A stretch of 60,455 nt of DNA, filler included. It is 5 parts of 5 records of this genome, joined end to end, with 100 filler letters (N's around TTAATTAATTAA, not from the genome) between each part and the next. Parts side by side here need not be neighbours in the genome. Positions count along the whole stretch, not along the records: positions 49,957 to 60,455 come from SRR2962707_3340; 4 more parts are not named here. One strand, given 5' to 3'. Shown here one piece after another: positions 1 to 60,455 of the stretch. The notes under the pieces are model-generated. The model worked only from the letters and a program-made list of their open reading frames with translations, made no database searches and was not told the DNA's origin. How positions within the stretch are numbered: the first letter of the stretch is position 1; every line of letters starts with the position of its first letter. The translations under genes and the position numbers were made by a program.

Positions 1-1
1 T

Positions 2-895
2 GAAAACTTTGCCGCGATGAAGCGCAATGACTTGCTGTTTGGTCCGTGGGTCGAAGAAACACCGAATTTCGACTATGTCGATGTGGCAGGCAAACCCACC
101 GTAATCAATGATTTTACCGTGCCGACCAACGGACTTGAAGCACCGTGGGGCATGGCGCAGGTCAGTTTTTACTACGATACGGCCAAACATGATAACGTGC
201 CAAAATCAGCACAGGCATTGCTTGAATGGCTGGTGAAACATCCGGGTCGTTTTACCTATCCGCAACCGCCAAACTATATGGGGTCGACCTTCCTTAAACA
301 GATCCTGACCGAACTTGTGAAAGACCCGAAAGTATTGCAGCAACCCGCTGATGAAGTCGATGCGCAGAAAGTTCTGGCACCGCTTTGGGGATATCTTGAA
401 GATTTGCAGCCATTACTGTGGCGCAACGGGCAGGCCTATCCGCAGAACGGCGCATCAATGCGCACCCTTCTTGCCGATAATGAAGTTGATATCGCCTTTT
501 CGTTTAGTTCCGGCGAAGTGTCATCGGCGATTGAGGCGTTTGAACTTCCAGATACAGTGCGCTCCTATGTTTTTGACACAGGAACGCTTGGCAATACCAA
601 TTTTGTCGCCATCCCCTATAACGCATCGGCCAAGGCCGGGGCCGTGGTTCTGGGCGACTTCCTGATGTCGCCTGAAGCACAGCTGCGCAAACAGGATCCG
701 CAATATTGGGGCGCTGATACCGTTCTTGCGATGGATAAGCTGCCTGATGATATGCGCGATGCCTTTGCCAATCTTGATCTTGGCATTGCATCCCTGTCAC
801 CTGCCGAGCGCGGCACAGTTTTGCCTGAACCCCATCCAAGCTGGATGGAACTGGTCGAAGTTGAATGGCAGAAACATTACGGCGCGGTTCAATAA
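2..895 (+). CDS. ynjB: ABC transporter substrate-binding protein, YnjB-like (5'-partial, frame open to window edge)
   Basis: Motifs 'EAPWGMAQ', 'HPGRFTYPQPP', 'GNTNFVAIPYNA' and 'LPEPHPSW' are typical of YnjB-type SBPs. First gene of a SBP-permease-ATPase operon. Confidence 0.8.
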   Translation, partial: ENFAAMKRNDLLFGPWVEETPNFDYVDVAGKPTVINDFTVPTNGLEAPWGMAQVSFYYDTAKHDNVPKSAQALLEWLVKHPGRFTYPQPPNYMGSTFLKQILTELVKDPKVLQQPADEVDAQKVLAPLWGYLEDLQPLLWRNGQAYPQNGASMRTLLADNEVDIAFSFSSGEVSSAIEAFELPDTVRSYVFDTGTLGNTNFVAIPYNASAKAGAVVLGDFLMSPEAQLRKQDPQYWGADTVLAMDKLPDDMRDAFANLDLGIASLSPAERGTVLPEPHPSWMELVEVEWQKHYGAVQ

Positions 896-901
896 TCGCG
901 C

Positions 902-2587
902 ATGCTGCGATTTATTCCGATCCTGACAATTGTGATTATGATCGGCCCGGTTTCAGCCGGGCTGATTGGTACATTGTTGCCGGCATTTGGCATTTTGCCG
1001 GCTCTTGGCGGCAATAGCCCAAGCCTTGATGCCTGGGCAGTGTTATTTGCCCAGCCGGGGCTTGATCAATCCATTCGGTTGTCCTTGGTCAACGGGCTTG
1101 CCGCGACCTTGATATCGGTTGTGCTTGTTTTGCTGTTTTGTGCCGCTTGGCAGGGCACCGCGGTTTTCCGCATGATGCAACGGGTATTGTCGCCAATCTT
1201 ATCGGTGCCACATGCAACGGCGGCATTCGGTTTGGCGTTCCTGATTGCGCCATCGGGCTGGATTGCGCGTGTTGTGGCACAGTTTGCCGGATGGGATCGA
1301 CCGGTCGATATCGCGATTATAAACGATCCGCTGGGGATGGCGATGGTGGCGGGATTGGTCGCCAAGGAAATCCCGTTCCTGTTTCTCATGACATTGGCGG
1401 CCTTGCCACAGGCAGAAACAGAACGCACCGCCCAGATCACTGCAACATTGGGATATGGCCGGATTGCCGGATGGTTCAAGGCAAGTTTGCCGCGCATATA
1501 CCCGCAAATCCGTTTGCCGATACTGGCCGTTCTGGCCTATTCGACGTCGGTTGTCGATGTCGCGATGATTTTGGGGCCGACCACACCGGCCCCATTGGCC
1601 GTGCGTATTCTTGGATGGTTGTCCGACCAGGATCTGGCATATCGGTTTATGGCATCAAGTGCGGCCGTGCTTCAGTTACTTATTGTGATTGTTGCGATGG
1701 GGATATGGATCCTTGGCGAGAAGCTTGTAGGCGTTACCGGACGCCACTGGGCCGAAGACGGGCATCGGTTTAAACGCGACGACGGGCTTCGGCGGTTTAG
1801 TGCCGTTCTGGCCGGCATTGCTGCAGGGGCGGTTATCCTTGGTCTTGTGATCCTGCTGGTCTGGAGCATTGCCGGGTTCTGGGCCTTTCCCGATATGTTG
1901 CCGCGCAATTTCAGTTTCCGTCTTTGGATGCGGGAATTTGATATGATCGGGACCAGCCTGTGGGTGACGTTGCTGATTGGTATTCCCGCGGTTTTGATTG
2001 CGGTGGCGCTTGTTCTGGGCTGTCTGGAAAATGAAATACGCATTGGCCATGGACCGGGACGCGGGGCCATATGGCTGATTTACGTGCCCCTTCTGGTGCC
2101 GCAGATCAGCTTTATGTTCGGGTTACAGGTCTTCTTTACCCTGATCGGGCTGGAACGCACATTATATGCCGTCGTCTTGGCCCATCTGGTGTTTGTTTTG
2201 CCCTATGTGTATCTGTCGCTTTCTGATCCGTTTCGCGCAGTTGATCCACGTTATGGGCAAACGGCCCTGTGTCTTGGGGCATCGCCAAACCGGGTGTTCT
2301 GGCAGGTTCGCTTGCCGTTGCTTACCCGTGCAATTTTGACAACCATGGCTGTTGGACTGGCGGTAACGGTTGGTCAGTATCTGCCAACTTTATTGATCGG
2401 GGCCGGTCGATTTGCCACGGTAACGACCGAGGCCGTCGCACTGGCATCTGGTGGCGATCGCCGAATGATCGGGATTTATGGATTGCTGCAAATGGTTCTG
2501 CCATTTGCCGGATTTGTCTGTGCACTTTTGATACCTGCCATTCTGTTCCGTCATCGACGGGGCATGAATGTGCAAAGTAAAGGATAA
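902..2587 (+). CDS. ynjC: ABC transporter permease with two fused TM modules, YnjC-like
   Basis: Very hydrophobic 561 aa with two EAA-like loops ('TAQITATLGYGR', 'QTALCLGASP'). Starts 6 bp after the SBP stop. Confidence 0.85.
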   Translation: MLRFIPILTIVIMIGPVSAGLIGTLLPAFGILPALGGNSPSLDAWAVLFAQPGLDQSIRLSLVNGLAATLISVVLVLLFCAAWQGTAVFRMMQRVLSPILSVPHATAAFGLAFLIAPSGWIARVVAQFAGWDRPVDIAIINDPLGMAMVAGLVAKEIPFLFLMTLAALPQAETERTAQITATLGYGRIAGWFKASLPRIYPQIRLPILAVLAYSTSVVDVAMILGPTTPAPLAVRILGWLSDQDLAYRFMASSAAVLQLLIVIVAMGIWILGEKLVGVTGRHWAEDGHRFKRDDGLRRFSAVLAGIAAGAVILGLVILLVWSIAGFWAFPDMLPRNFSFRLWMREFDMIGTSLWVTLLIGIPAVLIAVALVLGCLENEIRIGHGPGRGAIWLIYVPLLVPQISFMFGLQVFFTLIGLERTLYAVVLAHLVFVLPYVYLSLSDPFRAVDPRYGQTALCLGASPNRVFWQVRLPLLTRAILTTMAVGLAVTVGQYLPTLLIGAGRFATVTTEAVALASGGDRRMIGIYGLLQMVLPFAGFVCALLIPAILFRHRRGMNVQSKG

Positions 2588-2590
2588 GGA

Positions 2591-3238
2591 ATGCCAGTTT
2601 CGGGCAAGACAGGTCTTGAGTTGCGCGATGTGCGCATAAGCCTTGATGGGCGCGAACTTATGAAGGTCAATCTGACCATCGCACCGGGCGAGGTCGTAAC
2701 CCTGATGGGACCAAGCGGATCGGGGAAATCAAGCCTGCTGGGCCATATCTGCGGAACGCTTCCGGCCCAGTTTACAATATCGGGCGAAGTTATCCTTGAT
2801 GGCATGGCGCTTGATGGCTGCGCGCCGCAGGATCGCCATGTCGGCATTCTGTTTCAGGATGATCTGTTGTTCCCGCATTTATCGGTTGGCGGCAATCTGG
2901 CCTTCGCGCTGCCATCGCAGGTCAAAGGCAAAGCAAACCGTCGTGAGCGGGTTGAAGAAGCCCTGATCAGTGCCGGGATGGAGGGGTTTTACGATCGTGA
3001 TCCGGCAACCTTATCAGGTGGGCAACGAGCACGTGTTGCATTGATGCGGGTTTTGGTCTCAGAACCTTGCGCGCTTTTGCTTGACGAACCATTTTCAAAA
3101 CTTGATAGCGGGCTTCGTGATCAGATCAGGTCGTTTGTTTTTGATCTTGCGCGCAAAAACGGGCTGCCGACTTTGATGGTGACCCATGATCCCGAAGACG
3201 GCGCGGCTGCAGGTGGCAGGGTTATCAATCTGGCCTGA
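2591..3238 (+). CDS. ynjD: ABC transporter ATP-binding protein, YnjD-like
   Basis: Walker A GPSGSGKS, Q-loop FQDDLLFPHL, signature LSGGQ, Walker B LLLDEPF, H-loop VTHD. Confidence 0.9.
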   Translation: MPVSGKTGLELRDVRISLDGRELMKVNLTIAPGEVVTLMGPSGSGKSSLLGHICGTLPAQFTISGEVILDGMALDGCAPQDRHVGILFQDDLLFPHLSVGGNLAFALPSQVKGKANRRERVEEALISAGMEGFYDRDPATLSGGQRARVALMRVLVSEPCALLLDEPFSKLDSGLRDQIRSFVFDLARKNGLPTLMVTHDPEDGAAAGGRVINLA

Positions 3239-3361
3239 CGTTTTGTGATATCGGCAGTGCCAAATTTGCTGGCAACCGGCGTGAATTGGCCCTATAGCAT
3301 CTTACCGCCCAAAATGTTTTGTGCTTAAGTCATCAGATTAAGCAGCCGCGCGGCATGGAGA

Positions 3362-3925
3362 ATGTCGTCAATGTTTCCAGATGAAATGTATGCTGTTGTT
3401 CCAGATGCCCTTGATGGCGAGACGTGCGAACGCCTGATCAATGGTTTCGCCAATGACATGGATGATGGCGGACTTGTTCAAGGACAGTCGGCAACCCATA
3501 TCCGGCAATCGAAAATCACGTGGTTTAACGAAGAACAGGAACCGGCTGTGTCGCGCCGGATCACGGACCTTGTGGCCGATGTGAACCGCAACTGGTTTGA
3601 TTTTTCCCTGACCGACTTTGCCGAAGACGCGCAGATTGCCTGTTATGTTGGCGATCAGCGCGGCCATTATGACTGGCACAGTGATATCGGATCATCTGAA
3701 GTGGCGCGGCGGCGCAAGATGACCTTGGTTATTCAGCTTTCTGAACCTGATCAGTATGAAGGCGGGTTGCTGCAACTCAATCCGGCGGGGCATTTCATTG
3801 ACGCGCCAATGGAACGCGGAACGGCGATCTTTTTCCCAAGCTTCGTTTTGCACCGGGTTGCGCCAACCACAGCGGGCTTACGTTATTCCCTGACCCAATG
3901 GGTGCATGGCAACCCGTTCCGATAA
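3362..3925 (+). CDS. 2OG-Fe(II) oxygenase (prolyl-hydroxylase/PKHD-like)
   Basis: HxD ('YDWHSD'), 'YEGG', 'FFPSFVLHRVAP' and the 2OG-binding RxS ('RYSL'). Confidence 0.9.
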   Translation: MSSMFPDEMYAVVPDALDGETCERLINGFANDMDDGGLVQGQSATHIRQSKITWFNEEQEPAVSRRITDLVADVNRNWFDFSLTDFAEDAQIACYVGDQRGHYDWHSDIGSSEVARRRKMTLVIQLSEPDQYEGGLLQLNPAGHFIDAPMERGTAIFFPSFVLHRVAPTTAGLRYSLTQWVHGNPFR

Positions 3926-3931
3926 TTCCGT

Positions 3932-4333
3932 TTAATAGCGCTCTAACCGATCCAGAAGACGCGGATTGCCCCATTTGGGCTGACGGTCTTCAAGGGCGGC
4001 TTCATGATGGAAAATCTGGTCATTGTCGGCGGTCTGTTTGTCCAGACGCAGACTGATCCAGCGCGGTACGAGTTCATTGTTGAAATCGTCCATCAGCAGC
4101 ACCGCCGCACTTTCGAAATTATCAAAGTCGATGTTTGATATCTCGGCGTAATATTGCGCAAGGTTGTCGGTCTTAAGGATCAAGCGATCCGGCACATAGC
4201 GCAGCGTCATGCGGGCAGGGAAAACGTTTTTCGTACCGGTCAGGTTGCTTTGCAACGTCACGACATAATCAACCTGCGGGCCCGGATTTGGTTCCGTCAG
4301 GATCAGGTTTCGACGTTGATAAATTTCAAGCAT
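3932..4333 (-). CDS. QueF-like (T-fold) protein lacking catalytic motifs. Likely start is ATG 4333; the ORF track extends it to 4405.
   Basis: 'LTEPNP..DYVVTL...LRYVPDRLIL...L..YY...FE......DD....L.PRWI' follows the QueF layout. It has no Cys, no 'CPxTGQPD' and no 'ESKSLKLY'. Confidence 0.55.
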   Translation of the reverse strand: MLEIYQRRNLILTEPNPGPQVDYVVTLQSNLTGTKNVFPARMTLRYVPDRLILKTDNLAQYYAEISNIDFDNFESAAVLLMDDFNNELVPRWISLRLDKQTADNDQIFHHEAALEDRQPKWGNPRLLDRLERY

Positions 4334-4426
4334 GTCTTCTAACCGTTTCCATTTTTTAAGGTGACGTAAGGATACGCGCCTGCCAGTAACAGGAAAAGCA
4401 TTCATTTCAGGGATATGGCGGGCGTT

Positions 4427-6079
4427 TTAAGCTTCGATCCCATGATGGGAATTGGGGCCGCCATCGTCGCCCGTCGGTGCCAGGCGGACAAAGCGCGATC
4501 CATCCTGAAACAGGATGTGCCCCTTATATCCCGATATTTGCAAAGCTTCGCGGAAGATGCCGCGAATATCGTCACGGTTATGCGATTGCAACGGGTTTTC
4601 CGTGCGAATGATCAGATCAAATTTGCTGTCTTCGCCTTTGACCAATCCATCAAGTTGGGTATGGCCGACGGCGCTAAAGGACAGATCAAGCAGGAAGCGG
4701 GTTCCCTGATCATCTTTTTTGTCGGGATCATCTTCACGATCACCGTGGCGCCAGCCCAGTTGAAGCTGTTCGATTTTATCACCCATATTGAATGGCATGG
4801 CCATCACACGCCAGCCATCCGGGCGATCATCACTTGCCATGGCGCGCAACTGGGCAAAGTCGCCCTCAAGTCGTTTCAGCCCGCCACCATCAATATCTGA
4901 CAAACTTGAAAGACTGTTCGCAGCACGATCCCCCATCCAGCTACGGATACCAGTGCCCTTGCCTGTCATCGCGGCAAAAAAGAACATCATCGTTGTGGTC
5001 AGTTTCGGGCCAGCCTGCGGCAGGTTGTTCAAAAGCGACATGGCAGCACCCGGATCATGCTGCTGAAGTGCTGTGACGGCCGTTTGCAGGCTGCTCCAGT
5101 CGCGTGACAGGGCGGCATTCTGACCGCGCGCAATCAGTTCTGCCTCGGTCATTGGCATGGAGGTCGTAACCTTGCCACTGCCCGATGCATCAACGCTAAA
5201 GGATAAGGTTGCCCCGACAGGGGCCGGTACGGGCAGTTTGATCCCGACAATTCCGGCCGATGTGCGCAAAGCCGTAAAGCCCTGAGGCAACATGCGGGCT
5301 TCGGCGCTATCAGATGGCAAAACGGTTCCGCTTAGCAACAAGGCGGGACTTGGTTGCCCGGCAAGTTGGGGTGTCCCAGTCGCAGGTGTCGCCCCTGCTG
5401 TCGCCATACCAACCGCGCCGCCGGCAGCAGCCCCACCGCCAGCCCCACCAGCAACCAAACCACCTGCGCCGCCCGCTGCACCGCCACCCGCAGCCGCATT
5501 CAGGACATTGGCGGCCTGCAGTGGCGTTACGGTGCCTTGGCCAAGGAAGATGACTTGTGTCTGACTTCCTGCGGGCAATTGCGTGCCATTGGGCATGGTC
5601 AGGATCGACGTGGTCATGGCGCTAAAGGTTTGACCGGGTGTTAGGGTGGTTGCGGAGATGTTGCCAGCTGAAAGACCACCTGATGCACCGGGGGTCAGCG
5701 TTTGCGGCAGAAGTTGCAGGCGCATACCATCAGCAGGATTTCCGCCTGCTTGCCCTGTGCCGGGATTGGTTGTTGGAATGCGGGCCCAGATCAGATCGCC
5801 AAGATTACCCGGAAGTTGCGCAGGTACCTTTACGGTGACCTGCCCAAGGGCGGTGGCCAATGTAAGCTGATTGCCAGACTGCGATTGAATTGACGCCTGC
5901 AAAAGGGTCTCAACAGGCAGCTTGGCCAAGGCCGCAGCGATCTGCGGCGATGTTGCATTGGTAACGGTGGCGGTCACCTGTGCCGGGACCGATCCCTGGC
6001 CTGATTGTGCCGATGCGCCCGCCGAGGCCTGACCACCGACCGAAGGACCGGGTGATATGGCTTGTGGCGGGAGCGTCAT
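4427..6079 (-). CDS. FliK-like flagellar hook-length-control-type protein (long G/A/P/T-rich N-terminus, compact C-terminal domain)
   Basis: Low-complexity N-terminus. C-terminal 'RFLLDLSFSAVGHTQLDGLV...FDLIIRT' resembles FliK_C/T3S4. Lies 7 bp downstream of flhG. Confidence 0.5.
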   Translation of the reverse strand: MTLPPQAISPGPSVGGQASAGASAQSGQGSVPAQVTATVTNATSPQIAAALAKLPVETLLQASIQSQSGNQLTLATALGQVTVKVPAQLPGNLGDLIWARIPTTNPGTGQAGGNPADGMRLQLLPQTLTPGASGGLSAGNISATTLTPGQTFSAMTTSILTMPNGTQLPAGSQTQVIFLGQGTVTPLQAANVLNAAAGGGAAGGAGGLVAGGAGGGAAAGGAVGMATAGATPATGTPQLAGQPSPALLLSGTVLPSDSAEARMLPQGFTALRTSAGIVGIKLPVPAPVGATLSFSVDASGSGKVTTSMPMTEAELIARGQNAALSRDWSSLQTAVTALQQHDPGAAMSLLNNLPQAGPKLTTTMMFFFAAMTGKGTGIRSWMGDRAANSLSSLSDIDGGGLKRLEGDFAQLRAMASDDRPDGWRVMAMPFNMGDKIEQLQLGWRHGDREDDPDKKDDQGTRFLLDLSFSAVGHTQLDGLVKGEDSKFDLIIRTENPLQSHNRDDIRGIFREALQISGYKGHILFQDGSRFVRLAPTGDDGGPNSHHGIEA

Positions 6080-6086
6080 GGCACCA

Positions 6087-6761
6087 TTACTCCTCGAGAA
6101 GGATTTGTGCGATGGCCTCTATATCGTGGGCGGCATCGCAATTTGGATGACGGGTCAAAAGCGGTGTTTGATTGCGAATGCATTCCGAAACACGCGCATC
6201 AGCCCGAATGACACCCAGAAGCGGTGGCGAAATCTTAAGGAAGCCCTCGCAGGCTTTCAGAAGTTTACTATAGATCGCCTGACCTTCTTTTTTATCCTTG
6301 GCCATGTTGATGACGACCCGAATATCGGTTTTCGGGCGGGCCATGTGCGTGATCTTGATAAAGGCATAAGCATCGGTCAAAGAGGTCGGATCACCATTGG
6401 TGATGACAATCACTGTATTGGCAAGTCCGGTCATTTGACGGACACCCTGATCAACACCAGCGCCCAGATCGATCAGAACCTTGTCATAGGCTTTGCCGGT
6501 CTGAAGCAAATCATCAGACAGGGCCTGAAGCCGGGAGGCCGGAAGATTGGCAAGGCTGCCTGATCCACTGCGACCGGCAACAATGTCAAAACCGCCATCG
6601 GGGAAATGGGTGACGGCATCTTTCAGGCCGATACGGCCAGCAATGACACCGCCCAGATCATGTTTGGGCATCAGACCGAGCTGAATATCGATGTTTGCCA
6701 GACCAAGATCGCCATCAAACAGAAGCGCCTTTTGCCCTTCGAGAACCATGGCATGGGTCAG
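6087..6761 (-). CDS. flhG: MinD/ParA-family ATPase FlhG/FleN (5'-partial; P-loop lies beyond the contig edge)
   Basis: 'DGDLGLANIDIQLG', 'IDLGAG', 'DPTSLTDAYAFIK', 'VINMA'. Confidence 0.85.
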   Translation of the reverse strand: MTHAMVLEGQKALLFDGDLGLANIDIQLGLMPKHDLGGVIAGRIGLKDAVTHFPDGGFDIVAGRSGSGSLANLPASRLQALSDDLLQTGKAYDKVLIDLGAGVDQGVRQMTGLANTVIVITNGDPTSLTDAYAFIKITHMARPKTDIRVVINMAKDKKEGQAIYSKLLKACEGFLKISPPLLGVIRADARVSECIRNQTPLLTRHPNCDAAHDIEAIAQILLEE

Positions 6762-6762
6762 G

Positions 6763-6862
6763 NNNNNNNNNNNNNNNNNNNNNNNNNNNNNNNNNNNNNN
6801 NNNNNNTTAATTAATTAANNNNNNNNNNNNNNNNNNNNNNNNNNNNNNNNNNNNNNNNNNNN
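6763..6862. other. Artificial contig linker (N44-TTAATTAATTAA-N44)
   Basis: Exactly 100 nt with stops in all frames. Composition and gene style change across it. Confidence 0.98.
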
Positions 6863-6886
6863 AACAACAACAACAACAACAACAAC
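6863..6886 (+). repeat. (AAC)n microsatellite at contig start
   Basis: Directly visible. Reads as poly-Thr in the kinase-gene frame. Confidence 0.9.
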
Positions 6887-9800
6887 ATCATCTTCTTCGA
6901 GCCTCCTCCTCCTTCCCCTCTCGTCGTCCTCCTCCTCGTCCTTCTTGTTCTTCTTTGCTTGCTTCTTCTACGTCCTTCTCTTCGTCCAGCCAGTCGCGCC
7001 TCAAGCCATCAAGTCGTTCGAGTCTACGACCGGGGAATGGGCGTGGGTGTCCGGCTCAGGCACACGCCCAGCGGCGAACTACGGCTTCTGCGATGCCGGC
7101 GAGCTGCCCTGCGACTCAGCCGCTGACCTGCAGCCTGGAGGCCGTCTGTTCAGCGCGTCCTGGCAAGCGGTGACGTCAGCAACTGGGTCCGAGTCGCTGA
7201 CTCCCTCGGTGGACCTGTTCGTTTTCGGCGGGCTCAGCCAGGACGAGCAGCTGAACAACGACCTGTGGCGGTTCAACTACTCGCAGTGGGTGTGGGTCGG
7301 CGGGCAAAAGAGCTCGCAGCTCAACAACCCCAGCACTGACAAGTGGCCTGGGGATAGACTCGGGTCAGCCTCGTGGCTTCCACGCACTGCCAACCCTGGG
7401 GGCACGGGGGATGCCGTCTACGTGCTCGTGTTTGGGGGCTGGGGAATGGCGCGTAACTTTTCGGGGGAGTTTGTGGCGCTCGACGAGATGTGGGAGTTCT
7501 CGACAAGCCGACCCACGATGAGCTCCGCGACCGCGCGGCAGCTCAACCTCTCCTCTTCCGCGCCGCCCGCTCGCGCGTTCCCAGCGTATTGGTCTTTACC
7601 CCATGGCACTTCCGTCGATGTAATGACCCACTGGATGTTTGGTGGCTGGAACCCCAATGCAGGGTTCAACAGTGGCGAATCGTTCAACGACTTGTGGTCG
7701 TTCACGTTCGATCCGCTTCAGAATGACTCGACGATTCAATGGACCCAGCACGTTGCAGGGAGCAATAGCAATGACGACGACTGGCCAAGTGCCCGCCACG
7801 CTCCTGCAGTGTGGACCACTCCCTCGAAAGACAACTCTGGCTTGCTCACTTTCCTATTTGGTGGTTCTCGCTATTCCAACCCAAACCAGGCGAACCAGCC
7901 TATTATTCCTCTCAACGACCTCTGGCGCCTTGAGATGGCTCTCAGCGGAGGTAGTGCGCTGAATGGTTCAAGTTCGTGGGTGATCACGTGGACCTGCCTT
8001 CAGGCACTGCACAGTGACACGCAGTACAAACCTCCTCCTGTACATTTGCATGTCCCAACCACAACACACAGCCCACAGGGACGCGCTCACGCAGCCACGT
8101 GGGTGCTTGTTGATGCGGCCAATATAAGCGAAGTTCCGCATCCGTACTTCTATATGATGGGAGGTGCTGTTCAAACCGAAGAAAATGTGGCTGGAAATTA
8201 CGAAGCTCGCAATGACATGTGAGTTGCCCTGTTGCGGTCGACGAACGACTCAAACGAAGCACCTGCGCTCCGTTGTTTTTGTGTTTGTTTCTTGTGCATT
8301 CTTTTTGTGATTCTGAAAGCACTAGCAAGCACAAGTGTAAGCACCCGAACAGGGTTGGAATCACATTGACGACGCGAGGTCAATCCGCTTTCTTTTGGTT
8401 TTCAGGTGGCGTCTTAACATTACGCACGACAACACAGTTGTTTGGCAGTGGGTCGCTGGAAACCTGCAGTCCCCCGTGTCCGGAACGTACAACGTTCTGT
8501 CAGAGTTTGCGGCAAGTACTTACCCTGGATCCCGGTATGGTGCTGCACCGTTTTCGCTTCGCAAACTGACAAACAATACCCACGGAAGTGCAACGGCAAA
8601 GAACTGGACGATTGGTATTTTTGGTGGAGGGGGGTGAGTTTGGCGCTGTGTTCTTTCATCCACTCCCATTTGAGCAACACAAGGTCGAAACTGCGTCGCT
8701 CATGCAGCCTAATGAAGACGTGAACCAATGGGCGCTTGCTTGACCTTGCTGCATGACGACAGATGTGGCAGTACATGTGCGGACGACGAAATGGTACTAA
8801 ACGACGTGTGGGAAGGTCGTGTGACGCTTAAAGTACGTTTCCACGCCGACCTTGTCTTGTTTCTTTGACTTTGGTCACCATCGCATCATCATTCAGTGCA
8901 TGCAATAATTATGCATCTCATTCAACTTGCGTCGCTTCCTTGGCTGTTTCTGCATTATGCATATGCTGCGCCATAGGTGCAGCTTCTCGCTACGTGGCTT
9001 TGGGTGTTGATAACGTGCATAGCTCTGTTGGCTATCATCATTCCCTCCACAGTTTATATTCGGTTCGTCGCAGCCCTCACTCCGTGGAGAACGGCTATTT
9101 CAGACTCTATTTCGCGCAAGGCCAATCCAAAACCAATTTACCATTGTGTCTGTTCCTTTTTAAAACCAGCCGCAAGCGACGCCAGCTGGTCCGCGATCGG
9201 CGGTCTGAGAACGAAGCGCGCGCGCGACTAAGTATGCACAAGTTTCAAGACCACTTAATTGACTTTGAGGATCTTATATTTGGAGCACGGGTTGGCACAG
9301 GAGCAGCTGGCACCGTGTACAAGGCAAAGTTGAGGCGCCACACTGATGTGGCAGTCAAATCTGTGTCCATCCCGGTTCGTGGAAATGTTTTGCGCAATCA
9401 AAGGCTTTGCAGACGCATCGTTGCGGGTCGACTATTAACAACGAAATAGCCATGCTCCCAAATGCATGGTTGATCTTAGTACCGCTGCTTCCAACTTCTC
9501 ATTTTTTTGCAGGCGTGGGCAGCTGCCAGTATTACTATGGAAGAGCTTCTGTCAGAAGTGCAGATATTGAGGAGAATCCCTCATGAGCACATTGTTCGCT
9601 TGTATGGTCTTGCGCTGGAATGGCAAGAGCATGCTGCAACCGACACCGCATCGGTTGTTTCCCGCACTAGCTCTGTTGTGTCCAAAGCCACAACCACCAC
9701 CATAGACTCCCAAGACGATCTATATCATTCTACGGATGCCTTACAGCGAGCCATGACGGACCTCAAAGCTGTTCACATCGTGATGGAATTGTGCTCGTTT

Positions 9801-11852
9801 TCGTTGGATGAGTACATGCGCATGTCAGCTGCCTACATCCCAGAACAAGCTTCGGATGGCAGTGCAAGTGTAACTCCATCTTCAACTGCGTCAACGCGCT
9901 CGATTGCTTCAACTCGGTCCTCAGTGTGGAGCACACCGCCACCGTTGGATGCATTGCAGAGAGCCCGGATATTGCAGCAGGTGACTGCGTGTGAAATCTC
10001 GCGAACACACCTAAACGCACCGAAGCTGAGTGCAATTTTGTGGGCATTGGTGACTCATCTGCTTGCTGTTCGCAGGTTGCCTCAGCGATTGCATTCATGC
10101 ATTCAAAGAATATTTCTCACCGAGATTTGAAAACGGGCAACATTTTGCTTGCTGGTCCCAGCGATAATTTTTCAGTCCGCATTTGTGACTTTGGATTGTC
10201 TAAGGTGCGCAAGTGCCCATGAACCAAAGCGTCACTGAGCGTGCTTTCGTTTGCTTGTGCTTGGTGATGTGTGTGTACGATTTCTTGAAATTGCGACTTG
10301 CCAATTCAATTGTCGTTCTGATACGGCAGTCTTGGGTCCCTGATGGCGGCAACAACTTGCTATTTTCAACGTCAAATGTTGGAACCCCAAGTAACATGGT
10401 GCGTGATTCTAAAATTGATGGTTATTGTCGTTGCCGAAGTGTACATTCCAACATCGCTGTTGCGATCACTGTTGATCATTGTCCCTGTGCTCTTGCGGCA
10501 AGTCATTTCATACAAAATTGACTCCTATTTTCCCAACATCTTTGTCTCTGTCAACCGCAGGCCCCTGAGCTCATTGTGTTTGAAACACGCGAGGGTGCAA
10601 CCATTGATCCCCGAGAATTGAACGGCATTGGAAAGGTGCCCAAAGCAACGCCTCAAAACGCAAACAACAAGAAAAATACAAAAGCTGAAGAGGGTGGCTC
10701 CCTTGAAAAACCGTTGCTTGAAGGTATCCCACCTGATGACGCCACCGTCGCCTTTTTTTGTTTTTGTGCGGTACAATCATTGCAATGGAAAGGTCGTTGT
10801 ACAAGGTGCTTTCAGTTGCTAATTTGCACTTCTCAAACATCGTTCGCAGGCAAAGACCTTGAAACCGGCAGCGCAGAAGTGGGTGTTCCGACGAACGATC
10901 AATCTGCGTCAACCTCTTCGTCCACTGTGGTGCAAGAGGCGAAGGTATGCACTTTGTTTGTATTGTCGTCAACGTTGGCTGCCGTTAGCCAGCATTGTCT
11001 AGATTTAAGCTGCGCGTTGCTTGATCTCCATGCTGAGAATTACATTTCGTTTTTATGCCCCACCGTCAGGCTGCTGCGTTAGGAATCGATCGCACGATCT
11101 ACGCAAAACACATGCACTTGAAGATTGATCCCCAGAAGTGTGACGTGTATAGCTTCTCCATCGTAATGTGGAGTGTTGCTGCTTGGAGGCGACCTTTTCT
11201 TGGAATGAATGTAGGTTTCTTGCTGCTCGCATGTTTCATCGCGCATCACACTGAACGCCCCGTGCCCTGAGCCTGTGTTCACAACATTGTAGGTCCTTGC
11301 ATGCTTGGCGCACATTGTCAATGGAGGTCGTCCGAGGTGTGATGAGTTTTTCGAGTCGCAGCAACAGCGCGAGGCAGCGCCTGCTCACCGAAACTCAATT
11401 TTGGTTGAACCACACCACGGCAGTGATGAGGTAGGTGCAGATTGAAGGGACACTCCCGTTTAGTTTCATGCAGTGTCGCATGCAAAAGAATCAATGCGGT
11501 TCCTTTGTTCCAGTACTTCTCGCCAACTCCGTTGCATATATTCCAACACTTCTTCGATTCAGAAATCGCGCATGATTTGGCCTGAGGCGTACATCGATAT
11601 TATGCAGCAATGCTGGTCCCAAAATGCTGCCGACCGCCCGAGCATGGCGGCAAGTCACACGTTTCATGCTATTGTGTTGATGCGTGCAGTTGGCGATTGG
11701 TACCGTTTGCAATTTTTCCCAACGTTAACAAACTGCACGGCTTGTCATCTTGCTGCCTGGCTGTTCAGACAATAAGTGACGATCTGCACTCCCAGTTCAA
11801 CCAATACTTTGGCGAGCGCGCGGACAGGGATCTAGGCGAGGCTTCTCTTTAG
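6864..11852 (+). CDS. Eukaryotic spliced gene (5'-partial): signal-like hydrophobic segment, 6 kelch repeats, TM helix, TKL-like protein kinase. Proposed exons: <6864-8218, 8406-8633, 8763-8832, 8977-9062, 9170-9374, 9513-9980, 10076-10204, 10330-10398, 10561-10723, 10850-10944, 11070-11210, 11293-11430, 11563-11649, 11769-11852
   Basis: Manual splicing at GT(or GC)...AG keeps frame and rebuilds motifs across junctions: NDM|WRL, GGG|GC...LNDVW, YIR|RKRR, GTGAAGTVY, VAVK, HRDLKTGN, DFG, GTPSNM|APE, DVYSF, CW...RPSMA|TI. Confidence 0.85.
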
Positions 11853-11944
11853 CCACACTGGTGGGACGCAGCGTGTAGCACGTGTACTTGCGAGCAAAGG
11901 GATTCGCGAAATAGCCTTGGAAATAGTAATAAATATAAACGAGC

Positions 11945-13984
11945 TTATGAGACCAATCCATCAACAATTGCAAAGTACCGTTTTCTAGCGGCCTCAAACG
12001 CTCTCTCCCCCTGCCCTTTCGTCCCAAGGTCGCCATTCTCGCCGCGCGGACTTTGTTTTTCTGCGTTGTGCGCTGCCATCCTCTGCAAAATGTTCTTTCG
12101 TTGCGTGCGATGCAGCGCCTGAGCAAATTCATAAAACCGAACCTCGTCTTGAAAGTATGGGTGCGCTTGAACTGCTAGCAGAGCCACCTGGTCCATTGCT
12201 GCGACCTCTGCATCGTGCGGGTTCGCACGAAGGTGGACAGTCCCGTTGCTACCTCCAACTTCAGTGCCACCGATCGCTTTCGCACCCTTCTGATTCACGT
12301 GGTTTGCTGCAGCAAAAGCGTCTAATGGCCAATCAAGTGCCATGCTGGTCAATATAACCAAATCATCAAAATGCTCCTGGAATCCCACCAGATCTACACT
12401 GGCGGACAGCGTCCGTTGGGCAGCTTGCAGCATGGACACGGAGCCAACGTCTCCCGGGCATGTGTGGTAATAGACATTCGAGAATGTAGGAAGCACTAAC
12501 GCATGATCAACCGCATGCAGCGGCGGCCCAAACTGACTCTTCAACGCGTTGTCCATTTTCGAAGCCAACCATGTTTCAAAGGCCTTTCCCGACCCCAATC
12601 GTGCGGATAACTCTCGCACGTACGTATCCATCTTGTAGTCGCGGTGAAAAAAGAACATCGACAGCAATCTGTCAAGTGGATTTCGTAGAAGCGTGATGAA
12701 AATCTGATGCTCGTCAGGCACGCAGAGGTTTTTGAAACCAGCAAGACCGCAGCGTTCGAGAATATCCTTGGCTTGATGTTGCCCACAGCACCAATCACAG
12801 TTTGCACTTCGGCCCAACCGGCTGGCTTTTGCAAAATCACACTCACGAAGCCCGAACACGTTGGCAGCTGCAACGTCGCGTACCTCAGGGGGAAGTTCTG
12901 CCGCCTCGGCCTCATCCTCCTCGCTGAGAAACATCTGAGTTGCCACCGACTGGAGTAGGCTTCCAAAAGTAGTTCCACCTACTTTGTGTGTCTTAATGAA
13001 CACTGGTGCCCGAGGTCGACGTGTGGAATTCTGGCCGTGCCATTTGTATCTTCGACTCAGTGAGCAATTGAGAGCCAGATCATGCACATCACAATAGTCA
13101 CGACGAGTCTGCTCGGCTCGTTTGGCCCTTGTTGCGAGCCGAGCTGCATTTCGTGGGGCCGCGTCTTCAACCATCGACTCTTGATCCGACAAAGGCGGCG
13201 TTGACGAAGAATAATCTTCAGCCAAAGTCCGTCTACTGAAATTCTGTTCCTGCTGTGGATTTATGAAAGAAAGTGCAGGTTGCGCCAAGAAATCATCGTC
13301 CTTATGTGCAGGTGGGTCTCGGTGTTCGCAGAGATTTCGAAGCCGAAGTTGCCGCTGGCTCGCTGCCCATGGCGACAAGTCGAAGTCAGCCTGTGCATAC
13401 CGCCCGGCAGAAACCCCACCATCTGCCCGTGGTTTCGGTCGTTGCCCATGACGACGCTCGCGACCTGCAGCCACTGCAGCGTGCGAATTCAACCGACTCG
13501 CTTTACCAGCTCGTTCAAGGGAGGCGACCGCCAACGGCGGAGAACGCGGAGACTGAGGTTCTCCCTCCAGCGGGAGCAGTGAGCTTGCGACAGCAATAGC
13601 AGCAGCAGCAGCAGCAGAAGCAGCTGAGACTTCCTCCGGCTCGCCCTTCCACCGTGCTGTGATCCACCACACAGTGCTCGCCACCCAAGCTCCAGTGAGC
13701 AGGAGGGCGAGCAAGCACCCAAGAACCGCCAACCAACGCAGCCAGCAGCTGCTGCTGCTGCTGCTTCTATGGTGAACAGGGGCGATAGGTGGCGAATACG
13801 GCGGTAGCCGCTTTGCGGGACAATGCGTCGGCACATTCCCCAGTGACACAGCGGCAGAGTGGTTCGTGGGGCGGTGGGCGGCGCACCCTCGCGCTCTGTA
13901 ACGTCGCTTTGAATCAACAACCTTGCTGGAGCTCGAGGGCTGCTGAGCGCTGAGCCCTGCGCTCAGGTGCCCACAGCTGCTCAT
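11945..13984 (-). CDS. Intronless type II membrane sulfotransferase (galactose-3-O-sulfotransferase-like)
   Basis: N-terminal TM ('WLAVLGCLLALLLTGAWV'), long stem, 5'-PSB 'FIKTHKVGGTT', 3'-PB 'ITLLRNPLDRLLS', then 'VDLVGFQEHFD'. Confidence 0.8.
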   Translation of the reverse strand: MSSCGHLSAGLSAQQPSSSSKVVDSKRRYRARGCAAHRPTNHSAAVSLGNVPTHCPAKRLPPYSPPIAPVHHRSSSSSSCWLRWLAVLGCLLALLLTGAWVASTVWWITARWKGEPEEVSAASAAAAAAIAVASSLLPLEGEPQSPRSPPLAVASLERAGKASRLNSHAAVAAGRERRHGQRPKPRADGGVSAGRYAQADFDLSPWAASQRQLRLRNLCEHRDPPAHKDDDFLAQPALSFINPQQEQNFSRRTLAEDYSSSTPPLSDQESMVEDAAPRNAARLATRAKRAEQTRRDYCDVHDLALNCSLSRRYKWHGQNSTRRPRAPVFIKTHKVGGTTFGSLLQSVATQMFLSEEDEAEAAELPPEVRDVAAANVFGLRECDFAKASRLGRSANCDWCCGQHQAKDILERCGLAGFKNLCVPDEHQIFITLLRNPLDRLLSMFFFHRDYKMDTYVRELSARLGSGKAFETWLASKMDNALKSQFGPPLHAVDHALVLPTFSNVYYHTCPGDVGSVSMLQAAQRTLSASVDLVGFQEHFDDLVILTSMALDWPLDAFAAANHVNQKGAKAIGGTEVGGSNGTVHLRANPHDAEVAAMDQVALLAVQAHPYFQDEVRFYEFAQALHRTQRKNILQRMAAHNAEKQSPRGENGDLGTKGQGERAFEAARKRYFAIVDGLVS

Positions 13985-14011
13985 TTTGGGATCAGTTCAT
14001 TATCACCACCA

Positions 14012-14070
14012 CCAGCAGCAGCAGAGCAGCAGCAGTACGTAGCGACAGCAGCAGCAGCACCACCAGTAGC
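14012..14070 (+). repeat. Imperfect (CAG)n microsatellite region
   Basis: Runs of cagcagcag upstream of the sulfotransferase start. Confidence 0.7.
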
Positions 14071-14270
14071 AACTACACGGACAACTGAGGGAACAAGCTG
14101 CATCGGTACCGGTTGTTGGGCAAAAGAAAATTAGAAAAAAAAGCAAAAGCAAAAACAAAACAAAACCAGTGTGCCGGCAGCGATACTCCCCTGTCTTGTG
14201 CTGGCTGCTTATTGCTTCTTGGGATGTGACGGTCCAACCGCTCTCGCTGGGGCTGCTGCTCTGGGCGCTC

Positions 14271-14307
14271 GAGAGACAGAGCGAGAGCGAGAGAGAGAGA
14301 GAGCGAG
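14271..14307 (+). repeat. (GA)n microsatellite at contig end
   Basis: Directly visible. Typical assembly break point. Confidence 0.9.
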
Positions 14308-14407
14308 NNNNNNNNNNNNNNNNNNNNNNNNNNNNNNNNNNNNNNNNNNNNTTAATTAATTAANNNNNNNNNNNNNNNNNNNNNNNNNNNNNNNNNNNNN
14401 NNNNNNN
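14308..14407. other. Artificial contig linker
   Basis: Same N44-TTAATTAATTAA-N44 spacer. Confidence 0.98.
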
Positions 14408-14410
14408 CAG

Positions 14411-14450
14411 AGCCTGTCCTGAGTTTATCGAAGGGCTTTACGTCGAAATT
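14411..14450 (+). repeat. Bacteroidetes REP-like palindromic unit (GCCTGTCCTGAGTTTATCGAAGG) within a composite repeat
   Basis: Related copies at about 14645, 28278 and 40261. Confidence 0.6.
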
Positions 14451-14635
14451 GATTAAAGAATCATTATTTCAATAAACCTTCGCTTCTTACTTTTTGGAGG
14501 TGATTACTTCAGTTGTAATAAATCCCTCTACGAGAAGTTTCAGAAGTTAAAAATAAACATAAAATATCCGTGTGTAAAAAATGTAGTTAGGAATTATAAA
14601 GTTTCAACAGTTTTTACTTAATAATCAAGATTTGA

Positions 14636-14722
14636 TTCCGCTAAAGCCTGTCTATGTTTGATTAAATGGTCTGCATCGAAATGAGTCAAATATTTTTTCT
14701 TTGAATACCTCGAGGTAGTTAA
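14636..14722 (+). repeat. Degenerate composite palindromic repeat (copy ending AATACCTCGAGGTAGTT)
   Basis: Shares its right end with the copies at 17183-17262, 30718-30795 and 40256-40350. Confidence 0.55.
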
Positions 14723-14892
14723 TTGCTGCTTAAAATTTACTTCAGTAAAAAAAGTGAAGTTTTTGCACAATAAAACAGTTTTACAATATTAACATTTATT
14801 AACATCTATAGTTTCTTTTACAGGCGTAAATAAAAAAGAGACCGCTTGCGTAAGAGGTTTTAGGAATTAAAAATTAACAATAAACAAACCCA

Positions 14893-15969
14893 ATGATGAA
14901 AAATCTTAAAAAATTATCGCAAAGAGTATTAATGGCTTTTGCAGTTTTATTTGTAGCTGCAAGTTGTAGCGACGACGACAATAATGGTAGCGAGGTGCCT
15001 TCTTCGGATATGGCTAAAGTAACTGTTAAATTAGTAGATGCCCCTGGAGATTACGAGAAGGTAAATATTGACATTCAAGATGTTATGATTAACCGAACCG
15101 ACGATGAAGAAGGTGGTTGGGAAACTATAGGAGAAATAAACGCTGGAGTTTATGACTTATTAGAGTTAACAGGAGGAGCAAGTGTTGTACTTGCAGATAA
15201 CGAAATTCCTGCTGGAGAAGTAGAGCAAATTAGACTTGTTTTAGGAGATAATAATACGGTTGTAATTGATGGAGAGGAGTTCCCTTTAAAAACTCCAAGC
15301 GCACAACAATCTGGATTAAAAATAAAGCTTGAAGATACAGAATTAGAAGGCGGTTATACGTATGAATTAATTCTTGACTTTGATGCAGATAAGTCGATTG
15401 TTAACGCTGGGAATTCAGATAATATTATTTTAAAACCTGTAATTAATGCAAGTACAGTAGTTAATTCAGGGAGAATTATGGGAGCTGTTACCCCAGTAGA
15501 TTTCCAGACATTGGCTTGGGTGGTTGCAGATCAAGATACTATTTCAACCTATACAAACGAGGAAGGACTTTTTGTTTTAAACGGAGTTCCTGCTGGAACG
15601 TATAACGTTATGCTAACTCCAGATGAGGCTTCTGGTTATGCCGAAGCAACAGTGGAAGAGGTAGCAGTAGAAAATGGAGAAGTTGCAGATATTGGAGCTA
15701 TTGAATTAATGCAAATTTCTGGTGGAAGTATTTCAGGAACAGTTGTAAATGCCGATGCTACAGTTACAGCATCTATTGTGGTAGATGAAGAAATTGTTTC
15801 TGCTGATACAAATGCAGAAGGAGTGTTTACACTAGAAGGGGTTCCTGCTGGTACATATGTTTTAACACTAACACCAGCAGAAGGTTCTGCTTTTAACATT
15901 AAGGAGATTACAGCTGTAGAAGTTGTAGACGGAGAAGCTACTGCTTTAGGCGATATTACCTTAGAATAG
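14893..15969 (+). CDS. DUF4382-family lipoprotein with two tandem carboxypeptidase-regulatory-like domains
   Basis: Lipobox 'AASC'. Motifs 'LVDAPGDYEKVNIDI', 'QIRLVLG', 'LKTPSAQQSGLKI', 'LDFDADKSI'. Duplicated 'G.F.L.GVPAGTY...LTP'. Confidence 0.85.
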   Translation: MMKNLKKLSQRVLMAFAVLFVAASCSDDDNNGSEVPSSDMAKVTVKLVDAPGDYEKVNIDIQDVMINRTDDEEGGWETIGEINAGVYDLLELTGGASVVLADNEIPAGEVEQIRLVLGDNNTVVIDGEEFPLKTPSAQQSGLKIKLEDTELEGGYTYELILDFDADKSIVNAGNSDNIILKPVINASTVVNSGRIMGAVTPVDFQTLAWVVADQDTISTYTNEEGLFVLNGVPAGTYNVMLTPDEASGYAEATVEEVAVENGEVADIGAIELMQISGGSISGTVVNADATVTASIVVDEEIVSADTNAEGVFTLEGVPAGTYVLTLTPAEGSAFNIKEITAVEVVDGEATALGDITLE

Positions 15970-15990
15970 TTAAAAATCCATAAAAATATA

Positions 15991-16029
15991 TTAAGAGTAG
16001 TCTAATCTTTAGGCTACTCTTAATTTTTT
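15991..16029 (+). terminator. Rho-independent terminator
   Basis: Stem TTAAGAGTAGTCTA / TAGGCTACTCTTAA followed by a T-run. Confidence 0.75.
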
Positions 16030-16121
16030 AACCTATTGTTAACAGCCACAGTCTAAATAAATTTTCAATTTGCGTCCTAATATAGATGGTGTTATATTGA
16101 TGCCTCAAAAAATTAACATAA

Positions 16122-17123
16122 ATGGAGCAAAATACTACGTTGGATATTAACGCTATTAACGAAAAAATTGAAAAAGAAAGTGCTTTTATCGATGTATTAA
16201 CCTTGGAAATGAACAAGGTTATTGTTGGTCAAAAACACATGGTAGAAAGATTGTTGATTGGTCTTTTAGGTCAAGGACATATTTTATTAGAAGGAGTTCC
16301 TGGATTAGCAAAAACTTTAGCAATTAATACACTTGCAAAAGCAGTGCATGGAAGTTTTAGCAGGGTGCAATTTACTCCCGATTTATTACCTGCCGATGTG
16401 GTGGGAACACTTATTTACAATATGAAGGATAATGATTTTTCTATTAAGAAAGGTCCAATTTTTGCAAACTTTGTATTGGCAGATGAGATTAACCGTGCAC
16501 CAGCAAAAGTACAGTCTGCTCTGCTAGAGGCAATGCAAGAAAAGCAAGTTACTATTGGAGATGAGACTTTTATTTTAGACAAACCTTTTTTAGTAATGGC
16601 TACTCAAAACCCTGTGGAGCAAGAAGGAACTTACCCATTGCCAGAAGCACAGGTTGACCGTTTTATGCTGAAAACAGTTATTAATTACCCAAAATTAGAC
16701 GAAGAGCAACTTATTATTCGTGCTAATTTAAAGGGAGAATTCAATAAAGTAAATCAAGTAGTTTCTATAGACCAAATATTAAGAGCGCAAGCTTCGGTAA
16801 GAGAGGTTTATATGGATGAAAAAATTGAAAAATATATATTGGATATCATCTTCGCAACACGTTATCCAGAGAAATATAATTTATCAGATTTAAAACCACT
16901 TATTAGTTTTGGAGCATCTCCAAGGGGAAGTATCAACTTGGCAATGGCTGCAAAATGTTATGCATTTATTAAGCGTAGAGGGTATGTAATTCCAGAAGAC
17001 GTAAGAGCCGTTGTACACGATGTACTCCGTCATAGAGTTGGAATTACTTATGAAGCGGAAGCGGAAAGTATTACTTCTGAGGAAATTATTAACAAGATCG
17101 TAAACGAAATAGAGGTTCCATAG
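16122..17123 (+). CDS. moxR: MoxR-family AAA+ ATPase
   Basis: 'LLEGVPGLAKT', 'QFTPDLLPAD', 'LADEINRAPAKVQSALLEAMQE', 'ATQNPVEQEGTYPLPEAQVDRF'. Confidence 0.95.
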   Translation: MEQNTTLDINAINEKIEKESAFIDVLTLEMNKVIVGQKHMVERLLIGLLGQGHILLEGVPGLAKTLAINTLAKAVHGSFSRVQFTPDLLPADVVGTLIYNMKDNDFSIKKGPIFANFVLADEINRAPAKVQSALLEAMQEKQVTIGDETFILDKPFLVMATQNPVEQEGTYPLPEAQVDRFMLKTVINYPKLDEEQLIIRANLKGEFNKVNQVVSIDQILRAQASVREVYMDEKIEKYILDIIFATRYPEKYNLSDLKPLISFGASPRGSINLAMAAKCYAFIKRRGYVIPEDVRAVVHDVLRHRVGITYEAEAESITSEEIINKIVNEIEVP

Positions 17124-17182
17124 GATTTTTGGAATAGCTAATAATGATTTGCAATGAATGATTGTTGCGAATTAAAGATTTC

Positions 17183-17262
17183 AAATCCCGACGCTCAGCG
17201 TCGAAATAAGTTAAATTTGTTTCGTTTAAATACTTCGTTGGCTTGCCTCGAGGTAGTTGATT
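17183..17262 (+). repeat. Composite two-hairpin intergenic repeat (CGACGCTCAGCGTCG ... AATACTTCGTTGGCTTGCCTCGAGGTAGTT)
   Basis: Two imperfect palindromes, with related copies elsewhere in the contig. Confidence 0.6.
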
Positions 17263-17275
17263 TTTAAATCGAAAA

Positions 17276-18142
17276 ATGGATACTAAAGAGCTACTAAAGA
17301 AGGTTAGGAAAATAGAGATTAAAACGCGTCGGTTGAGCGACCATATTTTTGGAGGAGAATATCATTCTACTTTTAAAGGTCGTGGAATGACATTTAGCGA
17401 GGTGCGGAGTTATCAATTTGGAGATGACGTAAGAAATATCGATTGGAATGTAACTGCGCGTTATAACGAGCCTTTTATTAAAGTTTTTGAAGAAGAACGA
17501 GAACTCACCATGATGCTTATGGTGGATGTTTCTGGGTCGGAACTTTTTGGAACTACAGATCAATTCAAAAAAGATATCATTACAGAAATTTCGGCCACCT
17601 TGGCATTTTCTGCTATGCAGAATAACGATAAGATTGGATTGATATTATTCTCAGACCAAATAGAATTATACATTCCTCCAAAAAAAGAAAGGTTTCATGT
17701 GTTGAGAATTATTAGAGAGTTGATAGAATTTCAGCCAAAAAATAAAAACACAGATATCAATGGAGCGCTTAAATTCATGTCGAGTGTTAGTAAGAAAAAA
17801 GTAATTGCTTTTGTACTGTCCGATTTTATGTCAGATAAATATGAGCATGCACTTAAAATAGCCGCCAATAAACACGATATTACAGGAATTAGAATTTACG
17901 ACGAAAAAGAAGAAAGCATTCCTAATATTGGTTTTGTACAAATGGAAGATGCCGAAACTGGCGAGCTTATGTTGGTAAATACAAAATCTAAAACTGTTAG
18001 AAATCAATATGCCAAATATTATTTAGATCGTGTAAATTATTACCAAACGGTATTTACAAAAAGTGGAGCAGGCGTAATTAGTAGTCGGATTGATGAGAGT
18101 TATGTAAAAAAATTATTAGGATATTTTAAACGAAGAGGATAA
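17276..18142 (+). CDS. DUF58 domain protein (MoxR-associated, vWA-like)
   Basis: 'FKGRGMTFSEVRSYQFGDDVRNIDWNVTAR', 'EEERE', 'DVSGS'. Confidence 0.93.
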   Translation: MDTKELLKKVRKIEIKTRRLSDHIFGGEYHSTFKGRGMTFSEVRSYQFGDDVRNIDWNVTARYNEPFIKVFEEERELTMMLMVDVSGSELFGTTDQFKKDIITEISATLAFSAMQNNDKIGLILFSDQIELYIPPKKERFHVLRIIRELIEFQPKNKNTDINGALKFMSSVSKKKVIAFVLSDFMSDKYEHALKIAANKHDITGIRIYDEKEESIPNIGFVQMEDAETGELMLVNTKSKTVRNQYAKYYLDRVNYYQTVFTKSGAGVISSRIDESYVKKLLGYFKRRG

Positions 18143-18165
18143 GCCAAATCTTACTATCAGGAAAT

Positions 18166-19836
18166 TTGAAAAAAATGATTAATTTAATATTTAAGAATAC
18201 GTTTAATAGGTTGCTTAACAAAAAGTCGAGCATTTTGTTGCTTGTGTTCTATTGCCTATCCTGTATTGCTTTTGCACAGTCTACCCCTCAGGTAAAATCT
18301 TCGGTAGATTCTACTTCTATAAAAATTGGAGAGCAAATTCATTTTACTTTTGAAGTTGAAGCAGATACAACTTCGCAGGTAATTTTTCCAGAAGGACAGA
18401 CTTTTATGCCGCTAGAAGTAGTAGAAGCTTTGCCTACAGATACGCTAATCAATCAAGATAAATTCAACTTAATAAAAAAATATGCATTAACGCAATTTGA
18501 TTCTGGGACCTATACCCTACCGCGTCAACAGGTAATGATTAACAATAAGCCTTATTTTACAGATTCTTTAAAGATTGAAGTAAATACAGTTGTGGTAGAT
18601 ACTACTAAGCAAAAAATGTACGACATTAAAGGCTTGGCACAGGTAGAAAAACCATTTGGCGATTGGTGGAAATGGGTGTTAGGAGGACTTGTTATTGCTG
18701 CTATTGTAGGAGGCTTATTATATTGGTTTGTTTTCAGAAAAAAACCATTAACACAAGAAGAAAAAATAGCATTGCTTCCGCCATACGATCGTGCCATTGC
18801 TGAATTAAAAAAACTAGACGAATCAAAATATCTAATTCAGTCTGAATACAAAGAATACTATTCTGAATTGACAAATATTGTACGTTCTTATTTAGAAGAA
18901 GATGTACATATTTCGGCTTTAGAAAGCACCACCGACGAATTAATTACCAAAATGGAAATGCTTAGAGATGCTGGAAGTTTAAAAATAGATAACGATACTA
19001 TTAGTCAGTTTAAAAATGTACTTCAAACAGCCGATTTAGTAAAATTTGCAAAAAACACTCCAGAAAATTCTGCTATTGATCGCGATAGAAAATCAATAGA
19101 ACAAATAGTTGTTAAAACTAAAGAAGCGCTTCCAGAACCAACAGAGGAAGAGCTAATGGAGCAAGAAGAGTATGTAGCCAATTTTAAACGTAAAAAGAAG
19201 CAACAGCAAATTAAATATGCAATTGCGGCTGGAATTGGAGTTTTAATTATTGTGGCTGGAATTTTTACCTACAAATATGGCTTTAGCAATGTAAAAGATT
19301 CTGTTTTTGGTCACCCAACAAAATCTTTATTAGAGGAGCAATGGGTAGGAAGTTCTTATGGATTTCCAGCTATTTATTTAGAAACTCCAAAAGTGCTTAA
19401 ACGAAATAATAAAATCCCGAAAAGTATAGAAGGCGCTGGAACAAATAGTTATCAGGTCTTTGAATATGGAGGCTTGCAAAGTAATTTTTATATTCAAGCT
19501 ACCATTTCTACTTATAAAAAGGAAGCCGATTTTGATGCTAAAAAAGCAATAGATGCTGCTTTGGCAAAAGTGGAAGAAGCGGGAGCTAAAAATATGGTTG
19601 TAAAACAAGATGAGGTAGTTACACCAACAGGAAAGAAAGGGAATAAAGTATTTGGAACACTGGAAATAGACAGCCCAGAAAGTAAAAAAACTAGAGAAGC
19701 AGCGTATGTTATTCTCAGTTTTGTGCAAAATGGAGGGTTTCAGCAGCTAATTATGGTGTATCCTAAAGATGATCTTTATGCAGAACAGATTGTTGAGAAA
19801 ATTACCAATTCTATAGATTTTAAAACAGAAAGCTAA
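18166..19836 (+). CDS. Conserved bat-operon membrane protein (BatD-like N-terminus, two TM segments)
   Basis: Signal peptide, 'IKIGEQI', 'LTQFDSG', 'ALESTTDEL', 'ADLVKFAK'. Lies between DUF58 and batA. Confidence 0.8.
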   Translation: MKKMINLIFKNTFNRLLNKKSSILLLVFYCLSCIAFAQSTPQVKSSVDSTSIKIGEQIHFTFEVEADTTSQVIFPEGQTFMPLEVVEALPTDTLINQDKFNLIKKYALTQFDSGTYTLPRQQVMINNKPYFTDSLKIEVNTVVVDTTKQKMYDIKGLAQVEKPFGDWWKWVLGGLVIAAIVGGLLYWFVFRKKPLTQEEKIALLPPYDRAIAELKKLDESKYLIQSEYKEYYSELTNIVRSYLEEDVHISALESTTDELITKMEMLRDAGSLKIDNDTISQFKNVLQTADLVKFAKNTPENSAIDRDRKSIEQIVVKTKEALPEPTEEELMEQEEYVANFKRKKKQQQIKYAIAAGIGVLIIVAGIFTYKYGFSNVKDSVFGHPTKSLLEEQWVGSSYGFPAIYLETPKVLKRNNKIPKSIEGAGTNSYQVFEYGGLQSNFYIQATISTYKKEADFDAKKAIDAALAKVEEAGAKNMVVKQDEVVTPTGKKGNKVFGTLEIDSPESKKTREAAYVILSFVQNGGFQQLIMVYPKDDLYAEQIVEKITNSIDFKTES

Positions 19837-19838
19837 TT

Positions 19839-20840
19839 ATGTTTGAAAATATACAATTTGCAAATCCACAATTTTTCTGGTTGTTTTTAATACTTCCAGT
19901 GGCTATTGTTTGGTATTTTTTTAAACGAAAAAAAGAAACAGCTTCTTTAAAAATATCGAGTATAAAAGGCTTTAAAGGAGCGCCTTCAATGCTGGCTAAA
20001 TTAAAACCTTTGTTATTTGTTTTAAGATTATTGGCGTTATCAGCATTGATTGTTGCAATGGCAAGACCACAAAAAGAAGATATTTCAACACGTACTAAAA
20101 CTACACGAGGAATAGATATTGTAATGGCAATTGATGTTTCTTCAAGTATGTTAGCACGAGATTTAAAACCAAACAGACTAACTGCCTTAAAAAAAGTAGC
20201 TGCGGACTTTATAAAAGAACGTGTTAACGACCGTATTGGGCTGGTGGTTTATGCAGCAGAAAGTTTTACTAAAACCCCTATTACAAGTGATAAAGCTATT
20301 GTGCTACGCTCTTTAAACGATATTAAATACGGACAATTAGAGGATGGAACAGCAATAGGAATGGGATTAGCTACTTCTGTAAATAGATTAAAAGATAGCA
20401 AGGCTAAAAGCAAAGTAATTATCTTACTAACCGATGGAGTGAATAACTCTGGATTTATAGAGCCGCAAACTGCTGCAAGTTTGGCAATTGAGTATGGAAT
20501 AAAAACCTATACCATTGGCTTGGGAAGTAATGGGATGGCGTTGTCTCCAATTGCATACAATCCTGATGGAAGTTTTAGATATGGAATGAGTAAGGTAGAA
20601 ATTGACGAAGCTTTGCTTAAAGATATTGCAGAAAAAACTGGAGGGGTTTATTTTAGAGCTACCGATAATGAAAAGCTATCGGAGATTTACGAAGAGATTA
20701 ATAAATTAGAAAAAACCGATATTGAAGAGTTTAAATATTACAATTATGAAGAGGAGTTTAGAATGTTTGCACTTTTAGCATGCGGACTCTTAATGTTGGA
20801 ATATTTATTGAGATATACTGTTTTTAGAAGTTTTGTATAA
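19839..20840 (+). CDS. batA: Aerotolerance protein BatA (vWA)
   Basis: N-terminal 'FANPQFFWL', 'AMARPQ', MIDAS 'DVSSSM', 'LLTDG', 'YTIG'. Confidence 0.93.
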   Translation: MFENIQFANPQFFWLFLILPVAIVWYFFKRKKETASLKISSIKGFKGAPSMLAKLKPLLFVLRLLALSALIVAMARPQKEDISTRTKTTRGIDIVMAIDVSSSMLARDLKPNRLTALKKVAADFIKERVNDRIGLVVYAAESFTKTPITSDKAIVLRSLNDIKYGQLEDGTAIGMGLATSVNRLKDSKAKSKVIILLTDGVNNSGFIEPQTAASLAIEYGIKTYTIGLGSNGMALSPIAYNPDGSFRYGMSKVEIDEALLKDIAEKTGGVYFRATDNEKLSEIYEEINKLEKTDIEEFKYYNYEEEFRMFALLACGLLMLEYLLRYTVFRSFV

Positions 20841-20843
20841 GTT

Positions 20844-21899
20844 ATGGATATATATCAGTTAGACGAAAAAATATATTTCTACGTACTGGTTTTAATTCCA
20901 GTATTGTTATTGCTCTTTTTAGGGTTTAAGTTTTGGCAAAAAAGAACTCAGAAAAAGTTTGCCAATGCGTTATCATTAGAAAGATTAAGTCCAAACAAAT
21001 CAACGTTTAAATCGTTGCTAAAGTTGGTGTTTATTATGCTAGCAATTGCATGTTTGGCAATTGCTTTGGTAAATCCTAAAATTGGCACAAAGCTTGAAAC
21101 AGTTAAAAGGGAAGGGGTAGATATTGTTTTTGCTATTGATGTTTCAAAAAGTATGGAGGCAGAAGATATTGCTCCCAACAGATTGGAAAAAGCAAAGCGA
21201 ATAGTTTCTGAGATTATAAATAATTTGGCGAGCGATCGGATAGGGATTATTGCATATGCGGGACAGGCGTATCCGCAGTTGCCAATTACAACAGATTATG
21301 CGGCAGGGAAAATGTTTTTACAGAGCATGAATACAGATATGATGTCGTCTCAAGGAACAGCCATAAATGAGGCTATTGATTTGGCAACTACGTATTATGA
21401 CGATCAAGATCAGACAAATAGGGTCTTGTTTTTAATTTCCGATGGAGAAGATCATTCGGATATGGCATTAGAGTCTGTAGAAAAAGCTGAAAAAGCAGGG
21501 ATAAAAATTTTTACCATTGGTGTAGGAACCAAAAAAGGAGGTCCGATACCTATCAGAATAAATGGAATTATAGATTCTTATAAAAAAGACCAGCAGGGAG
21601 AGGTTGTAATTACACAGCTTAATGAAACTGTTTTAAGAGAAATAGCTTCGGAAGGAGATGGGGAATATATTAACGGATCAAATACCGAATCTGTAATTGA
21701 TTTTGTAACGGATACGTTAACAAAAATGGATAAAACTGAATTTGAATCCAAGCAATATGCCGATTTTAAAGATCAGTTTCAGTGGTTTATTGCAGCTGCA
21801 ATTTTGTTCTTGTTTCTAGATATTTTCTTATTGGAAAGAAAAACAGTTTGGATTCAGAAGTTAAACTTGTTTAATGAAACGAAGAAAGATGAAAAGTAA
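20844..21899 (+). CDS. batB: Aerotolerance protein BatB (vWA)
   Basis: 'DVSKSMEAEDIAPNRL', 'LPITTDY', 'ISDGEDH'. Follows batA. Confidence 0.92.
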   Translation: MDIYQLDEKIYFYVLVLIPVLLLLFLGFKFWQKRTQKKFANALSLERLSPNKSTFKSLLKLVFIMLAIACLAIALVNPKIGTKLETVKREGVDIVFAIDVSKSMEAEDIAPNRLEKAKRIVSEIINNLASDRIGIIAYAGQAYPQLPITTDYAAGKMFLQSMNTDMMSSQGTAINEAIDLATTYYDDQDQTNRVLFLISDGEDHSDMALESVEKAEKAGIKIFTIGVGTKKGGPIPIRINGIIDSYKKDQQGEVVITQLNETVLREIASEGDGEYINGSNTESVIDFVTDTLTKMDKTEFESKQYADFKDQFQWFIAAAILFLFLDIFLLERKTVWIQKLNLFNETKKDEK

Positions 21900-22839
21900 C
21901 ACAAAAATTATCAGCATAAAAGAGATTTCTGTTAGCGGAAAAATGATTTTTTTAGCTATTTTGGGACTTTTTTCATTTTCAGTAGTAAAAGCACAAGACA
22001 CAGAATCGATAGAAAAGGCTAAGCAAAAAGCTTTAAATGAATCTGTTGAGTATACTTATAAAGGAAATGAAGTGCTTGAAGAGAGTTCTGATGCTATTGC
22101 AGCAGAAATGGAGTATAGAAAAGCAGTTTCTAAAAGTTCGGACAATGCAAAAGCAAAGTACAACTTAGGAAATGTGTATTATAAGCAAGAAAGTATGGGA
22201 GAGGCCTTTATGCGTTATAAAGAGGCTGGAACTACTGCAAAAACTAAAGAAGAAAAGCATAGTGCATACCATAATTTAGGGAATGTATTTATGAAAAATA
22301 AAGAATATCAAAAGGCGGTAGAGGCTTATAAAGAAGCGTTGAGAAATGATCCAGCGGATGAAGAAACTCGCTATAACTTAGCATTGGCAAAAGAAATGCT
22401 AAAGAAACAGCAAGACGAAAATAAGAATAATCAGGATCAAAATAAAGACGATAAGCAAGACGAGAATAAAGATAACCAAGATCAGAATCAGGATAATAAA
22501 GACAATCAGGATAAGAAAGATGGGGATGAGGGAGATGAAAAAAAAGACGATCAAGGGAAGGAAGATGATAAAAATAATGAAGGCGACAATAAGGACGAGC
22601 AAGGCGAGAATCCTGAAGATCAAAAACAAGACGAAGGAAAGAACGATAAGCAAGATCAAAAGCAGAATCCTGGAGATAAGCCTCAAGAGCAACAGCAACA
22701 ACCTCGTCCTAATCAATTATCACCTCAGCAGGTAAAAAATATTTTGGAGGCGATGAACAACGAAGAAAAGAAAGTTCAAGAAAAAATAAATGCTGAAAAA
22801 GTAAAAGGAGCACCAGTAAAATCTGAAAAAGATTGGTAA
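21889..22839 (+). CDS. batC: BatC (TPR plus Q/D/N/K-rich tail); start uncertain (ORF track begins 21874)
   Basis: TPR 'YNLGN', 'YHNLGN', 'RYNLALA', low-complexity tail, C-terminal 'EKDW'. Confidence 0.9.
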   Translation: MKSNTKIISIKEISVSGKMIFLAILGLFSFSVVKAQDTESIEKAKQKALNESVEYTYKGNEVLEESSDAIAAEMEYRKAVSKSSDNAKAKYNLGNVYYKQESMGEAFMRYKEAGTTAKTKEEKHSAYHNLGNVFMKNKEYQKAVEAYKEALRNDPADEETRYNLALAKEMLKKQQDENKNNQDQNKDDKQDENKDNQDQNQDNKDNQDKKDGDEGDEKKDDQGKEDDKNNEGDNKDEQGENPEDQKQDEGKNDKQDQKQNPGDKPQEQQQQPRPNQLSPQQVKNILEAMNNEEKKVQEKINAEKVKGAPVKSEKDW

Positions 22840-22842
22840 AAA

Positions 22843-24630
22843 ATGAAAATTAAATTTTTAATACTTACTTTTTTTATATGTTTCTCGGGAGTTTTATTCT
22901 CTCAAGAGGAAGAAGTGCAGTTTGAGGCCAATGCTAGTAAGAAAAAACTTGGCGTAAATGAGCGCTTACGTGTAGAATTTAGCATGAATAAGGATGGCGA
23001 TAATTTTGTGCCACCTTCTTTTGAAGGTTTTAGAGTTTTAATGGGACCAAATCAATCTGTTAGTCATTCTTGGGTAAATGGAAAACGTTCTTTTTCAAAA
23101 TCGTATTCTTACGTTTTAACACCTTTGTCTAAAGGGAATTTTACAATTCAGCAGGCTAAAGTTGAAATAGAAGGAAATACGTATAAAACAACGCCTATAA
23201 AAATAGAGGTAACCGAAGCGGTTAACGACCCGAATGCGCCGCCTTCTGCCGATGATATTGCAGATGATAATTTGCATTTAGTAGCTGAGGTATCTAATGG
23301 GAGTCCGTATTTAAATGAGGCAGTAAGTGTGGTTTACAAATTGTATGTGAGTCCAAGCATTAATGTTTCTAATTTTCTTCCGAAGGCAAATCCAACGTAT
23401 AATAATTTTTGGTCTCAAGATATAAAAGTTACCAGATTTCAGGTAGAGAATGGTTTGTACGAAGGAAAACAATACCGTTATGTGGTTTTAAAACGTGTGG
23501 TATTATATCCTCAAAAAACGGGCTCTTTAGAAATTGAACCGCTCTCATTGGATGTAACTGTAGATGTTCCAACTAATAGGAGAGATGTTTTTGGCGGAAG
23601 ATTGTTTACGCAAACTAATAAAACAGTTACTGCTGGGCAACGTATTATTAAAGTAAAACCACTTCCAGAGGCTGGAAAACCAGCAGGATTTACAGGTGCT
23701 GTTGGACAATTTGATTTTGATGTAATTACTTCAAAATCCGATTTAAAAGCGAACGAATCTTTAACTGCTAAAATTCAGGTAACTGGAAAAGGAAACTTAA
23801 AACTTTTTAACTTGCCAAAGCTTACGCTTCCAAGTTCGTTGGAGGTTTATGAGCCTGAACATGAAGAAAATGTTTCTACGAATTTATCTGGAATGAGCGG
23901 AAAAATTTCCGACAATTATACTATTGTTCCGCAATTCAAAGGGAAGTATCCTATTCCTGGCGTAGCATTCTCTTATTTTGATCCTAAAGAAGAGAAATAC
24001 AAAACAGTTACTTCACAACAATCCCTAGTAAATGTTTATGAAGGACCGTCCAGTGCTGCGGTAGCAAATGAAGCGACCAGAGATAGTGATGCTATCAATA
24101 AGCAACCTATAGCTACCTTGGGCGACCAATTTAGATTTATAAAATTAGACACCAATTTATATGCTAAAGAAGCTTCTGTTTTCTTCGGTTCTATTTTGTA
24201 TTATATATTGCTACTAGTTCCTTTACTTTTAATTCCTATTGCTATTTTAATAGGGAAGAAAAGAGCAGCTATGGCTGGAGATGTAGTTGGAAATAGAGTT
24301 AGAAAGGCTAATAAGTTGGCTAAGAAATATTTATCAGAAGCAAAAAGAAATCTTGGTAATAAAGAGGCATTCTACGAATCTTTAGAAAGAGCGCTACATA
24401 ATTACTTACGAGCAAAATTGAAGTTGGTAACGTCTGAATTTAGTAAAGAAAAAATAAGCGAATTACTACTTTCTAAAAATGTAGAAAAGCAGGGGGTAGA
24501 TAATTTTATAGCATTACTAAAAAGTTGTGAATTGGCAAGGTATTCTCCAAGTACAACAGCAGAAATGCAAAGCGATTACAATAAAGCAGCCGAAGTTATT
24601 TCGTTAATCGATAAACAGTTTAAATCATGA
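22843..24630 (+). CDS. batD: BatD
   Basis: Signal peptide, 'GPNQSVS', 'FTGAVGQF', 'GKGNL', C-terminal TM. Expected operon position. Confidence 0.92.
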   Translation: MKIKFLILTFFICFSGVLFSQEEEVQFEANASKKKLGVNERLRVEFSMNKDGDNFVPPSFEGFRVLMGPNQSVSHSWVNGKRSFSKSYSYVLTPLSKGNFTIQQAKVEIEGNTYKTTPIKIEVTEAVNDPNAPPSADDIADDNLHLVAEVSNGSPYLNEAVSVVYKLYVSPSINVSNFLPKANPTYNNFWSQDIKVTRFQVENGLYEGKQYRYVVLKRVVLYPQKTGSLEIEPLSLDVTVDVPTNRRDVFGGRLFTQTNKTVTAGQRIIKVKPLPEAGKPAGFTGAVGQFDFDVITSKSDLKANESLTAKIQVTGKGNLKLFNLPKLTLPSSLEVYEPEHEENVSTNLSGMSGKISDNYTIVPQFKGKYPIPGVAFSYFDPKEEKYKTVTSQQSLVNVYEGPSSAAVANEATRDSDAINKQPIATLGDQFRFIKLDTNLYAKEASVFFGSILYYILLLVPLLLIPIAILIGKKRAAMAGDVVGNRVRKANKLAKKYLSEAKRNLGNKEAFYESLERALHNYLRAKLKLVTSEFSKEKISELLLSKNVEKQGVDNFIALLKSCELARYSPSTTAEMQSDYNKAAEVISLIDKQFKS

Positions 24631-25409
24631 TGAAGGCTTGTAAAAGTTTACTTAGCGGATTTGTTTTTACGTTGTTTTTATTGACAGCTTATGTTGGGGT
24701 AGCCCAAAATGAAGCGGTGTTTAAGCAAGGTAACGATTTATACAACGAGGGGAAATATCAAAAAGCAATAGAAAAATATCTTGAGGTATCTCAAAGTGGA
24801 GTTCATTCTGCTGCTCTTTATTATAATTTAGCCAATGGATATTATAAATTAAATCAAATAGCACCAAGTATCTATTATTATGAAAAAGCTCTCTTGCTTT
24901 CTCCTAATGATGCAGATATTAAAAATAATTTGCACTTTGCAGAAAACATGACGGTAGATGCTATTGATGTGATGCCGCAAACTGGTTTAGCAAAATTAGC
25001 CACCAATATAATCTTTAAATTATCATACAATACATGGGCTATTCTGTCTATTTTATTTATGGTGTTGTTTGTTGTTGGTTTCTTACTGTATTACTTTGCT
25101 AGCTACCATACAAGAAAGCGGATTTATTTTGCGCTAAGTATTTTATTCCTGTTATTTTCTATAGCTAGTTATGGTTTTTCATATTACCAATACGGAGTAG
25201 AAAACAATAGAAAACCTGCCATAATTTTTGCTAAAGAAACTTCTGTAATGTCAGAACCTAATATGGGCAGCACCGAGGTATTTTTATTGCATGAAGGGAC
25301 TAAAGTTAATATTTTGGAAACCTTAGGAGGTTGGAAAAAGATTAAGCTAGCAGATGGTAAAATAGGTTGGCTACCCGATACTGATTTAAAAGAAATTAAA
25401 GACTTTTAA
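24627..25409 (+). CDS. batE: BatE (TPR, TM, SH3-like)
   Basis: 'YYNLANGYYK', 'YYYEKALLLSP', 'LHEGTKV', 'GWL'. Confidence 0.92.
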   Translation: MMKACKSLLSGFVFTLFLLTAYVGVAQNEAVFKQGNDLYNEGKYQKAIEKYLEVSQSGVHSAALYYNLANGYYKLNQIAPSIYYYEKALLLSPNDADIKNNLHFAENMTVDAIDVMPQTGLAKLATNIIFKLSYNTWAILSILFMVLFVVGFLLYYFASYHTRKRIYFALSILFLLFSIASYGFSYYQYGVENNRKPAIIFAKETSVMSEPNMGSTEVFLLHEGTKVNILETLGGWKKIKLADGKIGWLPDTDLKEIKDF

Positions 25410-25467
25410 AAAATCCTTAACAGATAATTCAGTAACAAACATTATATTTGTTATTGATGTTAATTAA

Positions 25468-25791
25468 TTGTCAGTATTGAATACGAATAAGAAAATATTT
25501 GTGGGTTTTTTCCTCTTTATATTTTGCTCCTTCTTAATAACTCCAGCTATATTGACTGTTGTTGAGAAAGATGCAGACGTATCCTACTTTTATAGTATGA
25601 CAGAAGAAGAGAAGAAGGACAATAATACTAGCAGTGAATTAAAAGAACTCAAAGAGTTACCTTACCCAAAAGAGGAAGGTTTTTATATTTCTCAGATTAT
25701 TACAAAAAGAAAAAATTACCATTACTTCGTAAAACATCACTATAGTCAAGTGATGGATGTTATTATTCCACCTCCAGAATATATTTCCTAA
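25468..25791 (+). CDS. Small membrane-anchored protein with C-terminal PPP motif
   Basis: N-terminal hydrophobic helix, acidic 'EEE', ends 'HHY...IIPPPEYIS'. A TAnnTTTG-type promoter element lies at about 25443. Confidence 0.65.
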   Translation: MSVLNTNKKIFVGFFLFIFCSFLITPAILTVVEKDADVSYFYSMTEEEKKDNNTSSELKELKELPYPKEEGFYISQIITKRKNYHYFVKHHYSQVMDVIIPPPEYIS

Positions 25792-25976
25792 TTAGATTTA
25801 AGGAATATTATTTCCAATAGTTTCTACTTTAAGAGTAAAAATTGGGTTATTTCCAATATGCTAACTATTGTTTATTATTCTATTTAAAATCTGATTACCT
25901 ACACGTTTTTCACGCAAATTTTAAGTAAAATTTTAATAAGTTTTCACCTCTTGTGAAAACAAAAATATAGTTAGTT

Positions 25977-27557
25977 ATGTTTAAACATCTAAAAAATGAT
26001 TTACCGGCGAGTCTTGTCGTGTTTTTCGTAGCCCTACCATTGTGTTTAGGGATTGCATTAGCCAGTGGTGCCCCTTTATTTTCTGGTTTAATAGCTGGTA
26101 TTGTTGGAGGTATTGTAGTTGGTAGTATAAGTGGTTCTTCCATTGGAGTAAGTGGACCAGCAGCTGGATTGGCAGTTATTGTATTAGCTGCAATAGCCTC
26201 TTTAGGATTTGAGAATTTTTTAGTTGCGGTAATTATTGGAGGTGTAATTCAAATTCTCTTAGGTGTTTTAAAAGCAGGTATTATTGGGTATTATTTTCCT
26301 TCATCTGTAATTAAGGGGATGTTGGCTGCCATAGGGGTTATTATTTTTTTAAAGCAAATACCGCATGCTTTTGGATATGATTCCGATTATGAGGGAGATT
26401 TAGATTTTTTCCAATTGGATGGTGAGAATACGTTTTCGGCATTAGGTTCTATGTTAGATTTTATCTCTCCAGGAGCCATTTTAGTAACGTGCATTTCGTT
26501 GTTTATTTTACTGTTTTGGGAAAAAGTATTATCAAAAAAACACGATATATTTAAAATTATCCCTGGACCATTAGTAGCCGTAATTGTTGGGATTTTATAT
26601 TATATGTTAGTAGATTCTAACTCTAGTTTTGGAATAGCTACAGACCATTTAGTATCGGTACCTGTACCAGAAAGTGCTTCAGATTTTATTGGGCAGTTTA
26701 CGTTTCCTAATTTTGCAGCAATTACAAACCCGCAAGTATGGGTAACTGGTGTTACAATTGCGATTGTAGCAAGTTTAGAAACACTTTTGTGTGTGGAAGC
26801 AACAGATAAAATGGATCCAGAAAAAAGAACAACACCTACCAATAGAGAGCTTTTTGCACAAGGGGCAGGAAACATTGTTTCTGGATTTATAGGTGGACTT
26901 CCAATTACACAAGTTATTGTGCGTAGTTCTGCTAACCTTCAATCGGGAGGTAAAACAAAATTATCGGCAATTATTCATGGAGTGTTGCTCCTTGGATCTG
27001 TAATTTTAATTCCATTATTACTTAATAAAATACCACTAGCTGTATTAGCGGCAATCTTACTTATTGTAGGTTATAAATTAGCAAAACCAGCATTGTTTAA
27101 GCAGATGTTTAAGTTGGGAAAAGAACAATTTATTCCTTTTATTGTAACTGTTTTAGGAGTAGTGTTTACAGATTTATTAATGGGAATAGGATTAGGATTG
27201 GCTGTAGGGATTACAATGATTTTAATAAAGAACTATCAAAACTCACACTTCTTACATATTGAGAAAACAGATGAAGGGAGTCATATTGTAAAAATGACTT
27301 TAGCAGAAGAAATTTCTTTTCTGAATAAAGGAGCAATTCTGAAAGAGTTAAATGCGTTGCCAAATGATACTCTTCTGGAGTTAGATGTTACAAAAACGCT
27401 ACGTTTGAACTATGACATTTTGGAAATTCTAGATGATTTTGCTATTAAAGCGAAAGATAAAAATATAGAAGTTAAGTTAATTTCCAACAAAGGAGTTGTG
27501 TACAACCCTAAAAATTACACTTCATTTTTTAGAGCAAAAAATAGCGAAGCAGCTTAA
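25977..27557 (+). CDS. SulP/SLC26 anion (likely bicarbonate) transporter
   Basis: 'DLPASLVVFFVALPLCLGIALASGAP', 'VSGPAAGL', 'TQVIVRSSAN', short STAS-like tail. Adjacent to carbonic anhydrase. Confidence 0.93.
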   Translation: MFKHLKNDLPASLVVFFVALPLCLGIALASGAPLFSGLIAGIVGGIVVGSISGSSIGVSGPAAGLAVIVLAAIASLGFENFLVAVIIGGVIQILLGVLKAGIIGYYFPSSVIKGMLAAIGVIIFLKQIPHAFGYDSDYEGDLDFFQLDGENTFSALGSMLDFISPGAILVTCISLFILLFWEKVLSKKHDIFKIIPGPLVAVIVGILYYMLVDSNSSFGIATDHLVSVPVPESASDFIGQFTFPNFAAITNPQVWVTGVTIAIVASLETLLCVEATDKMDPEKRTTPTNRELFAQGAGNIVSGFIGGLPITQVIVRSSANLQSGGKTKLSAIIHGVLLLGSVILIPLLLNKIPLAVLAAILLIVGYKLAKPALFKQMFKLGKEQFIPFIVTVLGVVFTDLLMGIGLGLAVGITMILIKNYQNSHFLHIEKTDEGSHIVKMTLAEEISFLNKGAILKELNALPNDTLLELDVTKTLRLNYDILEILDDFAIKAKDKNIEVKLISNKGVVYNPKNYTSFFRAKNSEAA

Positions 27558-27598
27558 TAAATTATATAAAAAAGTTTAATTTTAAGAAAAATATTAGA

Positions 27599-28225
27599 AT
27601 GAATTTAGATAAGGTATTTGACAATAATAAAAAGTGGATTGAATCTAAACTTGATGTAGATTCAAATTATTTTGAAGATTTAGGAAAAGGACAAAGTCCA
27701 GAGTTACTATACATAGGTTGTTCAGATAGTAGGGTAACTGCAGAGGATTTAATGGGTTTACAGCCAGGTGAGGTTTTTGTTCATAGAAACATTGCAAATA
27801 TGGTTGTAGGAACAGACTTGAATGCAATGTCTGTATTAGATTACGCCGTTAACCATTTAAAAGTAAACCATGTAGTGGTTTGTGGACATTTTTCTTGTGG
27901 AGGTGTAAAAGCAGCTATGCAATCGGCAGATTTAGGAATTTTAAATCCATGGTTAAGAAATATTCGAGATGTATACCGTTTACATAAAACCGAATTAAAT
28001 GCTATTGACGATGAAGATAAGCGTTACGACCGTTTAGTGGAGTTAAATGTTCAAGAGCAATGTGTAAACCTTATTAAAACTGCAACTGTACAAAAAGCGG
28101 TTCGTAGTAGAGGACTTAAAGTTCATGGTTGGGTATTTGATATTCATACTGGAAAATTAATTGACTTAAAGATTGATTTAGATGGTATTTTGAAAAATAT
28201 TATGGAAATCTATCATTTAGATTAA
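27599..28225 (+). CDS. can: Beta-class carbonic anhydrase
   Basis: Zn ligands 'GCSDSR' and 'CGH..CGG', plus 'FVHRNIAN'. Confidence 0.95.
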   Translation: MNLDKVFDNNKKWIESKLDVDSNYFEDLGKGQSPELLYIGCSDSRVTAEDLMGLQPGEVFVHRNIANMVVGTDLNAMSVLDYAVNHLKVNHVVVCGHFSCGGVKAAMQSADLGILNPWLRNIRDVYRLHKTELNAIDDEDKRYDRLVELNVQEQCVNLIKTATVQKAVRSRGLKVHGWVFDIHTGKLIDLKIDLDGILKNIMEIYHLD

Positions 28226-28246
28226 GCTATCATTTAATAATTGAAG

Positions 28247-28375
28247 TGGCTGTCTAAAAAGTATCTAAACTTTAAATGTTATCCTGAGCTTGTTGAAGGA
28301 TGCTTTTGAGTATTAGTTGTTTAAAACTTCGAAAAGCTTAGTTTTAACAATTATAAATTACTTTTTAAACAGCCA
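28247..28375. mobile_element. MITE-like element with 17-bp terminal inverted repeats enclosing an inverted REP-like pair
   Basis: TGGCTGTCTAAAAAGTA (28247-28263) vs TACTTTTTAAACAGCCA (28359-28375), 1 mismatch. Internal GTTATCCTGAGCTTGTTGAAG and CTTCGAAAAGCTTAGTTTTAAC. Confidence 0.65.
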
Positions 28376-28505
28376 TTTTTTTGTTTAAAATAGAAAAGAA
28401 ACGAAAAATTTCCTCTATAAATAATAACTTGTGGGAACTATAATTTATTCTTTTCTCCTATAGTATAGGGTCTTGTATCTTTATTCAGATACTATATTTA
28501 ATATT

Positions 28506-28994
28506 TTAGGAAGTTTCTCTAAGCACCCAATCAAAAACAAAGCCTCCAATCTCTTTAACGGGTTTATAGGTAGCTGAGCTGTCTATAGTTTCTTGCTTTA
28601 TAAACTCAATAGTTTGATTGGTTCTGTCTATAAAAATTAAAATAGCTCCTAAAATTACCACTATTTTTAATCCGCCAAAAGCAGCTCCAAAAAACCTATT
28701 TAATAAGCCTAAAGCAGCTAAATTAGCAATTTTTGTAAGTAGTTTTCCTATAAGAGAGACAGCCAATATTATAACGATAAAGGTGATAGCAAAGGCAGTA
28801 AGGCTAACGTATTTTTGTTCCCAGTCGACTTTTTCTTGAAGGAAATCGCCCACAAAATATGAAAAGTGGATGGCGCCATAGATTCCAAGAATAAGTGCAA
28901 CTAAGGAGGCTACTTCTATAAAAAGCCCTTTCATAAATCCGCGTACAATTCCGAAGATAATAAGTCCGCCTAAAACGATGTCAATGTAATTCAT
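28506..28994 (-). CDS. cvpA: CvpA family (colicin V production) membrane protein
   Basis: 'MNYIDIV...GIVRGFMKGLFIE', 'LNRFFGAAFG'. Confidence 0.92.
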   Translation of the reverse strand: MNYIDIVLGGLIIFGIVRGFMKGLFIEVASLVALILGIYGAIHFSYFVGDFLQEKVDWEQKYVSLTAFAITFIVIILAVSLIGKLLTKIANLAALGLLNRFFGAAFGGLKIVVILGAILIFIDRTNQTIEFIKQETIDSSATYKPVKEIGGFVFDWVLRETS

Positions 28995-29097
28995 TCAGAA
29001 AATCATTTTAACAAATATACATTTTAGATTTTTAGAAATTAAAATGCTATGATGTTAATAGAAAAATTATCTTCTTACTTTTGCACAAAATTATAAA

Positions 29098-29454
29098 ATG
29101 GCAAGAGACGAGGTTTTAAAAATGAAATGGGATTTGTTGGTTGGAAAACTCTCAAATCAATTTGCAGATGGGGATGAATTAGAGCTTGATGCTATTATTT
29201 ACTTAATAGGGGTTCAAGAGCTTGGGCAACTTAATAGAAAGTTTAAAAAGGACGAAAAGCTTAATTTAATGCATATTGCTATTTGCCGACTTTTAGAGCC
29301 TTATGGATATTATGAGTTTGATTTTTTTGATGATGATGGTTGGCCACATTATACAATGAAAGAGCAATTACCTACCCTAAAAGCAGGAGAACAGTCGGTT
29401 TTGATGAAAGAAGCTATTGTACAGTATTTTACAGATAGTGGTTATATAGAATAG
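29098..29454 (+). CDS. Conserved hypothetical protein (Bacteroidetes type)
   Basis: Clean ORF ('IIYLIGVQELG', 'MHIAICRLL'). TACTTTTG -7 promoter element at about 29076. Confidence 0.8.
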   Translation: MARDEVLKMKWDLLVGKLSNQFADGDELELDAIIYLIGVQELGQLNRKFKKDEKLNLMHIAICRLLEPYGYYEFDFFDDDGWPHYTMKEQLPTLKAGEQSVLMKEAIVQYFTDSGYIE

Positions 29455-29486
29455 TAAAAAAAACAATATAGAGTGCGCTAGTTATA

Positions 29487-29567
29487 GCTGCTAGCCCCGA
29501 TTGAGCCAACTACCCCGTCTGTTTGGCAGAGACAAACAGCCGTGTAGTGGGGAAAGCGGGAAACAGC
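29487..29567 (+). ncRNA. Structured intergenic element resembling the Flavobacterial Flavo-1-type RNA motif/repeat
   Basis: AGCCCCGATTG...GAAAGCGGGA ends with nested stems (CCCG/CGGG, ACTAC/GTAGT, CTGTTTG/CAAACAG). The family resemblance is from recall and has not been searched. Confidence 0.45.
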
Positions 29568-29672
29568 GATTTATATTTTCGCAAGCTAAAAAGCTTCTAA
29601 AAAAGAATTATAAGTTGAAGGAAACGGCAAATATTCTTTAGAAATCTTTAAATTTGCCCTTCCAAAGAAAAA

Positions 29673-30698
29673 ATGGTTATGATTGATACTATTAAGGAAC
29701 ATATTGAGAAAGTAAAAGGCTTTACAGCGGTTACTTTAGATGAGGTTGAAGCATTTAGAATTGAATATCTAGGAAAAAAAGGACTTTTAAATGACTTTTT
29801 TGCTGAATTTAAGAATGTTCCTAATGAGCAGAAGAAAGAATTTGGACAGGTAATTAACCAGTTAAAAAATACTGCACAGGAAAAGGTGAATTCTTTAAAA
29901 GAAGCTTTAGAGAGTGCTCAGCCTACAGAAAATTTGTATGGCGATTTAACGCGACCTGCAATGCCATTGGAATTGGGAGGAAGACATCCAATTTCTATTG
30001 TTAAAAATCAAATTATTGATATATTTTCTCGGATTGGATTTAATGTTTCTGAAGGGCCAGAAATTGAAGACGATTGGCATAATTTTACGGCATTAAATTT
30101 ACCAGAATACCATCCTGCTAGAGATATGCAGGATACGTTTTTTGTGCAAACTAATCCGGATGTTTTATTGCGTACGCATACGTCGTCTGTGCAAGTGCGT
30201 TATATGGAAAATAATAAACCGCCAATTAGAACAATTTCTCCTGGGCGTGTTTTTAGAAATGAGGCTATTTCTTCTCGGTCGCATTGCTTTTTCCATCAAG
30301 TAGAAGGATTGTATATTGATAAGGGAGTTTCGTTTGCCGATTTAAAACAAACTCTACAGTATTTTACTACAGAAATGTTTGGGAAGTCTAAGATTCGTTT
30401 ACGTCCATCTTATTTTCCATTTACAGAACCTAGTGCTGAGGTAGATGTGTATTGGGGCTTAGAAACCGAAACCGATTACAGAATGACCAAAGGTACAGGA
30501 TGGTTGGAAATTATGGGTTGCGGAATGGTAGACCCTAATGTGTTAGAAAATTGTGGAATTGATTCTAAAGAATATTCTGGATTTGCCTTTGGAATGGGAA
30601 TAGATAGAATTGCTTTATTGTTGCATCAAATTTCGGACATTAGAATGCTTAGTGAAAACGATATCCGTTTCTTAAAACAATTTAAATCTGTTTTATAA
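29673..30698 (+). CDS. pheS: Phenylalanine-tRNA ligase alpha subunit
   Basis: 'HPARDMQDTF', 'LRTHTSSVQ', 'FRNE', 'RPSYFPFTEPS', 'GFAFGMG'. Confidence 0.98.
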   Translation: MVMIDTIKEHIEKVKGFTAVTLDEVEAFRIEYLGKKGLLNDFFAEFKNVPNEQKKEFGQVINQLKNTAQEKVNSLKEALESAQPTENLYGDLTRPAMPLELGGRHPISIVKNQIIDIFSRIGFNVSEGPEIEDDWHNFTALNLPEYHPARDMQDTFFVQTNPDVLLRTHTSSVQVRYMENNKPPIRTISPGRVFRNEAISSRSHCFFHQVEGLYIDKGVSFADLKQTLQYFTTEMFGKSKIRLRPSYFPFTEPSAEVDVYWGLETETDYRMTKGTGWLEIMGCGMVDPNVLENCGIDSKEYSGFAFGMGIDRIALLLHQISDIRMLSENDIRFLKQFKSVL

Positions 30699-30717
30699 TT
30701 ACTCAATAATCGAAATT

Positions 30718-30795
30718 TGAATGCTCCGAAGCTTGCTTTGGAATGTTTTTGGTTTTTCCTTTTAATGCCCCGTGAATTGCTCTGAGGTAGTTTAC
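30718..30795 (+). repeat. Composite two-hairpin repeat copy (AATGCTCCGAAGCTTGCTTTGGA ... AATGCCCCGTGAATTGCTCTGAGGTAGTT)
   Basis: Same architecture and right end as 17183-17262. Confidence 0.55.
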
Positions 30796-30884
30796 TTATA
30801 ATAAATACCATGTCTATATTTTTAGACACATAGCAGAATGATTATTTGGAGGTTCCATGTAACCGTTAAAACGATAAATAGAAC

Positions 30885-31280
30885 ATGAAAAAAGATATAG
30901 AAATCCCTATTGCTGAAGAAGTTTATGTTGCTGCTGTAAATGAGTGGGACGAAAAGCACCTTTCAAAAACTTGGTATGTCTATCTTATAAATAATAGGGA
31001 AAGTGCAATAGAAGGAACTATTTTGGTTTCTAAGGGTTATGGAGAAGCGCTAAAAACTACAACTATGCGCCATGGACTTGGAGATTTGGAAGCTAAATCT
31101 TTTAGGAAAGTAGAACTTATCCAAGAGGAGGTTTTTAAACTGAAAAACGAGTTTTTTCTTACTTTTTTTGCTGATAATAAATTATACGAAAAAAAATTCC
31201 TTTTTAACGAGTATCAGATTTCAGAGAGCAATGAGGTTGCTGTTCCTGTGTTAGGAATAGCAGGTGTTTTGGCGAATTAA
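30885..31280 (+). CDS. Conserved hypothetical protein
   Basis: Clean 131-aa ORF ('WYVYLIN', 'VSKGYG', 'KTTTMRH'). Confidence 0.8.
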   Translation: MKKDIEIPIAEEVYVAAVNEWDEKHLSKTWYVYLINNRESAIEGTILVSKGYGEALKTTTMRHGLGDLEAKSFRKVELIQEEVFKLKNEFFLTFFADNKLYEKKFLFNEYQISESNEVAVPVLGIAGVLAN

Positions 31281-31472
31281 GTCACTTCTTTTTAATGTTA
31301 AAATTGAGATAAAATAATCTTTTTTTTAACATTTATGATTAAAATATCACAATATATCCGTTTTATTTTATAAATCTTAAAATTTAACAGCTTCGGTTTT
31401 AATTTTTTCTCATAGGAAATTTTGTTAGCCTGCTATAACTTGTAGCAACTTAACTTAATTAATCTACAAGAA

Positions 31473-32672
31473 ATGAAAAACCTAAAGAATAACAGCCGAA
31501 GAGAATGGTTTAAAAAAGGAGCATTAGCTGCTGGAGCATTAGCTTTAACACCAATAGATTTATGGAGTGCAACGGCAGATTATGCGCATGGAAATAAACA
31601 GCCTTTTATGTTTAATTCCAATTTAACTAGCTTTAAAGAGTTTACTCCCCCTAGATTTCCAGATTTAAGTACGGTAAAAGCTAGATTGGTATGGAATGAA
31701 AATCCATATGGGCCATCCTTAAAAGCATCAAAGGCCTTTCAAGAGGCTGTTACAGAAGGGAATCATTATTCATGGCGGTCTTTAGGAGAATTAGTAGGAA
31801 AAATAGCGCAAAAAGAAGGAGTTACTACAGATAATATTATGATGGGACCTGGGTCGTCTGATTTATTAGAGAAAACCGCCTTGGTTTATTTTAGAGAAGG
31901 AGGAAATGTTATTAGTGGAGACCCTTGTTATATGTCTTTGGTTCAAGTGGCAAAAGCTTCAGGCGGCAACTGGAAACCTATTAAGCTCACTAAAGATTTT
32001 CAACACGATCTAGATGCTATGGAAGCTGCTATAGATGCAGATACAAAGTTAGTGTACATTACAAATCCTAATAACCCAACAGGAACATTAACAGACACCA
32101 AAAAGCTTTATGATTTTTGTGATCGCGTATCAGACAAGGTTCCTATTTTTATTGATGAAGCTTATATAGAATTGTCAGAAGGTGGGTTAAATAATAGCAT
32201 GGCTCCTCTGGTTGCAAAAGGAAAAAATGTGTTTGTAGCTCGTACTTTTTCCAAAATATATGGAATGGCTGGACTGCGCATTGGATATATGTTAGGAAAT
32301 AAGAATTCTTTAGATGAAATTAATAAAATTACTAGAGGTGGAATGGGGATTACAGGGCCTACAATAGCTGCTGCCAACGCTAGTTTAGACGATGTTGATT
32401 TTGTGGAAGATTGTAAGTCAAAAATTACTGAAGCAAAACAATTTACCTACAACTTATTAGAGAAAAAAAATATTTCCTACCTCCCATCTCAAACAAACTT
32501 TGTTCTATTTCCTATAGAAATGGCAGGAGACGAATTTCTTGATAAAATATATGAAAGGAAAGTGGTGGTTAGGGCCTTTAAATTTTGGGATCAAGATTGG
32601 TGTAGAGTGAGTATGGGAACAACGGAAGAAATGAAATATTTTGCTGAGGCAATTAATCAAATACTTGTTTAA
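31473..32672 (+). CDS. HisC-like class I/II PLP aminotransferase with twin-arginine signal
   Basis: 'SRREWFKKG' plus a hydrophobic stretch. 'NENPYGP', 'NPNNPTG', 'DEAY', 'RTFSKIYGMAGLRIGY'. Confidence 0.9.
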   Translation: MKNLKNNSRREWFKKGALAAGALALTPIDLWSATADYAHGNKQPFMFNSNLTSFKEFTPPRFPDLSTVKARLVWNENPYGPSLKASKAFQEAVTEGNHYSWRSLGELVGKIAQKEGVTTDNIMMGPGSSDLLEKTALVYFREGGNVISGDPCYMSLVQVAKASGGNWKPIKLTKDFQHDLDAMEAAIDADTKLVYITNPNNPTGTLTDTKKLYDFCDRVSDKVPIFIDEAYIELSEGGLNNSMAPLVAKGKNVFVARTFSKIYGMAGLRIGYMLGNKNSLDEINKITRGGMGITGPTIAAANASLDDVDFVEDCKSKITEAKQFTYNLLEKKNISYLPSQTNFVLFPIEMAGDEFLDKIYERKVVVRAFKFWDQDWCRVSMGTTEEMKYFAEAINQILV

Positions 32673-33802
32673 TGGAGTTTGCTTTACAAAAAACCATATC
32701 ATTACTGCTATTTATTTTAATAGGATTTCTACTCAAGCTTAAGTTTAAAAGTCCAGAAGAAGTTACAGGGTTAAAAAAAATAATTTTAAACCTTGCATTG
32801 CCTGCCACTATTTTTATTGCTTTATTAAAGGTGAATATTAGTATGGCATTAATTTCACTTCCATTTTTAGCAATTTTATTAAATGTAGTTTTATACTTTA
32901 TTACTGGTTTAATGCTTCCTTTGGTGGGGATTGAAAAAAATACTGCCATAGGAAGAACAAGTAGGTTGCTTATCCCTTCTCTTGCTCCTGGTTTATCGTC
33001 TTTTCCGTTTATATTAGAATTTTTAGGAGACGATTATTTAGCTAAAGCTGCAATGGCAGATTTAGGAAATAAAGTTTTTGTACTTGTTGTATTGTATATT
33101 ATTGCAATGAAATGGTATTATCAAAACAATCAAGATGTAGTTGGAGTTATTGGGAATTCAAGGAAGATTAAAAATCTATTTATTTCAATTCTAAAAGAAC
33201 CCGTTAATATTTTTATTTTTGCCGCCTTACTCTTTGTAGTTTTTGGTGTTAACCTTACTATGCTTCCTAGTTTTTTTAAGGATACCTTTTCAAGGCTAAG
33301 TATTATTATGACTCCATTAGTACTTATTTATATTGGTTTGGCATTTAAAATTAAACGAATGCAGTTTGTGCAAATATTTTCTTTATTAATGTTACGCGCA
33401 GGAGTAATACTTGTATTAATTGCTTCGTTAGCTATGCTGTTTGGAGGAATAAATAGCAATACTATTCTTTTAATAGTTTCATTTGCTCTTAGTGCTTGTA
33501 GTTTTTGGCCATTTGCACATATTTCTTTAATAGATTCTTCAGAAAAAAATAAAAACACTAATGCTAAAACATTTGATTCCAATTTTGCAATTGGAGTTTT
33601 AGCACTTTCATTACCTATTTCTACATTACTAATATTATGTATTCTCTCTGCAGGAAATACATTTTCGGATATGTTTAATTTATTAATATTAGGTCTAACA
33701 TGCTGTTTTTTAGGTGTTTTTGTGGTAATTTGCAAAAGTTTTAAATCGTTTATTAAAGCTTCCTCCACTACCTCAAAAAAATATTCTGAAAGTAACGCTT
33801 AA
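32672..33802 (+). CDS. AEC (auxin efflux carrier)-family permease
   Basis: About 10-11 TM helices, 'ILNLALPATIF'. TAATG translational coupling to the aminotransferase. Confidence 0.75.
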   Translation: MEFALQKTISLLLFILIGFLLKLKFKSPEEVTGLKKIILNLALPATIFIALLKVNISMALISLPFLAILLNVVLYFITGLMLPLVGIEKNTAIGRTSRLLIPSLAPGLSSFPFILEFLGDDYLAKAAMADLGNKVFVLVVLYIIAMKWYYQNNQDVVGVIGNSRKIKNLFISILKEPVNIFIFAALLFVVFGVNLTMLPSFFKDTFSRLSIIMTPLVLIYIGLAFKIKRMQFVQIFSLLMLRAGVILVLIASLAMLFGGINSNTILLIVSFALSACSFWPFAHISLIDSSEKNKNTNAKTFDSNFAIGVLALSLPISTLLILCILSAGNTFSDMFNLLILGLTCCFLGVFVVICKSFKSFIKASSTTSKKYSESNA

Positions 33803-33837
33803 TTTTTAAGCTAAAGTTTAACATACTATTAACTGCT

Positions 33838-33874
33838 GTTTAGTTCGGTAATTACCGAACTAAACGTAGTTTTG
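33838..33874 (+). promoter_or_regulatory. Perfect 28-bp palindrome (candidate operator) abutting the Bacteroidetes -7 element TAGTTTTG
   Basis: GTTTAGTTCGGTAA|TTACCGAACTAAAC at 33838-33865, with TAnnTTTG at 33867-33874. Confidence 0.7.
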
Positions 33875-33891
33875 CATCTTATTTATAAAAT

Positions 33892-34404
33892 ATGATAGAA
33901 GATGTAGAATTAATAAAGCTAAAAAAAGAGCTAATAGAAGAAATGGGAGTGTATTTTGAATGTCAAGATATGCTATCTCCACTGTCTTCAAGAATCTTTG
34001 GGTATTTAGCTTTAGCAGGAGATAAAGGTGCAACTTTTGACGAGATTTTGGAAGAGTTGCAAGTGAGTAAAAGTTCGCTTTCAACAAATCTTCAGCTTTT
34101 ACAGTCGATGGGAAGGATTGGTTATTACACAAAACCGGGAGACCGTAGAAGGTATTTTAAGGCTTCGGTTGATAATATGATAAATCGTTTAGATGATAAG
34201 ATTAATTCTTGGAAAAAAGAGCGAGAACTGCATGTTAAGGTTCTTAATTATCGAGAAAAAACATTATCAGCAGATGATAAATTAACAATGAAAAACAGAA
34301 AAGATCTTTCTTTCAATAAGCACTACATTGAGTTTGTGGATGCCATGATTGAAAATTTATGTAAACTAAAAAATAATTTAATAACAGTCAATCAAGTACA
34401 ATAA
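33892..34404 (+). CDS. GbsR/MarR-family transcriptional regulator
   Basis: 'LIEEMGVYFE', 'SRIFGYL', wHTH 'TFDEILEELQVSKSSLSTNL', 'PGDRRRYF'. Confidence 0.88.
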   Translation: MIEDVELIKLKKELIEEMGVYFECQDMLSPLSSRIFGYLALAGDKGATFDEILEELQVSKSSLSTNLQLLQSMGRIGYYTKPGDRRRYFKASVDNMINRLDDKINSWKKERELHVKVLNYREKTLSADDKLTMKNRKDLSFNKHYIEFVDAMIENLCKLKNNLITVNQVQ

Positions 34405-35528
34405 TGAGTTCAAAATTATATTCTAAACTATTCCTAGTAGGTCTTGCAATAGTCCTTGTAAGTTGTGGGAAGAAGGAAAAAGCGCAACAAGCAGCTCAGG
34501 CAATGCCTTATCCTACTGTAAAGATAGAAAGTAAAAAAATTACTGGTTATAAAACTTATCCTACAAGTATAGAAGGGGTTATAAACAGTGGGGTTCGAGC
34601 AAAAATATCTGGTTATATAAAAGATGTTTTAGTAGACGAAGGACAGCAAGTTAGCAAAGGGCAAGTTTTATTTCGTTTAGAAACAGAATCTTTAACTCAA
34701 GATGCTGGTGCTGCTCAAGCTAGTGTAAATGTAGCCCAAGTGGAGGTTGATAAATTAAAGCCACTAGTAGAAAAAGGAATTATTAGTGAAGTTCAATTAG
34801 AAACTGCCAAAGCTAATTTAGCACAAGCAAAGAGTAATTATAGCGCCATAAATGCTAATATAAATTATGCTACGGTTAAAAGTCCTGTTGATGGTTTTGT
34901 AGGGGCAATACCTTATAGAGAAGGAACTTTAGTAAGTCCGAGTGACCAAATACCGTTAACAACAGTTTCTGATATAAAAGAAGTATATGCTTATTTTTCA
35001 ATGAATGAAGAGGATTACTTAGATTTTGTTCAGAATACAAAAGGAGATTCCCGTCAGGAAAAACTTGACAATTTTCCAGAAATCAATTTGGTTTTAGCTA
35101 ATGGCGAATTGTATAAGCATAAAGGAAAAATTAAAACTGTAACTGGGCAAGTAAACCAAAATACAGGTACAGTTAGCTTTAGAGCTACATTTCCTAATCC
35201 AGAAAGACTTTTAACAAATGGAAACAGTGGGGTAATACAAATCCCTACCGTTTATACAGATGTACCTGTTATTTCTCAAGAATCTACTTTTGAGCGTCAG
35301 GGGCAAACATTAGTTTTTCATGTAGGAAGTGATAATAAAGTAAAATCTGAAGTAATTAAAATTACAGACCACATAGAAAACTTATATGTAGTAGAATCTG
35401 GTGTTAAAATTGGAGATGTTATAGTGGCTAAAGGAGTGGATAAACTTAGAGATGGAGCTGAAATTGTACCACAAGAAACGTCATTTGATAGTATAACAAA
35501 ACCGATAAAAACATTATTTAGAAACTAA
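34404..35528 (+). CDS. RND efflux periplasmic adaptor (MFP) lipoprotein
   Basis: Lipobox 'LVSC', 'ISGYIKDVLVDEGQQVSKGQVLF', 'SPVDGFVG', 'TGTV'. Confidence 0.93.
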   Translation: MSSKLYSKLFLVGLAIVLVSCGKKEKAQQAAQAMPYPTVKIESKKITGYKTYPTSIEGVINSGVRAKISGYIKDVLVDEGQQVSKGQVLFRLETESLTQDAGAAQASVNVAQVEVDKLKPLVEKGIISEVQLETAKANLAQAKSNYSAINANINYATVKSPVDGFVGAIPYREGTLVSPSDQIPLTTVSDIKEVYAYFSMNEEDYLDFVQNTKGDSRQEKLDNFPEINLVLANGELYKHKGKIKTVTGQVNQNTGTVSFRATFPNPERLLTNGNSGVIQIPTVYTDVPVISQESTFERQGQTLVFHVGSDNKVKSEVIKITDHIENLYVVESGVKIGDVIVAKGVDKLRDGAEIVPQETSFDSITKPIKTLFRN

Positions 35529-35551
35529 CAAAAAAGCTTAAAAAGTAAGTT

Positions 35552-38500
35552 ATGCTAAAAACATTTATAGAGAGACCTGTATTATCTACAGTAATCTCCA
35601 TTATATTAGTAATTTTAGGAGGGTTAGGGGTTTTAACCTTGCCTATAGAGCAGTATCCAGATATTGCCCCTCCTACTGTTCAGGTAAATGCTACCTATCC
35701 TGGAGCCAGTGCCGAAACTATATTAGAGAGTGTAATTATTCCTATTGAAGAGCAGATAAATGGAGTGGAAGGAATGACGTACATTACTTCTACCGCTACC
35801 AATGCTGGTACAGCAAATGTTACGGTTTATTTTGATCAAAATACAGATCCAGATATTGCTGCTGTAAACGTACAGAACAGGGTGTCTAGAGCCAATGCCT
35901 TGTTGCCGCAAGAGGTTGTACAAACAGGAGTTATAACACAAAAGCAACAAACGAGTTCGCTGATGTTTATTTCTTTTTTCTCATCTAATGAGGATTACGA
36001 CGCTACGTATGTTCAGAATTACTTAAAAATTAACGTTATTCCAGAATTACAGCGTGTAAATGGGGTTGGAGATGTTAATGTATTTTCTAGTCAAGATTAT
36101 GCAATGCGTATTTGGTTAAAACCAGATAAATTATCGGCATATAATTTAATTCCATCAGATGTTTCGGCAGCTTTAAGAGAGCAAAGTTTAGAAGCAGCTG
36201 CAGGTTCTTTAGGAGAGAATAATGGAGAGGCTTTTTCTTACGTAATAAAATACAGTGGGCGTTTTAAAACTGAAAAACAATACGAAGACATCATTATAAA
36301 AGCGCTAGGGAATGGTCAGTATCTACGTTTAAAAGATGTTGCAGATATAGAATTGAGTGCGCAATCTTTTGCTTCGAGTTCTATTACAAATGGGTATCCA
36401 AGTGTAAACATGGCGATATACCAAACAAAAGGATCCAATGCACAAGAGATTATTGAGACTATTCGCGAAAAATTGGAGAATCTGAAGCCAGATTTTCCAA
36501 AAGGGATAGATTTGTTTATTCCGTATGATACAAACGACTTTTTAACTGCATCGATAGATAAGGTGGTGCATACACTTATTGAGGCGTTTATATTGGTTTT
36601 CTTGGTAGTATTTATTTTCTTACAAGATGTTAGATCTACTTTAATTCCTGCTATAGCAGTTCCTGTTGCAATTATAGGTACTTTCTTTTTTCTGAATGTC
36701 TTCGGATATTCCATAAACTTACTAACATTATTCGCTTTAGTGCTGGCTATTGGTATTGTGGTCGATGATGCTATTGTAGTGGTGGAAGCGGTGCATGCCA
36801 AGATTGAAGAAGGGAATGAGAAATCTGCAAAATCTGCAACTATAAATGCAATGACAGAAATATCAGGAGCTATTATATCTATTACCTTAGTAATGGCAGC
36901 TGTATTTATTCCTGTTACATTTATCCAAGGACCAACAGGGGTTTTTTATGAGCAATTTGGGGTAACGCTAATTGTAGCGATTATGATTTCTGCTGTAAAT
37001 GCCTTAACCTTAAGCCCTGCATTGTGTGCATTATTCTTAAAAGTTCATACGGAAGAGGAGAAGAAAAATACAACATACTTACAACGTTTTTATGACGGTT
37101 TTAATAAGGGATTTAGTGCTACTACAGAACGTTATGGAAGATCTTTAGGCTTTCTATACAAACATAAATGGATTACTGGAGTTGCATTATTGGCGTCTAT
37201 AGCTGGTATAATTTGGGTTTCTTCAACTACTCCAACTGGTTTTGTTCCTAATGAAGATCGTGGGATTATTTTTGCGAATGTAGAATTACCTGCGGGTTCA
37301 TCTATAGATAGAACTGGAGAAGTAAACAGATTATTATATGAAAAAACTAAGGATTTACCTGGTGTAGAAGGTGTGTCTGTAATTAGTGGATTTAGCTTAT
37401 TAGGAGGACAAGGTAGTAACTACGGATTAGGATTTATTAAATTAAAAGACTGGGAAGAACGTGGAGAAGATTCTCTTTCTGTAGATGCGCTTACCAAGAA
37501 GTTATTTGGAATAGCTACTACAATTCCAGAGGCAAATATTATATTTTTTGCACCGCCAAGTATTCCTGGTTTTGGAATTTCTTCTGGTTTTGAAGTGAAT
37601 TTATTAGATAGATCTGGAGGTGCTTTTACGGAACTAGATGAGGCTAATCGTGATTTTATGATGGCCTTAATGAAACATCCTGAAATTCAATATGCGCAAT
37701 CTTCTTTTAATACTGAATATCCACAGTATGAGATGGAGATTAACGTGCCTGTTGCTAAAGAAAAGGGAGTGCCTATTAGCTCCATATTCTCTACCTTACA
37801 AGGATATATAGGAGGTATTTATGCAGCCGATTTTGCTAGATTTGGTAAACAGTATCGTGTGTATTTACAAACACTTCCCGAAAGTAGAGATAATAAACAA
37901 TCTTTAAATGAATTGTATGTTAGGACCGGAGAAGGGGAAATGGCACCTATTACTCAGTTTGTAAAACTAAAAAGAGTGTACGGACCTCAGTCGGTTACCC
38001 GTTTTAACTTATTTAATTCTTCTAAAATTACTGGAGCTTCAAATCCTGGCTATAGTACTGGGGATGCAATTGCTGTAGTAGAAGCTGAAGCGGCAAACTT
38101 ACCATCAAATTATGATATTGCTTATTCTGGACTAACTAGAGAAGAGGTAAATGCAGGAAGTCAGACAATTTTAATATTTATTTTAAGTATTGTGTTTGTG
38201 TACTTTTTATTATCGGCACAGTACGAAAGTTATTTGCTGCCTTTTTCGGTAATCTTATCATTACCATTAGGGGTATTTGGAGCTTATTTTACAACCAAAA
38301 TGGTTGGATTGGAAAATAATATTTTCTTCCAAATTGCACTTATTATGTTAATTGGGCTTTTAGCCAAAAATGCAATTCTTATTGTGGAGTTTGCACTTCA
38401 ACGTCGAAGACGAGGAGAGAGTCTTGCAGATGCTGCAATTCATGGGGCTAAAGCTAGGCTTAGACCAATTTTGATGACTTCATTTGCTTTTATTTTGGGA

Positions 38501-38701
38501 TTAATGCCATTAGCATTAGCAGGTGGTGTTGGTGCCGCTGGTAACCGTTCTATAGGAACTGGAGCAGCAGGAGGGATGTTAATTGGAACAATTTTAGGAG
38601 TGTTTGCAATCCCAATTCTTTTTGTAGTATTCCAATGGTTACAAGAAAAAATTTCAGGAGCTCCAGAAGCTATTGTTGAATCTGAAGATAACTTAAATTA
38701 A
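35552..38701 (+). CDS. HAE1/AcrB-family RND efflux transporter
   Basis: 1049 aa. 'FIERPV', 'QYPDIAPP', 'GIVVDDAIVVVE', 'KNAILIVEF', 'RLRPILMTS'. Confidence 0.97.
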   Translation: MLKTFIERPVLSTVISIILVILGGLGVLTLPIEQYPDIAPPTVQVNATYPGASAETILESVIIPIEEQINGVEGMTYITSTATNAGTANVTVYFDQNTDPDIAAVNVQNRVSRANALLPQEVVQTGVITQKQQTSSLMFISFFSSNEDYDATYVQNYLKINVIPELQRVNGVGDVNVFSSQDYAMRIWLKPDKLSAYNLIPSDVSAALREQSLEAAAGSLGENNGEAFSYVIKYSGRFKTEKQYEDIIIKALGNGQYLRLKDVADIELSAQSFASSSITNGYPSVNMAIYQTKGSNAQEIIETIREKLENLKPDFPKGIDLFIPYDTNDFLTASIDKVVHTLIEAFILVFLVVFIFLQDVRSTLIPAIAVPVAIIGTFFFLNVFGYSINLLTLFALVLAIGIVVDDAIVVVEAVHAKIEEGNEKSAKSATINAMTEISGAIISITLVMAAVFIPVTFIQGPTGVFYEQFGVTLIVAIMISAVNALTLSPALCALFLKVHTEEEKKNTTYLQRFYDGFNKGFSATTERYGRSLGFLYKHKWITGVALLASIAGIIWVSSTTPTGFVPNEDRGIIFANVELPAGSSIDRTGEVNRLLYEKTKDLPGVEGVSVISGFSLLGGQGSNYGLGFIKLKDWEERGEDSLSVDALTKKLFGIATTIPEANIIFFAPPSIPGFGISSGFEVNLLDRSGGAFTELDEANRDFMMALMKHPEIQYAQSSFNTEYPQYEMEINVPVAKEKGVPISSIFSTLQGYIGGIYAADFARFGKQYRVYLQTLPESRDNKQSLNELYVRTGEGEMAPITQFVKLKRVYGPQSVTRFNLFNSSKITGASNPGYSTGDAIAVVEAEAANLPSNYDIAYSGLTREEVNAGSQTILIFILSIVFVYFLLSAQYESYLLPFSVILSLPLGVFGAYFTTKMVGLENNIFFQIALIMLIGLLAKNAILIVEFALQRRRRGESLADAAIHGAKARLRPILMTSFAFILGLMPLALAGGVGAAGNRSIGTGAAGGMLIGTILGVFAIPILFVVFQWLQEKISGAPEAIVESEDNLN

Positions 38702-38702
38702 G

Positions 38703-40103
38703 ATGAAGAACTTAAAAATATATAAAATCATACTAGGGCTTAGCGCGCCATTGCTGTTGCAATCGTGTTTTGTGGCTAAGAATTATGAAAGACCTGAGGT
38801 TGAAACGGAAAATCTTTATAGAACCGATCAGCTATCTCAAGACAGTACTTCATTAGGAATGGTTTCATGGAGAACTTTATTTAAGGATCCAATTCTAGAA
38901 AGATATATAGATACTGCACTTGTTAATAATTTAGATATCAGAATGGCGCTACAGCAAATTGTGGCTTCAGAGGCTTATTTAAAACAAGGAAAGGCTGGCA
39001 ATTATCCAACTTTAAATTTAAATGGAACAGTTACGCGTCAGGAAAATTCTGAAAACAGTCAGTTTGGAAGTATTTTTAATGCCCCTTATGAGCAATACGA
39101 TTTAACGGCAAGTTTATCATGGGAAGCAGATATCTGGGGAAAAATACGAAGTAATAAAAGAGCTTTCGAAGCAACGTATTTGCAAACTATCGAAGCGCAT
39201 AAAGCTGTTAAAACAGAACTTATTGCAGCACTTGCTTCTACCTATTATCAATTACTTTCTTTAGATGAACAGTTAAAAATCACTAATGAAACAGTAGAAA
39301 ATAGAGAAGGGAGTTTAGAAACAACAAAGGCTCTTAAAGATGCTGGAATGGTTACAGAAGTGGCGGTTAAACAAACCGAAGCTCAGTTATACACAGCAAA
39401 GGCGATAAAAATTGATTTAGAAAATCAAATTAAATTATTAGAAAATGCCTTTTCTATTTTATTAGCGCAACCTCCACATGCTATAGAGCGTAGTGTATTG
39501 GAATCTCAAGAAATAGACCAAGAATTAACTACAGGAGTTCCTTATTTGATGTTGCAAAACAGACCCGATGTAGCTTCAGCAGAATATGGATTAATAAATG
39601 CTTTTGAGCTTACTAATGTTGCTAGAAGTAGCTTTTATCCTTCTATTACATTAAGTGCTAGCGCTGGTTTCCAAAGTTTAAATTTTGATGATTGGATTGA
39701 TGCGAGCTCTATTTTTAACTCGCTAGTTGGTGGTTTGGCTCAGCCTATTTTAAATGGAAGGAAAATACGTACTCAATTTGAAGTTTCTAAAGCGCAACAA
39801 GAGTCGGCTTTATTAAATTATAAGCAAACATTATTAACCGCTGGAAGAGAAGTTTCAGATGCGTTGTATAGTTATCAAGCTGCAGTAAATAAAATTGAAG
39901 CTAGACAAAAAGAGTACGAAGCATATAGTTTGGCTACAGAGTATTCTGAAGAATTACTTAATCAAGGTTTAGTAAATTACTTGGAAGTACTTACAGCTAG
40001 AGAGAATTCTTTAAACTCTGAATTGCTTTTGGTTGAAAATAAATATTTACGTTTAAATGCTGTTGTAACACTGTACCAAGCACTTGGTGGAGGTTGGCAA
40101 TAA
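38703..40103 (+). CDS. Outer-membrane efflux lipoprotein (OprM/NodT family)
   Basis: Lipobox 'LQSC', 'WEADIWGK', 'RPDV', ends 'LYQALGGGW'. Confidence 0.95.
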   Translation: MKNLKIYKIILGLSAPLLLQSCFVAKNYERPEVETENLYRTDQLSQDSTSLGMVSWRTLFKDPILERYIDTALVNNLDIRMALQQIVASEAYLKQGKAGNYPTLNLNGTVTRQENSENSQFGSIFNAPYEQYDLTASLSWEADIWGKIRSNKRAFEATYLQTIEAHKAVKTELIAALASTYYQLLSLDEQLKITNETVENREGSLETTKALKDAGMVTEVAVKQTEAQLYTAKAIKIDLENQIKLLENAFSILLAQPPHAIERSVLESQEIDQELTTGVPYLMLQNRPDVASAEYGLINAFELTNVARSSFYPSITLSASAGFQSLNFDDWIDASSIFNSLVGGLAQPILNGRKIRTQFEVSKAQQESALLNYKQTLLTAGREVSDALYSYQAAVNKIEARQKEYEAYSLATEYSEELLNQGLVNYLEVLTARENSLNSELLLVENKYLRLNAVVTLYQALGGGWQ

Positions 40104-40179
40104 GGCAATAACAATAAAATCAATTTACCTGTTAATGATTTAACTCATTTAATGGATTAAATAGATTTCATTCATGGTT

Positions 40180-40206
40180 AGCCCTTACGAAAGTGAGGGC
40201 TTTTTT
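40180..40206 (+). terminator. Rho-independent terminator of the RND operon
   Basis: AGCCCTTAC-GAAA-GTGAGGGCT followed by a T-run. Confidence 0.85.
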
Positions 40207-40255
40207 ATGTGTTTATAAATAAAACTCGTTAATCCCTCATAGAGGGTTTAATTAT

Positions 40256-40350
40256 TTCAAAGCCTGTTTTGAGTTTGCTGAAGGATTTCTGCACCGTAAT
40301 AAACTAAACTCCATTGGTTTGAATACTTCTTGGGCTTGATTCGAGATAAC
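40256..40350 (+). repeat. Degenerate composite repeat with nested REP-like unit
   Basis: AGCCTGTTTTGAGTTTGCTGAAGG ... AATACTTCTTGGGCTTGATTCGAGATA. Confidence 0.5.
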
Positions 40351-40459
40351 TATTTTTTGAAAATAAAATGATTTATTGAATTGTAATTTAACGTGAGTTC
40401 TATATAAGAAAACTAACTTATTTAAATAATTTTTAAATCAGTCTTGACTTTTTTGTTTC

Positions 40460-40559
40460 NNNNNNNNNNNNNNNNNNNNNNNNNNNNNNNNNNNNNNNNN
40501 NNNTTAATTAATTAANNNNNNNNNNNNNNNNNNNNNNNNNNNNNNNNNNNNNNNNNNNN
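40460..40559. other. Artificial contig linker
   Basis: Same 100-nt spacer. Confidence 0.98.
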
Positions 40560-43241
40560 ATGGCAGAATACAGATTAAGTCAAGTAGCAAGAAAGCTAAA
40601 CGTAGGTAAGAATACAATCCTGGAATTCTTAAAAGAGAAGGGCTATGAGGTAGACTCAAACCCGAACTCTAAAATTGCACAGGAGCAGTATGACATGCTT
40701 GCCAGAGCGTTTGCAGATTCAGCGCATGACAAAGAAGAGGCATCTGAATTAACCATTGGAGGTAAAACCGACAATATGGTTATTGACGCGGAAAAGGGGT
40801 CATCTGATGAAAAGAGTGAGGATGAGAGAATTCTCATTAAAGACAATGTTGGATCAGAACCTGAGCCCGAAAAAATTTCTGCCAGAACCAAACTAGATGG
40901 GCCAAAGGTTGTGGGTAAGATAGACCTTGACAAGAAGAAAAAGGAAGAGACAAAAGAAGAGAAGCCTGCCAAAGAAGAAGCAAAAAAAGAAACAGAAGAG
41001 AAGCAGGAGAAGAAGGAAGAGAAAAAGCCTGAGGCTAAAGAGGATAAAACTGAGTCTAAACCTGCTGAAAAGGAAGAAACTAAGAAGGAAGAAAAGGAAG
41101 AGGAAAAAGACAAAGGAGTTATAAAAGCCAAGGCCGACTCTCTAAGGGGACTAAAGGTTTTGGATAAAATCGAACTACCAAAAGATAAGCCGAAACCTGT
41201 AGCTTCTTCTGACTCCAATCAAGACCGCAAAAAACGTCCCAGAAAACGAATACAGTCAGGTGGAGGGCCGCAAAGAGGTGGTGGTCGAGGCGATCGTGGA
41301 AGGACACAATCAGGAAGAAAAACCGAAGAACTTTCCGATAAGGAAATTCAGGATAAAATCAAAGCAACCCTTGCCAAGCTAAGCGGGGGAGGCGGTAAAG
41401 GTGGATCTCAACGATCTAAATACCGAAAGGATAAACGATCTGCCAGAGCTGAGGAAGAGGAAGAAAGACTGCAGCAGGCAGAAGAAGCTTCAAAAACACT
41501 AAAAGTGACGGAGTATATCTCCGCAAATGATCTGGCATCTTTAATGGATGTTTCTGCAAATGATGTCATTTCGGCTTGCATGTCGCTAGGCATGTTTGTT
41601 TCGATCAACCAGCGATTGGATGCTGAGACCATCACAGTTATTGCAGATGAATTTGGTTTTGATGTTGACTTCACAGAAGCCAAGGAGGAGACAGACATTA
41701 TTGAGGAGCAGGATGATGAAAGCACATTAGTAGATCGTGCACCCATTGTGACTATTATGGGTCACGTAGATCATGGTAAAACATCTCTCCTTGATTTCAT
41801 TCGCGAATCAAAAGTAACAGAAGGCGAAGCTGGAGGTATTACCCAGCACATTGGTGCTTATGATGTGATGACCAATAGTGGTAAACGTGTAGCTTTCCTT
41901 GATACACCCGGTCACGAAGCTTTTACAGCGATGCGTGCCAGAGGGGCGAAGATCACGGATGTTGCCATTATTGTGGTAGCTGCAGATGATTCAGTGATGC
42001 CTCAGACAAAAGAGGCTATCAATCACGCTCAGGTTGCCGGGGTGCCAATTGTTATAGCGATCAACAAGATAGATAAGCCAAACGCCAACCCTGATAAAAT
42101 CAAGGAAGACCTTTCTAACATCAATATTCTGGTGGAAGACTGGGGTGGTAAATATCAGTGCCAACATGTTTCCGCAAAGACAGGCGAAGGAATAGACGAA
42201 CTGCTCGATAAGGTGTTGCTAGAAGCAGAGCTTTTAGAGCTCAAAGCCAATCCGGACAAACCGGCTGTTGGTTCGGTAGTAGAGGCATCATTAGATAAAG
42301 GTCGAGGATATGTTTCTACAATTATGGTACAAGCAGGTACTTTGAGAGTGGGAGATGTTGTATTGGCTGGACCATATTTTGGTAAGGTGAAGGCGATGTT
42401 TGACCACAGAGGACAGAAACTCCAGGAAGCCGGACCATCCACACCAGTGTTGATGCTAGGTCTTGATGGGGCACCACAGGCTGGTGATAAGTTCAATGTC
42501 ATGGAGAGTGATAGAGAAGCTCGTGAGGTGGCTAACAAACGCGAGCAGATCTTAAGAGAGCAATCCATCCGAACCAAGAAGCACATTACGCTTGACGAAA
42601 TTGGCAGAAGGCTAGCAATAGGAAGTTTCAAAGAGCTTAATGTAATTGTAAAAGGAGATGTGGATGGTTCAATAGAAGCATTGGCGGATTCTTTACTTAA
42701 GCTGTCAACTGAAGAAGTTCAGGTAAACATCCTGCATAAAGCGGTGGGTCAGATTTCTGAGTCAGATGTATTACTTGCTTCGGCATCAGATGCTGTAATT
42801 GTTGGATTCCAGGTACGTCCTTCGAGTGGCGCAAGGAGACTTGCTGAAATCGAAGAGATTGAAATCAGACTTTACTCAATCATCTACGATGCAATCAATG
42901 ATGTGAAAGATGCCATGGAAGGTATGCTTGAACCTACCAGTGAGGAAGTAATCACCGGTAACATCGAAGTAAGAGATGTATTTAAGATTTCGAAAGTAGG
43001 TACGGTAGCGGGATGCTACGTTACAGACGGAATTGTGAAGCGATCCAATCAGGTTCGATTGATTCGAGATGGTATCGTGGTTTATACTGGTGAGATCAAT
43101 CAGTTGAAACGCTTCAAAGAAGACGTTTCTGAGGTGAAAAGTGGTTACGAATGTGGCCTCAGCATCAAAAACTTTAATGATATTAAGGTTGGGGATGTGA
43201 TCGAAGGTTTTGAGGTGAAAGAAGTAAAACGAACACTTTAA
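40560..43241 (+). CDS. infB: Translation initiation factor IF-2
   Basis: '[13 protein letters not shown]', '[10 protein letters not shown]', 'DTPGHEAF', 'NKID', 'KGDVDGS'. Charged N-terminal domain. Confidence 0.98.
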
Positions 43242-43260
43242 TTCGGTGTTTGGAAGACAT

Positions 43261-43291
43261 AAAAAGCCTGTCTTTGGGGATGGGCTTTTTT
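43261..43291 (+). terminator. Rho-independent terminator after infB
   Basis: AAAAAGCCTGTCT...GGATGGGCTTTTTT. Confidence 0.75.
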
Positions 43292-43398
43292 ATATATTAA
43301 ATCTGCCATATTAAATCTCAAAATACTTCAAAGTTGAAAGTTAAGTTTTGCAAAAAACATAACCTTCCGTCTTTTATTTCGTTATTTTGTTGTTTAAG

Positions 43399-43767
43399 AT
43401 GAAGATATTGAAAAATAATAGATACGTATTTTCAGCATTTCTTCTGATTTTCATAGTTAACGTAGGCCTTGCCACTAATGGCCAGGAACATAAAACCTCA
43501 AATCAGGAGCAACAAGAGGGCAGGAGAAAGTCAGACCAGACGATGATCCACCCGGACGGTAACTACAATTCACCTGGTCAGGGACAACAAGAATTCCAAC
43601 AACAGGAAAGCGAGCCTCAGCAGGAGCGAGCTTCAAGCTCAGTTTCCGAACCACGAGAAAGGGCTCTGATAAAATCGGACTCATTGGAAGATGACTCAGT
43701 GAGTAAGTACAACTTCATCTTCTATTTCCTTTATAAATTCAAATACGAATCTGAGGAGTCCCCTTAA
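43399..43767 (+). CDS. Small exported Q/E/S-rich protein with aromatic C-terminal motif (ORF track starts at TTG 43387)
   Basis: Signal-peptide-like N-terminus, disordered body, 'SVSKYNFIFYFLYKFKY'. Confidence 0.7.
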   Translation: MKILKNNRYVFSAFLLIFIVNVGLATNGQEHKTSNQEQQEGRRKSDQTMIHPDGNYNSPGQGQQEFQQQESEPQQERASSSVSEPRERALIKSDSLEDDSVSKYNFIFYFLYKFKYESEESP

Positions 43768-44492
43768 GCAACTACTGATTGATAGTTGTCAATGTCATCC
43801 AAGGAAATATTTCCTTCGTAAAAAGCTTTTCCAAAAATTACACCGTAGAGGCCGATATCTCTTAGTTTTTTGATATCGTCCATTCCTCGCACTCCTCCAC
43901 TTGCAAAAACACAGAGATCCGGAAACTCTTTCAATAGTTTTTTGTAGAGCTCAAAGGAGGGCCCTTCCATTGCACCGTCTTTTGAAATATCGGTGGTTTT
44001 CAGATACTTTAATCCTCGATCATAAAAATAAGCGATATGATCAAAGAGATCTTTGGAGGTGGCTTTTTGCCATCCACGGATTCTGATCTTTCCTTTCAGA
44101 CTATCTGCAGCGAGAGCTATTTTTTCCCGTCCATAAGACATTAGCCAATTGGAGAACTGTTCTTTATTTGAAACTGCTACAGAAGCAGCTGTGATACTTT
44201 CAGCCCCATATTCAAAGGATTTAATCACATCTCCATCTGTATGAATTCCGCCTGTAAAATTTACTTTCAAATCTGTGTAAGCAGCTACCATGTGGAGTAT
44301 ATCGTAATTGACTGAAGTACCTCTCCTTGCTCCGTCCAGATCTATGAGATGAATTCGGGAGATACCATGGTCCTCGAACTGCTTGGCCACATCTATAGGT
44401 GTGTTATCATAAACTTTTTCACTGGAGTAGTCTCCTTGTTTGAGGCGAATGGTTCTGCCTTCAATAACTGATATTGATGGTACTAATAACAC
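43764..44492 (-). CDS. hisA: HisA-family (beta/alpha)8 protein, stand-alone paralog with the N-terminal catalytic Asp replaced by Ser
   Basis: 'IRLKQGDY', 'IHLIDLDGA', 'TTDISKDG', 'ASGGV', 'GKAFYEG'. Has 'PSIS' in place of 'PAID'. Confidence 0.8.
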   Translation of the reverse strand: MLLVPSISVIEGRTIRLKQGDYSSEKVYDNTPIDVAKQFEDHGISRIHLIDLDGARRGTSVNYDILHMVAAYTDLKVNFTGGIHTDGDVIKSFEYGAESITAASVAVSNKEQFSNWLMSYGREKIALAADSLKGKIRIRGWQKATSKDLFDHIAYFYDRGLKYLKTTDISKDGAMEGPSFELYKKLLKEFPDLCVFASGGVRGMDDIKKLRDIGLYGVIFGKAFYEGNISLDDIDNYQSVVA

Positions 44493-44557
44493 AATAAATA
44501 AGATTGATTCCTTTTAGGATGCTCTTTTAAAGATACTACATTCTGATTAGAATCGGG

Positions 44558-45250
44558 TTAGTTAACTTCAACTAATTTGAAACCTTCACCATGAATTGTC
44601 AATATCTTAAGACGGGGTTCATCTTGGAGGTATTTTCGAATTTTCGCAATATATACGTCCATGCTTCTCGCATTGAAGTAGCTATCATCTTTCCAGATTT
44701 TTTTCAAAGCAGAACTTCGATCCACCGTTTTGTTCACATTTTCAAAGAAAACCTTTAGTAGCTCATTTTCCTTTGTTGTGAGGTTAATCTCCCTTTTTGG
44801 TGTAATGAGGCGATTCTCTTGATAATAATATGTAAGACCTGCGATTTCAAAAGGATTGGGGAATGGTTCCTCTTCCTCTTTTTTTGTAGACCTCTTCAGA
44901 ATGGCCTGAATACGCATCAAAAGCTCCTCCATGCTGAAGGGCTTGGTCATATAGTCATCAGCACCAATTGTGAATCCTTTGATGATATCCTGTTTCATTG
45001 ATTTAGCCGTAAGGAATATGATCGGGGTGTCTTCATCTGAGGCTCGTATCTCCTTAGCCAACGTAAACCCATCTTTTTTTGGCATCATTAAATCCAGAAT
45101 GCAAAGGTCAAAATCACTTTCTTTGAAAGCATTGCCCCCTTCTTCTCCATCACGCTTTAGTGTTGTGTCATAGCCTTTCAGCCCGAGGTACTCACTTAAT
45201 ATTTCACCCAGATTGGGGTCATCTTCTACAATTAATAATTTAGGCTTCAT
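44558..45250 (-). CDS. OmpR-family response regulator (RprY-like)
   Basis: 'VEDD', 'DLMMPKKDG', 'FLTAK', 'GADDYMTKPF', wHTH 'RSMDVYIAKIRK'. Confidence 0.95.
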   Translation of the reverse strand: MKPKLLIVEDDPNLGEILSEYLGLKGYDTTLKRDGEEGGNAFKESDFDLCILDLMMPKKDGFTLAKEIRASDEDTPIIFLTAKSMKQDIIKGFTIGADDYMTKPFSMEELLMRIQAILKRSTKKEEEEPFPNPFEIAGLTYYYQENRLITPKREINLTTKENELLKVFFENVNKTVDRSSALKKIWKDDSYFNARSMDVYIAKIRKYLQDEPRLKILTIHGEGFKLVEVN

Positions 45251-46853
45251 CAGCTAATGGTAATATGATTGAAAATTTACTTCCTTTTCCTGGCTCGCTA
45301 TCCACGTGAATACTACCCCCATGAGCTTCTACTATCCGCTGGACATAGGCCAGACCAAGTCCAAAGCCTTTCACATTGTGAAGATCACCTGTAGGCACTC
45401 GATAGAACTTCTCGAAAATATGCTTTTGTTGTTCACGAGTCATCCCAATGCCCTTGTCATGAATGGAGAGAATAAAATCCTCTTCATCCGATGCGGTTCT
45501 TAATGTAATATTTGGAGAGTCTGGAGAGTATTTATTTGCGTTATCCAGTAAGTTGAGAATGATATTGGTCAGGTGAAGTTCATCTCCCTGAACTATATCT
45601 TTTTCTGCTTTTTCAATGAGGTTGAGTCGCCCACCCCGTTGCTCTACTTGCATAGCGATGTGTTCTGCTGCACTTTTCACCATGTCACTCATCCGCAACA
45701 TTTCTTGCTTCAGGTTATAATCTTTTCTATCAATAGCAGCAATCTGTAAAACCTTTTCTACCTGATTGCCTAACCGCTTATTTTCCTCACCAATGACTTT
45801 GATGTATTTCGTTCGTAGTGCGCTTTGTTCAATGTCTTTATCGTTTAATGCCTCAACAGCCAGAGCAACCGTAGAAATAGGTGTTTTCAGCTCATGTGTC
45901 ATGTTGTTGATGAAATCATTCTTCATTTCGGAGAGCTTCTTCTGTCTCACGATGGTTCGAATGCTGTAGCCAAAGCAGAATAGAATGACTAAAACCAAAA
46001 AACCTGAGCTCACCATAGCTGACCAGGCTTTGCTCATCAGATAGCCCTGCTTACCGGGGAAGTTGATTGTGAGCATGCTGTCATTGCCAAATATGTCATT
46101 GGGAAATAATGCTGCTCGTAGTTCACTTTGCGCTAACTCATTTTTTTGAGCACCATTGGTCAGAAGAAGGAATCGATTCTGCTGGGGATGGATCACCCCA
46201 TAATCATACTCAATATCAATGCCCTTATTGCTCAATTCGTTTTTTAATAGCGAATCAAGTTGCTGTGGATTAAAACGAGAAGCGATGGAGCGATTGGGGC
46301 CCATCAGGTCACGAACCACATCGAAAGTGAGCTCATATTTCCTGGAAACCCTTGCCAGCTTATTTTCGAGCTGTTGGATCTTCACATCCCGCTCTTCCAG
46401 CATTTGCTCCATGGTTGAACCGGGTGGCGGAGGAGCATTTTCAAAAAAGAAGCGATCAGCAACACTTGAAAAATTCACCACGAACTCAAAGCCACCTTCA
46501 TTGATAGTGTCTGCGAAATAGAAAACCTGTTGATTTCCCTGCTCAATAATTTCAACGTTCCCACCCCTCTTTTCATTTTTCAGATTTTCATCCTTTTCCA
46601 TCTTTTGCAGATGTATGTTTTCTCGCTGTTCATAAAGTGGTGAGTTCACATAATTCAGCTTTTGCAGAGCTGCAAAAGTCTCTTGCCTTTCCAGTTTATT
46701 AGCCACCGTGCTGAGTGCATCTAATACATCTTTTCGAAAGCGCTCCTCATTAGCCGAAACCAATGAATCGATCCAATATAGCTGAAAAGCAATCAGGCCC
46801 ATCATTGCCATGCCCATCAGGCCAATTATCCATCTCAATGTCTTTCGCTGCAT
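45240..46853 (-). CDS. Sensor histidine kinase (RprX-like)
   Basis: Two TM helices, 'FINNMTHELKTP', 'NLLDNANKY', 'DKGIG', 'GFGLGL'. Confidence 0.95.
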   Translation of the reverse strand: MQRKTLRWIIGLMGMAMMGLIAFQLYWIDSLVSANEERFRKDVLDALSTVANKLERQETFAALQKLNYVNSPLYEQRENIHLQKMEKDENLKNEKRGGNVEIIEQGNQQVFYFADTINEGGFEFVVNFSSVADRFFFENAPPPPGSTMEQMLEERDVKIQQLENKLARVSRKYELTFDVVRDLMGPNRSIASRFNPQQLDSLLKNELSNKGIDIEYDYGVIHPQQNRFLLLTNGAQKNELAQSELRAALFPNDIFGNDSMLTINFPGKQGYLMSKAWSAMVSSGFLVLVILFCFGYSIRTIVRQKKLSEMKNDFINNMTHELKTPISTVALAVEALNDKDIEQSALRTKYIKVIGEENKRLGNQVEKVLQIAAIDRKDYNLKQEMLRMSDMVKSAAEHIAMQVEQRGGRLNLIEKAEKDIVQGDELHLTNIILNLLDNANKYSPDSPNITLRTASDEEDFILSIHDKGIGMTREQQKHIFEKFYRVPTGDLHNVKGFGLGLAYVQRIVEAHGGSIHVDSEPGKGSKFSIILPLADEA

Positions 46854-46890
46854 ACCTCAAAAATACGACTAAGGAATAAGCGTAGTTCCT

Positions 46891-46930
46891 GTTTAACCAT
46901 TTTTAACAACGATTAACGACTGATTAACAA
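46891..46930 (+). promoter_or_regulatory. Four TTAAC direct repeats at 10/10/11-bp spacing (candidate OmpR-type binding site) in a divergent promoter
   Basis: TTAAC at 46893, 46903, 46913 and 46924. Confidence 0.65.
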
Positions 46931-46990
46931 TGAGATAGAGTCCCTCTACGTACTTTCGATTAGGGAATTGGATAAAAAACAAAACTCAAA

Positions 46991-47833
46991 ATGAATATGA
47001 AAATCAAGTTAAAAATTCTGACTTTGATGGTGTCACTTTTTGCATGTGGTGCCAGCCTCGCACAGTCTGGTGACGAGGGAAAAATCGTTGTGGAAATTAC
47101 CAAAGAAGTGAATGGTGAAAAGAAAACATTCAAGGGCGAGTACAATAGCACAGAAGAGATGCGGGCAGACCCTAACTATCAGGAATTTGCCGGTAATGAA
47201 GGTGGTTTTAACATCTGGTTTGATGACGACATGGACGAAGGTGTATTTTTTAACCTCGATCAATTGAAAAGCCAGAATCAGGCGTTCTTCAAATATTTTG
47301 ATGGGGATGAAGAAGATGCTGGACAGGGCTTCTTTTTTAAGCATTTTGATGATGATTCAGTTGATGGCTTTTTTAATTTCCACCTTGACAATATGGACAT
47401 GGATGAGTTCAAAGAACGAATGAAGAGGTTAGGTGAGGAAATGGAGATGATGATGGAAAGTGTTCATGAAGATGGTAACGGTCAGGTGAAAGTATTTGCC
47501 CTGAAACGGGTGAAAGTCTCTGATGTAAATGATGAATTTGGCAAAAAAGGGAAGGTAGATGATAATTATAAGCTGGAGCTGGAGGATTTGAATTTCTACC
47601 CCAATCCATCTGCTAATGGGCGGTTTAAGGTACGGTTTAACGTACCGCAAGAAGGTGAACTAAGTATCAAGGTTTCCAATCTTGAAGGAAAAGAAGTTTT
47701 TAGCAGGTATTTTGAAAGGTTTGGCGGGCTGTATTCAGAAATGATTGATCTTTCCGGGCAAAATGATGGAATCTACCTGTTGGAAATAAGCCAGGGTAAA
47801 AAACGACTTACAAAGAAAATTGTGATCAACTAA
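46991..47833 (+). CDS. Secreted protein with T9SS type A C-terminal sorting domain
   Basis: Signal peptide. CTD 'FYPNPS...SNLEGKEV...IDLS...GIYLLEI...TKKIVIN'. Confidence 0.9.
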   Translation: MNMKIKLKILTLMVSLFACGASLAQSGDEGKIVVEITKEVNGEKKTFKGEYNSTEEMRADPNYQEFAGNEGGFNIWFDDDMDEGVFFNLDQLKSQNQAFFKYFDGDEEDAGQGFFFKHFDDDSVDGFFNFHLDNMDMDEFKERMKRLGEEMEMMMESVHEDGNGQVKVFALKRVKVSDVNDEFGKKGKVDDNYKLELEDLNFYPNPSANGRFKVRFNVPQEGELSIKVSNLEGKEVFSRYFERFGGLYSEMIDLSGQNDGIYLLEISQGKKRLTKKIVIN

Positions 47834-47850
47834 GTATGGTTTTGGTTTAT

Positions 47851-47884
47851 AAAGCAGCCGATTGATCATCAATCGGCTTTTTTT
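47851..47884. terminator. Terminator hairpin between convergent genes
   Basis: AGCCGATTGA-TCA-TCAATCGGCT followed by a T-run. Confidence 0.8.
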
Positions 47885-48563
47885 ACTTGACTTTAAGGCT
47901 GAAACCTACCCCATGATGATTTCGGATTTCAAGGGAAGGGTCTGTTTTTAAATATTTACGTAATCGTGTGATGAATACATCTAAGCTTCTGCCTTTGAAA
48001 TAATCGTTCTCACCCCAGACCTCTTCCAAAATCTCCTCTCTTTTCACTAATTCGTTTTGGTTGTGAATCAGTAGCTTCAGTATCCCACCCTCCATTTGAG
48101 TGAGTGAATGGGAGCTATCACCACAGCTATAAATAAGGTTCCTTTCGTCATAGCTGGATTGCCCAAACTTCGCAGCATGAATGCTTTTAGGGGGTTGTGG
48201 CTGATTCCGACGAATGAAAACATTGATACGATATTCCAGCTCCTTCATGGAAAAGGGTTTAGTTACATAATCATCTCCACCAACCTCAAACCCTCCAAGT
48301 CGATCTTCTTCCTGTGATTTGGCAGTAAGAAAAATGATGGGAATAAAATCATCCTTAGATCGAATAGAGGAGGCGAGCTCAAATCCATCCATTTTTGGCA
48401 TCATCACATCCAGAATGCAGAGCTCAAAATCATCCTTTTCAAACTGTGAGAATGCCGCTGCTCCATCAATACACCATTTTACCTCATGACCCGCTTCTCT
48501 GAGATTATCTTCAATCATAAAGCCCAGACTTTCGTCATCTTCTGCAAGTAGAATTTTAGCCAT
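47883..48563 (-). CDS. OmpR-family response regulator (second RprY-like). Start is ATG 48563; the ORF track over-extends it.
   Basis: 'MAKILLAEDD', 'DVMMPKMDG', 'FLTAK', 'RSLDVFITRLRK'. Overlaps the kinase stop. Confidence 0.93.
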   Translation of the reverse strand: MAKILLAEDDESLGFMIEDNLREAGHEVKWCIDGAAAFSQFEKDDFELCILDVMMPKMDGFELASSIRSKDDFIPIIFLTAKSQEEDRLGGFEVGGDDYVTKPFSMKELEYRINVFIRRNQPQPPKSIHAAKFGQSSYDERNLIYSCGDSSHSLTQMEGGILKLLIHNQNELVKREEILEEVWGENDYFKGRSLDVFITRLRKYLKTDPSLEIRNHHGVGFSLKVK

Positions 48564-49791
48564 TAGGTAAAACGATTTTGAATGTGCTTCCTTTTCCGAT
48601 CTCAGACTGAAGAGAAATTTTTCCACTAAGTTTTTTAACCAGGGAAGAGACAATATGAAGTCCCAAACCAAATCCTTTTTGATTATGCTGGTGGTTGCTC
48701 TCAGGCACTCTGTAGAATTTTTGAAATATCTTTTTCTGATGTTTAGGCGAAATCCCTAAACCATCATCCGTTATGACAATTTCAGTAACCCTGGGACCTT
48801 GCTTAATACTCACATGCACGTTTCTGGCACCATATTTCACTGCATTATCCAGGAGGTTTCGAACCGCATTATCTAGCAGTTTCACATTAGAGTTTATTTT
48901 TTTTGGGCTGGAAATATCAAGCTTCCATCCGATCATTTTTGAAGCGTACTGTTCTTTGACCTCACTAATCAACTCATCAAAAAATTGATTCAAGTCCACC
49001 CATTCTTTTTCAACTTTTATGCTGGATTCCAGTAAGGCAGAATTCAATATGTCTTCTACATTCTTTTGTAGTCTACTTATTTCTTTTTGAATAATGCTCA
49101 CATATTTCACCTCTTTCTCCCCCGATCTTTCACTAAGTGTGCTTGATGCGAGTGACAAAGTAGCGAGGGGAGTCTTAAGTTCATGGCTAACATTATTGAT
49201 AAAGTCTTTTTGGATTTCACTGAGTCGCTTTTGACGGAGGATCACAAATAAGGCATAACCAAAAAAGATAATGACAACAAGAGAAATGGCTGTGGTAAAC
49301 TTCCAGAGATCAAATCCGGCAAAAAGGTCTTTCGATTTATCTGGGAAATACACTCCAAAATAATACTCGTCGTTCTTCAAAACCGGAATAGGCTCATGAT
49401 CACCGGCGTATTCCAAGTTCACATTTTCAGCATACACCATTTGATCGTTTGCGCAATCATAAACGCCATATTCAAAGTCCTGGGTAATGGCCCTTTTTTT
49501 TATTTCAGCGGAGATCAGATATTCCAGATTTTTTAAGTCTATGCGGTCATTGGTGCGGACAATGAAATAATTACCCGAAATCTGTTCAATGGGATTTACA
49601 GAGGGAAAATCTTTTCCGTTTGCTTCACAGAGTGACTCTACAACATTCCGAAGGGCAACCTGCACATTGTGATTGAAGACCTGATCTTGCTGAGCGATGG
49701 CCCTATTGAGCCAAAAGACCTGGGTCCCGATAATACCTACCAGCGAAAGAATGGCAAGAACGACTAGTACGCGTATGTGAGCATTCTTCAT
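48556..49791 (-). CDS. Sensor histidine kinase (second RprX-like)
   Basis: 'FINNVSHELKTP', 'NLLDNAVKY', 'DDGLG', 'GFGLGL', two TM helices. Confidence 0.95.
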   Translation of the reverse strand: MKNAHIRVLVVLAILSLVGIIGTQVFWLNRAIAQQDQVFNHNVQVALRNVVESLCEANGKDFPSVNPIEQISGNYFIVRTNDRIDLKNLEYLISAEIKKRAITQDFEYGVYDCANDQMVYAENVNLEYAGDHEPIPVLKNDEYYFGVYFPDKSKDLFAGFDLWKFTTAISLVVIIFFGYALFVILRQKRLSEIQKDFINNVSHELKTPLATLSLASSTLSERSGEKEVKYVSIIQKEISRLQKNVEDILNSALLESSIKVEKEWVDLNQFFDELISEVKEQYASKMIGWKLDISSPKKINSNVKLLDNAVRNLLDNAVKYGARNVHVSIKQGPRVTEIVITDDGLGISPKHQKKIFQKFYRVPESNHQHNQKGFGLGLHIVSSLVKKLSGKISLQSEIGKGSTFKIVLPNG

Positions 49792-49829
49792 ACAGCCAAA
49801 AGTACACGGAAAGAAAGTGAAAAAACGGG

Positions 49830-49856
49830 GTTTAACAACTCATTAACAATCATTAG
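49830..49856 (+). promoter_or_regulatory. TTAAC direct repeats upstream of the second kinase (cut by contig end)
   Basis: TTAAC at 49832 and 49843, TTA at 49853. Confidence 0.5.
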
Positions 49857-49956
49857 NNNNNNNNNNNNNNNNNNNNNNNNNNNNNNNNNNNNNNNNNNNN
49901 TTAATTAATTAANNNNNNNNNNNNNNNNNNNNNNNNNNNNNNNNNNNNNNNNNNNN
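49857..49956. other. Artificial contig linker
   Basis: Same 100-nt spacer. Confidence 0.98.
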
Positions 49957-50222
49957 TCCTTTTCATTGGCATCAAAGAAAACGGCGCTGCGTTTTTTACG
50001 CCCAAGCGTTGCCCCGTAGACCCGACCATTCCGGTCAAGTTCTTTTGGAAGGTAGATCGATATTTCCGGTATTTTGCCGATGGCCTGGAGAACGGCTGCC
50101 TCGCGTTCTTCTACCGTCTCCGCCCGGGCACCCAAACCGGGCCCGGTTAAAAACGGCAAAAAGACAACCAACACAATCGTCAGACGCGACAGTAAACCCA
50201 CAGCCCAGCAACCCCGGCACAC
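49957..50222 (-). CDS. Putative exported protein, 3'-truncated by contig end; start ambiguous
   Basis: Hydrophobic 'LTIVLVVFLPFL' and an 'ARA|ET' cleavage site. Frame is open to the contig edge. Confidence 0.5.
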
Positions 50223-50460
50223 TCATGATGAGAAACACTTTTCCTCATCACTAGGGTAAAGAAGAGCCCACCGTCATCGAAGAGCTTGGGACATATCTGC
50301 TGATATTTCCGAGTTATCGGGTGTTTTTCAGAATACTTTGAAACAGAATGTAGAAACGGCCCTGAAAAAGCACATCCCTGACCAACATACGAAGCTCCAT
50401 ACCCCGGAAACATTCAAAGATATTATCTGTTCCCAAAACATTTCTGATTAGGAGTTGGTC

Positions 50461-50490
50461 GGGTTGGGAGCACCACATGGCTCCCAACCC
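50461..50490 (-). terminator. 11-bp perfect hairpin just after the 1167-aa gene (no U-tract; terminator or mRNA-stabilising stem)
   Basis: GGGTTGGGAGC-N8-GCTCCCAACCC. Confidence 0.6.
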
Positions 50491-50499
50491 AGTTTAATC

Positions 50500-53400
50500 T
50501 TAGTCATAGACTGTCATGGAGCCATCCGGGCGGGCGACCCAGATATGACCATTGGAACCAATCGACACAGTTTGTGCCCTGGTTTCATCGACGCGCTTCC
50601 AGTTTTTGTCCTTGGCGTTCCATTTATACAAGACGTCTCCGTTCGGGCCACCGAGGTGCCAGACCGAACCGTCAAGCCCAACCGCGACGTCACTGGCAGA
50701 TCCCGGAATCTCGTTCCAGCGGTTATTTGCGAACTGATAGATTTCGCCATTTCGGCCAACAGACCAGACTTCCCCATCAGCACCGGCCGCAACTTTGGAC
50801 AAATTCCCCGGCACTTTGATCCAGCCACTACCGCCCATGCGATAAATGGTGCCATTCCCGCCAACATGCCATTGAGTTCCGGCATCATCGACGGCAATGT
50901 CCGAAGCCCAGCCCGAAATCTGGGTTTTCTTACCGAGGGAATCGATGTTCCACATTTTGCCATCCGTGGTCAGGATAAAGGCATTGTTTTTCAAACGACC
51001 GACTTCGACCTGGGCGACCCCGGATGCAAGGACCTTCTTCCAACCCAATTGCCCTTTCGGCCGGATATACAGCGAACCACCGCCTCCGACATGCCAAACA
51101 TCACCACTTTGGCCGATACTAACCTGACTTGCCCATCCGGACACATCACGCCAATTTTTGGGACCGGACATCACGGCGTATGTGACCGTTGGGTCATCGA
51201 CCTCGATATGTGTGAACGTGATCCCGTTATCCTGAACCACGGTTTTGGTCGTATCCTTGAGCATACCGGAATCCGCCATCTGGGGTCGCGGCGTTGATTT
51301 ATGACGATACACAATGATCGCGTCATCCGGGCGCAACGCCCAAAGTGTCCCCGCAGAACCGGCATCAACCTGACTGACCGTGCCGCCACGCCCTTCTTTC
51401 CAATCGCCGTTATAGGAAAGGCGGAAAACCTTATCATCAAGGCTGGTAATCCAGACGGCACCATCGGGACTAACCGCCACATCCTGGGCTTTCCGGCCAA
51501 AGTCTTTCCATTGGTCATTCAGAAAATAATGCAGCTTGTCATTGGTATCGATGACCCACAACATACCGCCCGGCCCTGCCGAAATCTTTTTGGCTTTGGG
51601 GCCATTGATACGCTGCCATCTGAAATCATCCGGGCCGGAAACATAAAGGCTGTTGCTGCCGCCGATATGCCATTTACGCCCATCCGGGGCAACATCCACC
51701 GCATGCCCAGTCCCGGGTACATTGCGCCAGTTGTTGCCGTTATAGGCCTTCATTGCCCCACTTTCCATCAGGGCAAAGGCCGATTTTCTGTCAGGCATTG
51801 CCGCGATATCGACAAAGGTATCGCCGCCGCCGATTGCCGACCATTTATTGTCATTTGCCGCATCGGCCCAGTAGACCTTACCACCACCGATATGCCAAAC
51901 ATCACCAGACGGACCGACGGAAATGGCCGTCGCCTGGCCTTCGAAATTATGCCACTGGCCTTCGTTATAAACAAAATACAGCGGATCCGCACTGAAGCGG
52001 GTGTCCTTGTAATGTGCGCTTGCCGCAGCTTCGATCTTTTTCAGATCACTTGCCGAAGGTCGCACTTCGTTGCTGGAGGCCAAGGCCCAGTATGAATAAA
52101 CCTTGGCGGCCTCATCCTTGTTTTGCAGCCAAACCTTCAGGCTTGGTTTATAGGATTTGGCATGTTCAAGTGCGCGCATCAGTGCTGGACGCGCATCAGC
52201 CTTGGCCAGGTTTTTGTTCAACTCTGCTTCAAAGATGGCTAATGCGATTTCAATCACGATTTGCGGCCCGCTCACCGCAAGCATCTTGGTGATTAGTTTC
52301 TTCGACACCTTAAAGGCCGTCTTTGCCGCAACACGTGCGGCATCATCGGCCAGTTCACCCATTTCTTGACCAACCTTTGTTGCGACCTTGCCGACGTCAT
52401 CACTTGATCCAAGGATATTATCGACACTGTCTCCTGCCTCTTGCCCAACGCGCTTCATTTTATCGTCGAGGTTGGTTATTTCATCAAATTGGTCGTAGTG
52501 TCCGTCTGTCCTGTTGGGGAAAACTTTGTAGATCATTTGATCGGCAACGCTGCCATCATCAAGTGGAACAAGAGCCGTTGAAAACATGCCGAGTGTCGGA
52601 ACTGCCGCCACTGTATTGACCAGAGCGGCACGGTTGGTCACCTGCTCAAAATTCGGCGGCACAGGTAACAAATCACTGAACAGGAAACGCATATCCGAAC
52701 GCCCTGCTTTTGTGTTAGCTTCCTGCCTGTTCTTGAGCTTAATAGTCTGGGCCGCGTGCCAGACGTCATAGGCTTTTATGGCCTCTGTCGCCAGATAGAC
52801 GCGATAGCCGTTAGCAAAAGTTTCGATTTCCTTGATCAGGCGCCCTTCCGGACTGCTGGCAGATACACGACCACTTTCTACAGCGGAAATTACGTGGTTA
52901 AGCACCGCATAACGCAATGCCAGGCTTTCTTCGGGAAACTGTGCAATTTCCTGCCAAAGCGCTTCGACGGAGCGTGTCCCGTCCGTTCCAACAGCACGGC
53001 CCATGCTAACAGCAATATGTTCGAGTTCCGTGCGCTCGTCGATCAATTTCAGGACGACTTCGGCCGCACCGTCCATCTGCATGAAGCCTTTGCCAGCATA
53101 AGGCGCCATTTCCCATTCAATCGCAGGGGCAAGGCAACCGCGCGGCGAATCAACGGATTCCTTTGAACGGGTATAACCGGCCGGGCAGCTATAACAACTA
53201 CCAAAGTTCTTTGGGTCCCAGAATGCGTTGTCGCCATATTGCTTGCACCCGGCTTCGTCTTTTTTCTCAGCCGATGCCGTTTCAAAAATCGGGCGCCCAC
53301 AAGCCTGATTACTTTTTACCGAATTGATCGTGCGAACATATCCGTCCGGGCATGACCAGCAGGTGCCGCCATCAATCAGATCATAAACAGTATTATCGCC

Positions 53401-54003
53401 ACCACATTCTGCACCTTTGAATTCCGCCTTGCGCCAGCTAAACTGCAAAAAGCCCGTCACACGTTCACAGGCTTTGTCGGAATGTACCGGATCAAATATG
53501 GTCCGGTTATAGCCCGACGGGCAGCGCCAGCAAGTGCCCCCATTATACATGTCAAAGAAGCTTCCTGAGGGGCACTGCGAGACGCCACTAAGACGTTGTG
53601 CCGGTTTTGCATCACTGAAGATATCTTTGTCCGTGACCTTGTGGCAGGCCGTGTCAGTGGTGATATGGTCGCCTGATCGGGAATAACCAGACGGGCAGGA
53701 CCAACATGCTTCAAGATCATAAAACTGTCCCGAAGGGCAGCTTATACCCGGTTTTCCTTCATACTTTGCCGGCTGGCCCTCACAGCTTTCCTGTAGGTTG
53801 CCGTTTTTATCAAGCCCCCCACAAGTGGTTTCTGCCCTTGCCGGGGAACTGGCAAACATCATTCCGGCCAAACCAAGTATCACAACGACCAGAGCAAGCA
53901 TGAAATGCCGCCCGGAATAGCTGACAGAGTTTCTTGTTCTTGTTTGAGGTATACGTTGGTGCGCCATATCCACAGAAATGGACGCGTTGTTTGTGTTGCT
54001 CAT
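50500..54003 (-). CDS. Large exported protein: long signal region, 4 Cys-rich repeats, helical core, 12 tectonin-like repeats (two 6-bladed propellers)
   Basis: RBS GGAG/AAGGA, 'SPARA|ETT'. Four C-x10-16-C(W/Y)xCPxGYxR...C repeats. Twelve W...G....(I/V)xVG.DG.VW repeats. Confidence 0.85.
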   Translation of the reverse strand: MSNTNNASISVDMAHQRIPQTRTRNSVSYSGRHFMLALVVVILGLAGMMFASSPARAETTCGGLDKNGNLQESCEGQPAKYEGKPGISCPSGQFYDLEACWSCPSGYSRSGDHITTDTACHKVTDKDIFSDAKPAQRLSGVSQCPSGSFFDMYNGGTCWRCPSGYNRTIFDPVHSDKACERVTGFLQFSWRKAEFKGAECGGDNTVYDLIDGGTCWSCPDGYVRTINSVKSNQACGRPIFETASAEKKDEAGCKQYGDNAFWDPKNFGSCYSCPAGYTRSKESVDSPRGCLAPAIEWEMAPYAGKGFMQMDGAAEVVLKLIDERTELEHIAVSMGRAVGTDGTRSVEALWQEIAQFPEESLALRYAVLNHVISAVESGRVSASSPEGRLIKEIETFANGYRVYLATEAIKAYDVWHAAQTIKLKNRQEANTKAGRSDMRFLFSDLLPVPPNFEQVTNRAALVNTVAAVPTLGMFSTALVPLDDGSVADQMIYKVFPNRTDGHYDQFDEITNLDDKMKRVGQEAGDSVDNILGSSDDVGKVATKVGQEMGELADDAARVAAKTAFKVSKKLITKMLAVSGPQIVIEIALAIFEAELNKNLAKADARPALMRALEHAKSYKPSLKVWLQNKDEAAKVYSYWALASSNEVRPSASDLKKIEAAASAHYKDTRFSADPLYFVYNEGQWHNFEGQATAISVGPSGDVWHIGGGKVYWADAANDNKWSAIGGGDTFVDIAAMPDRKSAFALMESGAMKAYNGNNWRNVPGTGHAVDVAPDGRKWHIGGSNSLYVSGPDDFRWQRINGPKAKKISAGPGGMLWVIDTNDKLHYFLNDQWKDFGRKAQDVAVSPDGAVWITSLDDKVFRLSYNGDWKEGRGGTVSQVDAGSAGTLWALRPDDAIIVYRHKSTPRPQMADSGMLKDTTKTVVQDNGITFTHIEVDDPTVTYAVMSGPKNWRDVSGWASQVSIGQSGDVWHVGGGGSLYIRPKGQLGWKKVLASGVAQVEVGRLKNNAFILTTDGKMWNIDSLGKKTQISGWASDIAVDDAGTQWHVGGNGTIYRMGGSGWIKVPGNLSKVAAGADGEVWSVGRNGEIYQFANNRWNEIPGSASDVAVGLDGSVWHLGGPNGDVLYKWNAKDKNWKRVDETRAQTVSIGSNGHIWVARPDGSMTVYD

Positions 54004-54013
54004 GTCCTTGCTC

Positions 54014-56620
54014 CTAATCGCGTGCCCGTTTGACGATTGGCGTGTTGTCCACGCTCAGCCACAGACGCCCGTCTTCTTCGACGTCGAAATTCTCAGCTCT
54101 GGAATTGTTGATGAGATCAAAGCTCTTGTTGGTCGCATTCCAGCGGTAGATGTCGTTATCCACACTGCGAATGAAGACCTCGCCGTTTCTCGACACCCGG
54201 ATTGAAACGGCCTTTTGTCCCTGACGCGGACGCTTTTCAAATTCTGATCCGGTCCATTGCCGGACATAAAGATTGCGATCTACAATCCACACATCATCGC
54301 CCGGCCCGACCGAGACGTCGTAAAGCGAATTGAAATCGTCAAACCGCGCAAAGCGGTTGCTGCCCGCGTCTTTGGAATACAGCCAGTAATCGCCGCCGGT
54401 ATAAAAGATGGCATAGACCGTATCGTTCGGCGCAACCGATACGCCTTCCGGCGTCAGGCCACTAACGGTGAATTCCTGCTGGCTGTTATCGCGTTCTCTG
54501 AAAAGACCAACCGACGGCGACGTGGTATAAGCCCAGATATCGCCATTGCTGGCGATATCGTAATCCTGAATGTTGGCGTTCTGATTGCCAAAACCGGTGG
54601 ACTCGCTTTCAAACCGTTTGCGGCGCTCGTCATAGACAAACATGTCCCCGGATTGCCCTTGACCACCGGAGTAGGAATAACCGTAGACATCCCCGTCATT
54701 GCCGATGGAAAGCTTGATATCGGCACCTGATGGTGCCGCGTCTGTATTGATGGTCTCAAAGCGAATGTTCTTGGTAAATGTGAAGCCTTCAACATCGTTT
54801 GACGTGATGGATGTTGTGTCCCCACTGCCATCCATCTCTTCAGATGTGCGTGCTGCAATACGGAGATCGTCACTTTCATCACGTTCAAAGAATTGACTTG
54901 AAAGAACCGATCCGTCCTCGGTAACCACCCATGGATAGCCTTGCGGTCCGGCGGCCACCTGTTTGGGCGTTCTGGCTGCAATGCGGACGGTTTCAAATTC
55001 GCCTGTGTCTGAATTGTATCGGCGCAGAAAGTTGTCTGGCGTCACAATCCAGACAGTGCCATCAGAACCAATCGCAAGGCTGGATGCCTTTTGGCTAACG
55101 TTCTGGCAGCCTGTTTCACCGCAATATAGCAGAAAGCCATTTTCAAGAATGGTCCACGGGCTGCCATCAGGCATCACTGCTACAGCGACACCCCGGCCAT
55201 CAATAGGCGTAAACCCCATGCCGTCGCCATCGATACGGTAAAGACGGCCTTGCGCATTCACCGTGACGACATCACCATTTGCCGCAATCGCTATGTCTGC
55301 AGCCGTTTGCCCGGTAACCTGTTGCCAATCGCTTCCGGTATGACGAAACACCCGACCAAGTGCAGAAACGCCCCATGGGTTACCATCCGGATCCACTGCC
55401 AGACGCACCAGGCTGCCTGGAAAATCGTTAAACCGCCGCCGGTCATTTGACCAACGCAGGATTTCGCCGCCACGAAGAGCAAAAACGCTACCATCCCGGC
55501 CAATGGCCAAGCGGTCTGCGACGTCGCGTGTATCAGTAAAATTCAAATTGCCCGAATAGGTGCGACTGGCTTGATCACTTGTCGGATCATCAGCAACAGG
55601 ACGTTCCGTTCTGTCGTCCCGTCCGGTGTTACCATTGGACGCAATTTCTGTTTCCGAGGGTGGTGGTGCAAGCTGTTCTGCGCGGGATTGTTCTGCTTGG
55701 TTTGTTGGCGGAGTTGCGTCGTCGGCTTTCGGACTATTTGATGAAACTTCATCTGCCTTGATCTCATCTGCCTTGATGTCATCGGGTTTGGCATCCGGTG
55801 CGGTGAGTTCTTCTGCACCGGTTGGTTCATCATCCTGTTCAAGCCCCGAGGAAACTGCGATCCGGACCTTCGCCAGAATACGGTTGTCTTGTAACACCAC
55901 CCAAGGCGCCCCTGAACGGGTCACGGCAATTTCCAGTGCCTTTGTCACACCGCGCAGTGCGAACCATTGCTGGTCACGCTGCCGCCAGAGCATCACACGG
56001 CCATCTGGATGGACCTTTGCAACGCGTTGATTATCCCCGGCAGCAATATCGCGTGCTCGGCCCGGCAAGGCATGCCACCCGTCATCATCGCGCATCCTGA
56101 TTTCATTGGTTGGTGTTACCGCCCATAACCGTCCGTCCGGGTCCAATGCCAAACGTTTTGCAACCCCCTCGACCGGCTCCCAGCTATGGCGCAGATCAAG
56201 CCAGCGATGAATGGAACCATCGGCCTTTGCAATGTAGATTTCACCACTTGCATTGCCTGCAACATCAACAACATCGCTGTCTTTGCGTTCCCACCACAGA
56301 CCGTTATAGCGATACACATCCCCGTCAGCATCAATCACCCAAGGTCGGCGCTCTGCGGCACCGGTGATACGGGCAAAGGACCCTGACATCGTGCGCCAGC
56401 TTTCTTCATGCGGATCCCATCTAAGCGGCGTGCCATTGGTGGAAATGGCATAAGCCTCGCCAATCGCGGTTATGGATATATCCTGCCCCTGACCGGGCAA
56501 AGAGAACCAGACCCCGTCATCAAGAACCTTCGTCGCATGGCCTACCCCCGCCATGAAAAGCAGGATTACAGTGACCAAAACGGCGAAACCCGAACGATGT
56601 GAAAGTGCTTTCATGATCAA
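54014..56620 (-). CDS. Exported tectonin-repeat protein, about 18 blades (three 6-bladed propellers) with acidic linkers; ATG start possibly 56614
   Basis: Signal peptide ending 'GHA|TK'. Repeats such as 'WEPVEGVAKRLALDPDGRLWAV' and 'FPGSLVRLAVDPDGNPWGV'. Confidence 0.85.
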   Translation of the reverse strand: MIMKALSHRSGFAVLVTVILLFMAGVGHATKVLDDGVWFSLPGQGQDISITAIGEAYAISTNGTPLRWDPHEESWRTMSGSFARITGAAERRPWVIDADGDVYRYNGLWWERKDSDVVDVAGNASGEIYIAKADGSIHRWLDLRHSWEPVEGVAKRLALDPDGRLWAVTPTNEIRMRDDDGWHALPGRARDIAAGDNQRVAKVHPDGRVMLWRQRDQQWFALRGVTKALEIAVTRSGAPWVVLQDNRILAKVRIAVSSGLEQDDEPTGAEELTAPDAKPDDIKADEIKADEVSSNSPKADDATPPTNQAEQSRAEQLAPPPSETEIASNGNTGRDDRTERPVADDPTSDQASRTYSGNLNFTDTRDVADRLAIGRDGSVFALRGGEILRWSNDRRRFNDFPGSLVRLAVDPDGNPWGVSALGRVFRHTGSDWQQVTGQTAADIAIAANGDVVTVNAQGRLYRIDGDGMGFTPIDGRGVAVAVMPDGSPWTILENGFLLYCGETGCQNVSQKASSLAIGSDGTVWIVTPDNFLRRYNSDTGEFETVRIAARTPKQVAAGPQGYPWVVTEDGSVLSSQFFERDESDDLRIAARTSEEMDGSGDTTSITSNDVEGFTFTKNIRFETINTDAAPSGADIKLSIGNDGDVYGYSYSGGQGQSGDMFVYDERRKRFESESTGFGNQNANIQDYDIASNGDIWAYTTSPSVGLFRERDNSQQEFTVSGLTPEGVSVAPNDTVYAIFYTGGDYWLYSKDAGSNRFARFDDFNSLYDVSVGPGDDVWIVDRNLYVRQWTGSEFEKRPRQGQKAVSIRVSRNGEVFIRSVDNDIYRWNATNKSFDLINNSRAENFDVEEDGRLWLSVDNTPIVKRARD

Positions 56621-56643
56621 GCCTGTCTGTTGGTGGTCCCCGA

Positions 56644-58563
56644 TCAGGACTCAGTCAGCAGATGTTTGCGAAGAGTCGTCAGGTTTTCTTCAACGCTGAT
56701 GTCATCGAAAGATGATTTGATCTCCAAATCGCCCATGCGGAATTCGTCGAAGAAGGCTTTGCCCTGCAGCTTATCGAGAATGCTTTCGAAGTTTGGGCGG
56801 GCCGTGAACCAATCGCCGTGCCGCCGTTCCAATCGCGAAATATCCTGCTCGAGTGGAGAAAGCTGACCAATAATGCGTTCGCGGTCTTCTGGTGACTGGC
56901 GCACATAGTGCGGCCGGCGCGGAGTCAATAAAATCAGGATAGATTTTTCGAAATTGCGCTCTGTTCGTTCGGAAAACAAATAGCTTAGTATCGGCATATC
57001 CTTGAGAACCGGCACCCCGTCCGAAACATTAGAAGTTTCGCGTTCGCTCAGCCCACCAAGGATAAGTGTTTCACCGAACTTCATGGTAACGGTCGAGTTT
57101 ACGTTTGTTTTCGTCGTATCAAGGCGGAACTCAAAGACAACTGAATTGGAAGGATCGGTCAAAAAGGTGCGTTCCGCCACCACGTGCAGTCTGATTTCAT
57201 CGTTCGCCAAGACCTCCGGTGTTACGGCAAGTTTCACACCGACTTCTTTTTGAACGGAAACGCTGTCCCCGTTGCCGCCCGAAACGGCTGCAGCGAGAAT
57301 TTCTGTTCCCGAAAAGAATTCCGATGTTTTCCCGGTCTGGGCGACCAGACTTGGTTTGGCCAATATCTGATTATCCGAGTTCAGCGAATTGGCGATATTT
57401 AGCGAATAGTTCACAGCCGGGATGCTGATCTGGGACGTGATGGTTTTGGTACTCTCCTCCAGCCCTGTACCAAGGAAATCCCGCGTTTTGGTGCGGGAAA
57501 TCCCGGCAGCTGGTGCGCCAGTCAACGGATTACCGAATTGTAGTTGCAACCCGTTCAGAAGGTTCACACCACGCGACTCACGCATGTCTTCCTGTGTCCC
57601 GATCAGGACGACATCCACGACCACCATTGATGCATCATCCTGACTGGCAACAACCTCATCGCCATATGGATCTGCAGGCGCATCCCCATAGGCATCATAA
57701 GCGTCTGATGAGCCATCCCCATAAGGATCACCATAGGGATCACTTTGATAGGTAGTTCCGCCGCCAGCATAGGGATCATAGCCGCCTTGGGCCAAAATTA
57801 CCTTGGCATCGCTTTCATAAAACGACCGCCAGTTATCAACGCGCCGACGCACAAAAGCCAAATCACTGCGATCTGGTGCCACATTGGCATATTGCGCCAT
57901 CAAGGCATCAACCCCTGCACGGTCATCCATCGCCGCAAGCGCCATCATCCGGGCCTTGAGGATTTCAGGACTGGTGCTCGCGTCCGGCGTAATTTTTGCC
58001 AATCGGGAAAGGGCGGCGTCAGCCGTTTTCGCATCATGGGCAAAGTATGAGGCAACCGCCAGATTATAGAGAACATCCGGACTGTCAGACCGGTACATCG
58101 CGACATAAGAGAAATGGGTCTGCGCTTCCTCATAGCGGCGCTGGCTTTTGTACAAAATTCCCAGTTGATAATGCGCCGCAAGATTGCCGGAACCAAACTT
58201 CAGCGACTGACGGTAGCCTTGTTCAGCCATAATATATTTGGCCGTATCTCCGTCATCTCCCAGCTGATGATAAACGTAGCCGTTCAGAAACTGCAGATGC
58301 GGATTGGTGATATCAAGTTTCAGCGCAAGATTGGCGGCATGCGATGCCATATCGAGATCTCCACGCTCAATCGCATTGAACGCTTCGGTTACAAGGAGCT
58401 GTACCTTGTTGCCTTCTTTTAACGTATCACCTTGTGCTGACGCCCCGAAATCACTTGAGAATATGCTTGATGTTCCAGGCCCCTCAAGCGTCTGGCACCC
58501 CCCAATCGCAAGCAAAGCTGAAAAGGCCATGACCTGACATAGCCGTAACGATAGATTTTGCAT
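56644..58563 (-). CDS. Lipoprotein with N-terminal TPRs fused to a secretin (type II/III secretion outer-membrane pore) domain
   Basis: Lipobox 'IGGC' (Cys23), TPR helices at aa ~55-245. Secretin motifs 'ILAKPSLVAQTGKTSEFFSG', 'EVGVKLAVTP', 'GETLILGGL', 'GVPVLKDMPILSYLF', 'ILILLTP'. Confidence 0.9.
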   Translation of the reverse strand: MQNLSLRLCQVMAFSALLAIGGCQTLEGPGTSSIFSSDFGASAQGDTLKEGNKVQLLVTEAFNAIERGDLDMASHAANLALKLDITNPHLQFLNGYVYHQLGDDGDTAKYIMAEQGYRQSLKFGSGNLAAHYQLGILYKSQRRYEEAQTHFSYVAMYRSDSPDVLYNLAVASYFAHDAKTADAALSRLAKITPDASTSPEILKARMMALAAMDDRAGVDALMAQYANVAPDRSDLAFVRRRVDNWRSFYESDAKVILAQGGYDPYAGGGTTYQSDPYGDPYGDGSSDAYDAYGDAPADPYGDEVVASQDDASMVVVDVVLIGTQEDMRESRGVNLLNGLQLQFGNPLTGAPAAGISRTKTRDFLGTGLEESTKTITSQISIPAVNYSLNIANSLNSDNQILAKPSLVAQTGKTSEFFSGTEILAAAVSGGNGDSVSVQKEVGVKLAVTPEVLANDEIRLHVVAERTFLTDPSNSVVFEFRLDTTKTNVNSTVTMKFGETLILGGLSERETSNVSDGVPVLKDMPILSYLFSERTERNFEKSILILLTPRRPHYVRQSPEDRERIIGQLSPLEQDISRLERRHGDWFTARPNFESILDKLQGKAFFDEFRMGDLEIKSSFDDISVEENLTTLRKHLLTES

Positions 58564-58796
58564 CCTGCCCCGTTCAATCTGTCCCCAATGCGACCATGCG
58601 CATCCTTGTCCGAGCCCACATTACATACCTTTAGATGCATGCCTTGTGCAGACGCGGACATATTTTCCACAGGCTAGCGAAGCACCATCTCGGGTGACAG
58701 AGACCTGATGTATGGGGAAGGGACGAAGTTGTATGAAGACGGGTAAGACATACAAATCCGCCCAGACGACCGGGATGCTGGAAAGCAGGGAGTTGG

Positions 58797-59861
58797 TCAG
58801 GTGTTCTTCACAAGTCGCACGACACCTGACCTGACCTTTCTGGCGTATTCTGCTGGGGGCACGCCATATTTCTGATTAAACGCGGTCGAAAAATTGGTTG
58901 AATGGTTATAGCCAACTTCCCAAGCAACCTCTTTGATAGCCATGTCCGTACGCTCCAGCAGTATCTTGGCCTTTTTCATACGGACATCGCGCAGCACTTC
59001 AAAAACGGTATCTGAATAAAGCTCGCGGAACGCCTGATTAAGACGCTTTTCTGTTGTCCCAAGTTTTACGGCCAGGTCAGAGAGGCACGGCGGTTCTTGC
59101 AAATTGTCTTGCAGCATCTGATAGGCGCGCTGCGCTTTATCGATATCTGCGCGCTTTACCAATAGCTGACCATCATCTGCGTCTGCGGTCGCGCGCAAAG
59201 ATTGCTCGATTAGCGTCAGATACAAAAGCCCGATGCCTTCCATCTTGATTTGCTGGAGCGATGGCGACGTCTCTATGCTCAGATTCTGGATCAATGTTTC
59301 GCGCATGGCGTGTGTCACAGAAAAACTGATCGGCTCAATACTTTCAACATCAGGCTGCAAAAGAGGTTGCAACGATTCAGGAACGCTATTGTCAAAGTAT
59401 CGCTGGAAGACATCTGGTGTTAGGCTCAAACCCAAGGCCTGAACATTTTGTCCGCCGGGCAACGTGAAGGACGTATCCTTTCCGTCATGCACAAACAAAT
59501 GGCCCTGAACCGATGAAAAAAGAATTTCCGAACCATCTTCTGGCCGGATCATCGAATATTCCCCCTCAAGCGCGACCATTGCGATGATGAGCTTTTTACC
59601 GGATATGCTGCCCGCCGTGATGACCATGTCCTGATCCACGGTAAGGCGCTGGTAGTCGACATTACCACCGTTGGACAATGAGATACGTTCGTGATGACGG
59701 TGAATAACCTGATCGGAAATATCCCTGTCTGGGCCAACGACAATCTGGTCTTTCTCGCCCGATGCAAGTTCAAGTTCCATCTTGTATAGCGTTGAGCCCG
59801 AACGACCACCTTGTCTCAGATCGGATATGGTGCATTCTGCATCATGACGCCCCGCCATCAA
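58797..59861 (-). CDS. AraC-family transcriptional regulator (PchR/YbtA-like)
   Basis: C-terminal double HTH 'PPCLSDLAVKLGTTEKRLNQAFRELY...RMKKAKILL...KEVAWEVGYNHSTNFSTAF'. Confidence 0.92.
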   Translation of the reverse strand: MMAGRHDAECTISDLRQGGRSGSTLYKMELELASGEKDQIVVGPDRDISDQVIHRHHERISLSNGGNVDYQRLTVDQDMVITAGSISGKKLIIAMVALEGEYSMIRPEDGSEILFSSVQGHLFVHDGKDTSFTLPGGQNVQALGLSLTPDVFQRYFDNSVPESLQPLLQPDVESIEPISFSVTHAMRETLIQNLSIETSPSLQQIKMEGIGLLYLTLIEQSLRATADADDGQLLVKRADIDKAQRAYQMLQDNLQEPPCLSDLAVKLGTTEKRLNQAFRELYSDTVFEVLRDVRMKKAKILLERTDMAIKEVAWEVGYNHSTNFSTAFNQKYGVPPAEYARKVRSGVVRLVKNT

Positions 59862-60113
59862 TCAAACCCATCTTGTTCCAACAGTTCCGTCAAAGATCAG
59901 TATGACTTGCGTACACGCTTTTGGCCAAACTGATAACCGCAAAACTGTTTTTTCTTCCTATTGATAATCACTGTTGCACACGTATCTGAACAGTTGGCGT
60001 CATGCCCAACTTTAAACGTGCCGCACATGACCGAGTTGCGTTCTCATCGCCCTCACATAACCTGAATACTTATCAGGAAACAGATGAACACAACGTTCCG
60101 AAACACATGACAT

Positions 60114-60340
60114 GTGCCCCATCCCGGACGAGAAACGTTGCGTGCAGCGCTCAACAAACAGCCTGATGATTTTGACCCAAGCACTATCGTGAATGGAACG
60201 TCATCGAGCGCATGCTTGGCGATCTCACGGACTTCCGCAAGATCGCCACAATATACGACAAAAACGCTCAAAACTTTATGCTGTGGTTATACTTAGCTGC
60301 CCTAATATGCTAGTGGATTTCAATGAGTGTAGACGCTAAG
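60114..60340 (+). pseudogene. IS5-family transposase C-terminal relic with degenerate right end
   Basis: Frame from 60182 reads HYREWNVIERMLGDLTDFRKIATIYDKNAQNFMLWLYLAALIC*W, matching IS5 'YxxRNxIERxFxxLKxFRRIATRYDK'. Frameshift near 60181, in-frame TAG at 60311, end-like ATGAGTGTAGACGCTAAG. Confidence 0.8.
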
Positions 60341-60455
60341 GCATAGGAACTTCTGTTGTAAACTTAGGAACAGAATAACCTGCATGTACCGCCGGGCGTT
60401 CAGCGATGCGCAAATACCAGTCTTTGATGTTTGGAAAAGCGTTCAAATCCACTTC

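Follow-up and report, generated by a model that had tools for sequence, protein, structure and literature searches.

Secretins that have been studied, in T2SS, T4P, Tad, T3SS and filamentous-phage (pIV) systems, all need, to our knowledge, a piston or a filament for gate opening, and N0-N2 domains dock them to an inner-membrane platform. HxcQ is a self-piloting lipidated secretin of the T2SS, and SpsD of Aeromonas is a dedicated extra secretin that serves S-layer export with a shared machine. In T4P (PilQ with PilF/PilW/Tgl) and Tad systems (RcpA with TadD), a TPR lipoprotein cooperates with the secretin. The smallest known secretin system, that of pIV, has very few partners, but requires the inner-membrane ATPase complex pI/pXI and exports the phage filament. 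Two-partner secretion places the gene of a dedicated outer-membrane transporter (TpsB) next to that of a large Sec-dependent exoprotein (TpsA), with no ATPase or inner-membrane machine; TpsB, which threads unfolded cargo, is a barrel of the Omp85 type with POTRA domains. AlgK/AlgE, BcsC, PgaA and PelB join a periplasmic TPR scaffold, sometimes lipidated, to a monomeric beta-barrel porin, in operons with a synthase and modifying enzymes.

The DNA analysed here (the window) is a stretch of 60,455 nucleotides in which N/ttaattaattaa linkers connect five contigs, and the gene set of interest lies on the last contig (49957-60455). It is best explained, with a probability of about 0.5, as a self-contained AraC-controlled module around an orphan outer-membrane secretin, exporting or displaying lectin partners. 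The secretin is always found beside a lectin protein in genomes without the usual machinery, and so the module may be a new and simpler protein-export route. A literature search found no description of such a secretin-lectin module, in keeping with a preliminary description of this DNA that knew of no characterised system with the layout.

The 639-aa secretin of the module has the channel domain and the last N-domain in common with GspD, and a lipoprotein N-terminus like that of HxcQ, and its proposed substrates would likewise arrive through Sec and fold in the periplasm; it differs in carrying a TPR region in place of N0-N2, and GspE, GspF and prepilin peptidase are missing from the module's genomes. 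The N-terminus is PilW-like, but TPR and secretin are in one polypeptide, whereas in T4P and Tad they are separate, and the module lacks a pilus ATPase, a platform, a pilin peptidase and an AMIN domain. In its layout the module follows the logic of two-partner secretion, but the channel, unrelated to TpsB in sequence, is a secretin, a type thought to let folded proteins through. As with AlgK/AlgE, BcsC, PgaA and PelB, sugar polymers may be a theme, but the channel of the module is not a porin, and its flanks show no synthase or modifying enzymes. Both large partner proteins match the Tectonin family of fungal and animal lectins (Laccaria tectonin 2; fish-egg lectin), of which the bacterial proteins differ in chaining two or three units, one of them adding a Cys-repeat module and a predicted helical domain without recognised fold.

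Gene layout of the module

The source contig, 10.5 kb long, belongs to a marine Thalassospira-like bacterium. ORF calling placed all five genes on the minus strand, to which the domain coordinates below also refer: an AraC regulator (58797..59861, 354 aa), the TPR lipoprotein-secretin (56644..58563, 639 aa), the tectonin protein Tec868 (54014..56620, 868 aa), the Cys-repeat/helical/tectonin protein Tec1167 (50500..54003, 1167 aa) and the first 88 codons of an exported giant protein (49958..50222), which starts at 50222 and leaves the contig at 49958. The intergenic gaps are, in gene order, 233, 23, 10 and 277 bp. Coordinates and Pfam matches thus reproduce the five co-oriented genes of the preliminary description and its 23-bp and 10-bp gaps around the 868-aa gene. 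There is no ORF of more than 72 aa in the 594 bp upstream of AraC, and the contig is therefore without an ATPase, pilin or platform gene, as had been stated. Directly 3' of the Tec1167 stop codon is a GC-rich inverted repeat (50461..50490, no strand assigned; 11-pair stem, 8 GC pairs), which likely marks the end of the transcription unit, and a gap of 277 bp separates the Tec1167 gene from the fifth gene.

The AraC protein matches HTH_18 (Pfam, E 7.7e-21), and an AraC gene precedes the Cys-repeat/helical gene in four genome loci (L006, L008, L014, L022) and also in metagenome loci. Comparison with the orthologues in loci L001 and L002 gives dN/dS ratios of 0.06-0.16 for all four complete genes (0.12-0.15 for AraC), which are under purifying selection.

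Over its 88 aa, the fifth ORF shares 99% identity with the N-terminus of a 4110-aa ORF on an orthologous scaffold; at the C-terminal end of that ORF are three F5/8-type-C and three Ricin-B stretches. The orthologous contig (secretin 93% identical) goes on, not into a T2SS or Tad cluster, which the preliminary description had named as evidence against its idea, but into this lectin-tailed protein of about 4110 aa, followed by two ABC genes, another TPR-secretin and an AraC gene. A similar second pairing occurs in four lineages (L027, L050, L031, L040), where TPR-secretins of a subfamily 31-35% identical lie next to homologous giant proteins of the Ricin-B/discoidin type. The fifth gene, whose product was correctly described as exported and truncated at the end of the contig, most probably forms part of an adjacent second module rather than of this one.

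The TPR-secretin and the tectonin proteins

The architecture of the secretin is lipobox, TPR region, Asp/Pro/Tyr/Gly-rich linker, last N-domain with secretin domain, and C-terminal extension. Pfam finds Secretin (E 1.2e-30, residues 395-549; matched in 46 of 46 family members) and TPR matches (residues 117-194). The N-terminus is lipobox-like (...LLAIGGC), with Cys23 kept in at least 90% of the 46 members. The TPR region (residues about 53-231, 57871..58407) resembles TPR lipoprotein pilotins: the PilW profile TIGR02521 aligns with residues 15-207 (E 3e-10, 40 bits, cut-off 154), and in this region the family profile finds generic TPR proteins only in the PDB. The last N-domain-like stretch and the channel domain (residues 314-549, 56917..57624) align with positions 338-588 of the 600 in the GspD profile TIGR02517 (82 bits, cut-off 351); PilQ scores 86 (cut-off 284), and all NCBIfam matches fall far below their cut-offs. 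Solved GspD, PilQ, RcpA and pIV chains match only from residue about 301-400 on (GspD structure 6hcg, E 7.6e-17; pIV structure 7ofh against the channel domain, E 1.1e-10). An N0-N2 region was not detected with NCBIfam and Pfam profiles or by comparison with PDB chains, and Secretin_N, STN and AMIN are not among the 23 families matched by the 46 members. The C-terminal extension (about 90 aa; residues 550-639, 56647..56916) is conserved, with F608, G611 and D612 invariant and W618 nearly so in the family alignment; no Pfam or NCBIfam family matches it, and it may act like an S-domain. At E <= 1e-30 the TPR-secretin family comprises 425 cluster representatives.

Tec868 matches Tectonin in four stretches (Pfam, E 1e-32) and the tectonin 2 structure 5fsb (E 1.9e-16). 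Its conserved blocks (residues about 38-250, 349-585 and 592-868), between which are low-complexity linkers, are compatible with three units, each about as long as the Tectonin profile of 216 positions. Tec1167 also matches Tectonin in four stretches (E 1.6e-36) and 5fsb (E 9.6e-22), and consists of the Cys-repeat module, the helical domain and then two tectonin-size units. Judged from block size, three units against two are consistent with the roughly 18 and 12 blades first counted; likewise, the Sec-type signal peptides proposed for both proteins correspond to N-terminal hydrophobic segments, which the cut ORF has as well.

All 18 cysteines of Tec1167 are within residues 61-290, in a module (residues about 58-295, 53119..53832) of repeats of the type C..G.F.D...G.CW.CP.GY.R, the Cys columns of which are invariant in the family alignment. 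An AF2 model of residues 55-660 (pLDDT 80) predicts the repeats to be beta-hairpin modules (pLDDT 83-96). Insertions of the same Cys repeats are carried by neutral ceramidases. The helical domain (residues 300-660, 52024..53106), modelled with good confidence at model residues 255-420 and 545-606 and low confidence at 423-542, contains one hydrophobic stretch by hydropathy scan (574-593). Foldseek gave no match to the model at E <= 1e-3, and the best VIA-align Z was 5.4. Among homologues the C-terminal lectin is exchanged between Tectonin, Ricin-B and DM9, as expected of an extracellular targeting domain.

Partner linkage and standard secretion machinery

Each of the 26 genome loci retrieved with the secretin as sole query has a full-length Tec868 homologue (37-92% identity) directly downstream of the secretin on the same strand, in invariant order and with short gaps, and a Cys-repeat/helical gene beside the pair, upstream in 24 loci and downstream in 2. 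The 37 family genomes include 20 with close secretin copies, 25 in number, and each copy (25/25) has a full-length Tec868 partner directly downstream; the 25 full-length Tec868 copies are in the same 20 genomes, each adjoining a secretin and none found away from one, and the Cys/helical gene is present in these 20 genomes too. The pairing is kept by three of three metagenome secretins that are only 40% identical (L053, L054, L080), and the linkage still holds in metagenome loci where partner identity is down to 22-30%. A tree of 38 TPR-secretins unites the 17 partner-linked rows in one group (support 94; 0 of 500 shuffles as low). Linkage is also kept in genomes with two or three paralogous modules, between which identity to the proteins of the window is 37-45% for the Tec868 family and 24-31% for the Cys/helical family.

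The Cys/helical gene is doubled in one locus (L022) and one genome (G427); with its lectin part and an AraC gene, it has no secretin closer than 6-8 kb in 13 of the 32 metagenome loci that are at least 13 kb long, and one sampled genome (G385) has a Cys-repeat/tectonin protein with no adjacent secretin. Only the 868-aa protein accompanies the secretin without exception. The proposal that homologous secretins would be syntenic with both partners held in all 26 loci, but as a description of one fixed module it stands for Tec868 and not for the Cys/helical gene; moreover, distant TPR-secretins (25-36% identical) have mostly housekeeping genes as neighbours. The flanks vary between loci, and the 57 ORFs annotated in them include no T2SS, T4P or Tad genes.

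The preliminary interpretation, partly supported by this synteny, gains further from the genome-wide absence of a standard cluster. With positive controls for the machinery families matching in 12-13 of 14 reference genomes, 20 of 21 secretin-bearing family genomes, their completeness mostly unstated, have neither a T2SS/T4P/Tad (T2SSF) platform nor a full-length GspE/PilB-type ATPase. T2SSF is present in 3 of the 37 family genomes and in just 1 of the 21; the T2SSE family has no match in 9 of the 21, only partial matches in 11 (ORFs of 322-384 aa) and one full-length match. Two partial matches that were examined are conjugative VirB11/TrbB proteins, encoded beside VirB10/TraG and TrbE/TrbL. 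Prepilin peptidase was found in none of three genomes checked, and a complete 4.6-Mb genome, the sole secretin of which is the module's own, lacks T2SSF, T2SSE and prepilin peptidase. One family genome (G429) has a GspE/PilB-type ATPase adjoining a T2SSF gene. Two genomes with distant TPR-secretins (G102, G020) have full GspE/PilB-type ATPases; therefore, genome-level orphan status applies to the Thalassospira family only.

Possible functions of the module

As a lipoprotein with its own pilotin-like TPR N-terminus, the secretin would probably reach the outer membrane and assemble there without a separate pilotin and, devoid of N0-N2 platform-docking domains, would operate with no part played by a pseudopilus, ATPase or platform. 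The three-propeller protein Tec868 would be its obligate partner, and the Cys-repeat/helical/lectin protein a second, more freely exchangeable one. Sec may take both across the inner membrane; after folding and disulfide formation in the periplasm, they would exit, or reach the cell surface, via the secretin. Passage might be driven by propeller units going through singly, with glycan binding outside preventing backsliding; the lectin domains might bind glycans of the cell's own surface, or of algae, protists or other bacteria.

Tec868 might instead be not cargo but a constant part of a secretin complex, structural or regulatory, such as a cap in the periplasm or at the surface, a gate-opener or an anchor; the true substrates would then be the Cys-repeat/helical/lectin proteins, with genes next to the pair or at other sites, or others. 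The strict one-to-one adjacency of Tec868 to the secretin, in constant order with short gaps, is as compatible with a structural partner as with cargo; the Cys/helical gene, by comparison, moves, is doubled and occurs without a nearby secretin, and Tec868 is the better conserved of the two families, with a basic C-terminal tail kept in 26 of 27 copies. We regard this as a real but distinctly less probable possibility, since no lectin propeller is among the known partners of secretins, and Tec868, with a cleavable signal peptide of the ordinary kind, long and flexible linkers and three units of lectin type, is built like a secreted multivalent lectin. It is unlikely that the TPR-secretin is an outer-membrane nozzle for exopolysaccharide, with lectins that bind or organise the polymer. 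The TPR scaffold with an outer-membrane channel does parallel synthase-dependent exporters such as AlgK/AlgE, BcsC, PgaA and PelB, the second TPR-secretin weakly matches BcsC and PrsT, and every partner has sugar-binding domains; for the secretion of exopolymer slime in cyanobacteria and myxobacteria, secretins are reported to be required (PMC12475490). However, no glycosyltransferase, synthase, Wza/Wzc or polymer-modifying gene is in the module, the flanks vary (57 and 82 ORFs), and the module is gained or lost as a unit (21 of 37 family genomes) with no linked sugar genes seen.

That the secretin is an extra outer-membrane gate for a T2SS, T4P, Tad, T3SS or filamentous-phage machine elsewhere in the genome has precedent in SpsD, and the adjoining genes of G429 and the ATPases possible in distant TPR-secretin genomes would allow it; nevertheless, with the N0-N2 docking domains missing, T2SSF and full-length T2SSE absent from all but one of the 21 genomes, prepilin peptidase found in none of the three genomes checked, and no phage genes in the annotated flanks (57 + 82 ORFs, the phage Zot-type ATPase family being outside the search), it is very improbable, and for the Thalassospira family close to refuted. 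Least probable of all is a functionally meaningless neighbourhood, in which unrelated or decaying genes were inherited together. One family and its near relatives supply most of the loci, and some of the repeated synteny reflects shared descent, but the linkage survives changes of gene order, different insertion sites, duplications that give a genome two or three paralogous modules, and divergence of secretin and partner alike, and all four genes are under purifying selection.

Composition of the window and of the secretin gene cluster

The window is not one molecule: it consists of five contigs (1-6762, 6863-14307, 14408-40459, 40560-49856 and 49957-60455) joined by four N/ttaattaattaa linkers (6763-6862, 14308-14407, 40460-40559 and 49857-49956), and its parts derive from two or more organisms. 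Contigs 1 and 5 are Thalassospira-like, contig 1 sharing 76-78% DNA identity with three genomes of the Thalassospira family. Contigs 3 and 4 (GC 0.31-0.42) look Bacteroidota-like, since they encode a Bat/MoxR-vWA operon and a protein bearing a T9SS sorting tail; an AcrB-type efflux pump is encoded there as well. Contig 2 matched none of the four genomes compared; it encodes a 425-aa Kelch-repeat (beta-propeller) protein (6945-8222), and long open reading frames with no Pfam match are found on contig 2 (11945-13984) and contig 1 (902-2587 and 4427-6079). The secretin had no match in G001, the genome nearest to the window, which probably matches the low-GC, Bacteroidota-like contigs. Statements at the level of genomes are therefore based on close relatives and not on the window's own assembly.

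Contig 5 (10,499 bases, GC ~0.53) encodes five genes, all on the minus strand, and no further gene. The gene for an AraC regulator (58797-59861, Pfam HTH_18) is followed by the secretin gene (56644-58563, Pfam Secretin and TPR), then after 23 bp by the gene for the 868-aa protein (54014-56620) and after another 10 bp by the gene for the 1167-aa protein (50500-54003), both of the latter matching Pfam Tectonin. A fifth open reading frame (49958-50222), which runs off the contig at 49958, is separated from the 1167-aa protein gene by 277 bp and a hairpin. The GC-rich inverted repeat at 50461-50490, a perfect one of 11 pairs located 10 bases past the stop codon of the 1167-aa protein gene, probably ends the transcription unit. 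Gene calls on the contig reproduced the five co-oriented genes of the preliminary description with their coordinates and spacings, and Pfam matches agreed with its assignment of an AraC regulator, a TPR-secretin and two large tectonin proteins; the signal peptides that it ascribed to both large proteins are represented by N-terminal hydrophobic segments. For the four complete genes, dN/dS values of 0.06-0.16 indicate purifying selection.

The TPR-secretin family and its lectin partners

Judged by profile scores, the window's secretin belongs to the secretin superfamily, yet lies outside every curated secretin family tested. Its score against Pfam Secretin (PF00263) is 106.8 bits (residues 395-549; cut-off 27.5), and the domain is found in 46 of 46 members of its family; Secretin_N, STN and AMIN are absent from the 23 Pfam families matched by these 46 proteins. 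The scores against GspD (TIGR02517, 82 bits versus a cut-off of 351, profile positions 338-588 of 600 only), PilQ (TIGR02515, 86 bits versus 284, profile positions 253-425 only) and SctC of type III secretion (TIGR02516, 43 bits versus 238) place it in none of these families, nor is it a Tad secretin, the match to RcpA (8odn) being confined to the channel domain (residues 399-549). Matches to the curated secretin models extend over the channel domain and the last N-domain but no further (residues ~314-549), and those to the solved GspD, PilQ, RcpA and pIV chains are confined to the same part. The N-terminal 230 residues, which contain the TPR repeats, show a weak resemblance, and only that, to the pilotin PilW (TIGR02521, PilW/PilF, residues 15-207, E 3e-10), the score of 40 bits against a cut-off of 154 falling short of membership. 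A lipobox-like LLAIGGC is present at the start of the protein, its cysteine being conserved in the family, and a conserved tail of ~90 residues follows the channel domain. The predicted layout, which rests on sequence profiles, is that of a lipidated secretin to which a pilotin-like TPR part is fused and which lacks the N0-N2 domains by which other secretins dock to their inner-membrane partners. An exhaustive search returned 425 cluster representatives at E <= 1e-30, indicating a sizeable family; the best 150 of these 425 are mostly 580-690 aa long and aligned over both the TPR part and the channel. Database labels for these proteins are limited to 'hypothetical', 'TPR repeat protein' or a generic secretin.

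A synteny scan that used peptide patterns from the secretin alone, with one genome per species, yielded 26 loci of Thalassospira, Terasakiella and other Rhodospirillales. In all 26, the gene directly downstream on the same strand encodes a full-length homologue (37-92% identity) of the 868-aa protein, and a homologue of the Cys-repeat/helical body of the 1167-aa protein adjoins this pair. Its gene is located downstream in L001 and L002, which is also the arrangement in the window, and immediately upstream in the remaining 24 loci. An AraC gene precedes the Cys-repeat/helical gene according to Pfam annotation of 57 flanking open reading frames of six loci, the flanks of which are unrelated to each other (nitrate reductase, TRAP and ABC transporters, and others). 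Within the Thalassospira-like family, the linkage is strict: the TPR-secretin is present in 21 of 37 genomes, and 20 of these carry between them 25 close copies (58-93% identity), each of which adjoins a full-length homologue of the 868-aa protein. No such homologue was found away from the secretin in those 20 genomes, and none in the other 17; the Cys-repeat/helical part was found in the same 20. Among metagenome loci, L053, L054 and L080 encode secretins that are 40% identical, and a tectonin partner of 22-30% identity is still located downstream. In a FastTree phylogeny of 38 TPR-secretins, from which 14 near-duplicate rows with a linked partner and L032 (a stop lies inside its called open reading frame) had been omitted, the 17 rows with a linked partner cluster as a single group (support 94; none of 500 shuffles of the labels gave as low a value).

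Both large proteins are members of the Pfam Tectonin family (PF19193, cut-off 30 bits), with scores of 113.8 and 126.3 bits, and both match tectonin 2 in the PDB. Tectonins that have been studied bind glycans, either O-methylated sugars or lipopolysaccharide. The 868-aa protein has three conserved tectonin-type blocks with low-complexity linkers between them, and 26 of 27 copies in its family end in a basic C-terminal tail, [VI][KS][RK][AG][KR][DNG] (for example, VKRARD or VKRAKD), located at 54017-54034 in the window and present in homologues in loci L001-L028. This tail could serve as a signal recognised, for instance, by the TPR region of the secretin.

The 18 cysteines of the 1167-aa protein are confined to residues 61-290, and an AlphaFold2 model of residues 55-660 (58-row alignment, pLDDT 80) consists of beta-hairpin Cys modules followed by a helical domain. 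The helical domain had no Foldseek match to solved folds at E <= 1e-3 with the 606-residue model, in which a single-domain match may be hidden; subject to the same limit, the ClyA-type toxins SmhB, ClyA, PaxB and YaxAB scored E 0.25-0.45 with probabilities of 0.04-0.07. VIA-align gave a best Z of 5.4 for the Cys-repeat/helical model, on unrelated chains with short helical hairpins, and the top ESM Atlas scores for a stored homologue, 0.79-0.83, were in the chance range and included an SseC cluster at 0.80. Hints of a pore-forming or translocon-like function for the helical domain are thus at noise level and serve as a lead only.

The lectin tail attached to this body is exchanged among loci, being Tectonin in L008 and L022, Ricin-B in L006 and L014, and DM9 elsewhere. 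By eye, the C-terminal domains of 120 listed homologues comprise ~63 Tectonin, 22 Ricin-B, 11 ceramidase and 1 DM9, the rest being one PF26146/PF26178, one with Ephrin_rec_like only and ~21 with none. Swapping of tails on a constant N-terminal body is as expected for an extracellular protein aimed at varying glycans. In the ceramidases (P0194, P0145 and nine others, of the neutral/alkaline type, ~700-1500 aa, one of them labelled Verrucomicrobia), the Cys-repeat module (CW.CP.GY.R type) is located between the N- and C-terminal domains. The possibility that this module is a secretin-targeting tag was rejected because the same repeats occur in neutral ceramidases and in Cys-repeat/helical genes with no secretin nearby; it is a general extracellular module. 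DNA sequencing runs with matching sequence are from marine, seawater and algae metagenomes, and no RNA runs were listed.

Sampling from the side of the putative cargo, by comparing an alignment of distant Cys-repeat/helical proteins with metagenome contigs, gave 79 loci (some of them duplicate records), of which 45 match into the helical domain. Of the 32 among these that are at least 13 kb long, 19 hold a TPR-secretin and 13 have no TPR-secretin on the contig. The 868-aa type partner adjoins the secretin in 18 of the 19, and in the remaining locus the secretin is truncated by the end of the contig. One sampled genome likewise encodes a Cys-repeat/tectonin protein without an adjoining secretin. 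Such free-standing genes count against the simple reading of a secretin with its dedicated cargo. An AraC gene accompanies the Cys-repeat/helical gene in seven of eight annotated secretin-less loci, and three of the eight have two convergent copies of it; in two loci each copy has its own AraC gene, and in one a single AraC gene accompanies both copies. Convergent pairs of Cys-repeat/helical/tectonin genes, with no secretin within 6-8 kb, occur in L057, L063, L066 and L070; both copies in L066 and at least one in L057 and L063 have an AraC gene, and a 568-aa Ricin-B/DUF5648 protein is encoded next door in L057.

Secretion machinery and possible routes of export

To our knowledge, all secretins studied are built into a larger machine, whose outer-membrane end they form: type II secretion, type IV pili, Tad, type III secretion or filamentous-phage assembly. 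The larger machine opens the secretin gate from below. In the genomes of three relatives, of which one is complete, the only secretins are copies of the TPR-secretin family; the T2SSF platform family (PF00482) and the prepilin peptidase family (PF01478) were found in none of the three, and the T2SSE ATPase family (PF00437) was not found in two, with the same searches being positive in 12-13 of 14 genomes used as controls. Across the Thalassospira-like family, where the genome carrying L006 is a complete chromosome and completeness figures are not given, T2SSF is present in three of 37 genomes and in only one (G429) of the 21 that have the TPR-secretin. Nine of these 21 have no match to T2SSE, 11 have partial matches only (profile positions ~100-290, open reading frames of 322-384 aa) and one, again G429, has a full-length match, which adjoins its T2SSF gene. 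Two of the partial matches, upon inspection, are VirB11/TrbB conjugation ATPases located beside VirB10 and TraG or TrbE and TrbL. The GspE, GspF and prepilin peptidase that would accompany a GspD-type secretin were thus found in 1/21, 1/21 and 0/3 genomes, respectively, and the genomes do not fit a PilQ or Tad system either, 20 of the 21 secretin-bearing genomes having neither the platform nor a full-length ATPase of the pilus type. Among the 57 flanking open reading frames of six loci, there is no gene of type II secretion, type IV pili or Tad, and no phage gene was annotated among these or 82 others.

The preliminary description had proposed a minimal module that exports tectonin cargo through the secretin, and expected conserved tectonin and Cys-repeat neighbours, no standard machine in the genome and no T2SS or Tad cluster on the continuing contig. 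These expectations are borne out in close relatives: the neighbours are conserved in 26 of 26 secretin-chosen loci, neither T2SSF nor a full-length T2SSE is found in 20 of 21 secretin-bearing family genomes, and the orthologous scaffold continues into a 4110-aa giant protein, ABC genes, a second TPR-secretin and an AraC gene. The TPR-secretins appear to set themselves apart from other secretins in that, in at least one bacterial family, they occur in genomes without such a machine and are inherited one-to-one with a large lectin protein.

In the scheme that we propose, the AraC regulator would switch the module on, and the secretin, as a lipoprotein, would be aided by its own TPR part in inserting into the outer membrane. 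Sec would carry the tectonin protein and the Cys-repeat/helical/lectin protein to the periplasm, where they would fold, and both would exit through the secretin without a pseudopilus. Taken as a whole, from regulator to exit, this sequence of steps has even odds of being correct. The sequences show which domains the proteins have, that the genes are strictly linked and under selection, and that the usual machinery is missing from all but one of the secretin-bearing family genomes; that the proteins pass the channel and that the secretin pilots itself, as well as what drives export and what the lectins target, are inferred. The more demanding reading, to which we assign a probability of about 0.35, is a minimal pathway in which a self-piloting TPR-liposecretin without N0-N2 domains would autonomously translocate folded, Sec-delivered lectins with no pseudopilus, ATPase or platform, the three-propeller tectonin protein being either cargo or gate-opener, and in which sister clades would do likewise for giant Ricin-B/discoidin proteins.

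The principal rival, which we think unlikely, gives the 868-aa protein the role of a fixed subunit or gate-opener and not of cargo; its homologues adjoin all 25 close secretin copies, and the 13 long contigs without a TPR-secretin concern the Cys-repeat/helical gene. A lesser alternative is that the secretin is a nozzle for polysaccharide, in favour of which secretins are reported as necessary for slime secretion (PMC12475490). That the secretin might serve a machine encoded elsewhere in the genome is also given less weight; G429 has both the platform and the ATPase, and the other 20 secretin-bearing family genomes do not. The idea that the linkage is meaningless is likewise a minor one, to be set beside the unrelated flanks of the loci and the purifying selection on all four complete genes. 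The accessible portions of two other sources (PMC6668835 and bioRxiv 10.1101/031039) treat secretins solely as components of larger systems, and no description of an orphan secretin or a secretin-lectin module was found in the literature searched, which had most subscription journals and supplements outside its scope.

The module would resemble two-partner secretion most closely in its working logic, and self-piloting liposecretins or pilotin-secretin pairs most closely in its parts. If autonomous export by the secretin can be shown, it would count as a new type among Gram-negative secretion routes, it would show how a secretin gate opens without a piston, and it would provide a cassette of two or three genes by which Gram-negative cells could release proteins in folded form. 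The multivalent lectins of marine Alphaproteobacteria (Tectonin, Ricin-B, DM9 and discoidin types), one of which has a helical domain with no match to solved structures in the searches run, are candidates for attaching to or attacking algae, protists or bacteria.

A second pairing and distant TPR-secretins

The fifth open reading frame of the module contig (49958-50222) is the start of the 4110-aa exported protein, which lies on the orthologous scaffold (L001:10357-13929 with L027:7228-16500) and has three F5/8-type-C and three Ricin-B stretches at its C-terminal end. After it come two ABC genes on the other strand, a TPR-secretin of 34% identity and an AraC gene. In another family genome (L050), this second type of secretin is encoded ~3.5 kb from a 72% identical giant protein. 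The more distant TPR-secretins of L031 and L040 have Ricin-B proteins as neighbours (1859 aa and convergent in L031, 2384 aa and directly upstream in L040), both of them distantly homologous to the giant (E 1e-12 and 6e-33, respectively). The TPR-secretins of L029 and L046 abut a 675-aa FG-GAP/ASPIC propeller protein and a 1077-aa tricorn-like protease, respectively. Large exported lectin or propeller neighbours thus recur in the clades nearest to the window's secretin.

Of 401 Alphaproteobacteria sampled, 24 have a TPR-secretin at E <= 1e-20, and among 20 loci fetched from them, tectonin partners are found only with the 57% identical secretin. The other 19 loci have no T2SS, type IV pilus or Tad gene among 82 open reading frames, and many of these secretin genes stand among housekeeping genes; full GspE/PilB-type ATPases are encoded in two of five genomes with distant TPR-secretins. 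Co-occurrence with tectonin in this sample was discarded as independent evidence, since Tectonin is present in three of the 401 genomes and in the module in two of these three, but those two are kin.

Near individual distant TPR-secretins there are ExbB/ExbD genes (L042:7933-9122, directly downstream), a MacB/YbbP-like ABC pair (L029:5131-8330, next door) and an HlyD-family gene (L034:5384-6844), whose products could be energy sources or periplasmic partners; none of them recurs. ABC, MacB-like and ExbBD neighbours were rejected as the energy source of the module because each is found at a single locus only (L027, L029 and L042, respectively) and never in the core module. Two TPR-secretin genes are in tandem in L043:9338-13027, in a genome of ~1 Mb (G284). 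In L030:7895-8719 and L032:11131-12036, a pentapeptide-repeat protein of 274-301 aa is encoded after the secretin, and genes for NMT1-like binding proteins come before it; the secretin of L030 is sister to the tectonin-linked clade on the tree.

Follow-up and report, generated by a model that had tools for sequence, protein, structure and literature searches.

A TPR-secretin family with a predicted lipidation site and no recognisable N0–N3 domains, encoded beside lectin-like proteins in Thalassospira and relatives

Secretins form the outer-membrane end of large machines (T2SS, T3SS, type IV pili, Tad and filamentous phage), and their N domains, together with pilotins, are central to assembly, alignment and opening. 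HxcQ is part of a complete T2SS (Hxc) and retains its periplasmic N domains. AlgK/AlgE, BcsC, PgaA and PelB have a periplasmic TPR that is joined to or paired with an outer-membrane channel, AlgK being a TPR lipoprotein. HxcQ of P. aeruginosa is described as a lipidated secretin that is thought to be routed to the outer membrane by Lol without a pilotin (PMC3230066; Viarre et al. 2009). TadD, a TPR lipoprotein whose fold resembles that of PilF, is reported to be required for the assembly of RcpA and to sit outside the barrel, where it binds the RcpA C-terminus, the last four residues of which occupy its groove (PMC10499894). In f1 pIV the secretin domain is assigned to residues 175–405 and N3 to residues 108–172, and the N domains of pIV, GspD and PilQ are described as coupling to inner-membrane partners (PMC8563730).

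The window (the whole stretch of DNA analysed, 60,455 nucleotides in length) encodes a 639-aa secretin in which a signal peptide with a Cys23 lipobox, a TPR domain, a linker, a secretin core (residues 310–552) and a tail (residues 553–639) follow one another:

56644..58563, minus strand: secretin ORF, 639 aa (translation)
58495..58563, minus strand: signal peptide and lipobox, aa 1–23, I-G-G-C23 with Gln as the +2 residue (translation)
57799..58422, minus strand: TPR domain, aa 48–255, 13 helices, pilotin-like fold (AlphaFold2, VIA-align, NCBIfam)
57637..57798, minus strand: disordered D/P/Y/G-rich linker, aa 256–309 (pLDDT, composition in relatives)
56908..57636, minus strand: secretin core, aa 310–552, with outer and inner barrel, gates and the VPxLxDxPxLxxLF loop motif (Pfam, TIGR02517, structure alignment)
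56647..56907, minus strand: conserved helical C-terminal tail, aa 553–639, S-domain-like, with an EFRxGD motif (AlphaFold2, alignment)

This layout of lipobox, TPR helices, disordered linker, bare core and helical tail had been proposed by an earlier reading of the sequence alone, and translation, Pfam and AlphaFold2 agree with it, so that the TPR-secretin architecture is well supported. The domain content which that reading expected from HHpred/InterPro was found in part by Pfam: Secretin (PF00263) matched residues 395–549 with 106.8 bits (cut-off 27.5) and Secretin_N had no match at E<=0.1 in the 639-aa ORF, but TPR matches (residues 66–194) remained below threshold.

The N-terminus of the translated protein, MQNLSLRLCQVMAFSALLAIGGC, consists of a charged n-region followed by a hydrophobic core and the I-G-G-C lipobox with Cys23. 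As in the liposecretin HxcQ, the lipobox thus lies at the N-terminus of the secretin polypeptide itself, lipidation being predicted. The lipobox column (consensus L-x-G-C-Q-T) is common to 18 of 21 aligned homologues, the remaining three being short at the N-terminus, and a simple lipobox pattern matches 181 of 235 full-architecture relatives; the pattern is absent in 43 of 115 distant representatives, for some of which start miscalls are possible.

AlphaFold2, supplied with an alignment of 132 sequences, placed 13 helices in residues 47–252 (pLDDT 93–98); this model superseded a first one, built from a 21-sequence alignment, in which the core was poor (mean pLDDT 55.6). The best NCBIfam family for the TPR part is PilW (TIGR02521; E 3e-10, 40 bits against a cut-off of 154 bits), and in VIA-align the TPR model matches PilW 2vq2 (Z 15.7) and PilF (2fi7, Z 14.8; 2ho1, Z 14.6). 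Generic or unrelated TPR proteins equal or outscore these pilotins (Z 15–17; MamA Z 17.2); the fold resembles that of PilW and PilF, in keeping with the earlier designation as pilotin-like, but no more closely than that of generic TPR proteins. The linker (residues 256–308) has a pLDDT below 50 in both AlphaFold2 models, and in 132 relatives it is rich in S/G/A/P/D/E, of low complexity and 8–134 aa long (median 51).

The secretin core begins at 'MVVVDVVLIG' (residue 312), and several comparisons agree on its extent. Positions 338–588 of the 600 in the GspD profile TIGR02517 match residues 314–549, ExeD (6i1x) aligns with residues 301–548, and model residues 310–552 superpose on residues 173–403 of f1 pIV (7ofh, Z 14.3); structural alignment of the core model additionally gave Z 15.3 with PilQ (6ve2) and Z 14.4 with an A. 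caldus secretin (9wfd). The predicted model displays the double-barrel fold over its full extent (residues 310–552/556; core pLDDT 70–96). No N3 aligns to the ORF in profile or structure comparisons, the structural alignment starting at the secretin domain, and, as judged from the predicted model, N0–N3 or any other periplasmic domain is absent. The claim that there is no room for an N3 domain is thus upheld, since the core starts directly at residues 310–312, the linker is disordered and no N domain appears in the AlphaFold2 model. The accompanying premise that canonical secretins possess an N3 ring proved too strong, as RcpA of P. aeruginosa is described as lacking N3 (PMC10499894). A cryptic N3 within the linker was also considered, and is ruled out by the disorder, the low complexity and the length spread of 8–134 aa.

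Beyond the core, the tail (residues 553–639) is covered by no Pfam family; AlphaFold2 predicts helices at residues 558–567, 570–581, 590–598, 602–605 and 622–638 (pLDDT about 71–92). The EFRxGD motif lies at residues 607–612, and across 132 sequences F608, R609, G611 and D612 each reach at least 90% conservation. Several TPR structures align to ranges of the model that extend from about residue 50 to residues 598–639, a weak hint of contact between TPR and tail. Prediction of a complex between residues 48–262 and 551–639 gave a score of 0.28 against a mark of 0.34, with the alignment unused by the predictor, and speaks neither for nor against such a contact.

Full-length relatives of the TPR-secretin occur commonly in Thalassospira and elsewhere in the Rhodospirillales and reach into the Beta-proteobacteria, with 425 clusters (50% identity) at E<=1e-30; with homologue E-values down to 0, the match is, at the level of sequence, far beyond chance. 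Full-length homologues of 53–99% identity are labelled only as 'hypothetical', 'TPR repeat protein' or generic secretin, and conservation of the core is extreme, long stretches being invariant from one genus to another. No curated NCBIfam secretin family reaches its cut-off for the ORF: GspD (TIGR02517) scores 82 bits against 351.35 (444–625 bits for true GspDs of other genomes), PilQ (TIGR02515) 86 against 284.35 (350–540 bits for PilQs of other genomes), and the further equivalogs SctC, MshL and HofQ score 43/238, 56/250 and 60/554, respectively. A secretin phylogeny had been suggested as a check for a separate clade, and such a clade was recovered: in a tree of 61 rows, computed by a 'quick' method with a long-branch warning from 28 hand-picked relatives of the 269 fetched, all 29 TPR-secretin rows fall on one side of a branch with SH-aLRT 99, separate from 14 GspD, 15 PilQ and three CpaC-like rows in a tree drawn without SctC, pIV, MshL or type IVb secretins. 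The three CpaC-like rows, two of them lying near CpaF-like ATPases, form a clade of their own in this tree. No TPR-secretin fusion or secretin-Tectonin cassette is described in the literature searched (titles and abstracts, subscription-only papers not covered). The TPR-secretins are a distinct, widespread and undescribed family.

The surroundings of the gene are as follows:

58797..59861, minus strand: AraC-family regulator, 354 aa, encoded ahead of the secretin in the same direction (Pfam HTH_18, E 7.7e-21)
58564..58796, minus strand: intergenic region of 233 bp, presumed promoter of the secretin operon (sequence)
54014..56620, minus strand: F1b, 868 aa, with Sec signal peptide, tandem Tectonin beta-propeller modules and an acidic disordered linker (Pfam, PDB match)
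50500..54003, minus strand: F1a, 1167 aa, with signal peptide, Cys-rich N-terminal repeats, a helical middle part and C-terminal Tectonin propellers (Pfam, PDB match)

The purine-rich stretch ACGGGGCAGG immediately precedes the ATG of the secretin, F1b starts 23 bp past the secretin stop and F1a 10 bp past F1b. Both proteins match Tectonin in Pfam (F1b E 1e-32, F1a E 1.6e-36) and Tectonin 2 (5fsb) in the PDB (E 1.9e-16 and 9.6e-22, respectively), and the N-terminal and middle part of F1a had no usable match in the ESM Atlas. The gene order shows the secretin and two predicted Sec-exported, lectin-like beta-propeller proteins to be arranged as an operon under an AraC-type regulator; a search of RNA sequencing runs found none that contains this operon.

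Comparison of 62 related loci indicated that the arrangement is shared. An AraC-type gene lies at most three genes from the secretin in 37 of them, a same-strand neighbour is located downstream of the secretin in 45, and a same-strand F1 gene adjoins it in 48 (on both sides in 31). A crude signal-peptide test was passed by 87 of 94 F1 proteins, and the domains recognised in the partners (Tectonin, Ricin-B and DM9) have lectin folds. At the orthologous position of F1a, other species have Ricin-B in place of Tectonin, and a third T. australica paralogue has in its vicinity a protein longer than 2900 aa that carries Ricin-B and discoidin domains. Among 121 sampled genomes of the order, the secretin occurs in 28 and an F1b homologue in 14, all of these among the 28, and each F1b match abuts a secretin match; in the other 14 secretin-bearing genomes no F1b homologue reaches E<=1e-30. 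Going by its genes, the cassette is a conserved one, in which an AraC regulator and the secretin are joined by one or two putatively Sec-exported Tectonin/Ricin-B lectin-like proteins. Conservation is highest for the secretin and lowest for F1a (for example, between the window and locus L020, 59% for the secretin, 43% for F1b and 31% for F1a), a gradient that fits a division into machine and cargo. In the distant members, most of them beta-proteobacterial, the place of the lectin-like proteins is taken by solute-binding proteins and a pentapeptide-repeat protein.

The PF00437 ATPase (GspE/PilB/CpaF) is absent from five of eight Thalassospira genomes in a profile search that was positive in 13 of 14 control genomes, and the other three yielded weak partial matches (E 4e-16 to 7e-8) in ORFs of 343–384 aa; these genome-wide absences come from species related to that of the window. 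In the three Thalassospira genomes checked for PF00263, all matches belong to the TPR-secretin family (three in T. australica, one in Thalassospira sp. MCCC 1A01148 and one in the complete T. lucentensis genome). The nearest genome (G001), which shares 30% of the sampled 31-letter words of the window, is without the secretin; it presumably corresponds to the other contigs of the window and was for that reason not used as kin. Magnetovibrio and a Parvibaculaceae genome do carry a Tad-like ATPase, in both cases located about 3 kb or less from a CpaC-like secretin that is distinct from the TPR-secretin. As N0–N3 are missing and five of the eight Thalassospira genomes lack a type-IV-filament ATPase, independence of the TPR-secretin channel from an inner-membrane machine of the T2SS, type IV pilus or Tad type is well supported. 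The sequence-only reading had mentioned neither the ATPase absence nor the lectin-like neighbours, which we regard as the two most telling facts.

The reading that we favour, with a probability of roughly 0.55, is that of a self-piloted, stand-alone 'liposecretin' which releases or displays its lectin-like neighbours. With its lipobox and with Gln as the +2 residue, the protein would be exported by Sec, lipidated at Cys23 and carried to the outer membrane by Lol. Its PilW/PilF/TadD-like TPR domain would then act in cis as TPR pilotins do in trans, probably holding the conserved C-terminal tail of the same chain, and the bare core, the fold of which is predicted, would multimerise into a gated double-barrel channel. 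The F1 lectin-like proteins would most likely traverse the outer membrane or be displayed there, their role as cargo being one that we infer from the cassette. The earlier suggestions that the TPRs replace the periplasmic vestibule and might recruit cargo are conjectural; the TadD pilotin of RcpA lies outside the barrel, and the conserved tail fits such a position at least equally well. A bolder version, which we put forward only tentatively, is that the cassette constitutes a secretin-only two-step secretion route without pseudopilus, ATPase or inner-membrane platform, in which the TPR domain or the tail would pick periplasmic lectin-like beta-propellers and move or mount them. No obvious energy source or gate opener is apparent for folded cargo of 868–1167 aa.

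The lectin-like neighbours might instead be structural accessories, forming a periplasmic ring or a peptidoglycan or glycan tether, with the channel exporting, say, exopolysaccharide or slime; TPR-plus-porin exporters (AlgK/AlgE, BcsC, PgaA and PelB) and the secretin 'nozzles' of gliding bacteria would be its parallels. An N-terminal TPR followed by a C-terminal outer-membrane channel is indeed the layout of synthase-dependent exporters, lectin folds bind glycans, and conservation of F1b is markedly above that of F1a. Secretins are reportedly needed in slime secretion, and for cyanobacterial PilQ a pentapeptide-repeat protein that makes up a PilQ-bound lower ring is described as a structural accessory (PMC12475490). 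Since the secretin of beta-proteobacterial relatives adjoins a pentapeptide-repeat gene with a signal peptide, the neighbours of the secretin may be accessories and not cargo. Against this, no glycosyltransferase, synthase or Wzx/Wzy-type family was found among the conserved neighbours of the 62 loci, as judged from Pfam on 22 of the 951 neighbour ORFs, the lectin module of F1a is exchanged between species (Tectonin/Ricin-B), which is more usual in outward-facing proteins, and 12–15 copies of an 870-aa protein would make a very large ring. We consider an accessory role, and with it the exporter and nozzle parallels, unlikely.

A far smaller likelihood is assigned to an ordinary T2SS, type IV pilus, Tad or phage-assembly secretin with a fused pilotin, the remainder of the system being encoded elsewhere. 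Secretin genes may sit away from their systems, as XqhA of P. aeruginosa does, and the Tad-like ATPases of Magnetovibrio and the Parvibaculaceae genome could be taken to point in this direction; however, both of these are near the CpaC-like secretin and away from the TPR-secretin, the PF00437 ATPase is missing in the five Thalassospira genomes, there is no N0 or other N domain on which an inner-membrane platform could dock, and the conserved synteny is with AraC and lectin genes instead. This chromosomal synteny also speaks against a phage pIV-like role. Least credible of all is a decaying, non-functional remnant that has lost its N-terminal domains. While the loss of N0–N3 would disable a classical secretin, the members are full-length and intact, without internal stops in the matches listed, the core is extremely conserved, the family comprises 425 clusters at 50% identity, and paralogues are retained inside one genome. 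Pseudogene status is likewise contradicted by the sequence conservation.

This large and conserved family breaks the usual picture of secretins, as it combines the lack of an N domain with a built-in pilotin-like domain and machine-less genomes, and the lectin-partnered TPR-secretin may represent a new minimal secretion route. It raises the questions of how a gate opens without piston or filament, what the smallest working secretin is, and whether a secretin-only export route for lectin-like proteins exists; were this true, a 'secretin-only' secretion system would be widespread in marine Alphaproteobacteria and beyond. Furthermore, the TPR-secretin offers a natural single-chain pilotin-secretin for structural studies and is a candidate for a system by which marine Thalassospira would release adhesins or lectins.

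Among the described systems, HxcQ resembles the TPR-secretin in its N-terminal lipobox and differs in that the TPR-secretin has a TPR domain instead of N domains and no T2SS ATPase in Thalassospira (five of eight genomes). The pairs RcpA-TadD and PilQ-PilF/PilW consist of a secretin and a separate TPR lipoprotein pilotin, whereas the TPR-secretin unites a TPR lipoprotein domain of similar fold and a conserved C-terminal tail in one chain. RcpA of P. aeruginosa shares the lack of N3, but RcpA retains a VirB9-like N-domain and works with CpaF/TadA; the TPR-secretin has no such N-domain and, in five of eight Thalassospira genomes, no such ATPase. With pIV, PilQ and GspD the core has fold, extent and motifs in common, but these possess N0 and N3 (and N1, N2 or AMIN), none of which is present in the TPR-secretin. 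Finally, the porin barrels of AlgK/AlgE-type exporters are monomeric and encoded in operons with a synthase, whereas the TPR-secretin is predicted to be multimeric and has no synthase among its conserved neighbours.

The TPR-secretin is a true secretin by both profile and predicted fold, although its scores fall below every curated secretin cut-off (PilQ 86 of 284 bits, GspD 82 of 351, MshL 56 of 250 and SctC 43 of 238). It is encoded on the contig at 49957–60455 together with two lectin-like partner proteins, F1b and F1a, which belong to one family (F1):

56644–58563, minus strand: TPR-secretin, 639 aa
54014–56620, minus strand: F1b, 868 aa
50500–54003, minus strand: F1a, 1167 aa

The signal peptide of the TPR-secretin closes with a lipobox (I-G-G-C23) followed by Gln, and the lipobox column is kept in 18 of 21 aligned homologues, the remaining three being N-terminally short. 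After a short tether follows a helical repeat domain, for which Pfam returned TPR matches below threshold only, and which AlphaFold2 (with a 132-sequence alignment) predicts as 13 helices within residues 47–252 (pLDDT 93–98). Residues 256–308 have a pLDDT below 50 in both AlphaFold2 models and, across 132 relatives, correspond to a linker of 8 to 134 residues rich in S, G, A, P, D and E, so that this segment cannot be a conserved folded domain. The secretin core starts at 310–313: the GspD profile alignment opens at profile position 338, that of ExeD (6i1x) opens at TPR-secretin residue 301, and the predicted model of residues 310–552 superposes on pIV 173–403, which, according to PMC8563730, is the pIV secretin domain without N3 (residues 108–172). 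The last 87 residues form a conserved helical tail. A sequence-only reading had described precisely this arrangement, a lipobox Cys23, TPR helices, a disordered linker, a core lacking N3 and a helical tail, and it is borne out in every element.

Full-length relatives (53–99% identity), which bear generic database names only, are frequent among Thalassospira, Magnetospira, Terasakiella, Sneathiella and unnamed Rhodospirillales. An exhaustive HMMER pass retrieved 425 clusters at 50% identity (E<=1e-30), with most of the top 150 matching from the TPR region to the tail, and a genome scan with two peptide patterns, which is biased to close relatives, identified 68 loci, including some in Beta-proteobacteria, Magnetococcales, a Desulfovibrionaceae MAG and a Methylophaga MAG. 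The sequence-only reading had proposed a secretin phylogeny, and a tree of core and tail indeed separated the family as a clade of its own, a long branch (SH-aLRT 99) setting all 29 family rows apart from the rest. Its 61 rows comprised the window protein, 28 relatives chosen by hand for spread out of 269 fetched, and 32 other Pseudomonadota secretins (by NCBIfam class, 14 GspD, 15 PilQ and three unclassified CpaC-like); it was built by a 'quick' method that carried a warning of long branches meeting, and SctC, pIV, MshL and type IVb secretins lay outside its sample. In the alignment of relatives, the C-termini corresponding to residues 626–639 end, in most of the distant members, in an aromatic '...FLYY', '...FLYF' or '...FLFF', unlike the Thalassospira-type clade, which ends in '...RLLxx'; these ends might serve either as a pilotin-groove ligand or as a signal for barrel assembly.

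The gene is linked in operon-like fashion to Sec-exported lectin-like proteins. When ORFs were called and clustered in the 68 loci, 62 yielded the secretin ORF (the exceptions being L023, L051, L052, L062, L064 and L066), and in 48 of these an F1 member directly adjoins it on the same strand. F1 genes occur upstream in 34, downstream in 45 and on both sides in 31, and in 37 loci an AraC-type gene is at most three genes away from the secretin. The commonest order is AraC, F1a, secretin, F1b, while the window and the two relatives nearest to it (93% and 83% identity) have AraC, secretin, F1b, F1a, with gaps in the window cassette of 23 bp (secretin/F1b) and 10 bp (F1b/F1a). F1 proteins carry Tectonin domains, replaced by Ricin-B in some species, and their PDB match is the lectin Tectonin 2; 87 of 94 passed a crude signal-peptide test, and one smaller neighbour protein combines DM9 and Ricin-B. 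Alongside its own AraC gene, T. australica has a third, divergent paralogue of the TPR-secretin (L112, G002:C23:1-16000; 633 aa, 34% identity to that of the window); ~3 kb away, beyond an ABC ATPase pair, is a >2900-aa ORF that holds three Ricin-B domains and several of the discoidin (F5/8 type C) type. Of 121 genomes sampled from the order, 28 encode the secretin (E<=1e-50) and 14 an F1b homologue (E<=1e-30), all 14 falling within the 28; since related genomes share genes, this is to be read as linkage and not as a probability. All 19 listed F1b matches adjoin a secretin match. Wherever loci were matched, conservation was highest for the secretin and lowest for F1a (secretin/F1b/F1a identities of 59%/43%/31% and 70%/51%/35% in two example pairs).

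Residues ~60–300 of F1a are Cys-rich, with approximately four repeats of 'C-P-S-G ... C-W-x-C-P-x-G-Y-x-R', and precede a helical middle; neither region had a match in Pfam, PDB sequences or the ESM Atlas. Just downstream of the cassette, an ORF at 49905–50222 (minus strand) is truncated by a contig spacer. Four such spacers (N44-TTAATTAATTAA-N44, at 6763–6862, 14308–14407, 40460–40559 and 49857–49956) make the window a chain of separate contigs. The pieces at 14408–49856 have a GC content of ~31–42% and Bacteroidota-type genes (a BatA-D aerotolerance operon, a T9SS C-terminal sorting domain), whereas the flanking pieces are at ~48–56%, which suggests an assembly of mixed origin, from two organisms or more. 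Genome G001, reported to share 30% of the window's words, contains no secretin. The other high-GC contigs (6945–8222, plus strand, and 4427–6749, minus strand) carry a Kelch-repeat beta-propeller protein, a BcsQ-like ATPase and several ORFs that Pfam did not match.

Partner machines are missing in Thalassospira, as indicated by genome-wide searches in the genomes of related loci. The genes matched by PF00263, three from T. australica and one each from Thalassospira sp. MCCC 1A01148 and the complete chromosome of T. lucentensis Mv1, were without exception members of the TPR-secretin family. The ATPase common to T2SS, type IV pili, Tad and T4SS (PF00437) was not found by profile search in five of eight Thalassospira genomes, and the other three gave weak, partial matches in ORFs of 343–384 aa, which we take to be conjugation-type ATPases; the same search was positive in 13 of 14 reference genomes. 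In Magnetovibrio and a Parvibaculaceae genome, a strong PF00437 match lies ~3 kb or less from another secretin, of CpaC-like type, at a different place in the genome. Members of the family therefore function without a type-IV-filament machine, which fits the TPR-secretin having no domain to dock one.

We consider that the TPR-secretin would be lipidated and Lol-dependently targeted by analogy with HxcQ (PMC3230066), that its TPR domain would pilot its own core in cis, probably by binding the tail in the manner in which TadD binds the RcpA C-terminus (PMC10499894), and that the core would then multimerise and F1 proteins be exported or displayed through it. Several TPR structures, p67phox among them, align to the model from ~50 through 635–639 and offer a weak hint of the tail contact. 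The TPR ring could sit outside the barrel, where known pilotins are placed, or underneath, the position suggested by the sequence-only reading. Overall, we give about one chance in three that the cassette constitutes a new minimal secretion route.

In the main rival reading, the lectin-like neighbours would be accessories and the channel would carry another cargo, for example a polysaccharide. Synthase-dependent exporters have the same TPR-plus-channel layout. In distant members, mostly Beta-proteobacteria (L055, L060, L061, L063, L067, L068, with L065 from a Magnetococcales MAG), the genes after the secretin encode a TAXI/NMT1_3 solute-binding protein, a pentapeptide-repeat protein with a signal peptide and an SBP_bac_3 protein, and nearby lies an MscS-like channel that is joined to a periplasmic binding domain; PMC12475490 reports a pentapeptide-repeat ring bound beneath cyanobacterial PilQ, and secretins serving slime secretion. 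Against this, no synthase or glycosyltransferase family occurs among the conserved neighbours (22 proteins scanned), and the F1a lectin module swaps between species. There is little support either for a classical secretin system encoded in trans or for a dead remnant.

Subscription-only papers aside, none of the papers listed by literature search describes the TPR-secretin architecture or the secretin-lectin cassette. A secretin lacking N3 is already known in RcpA of P. aeruginosa, as are lipidated self-piloting secretins such as HxcQ; not described so far is their combination here, a core without any periplasmic N domain that is fused to a TPR lipoprotein domain and ends in a long conserved tail, in genomes that have no partner machine and in strict linkage with lectin-like proteins.
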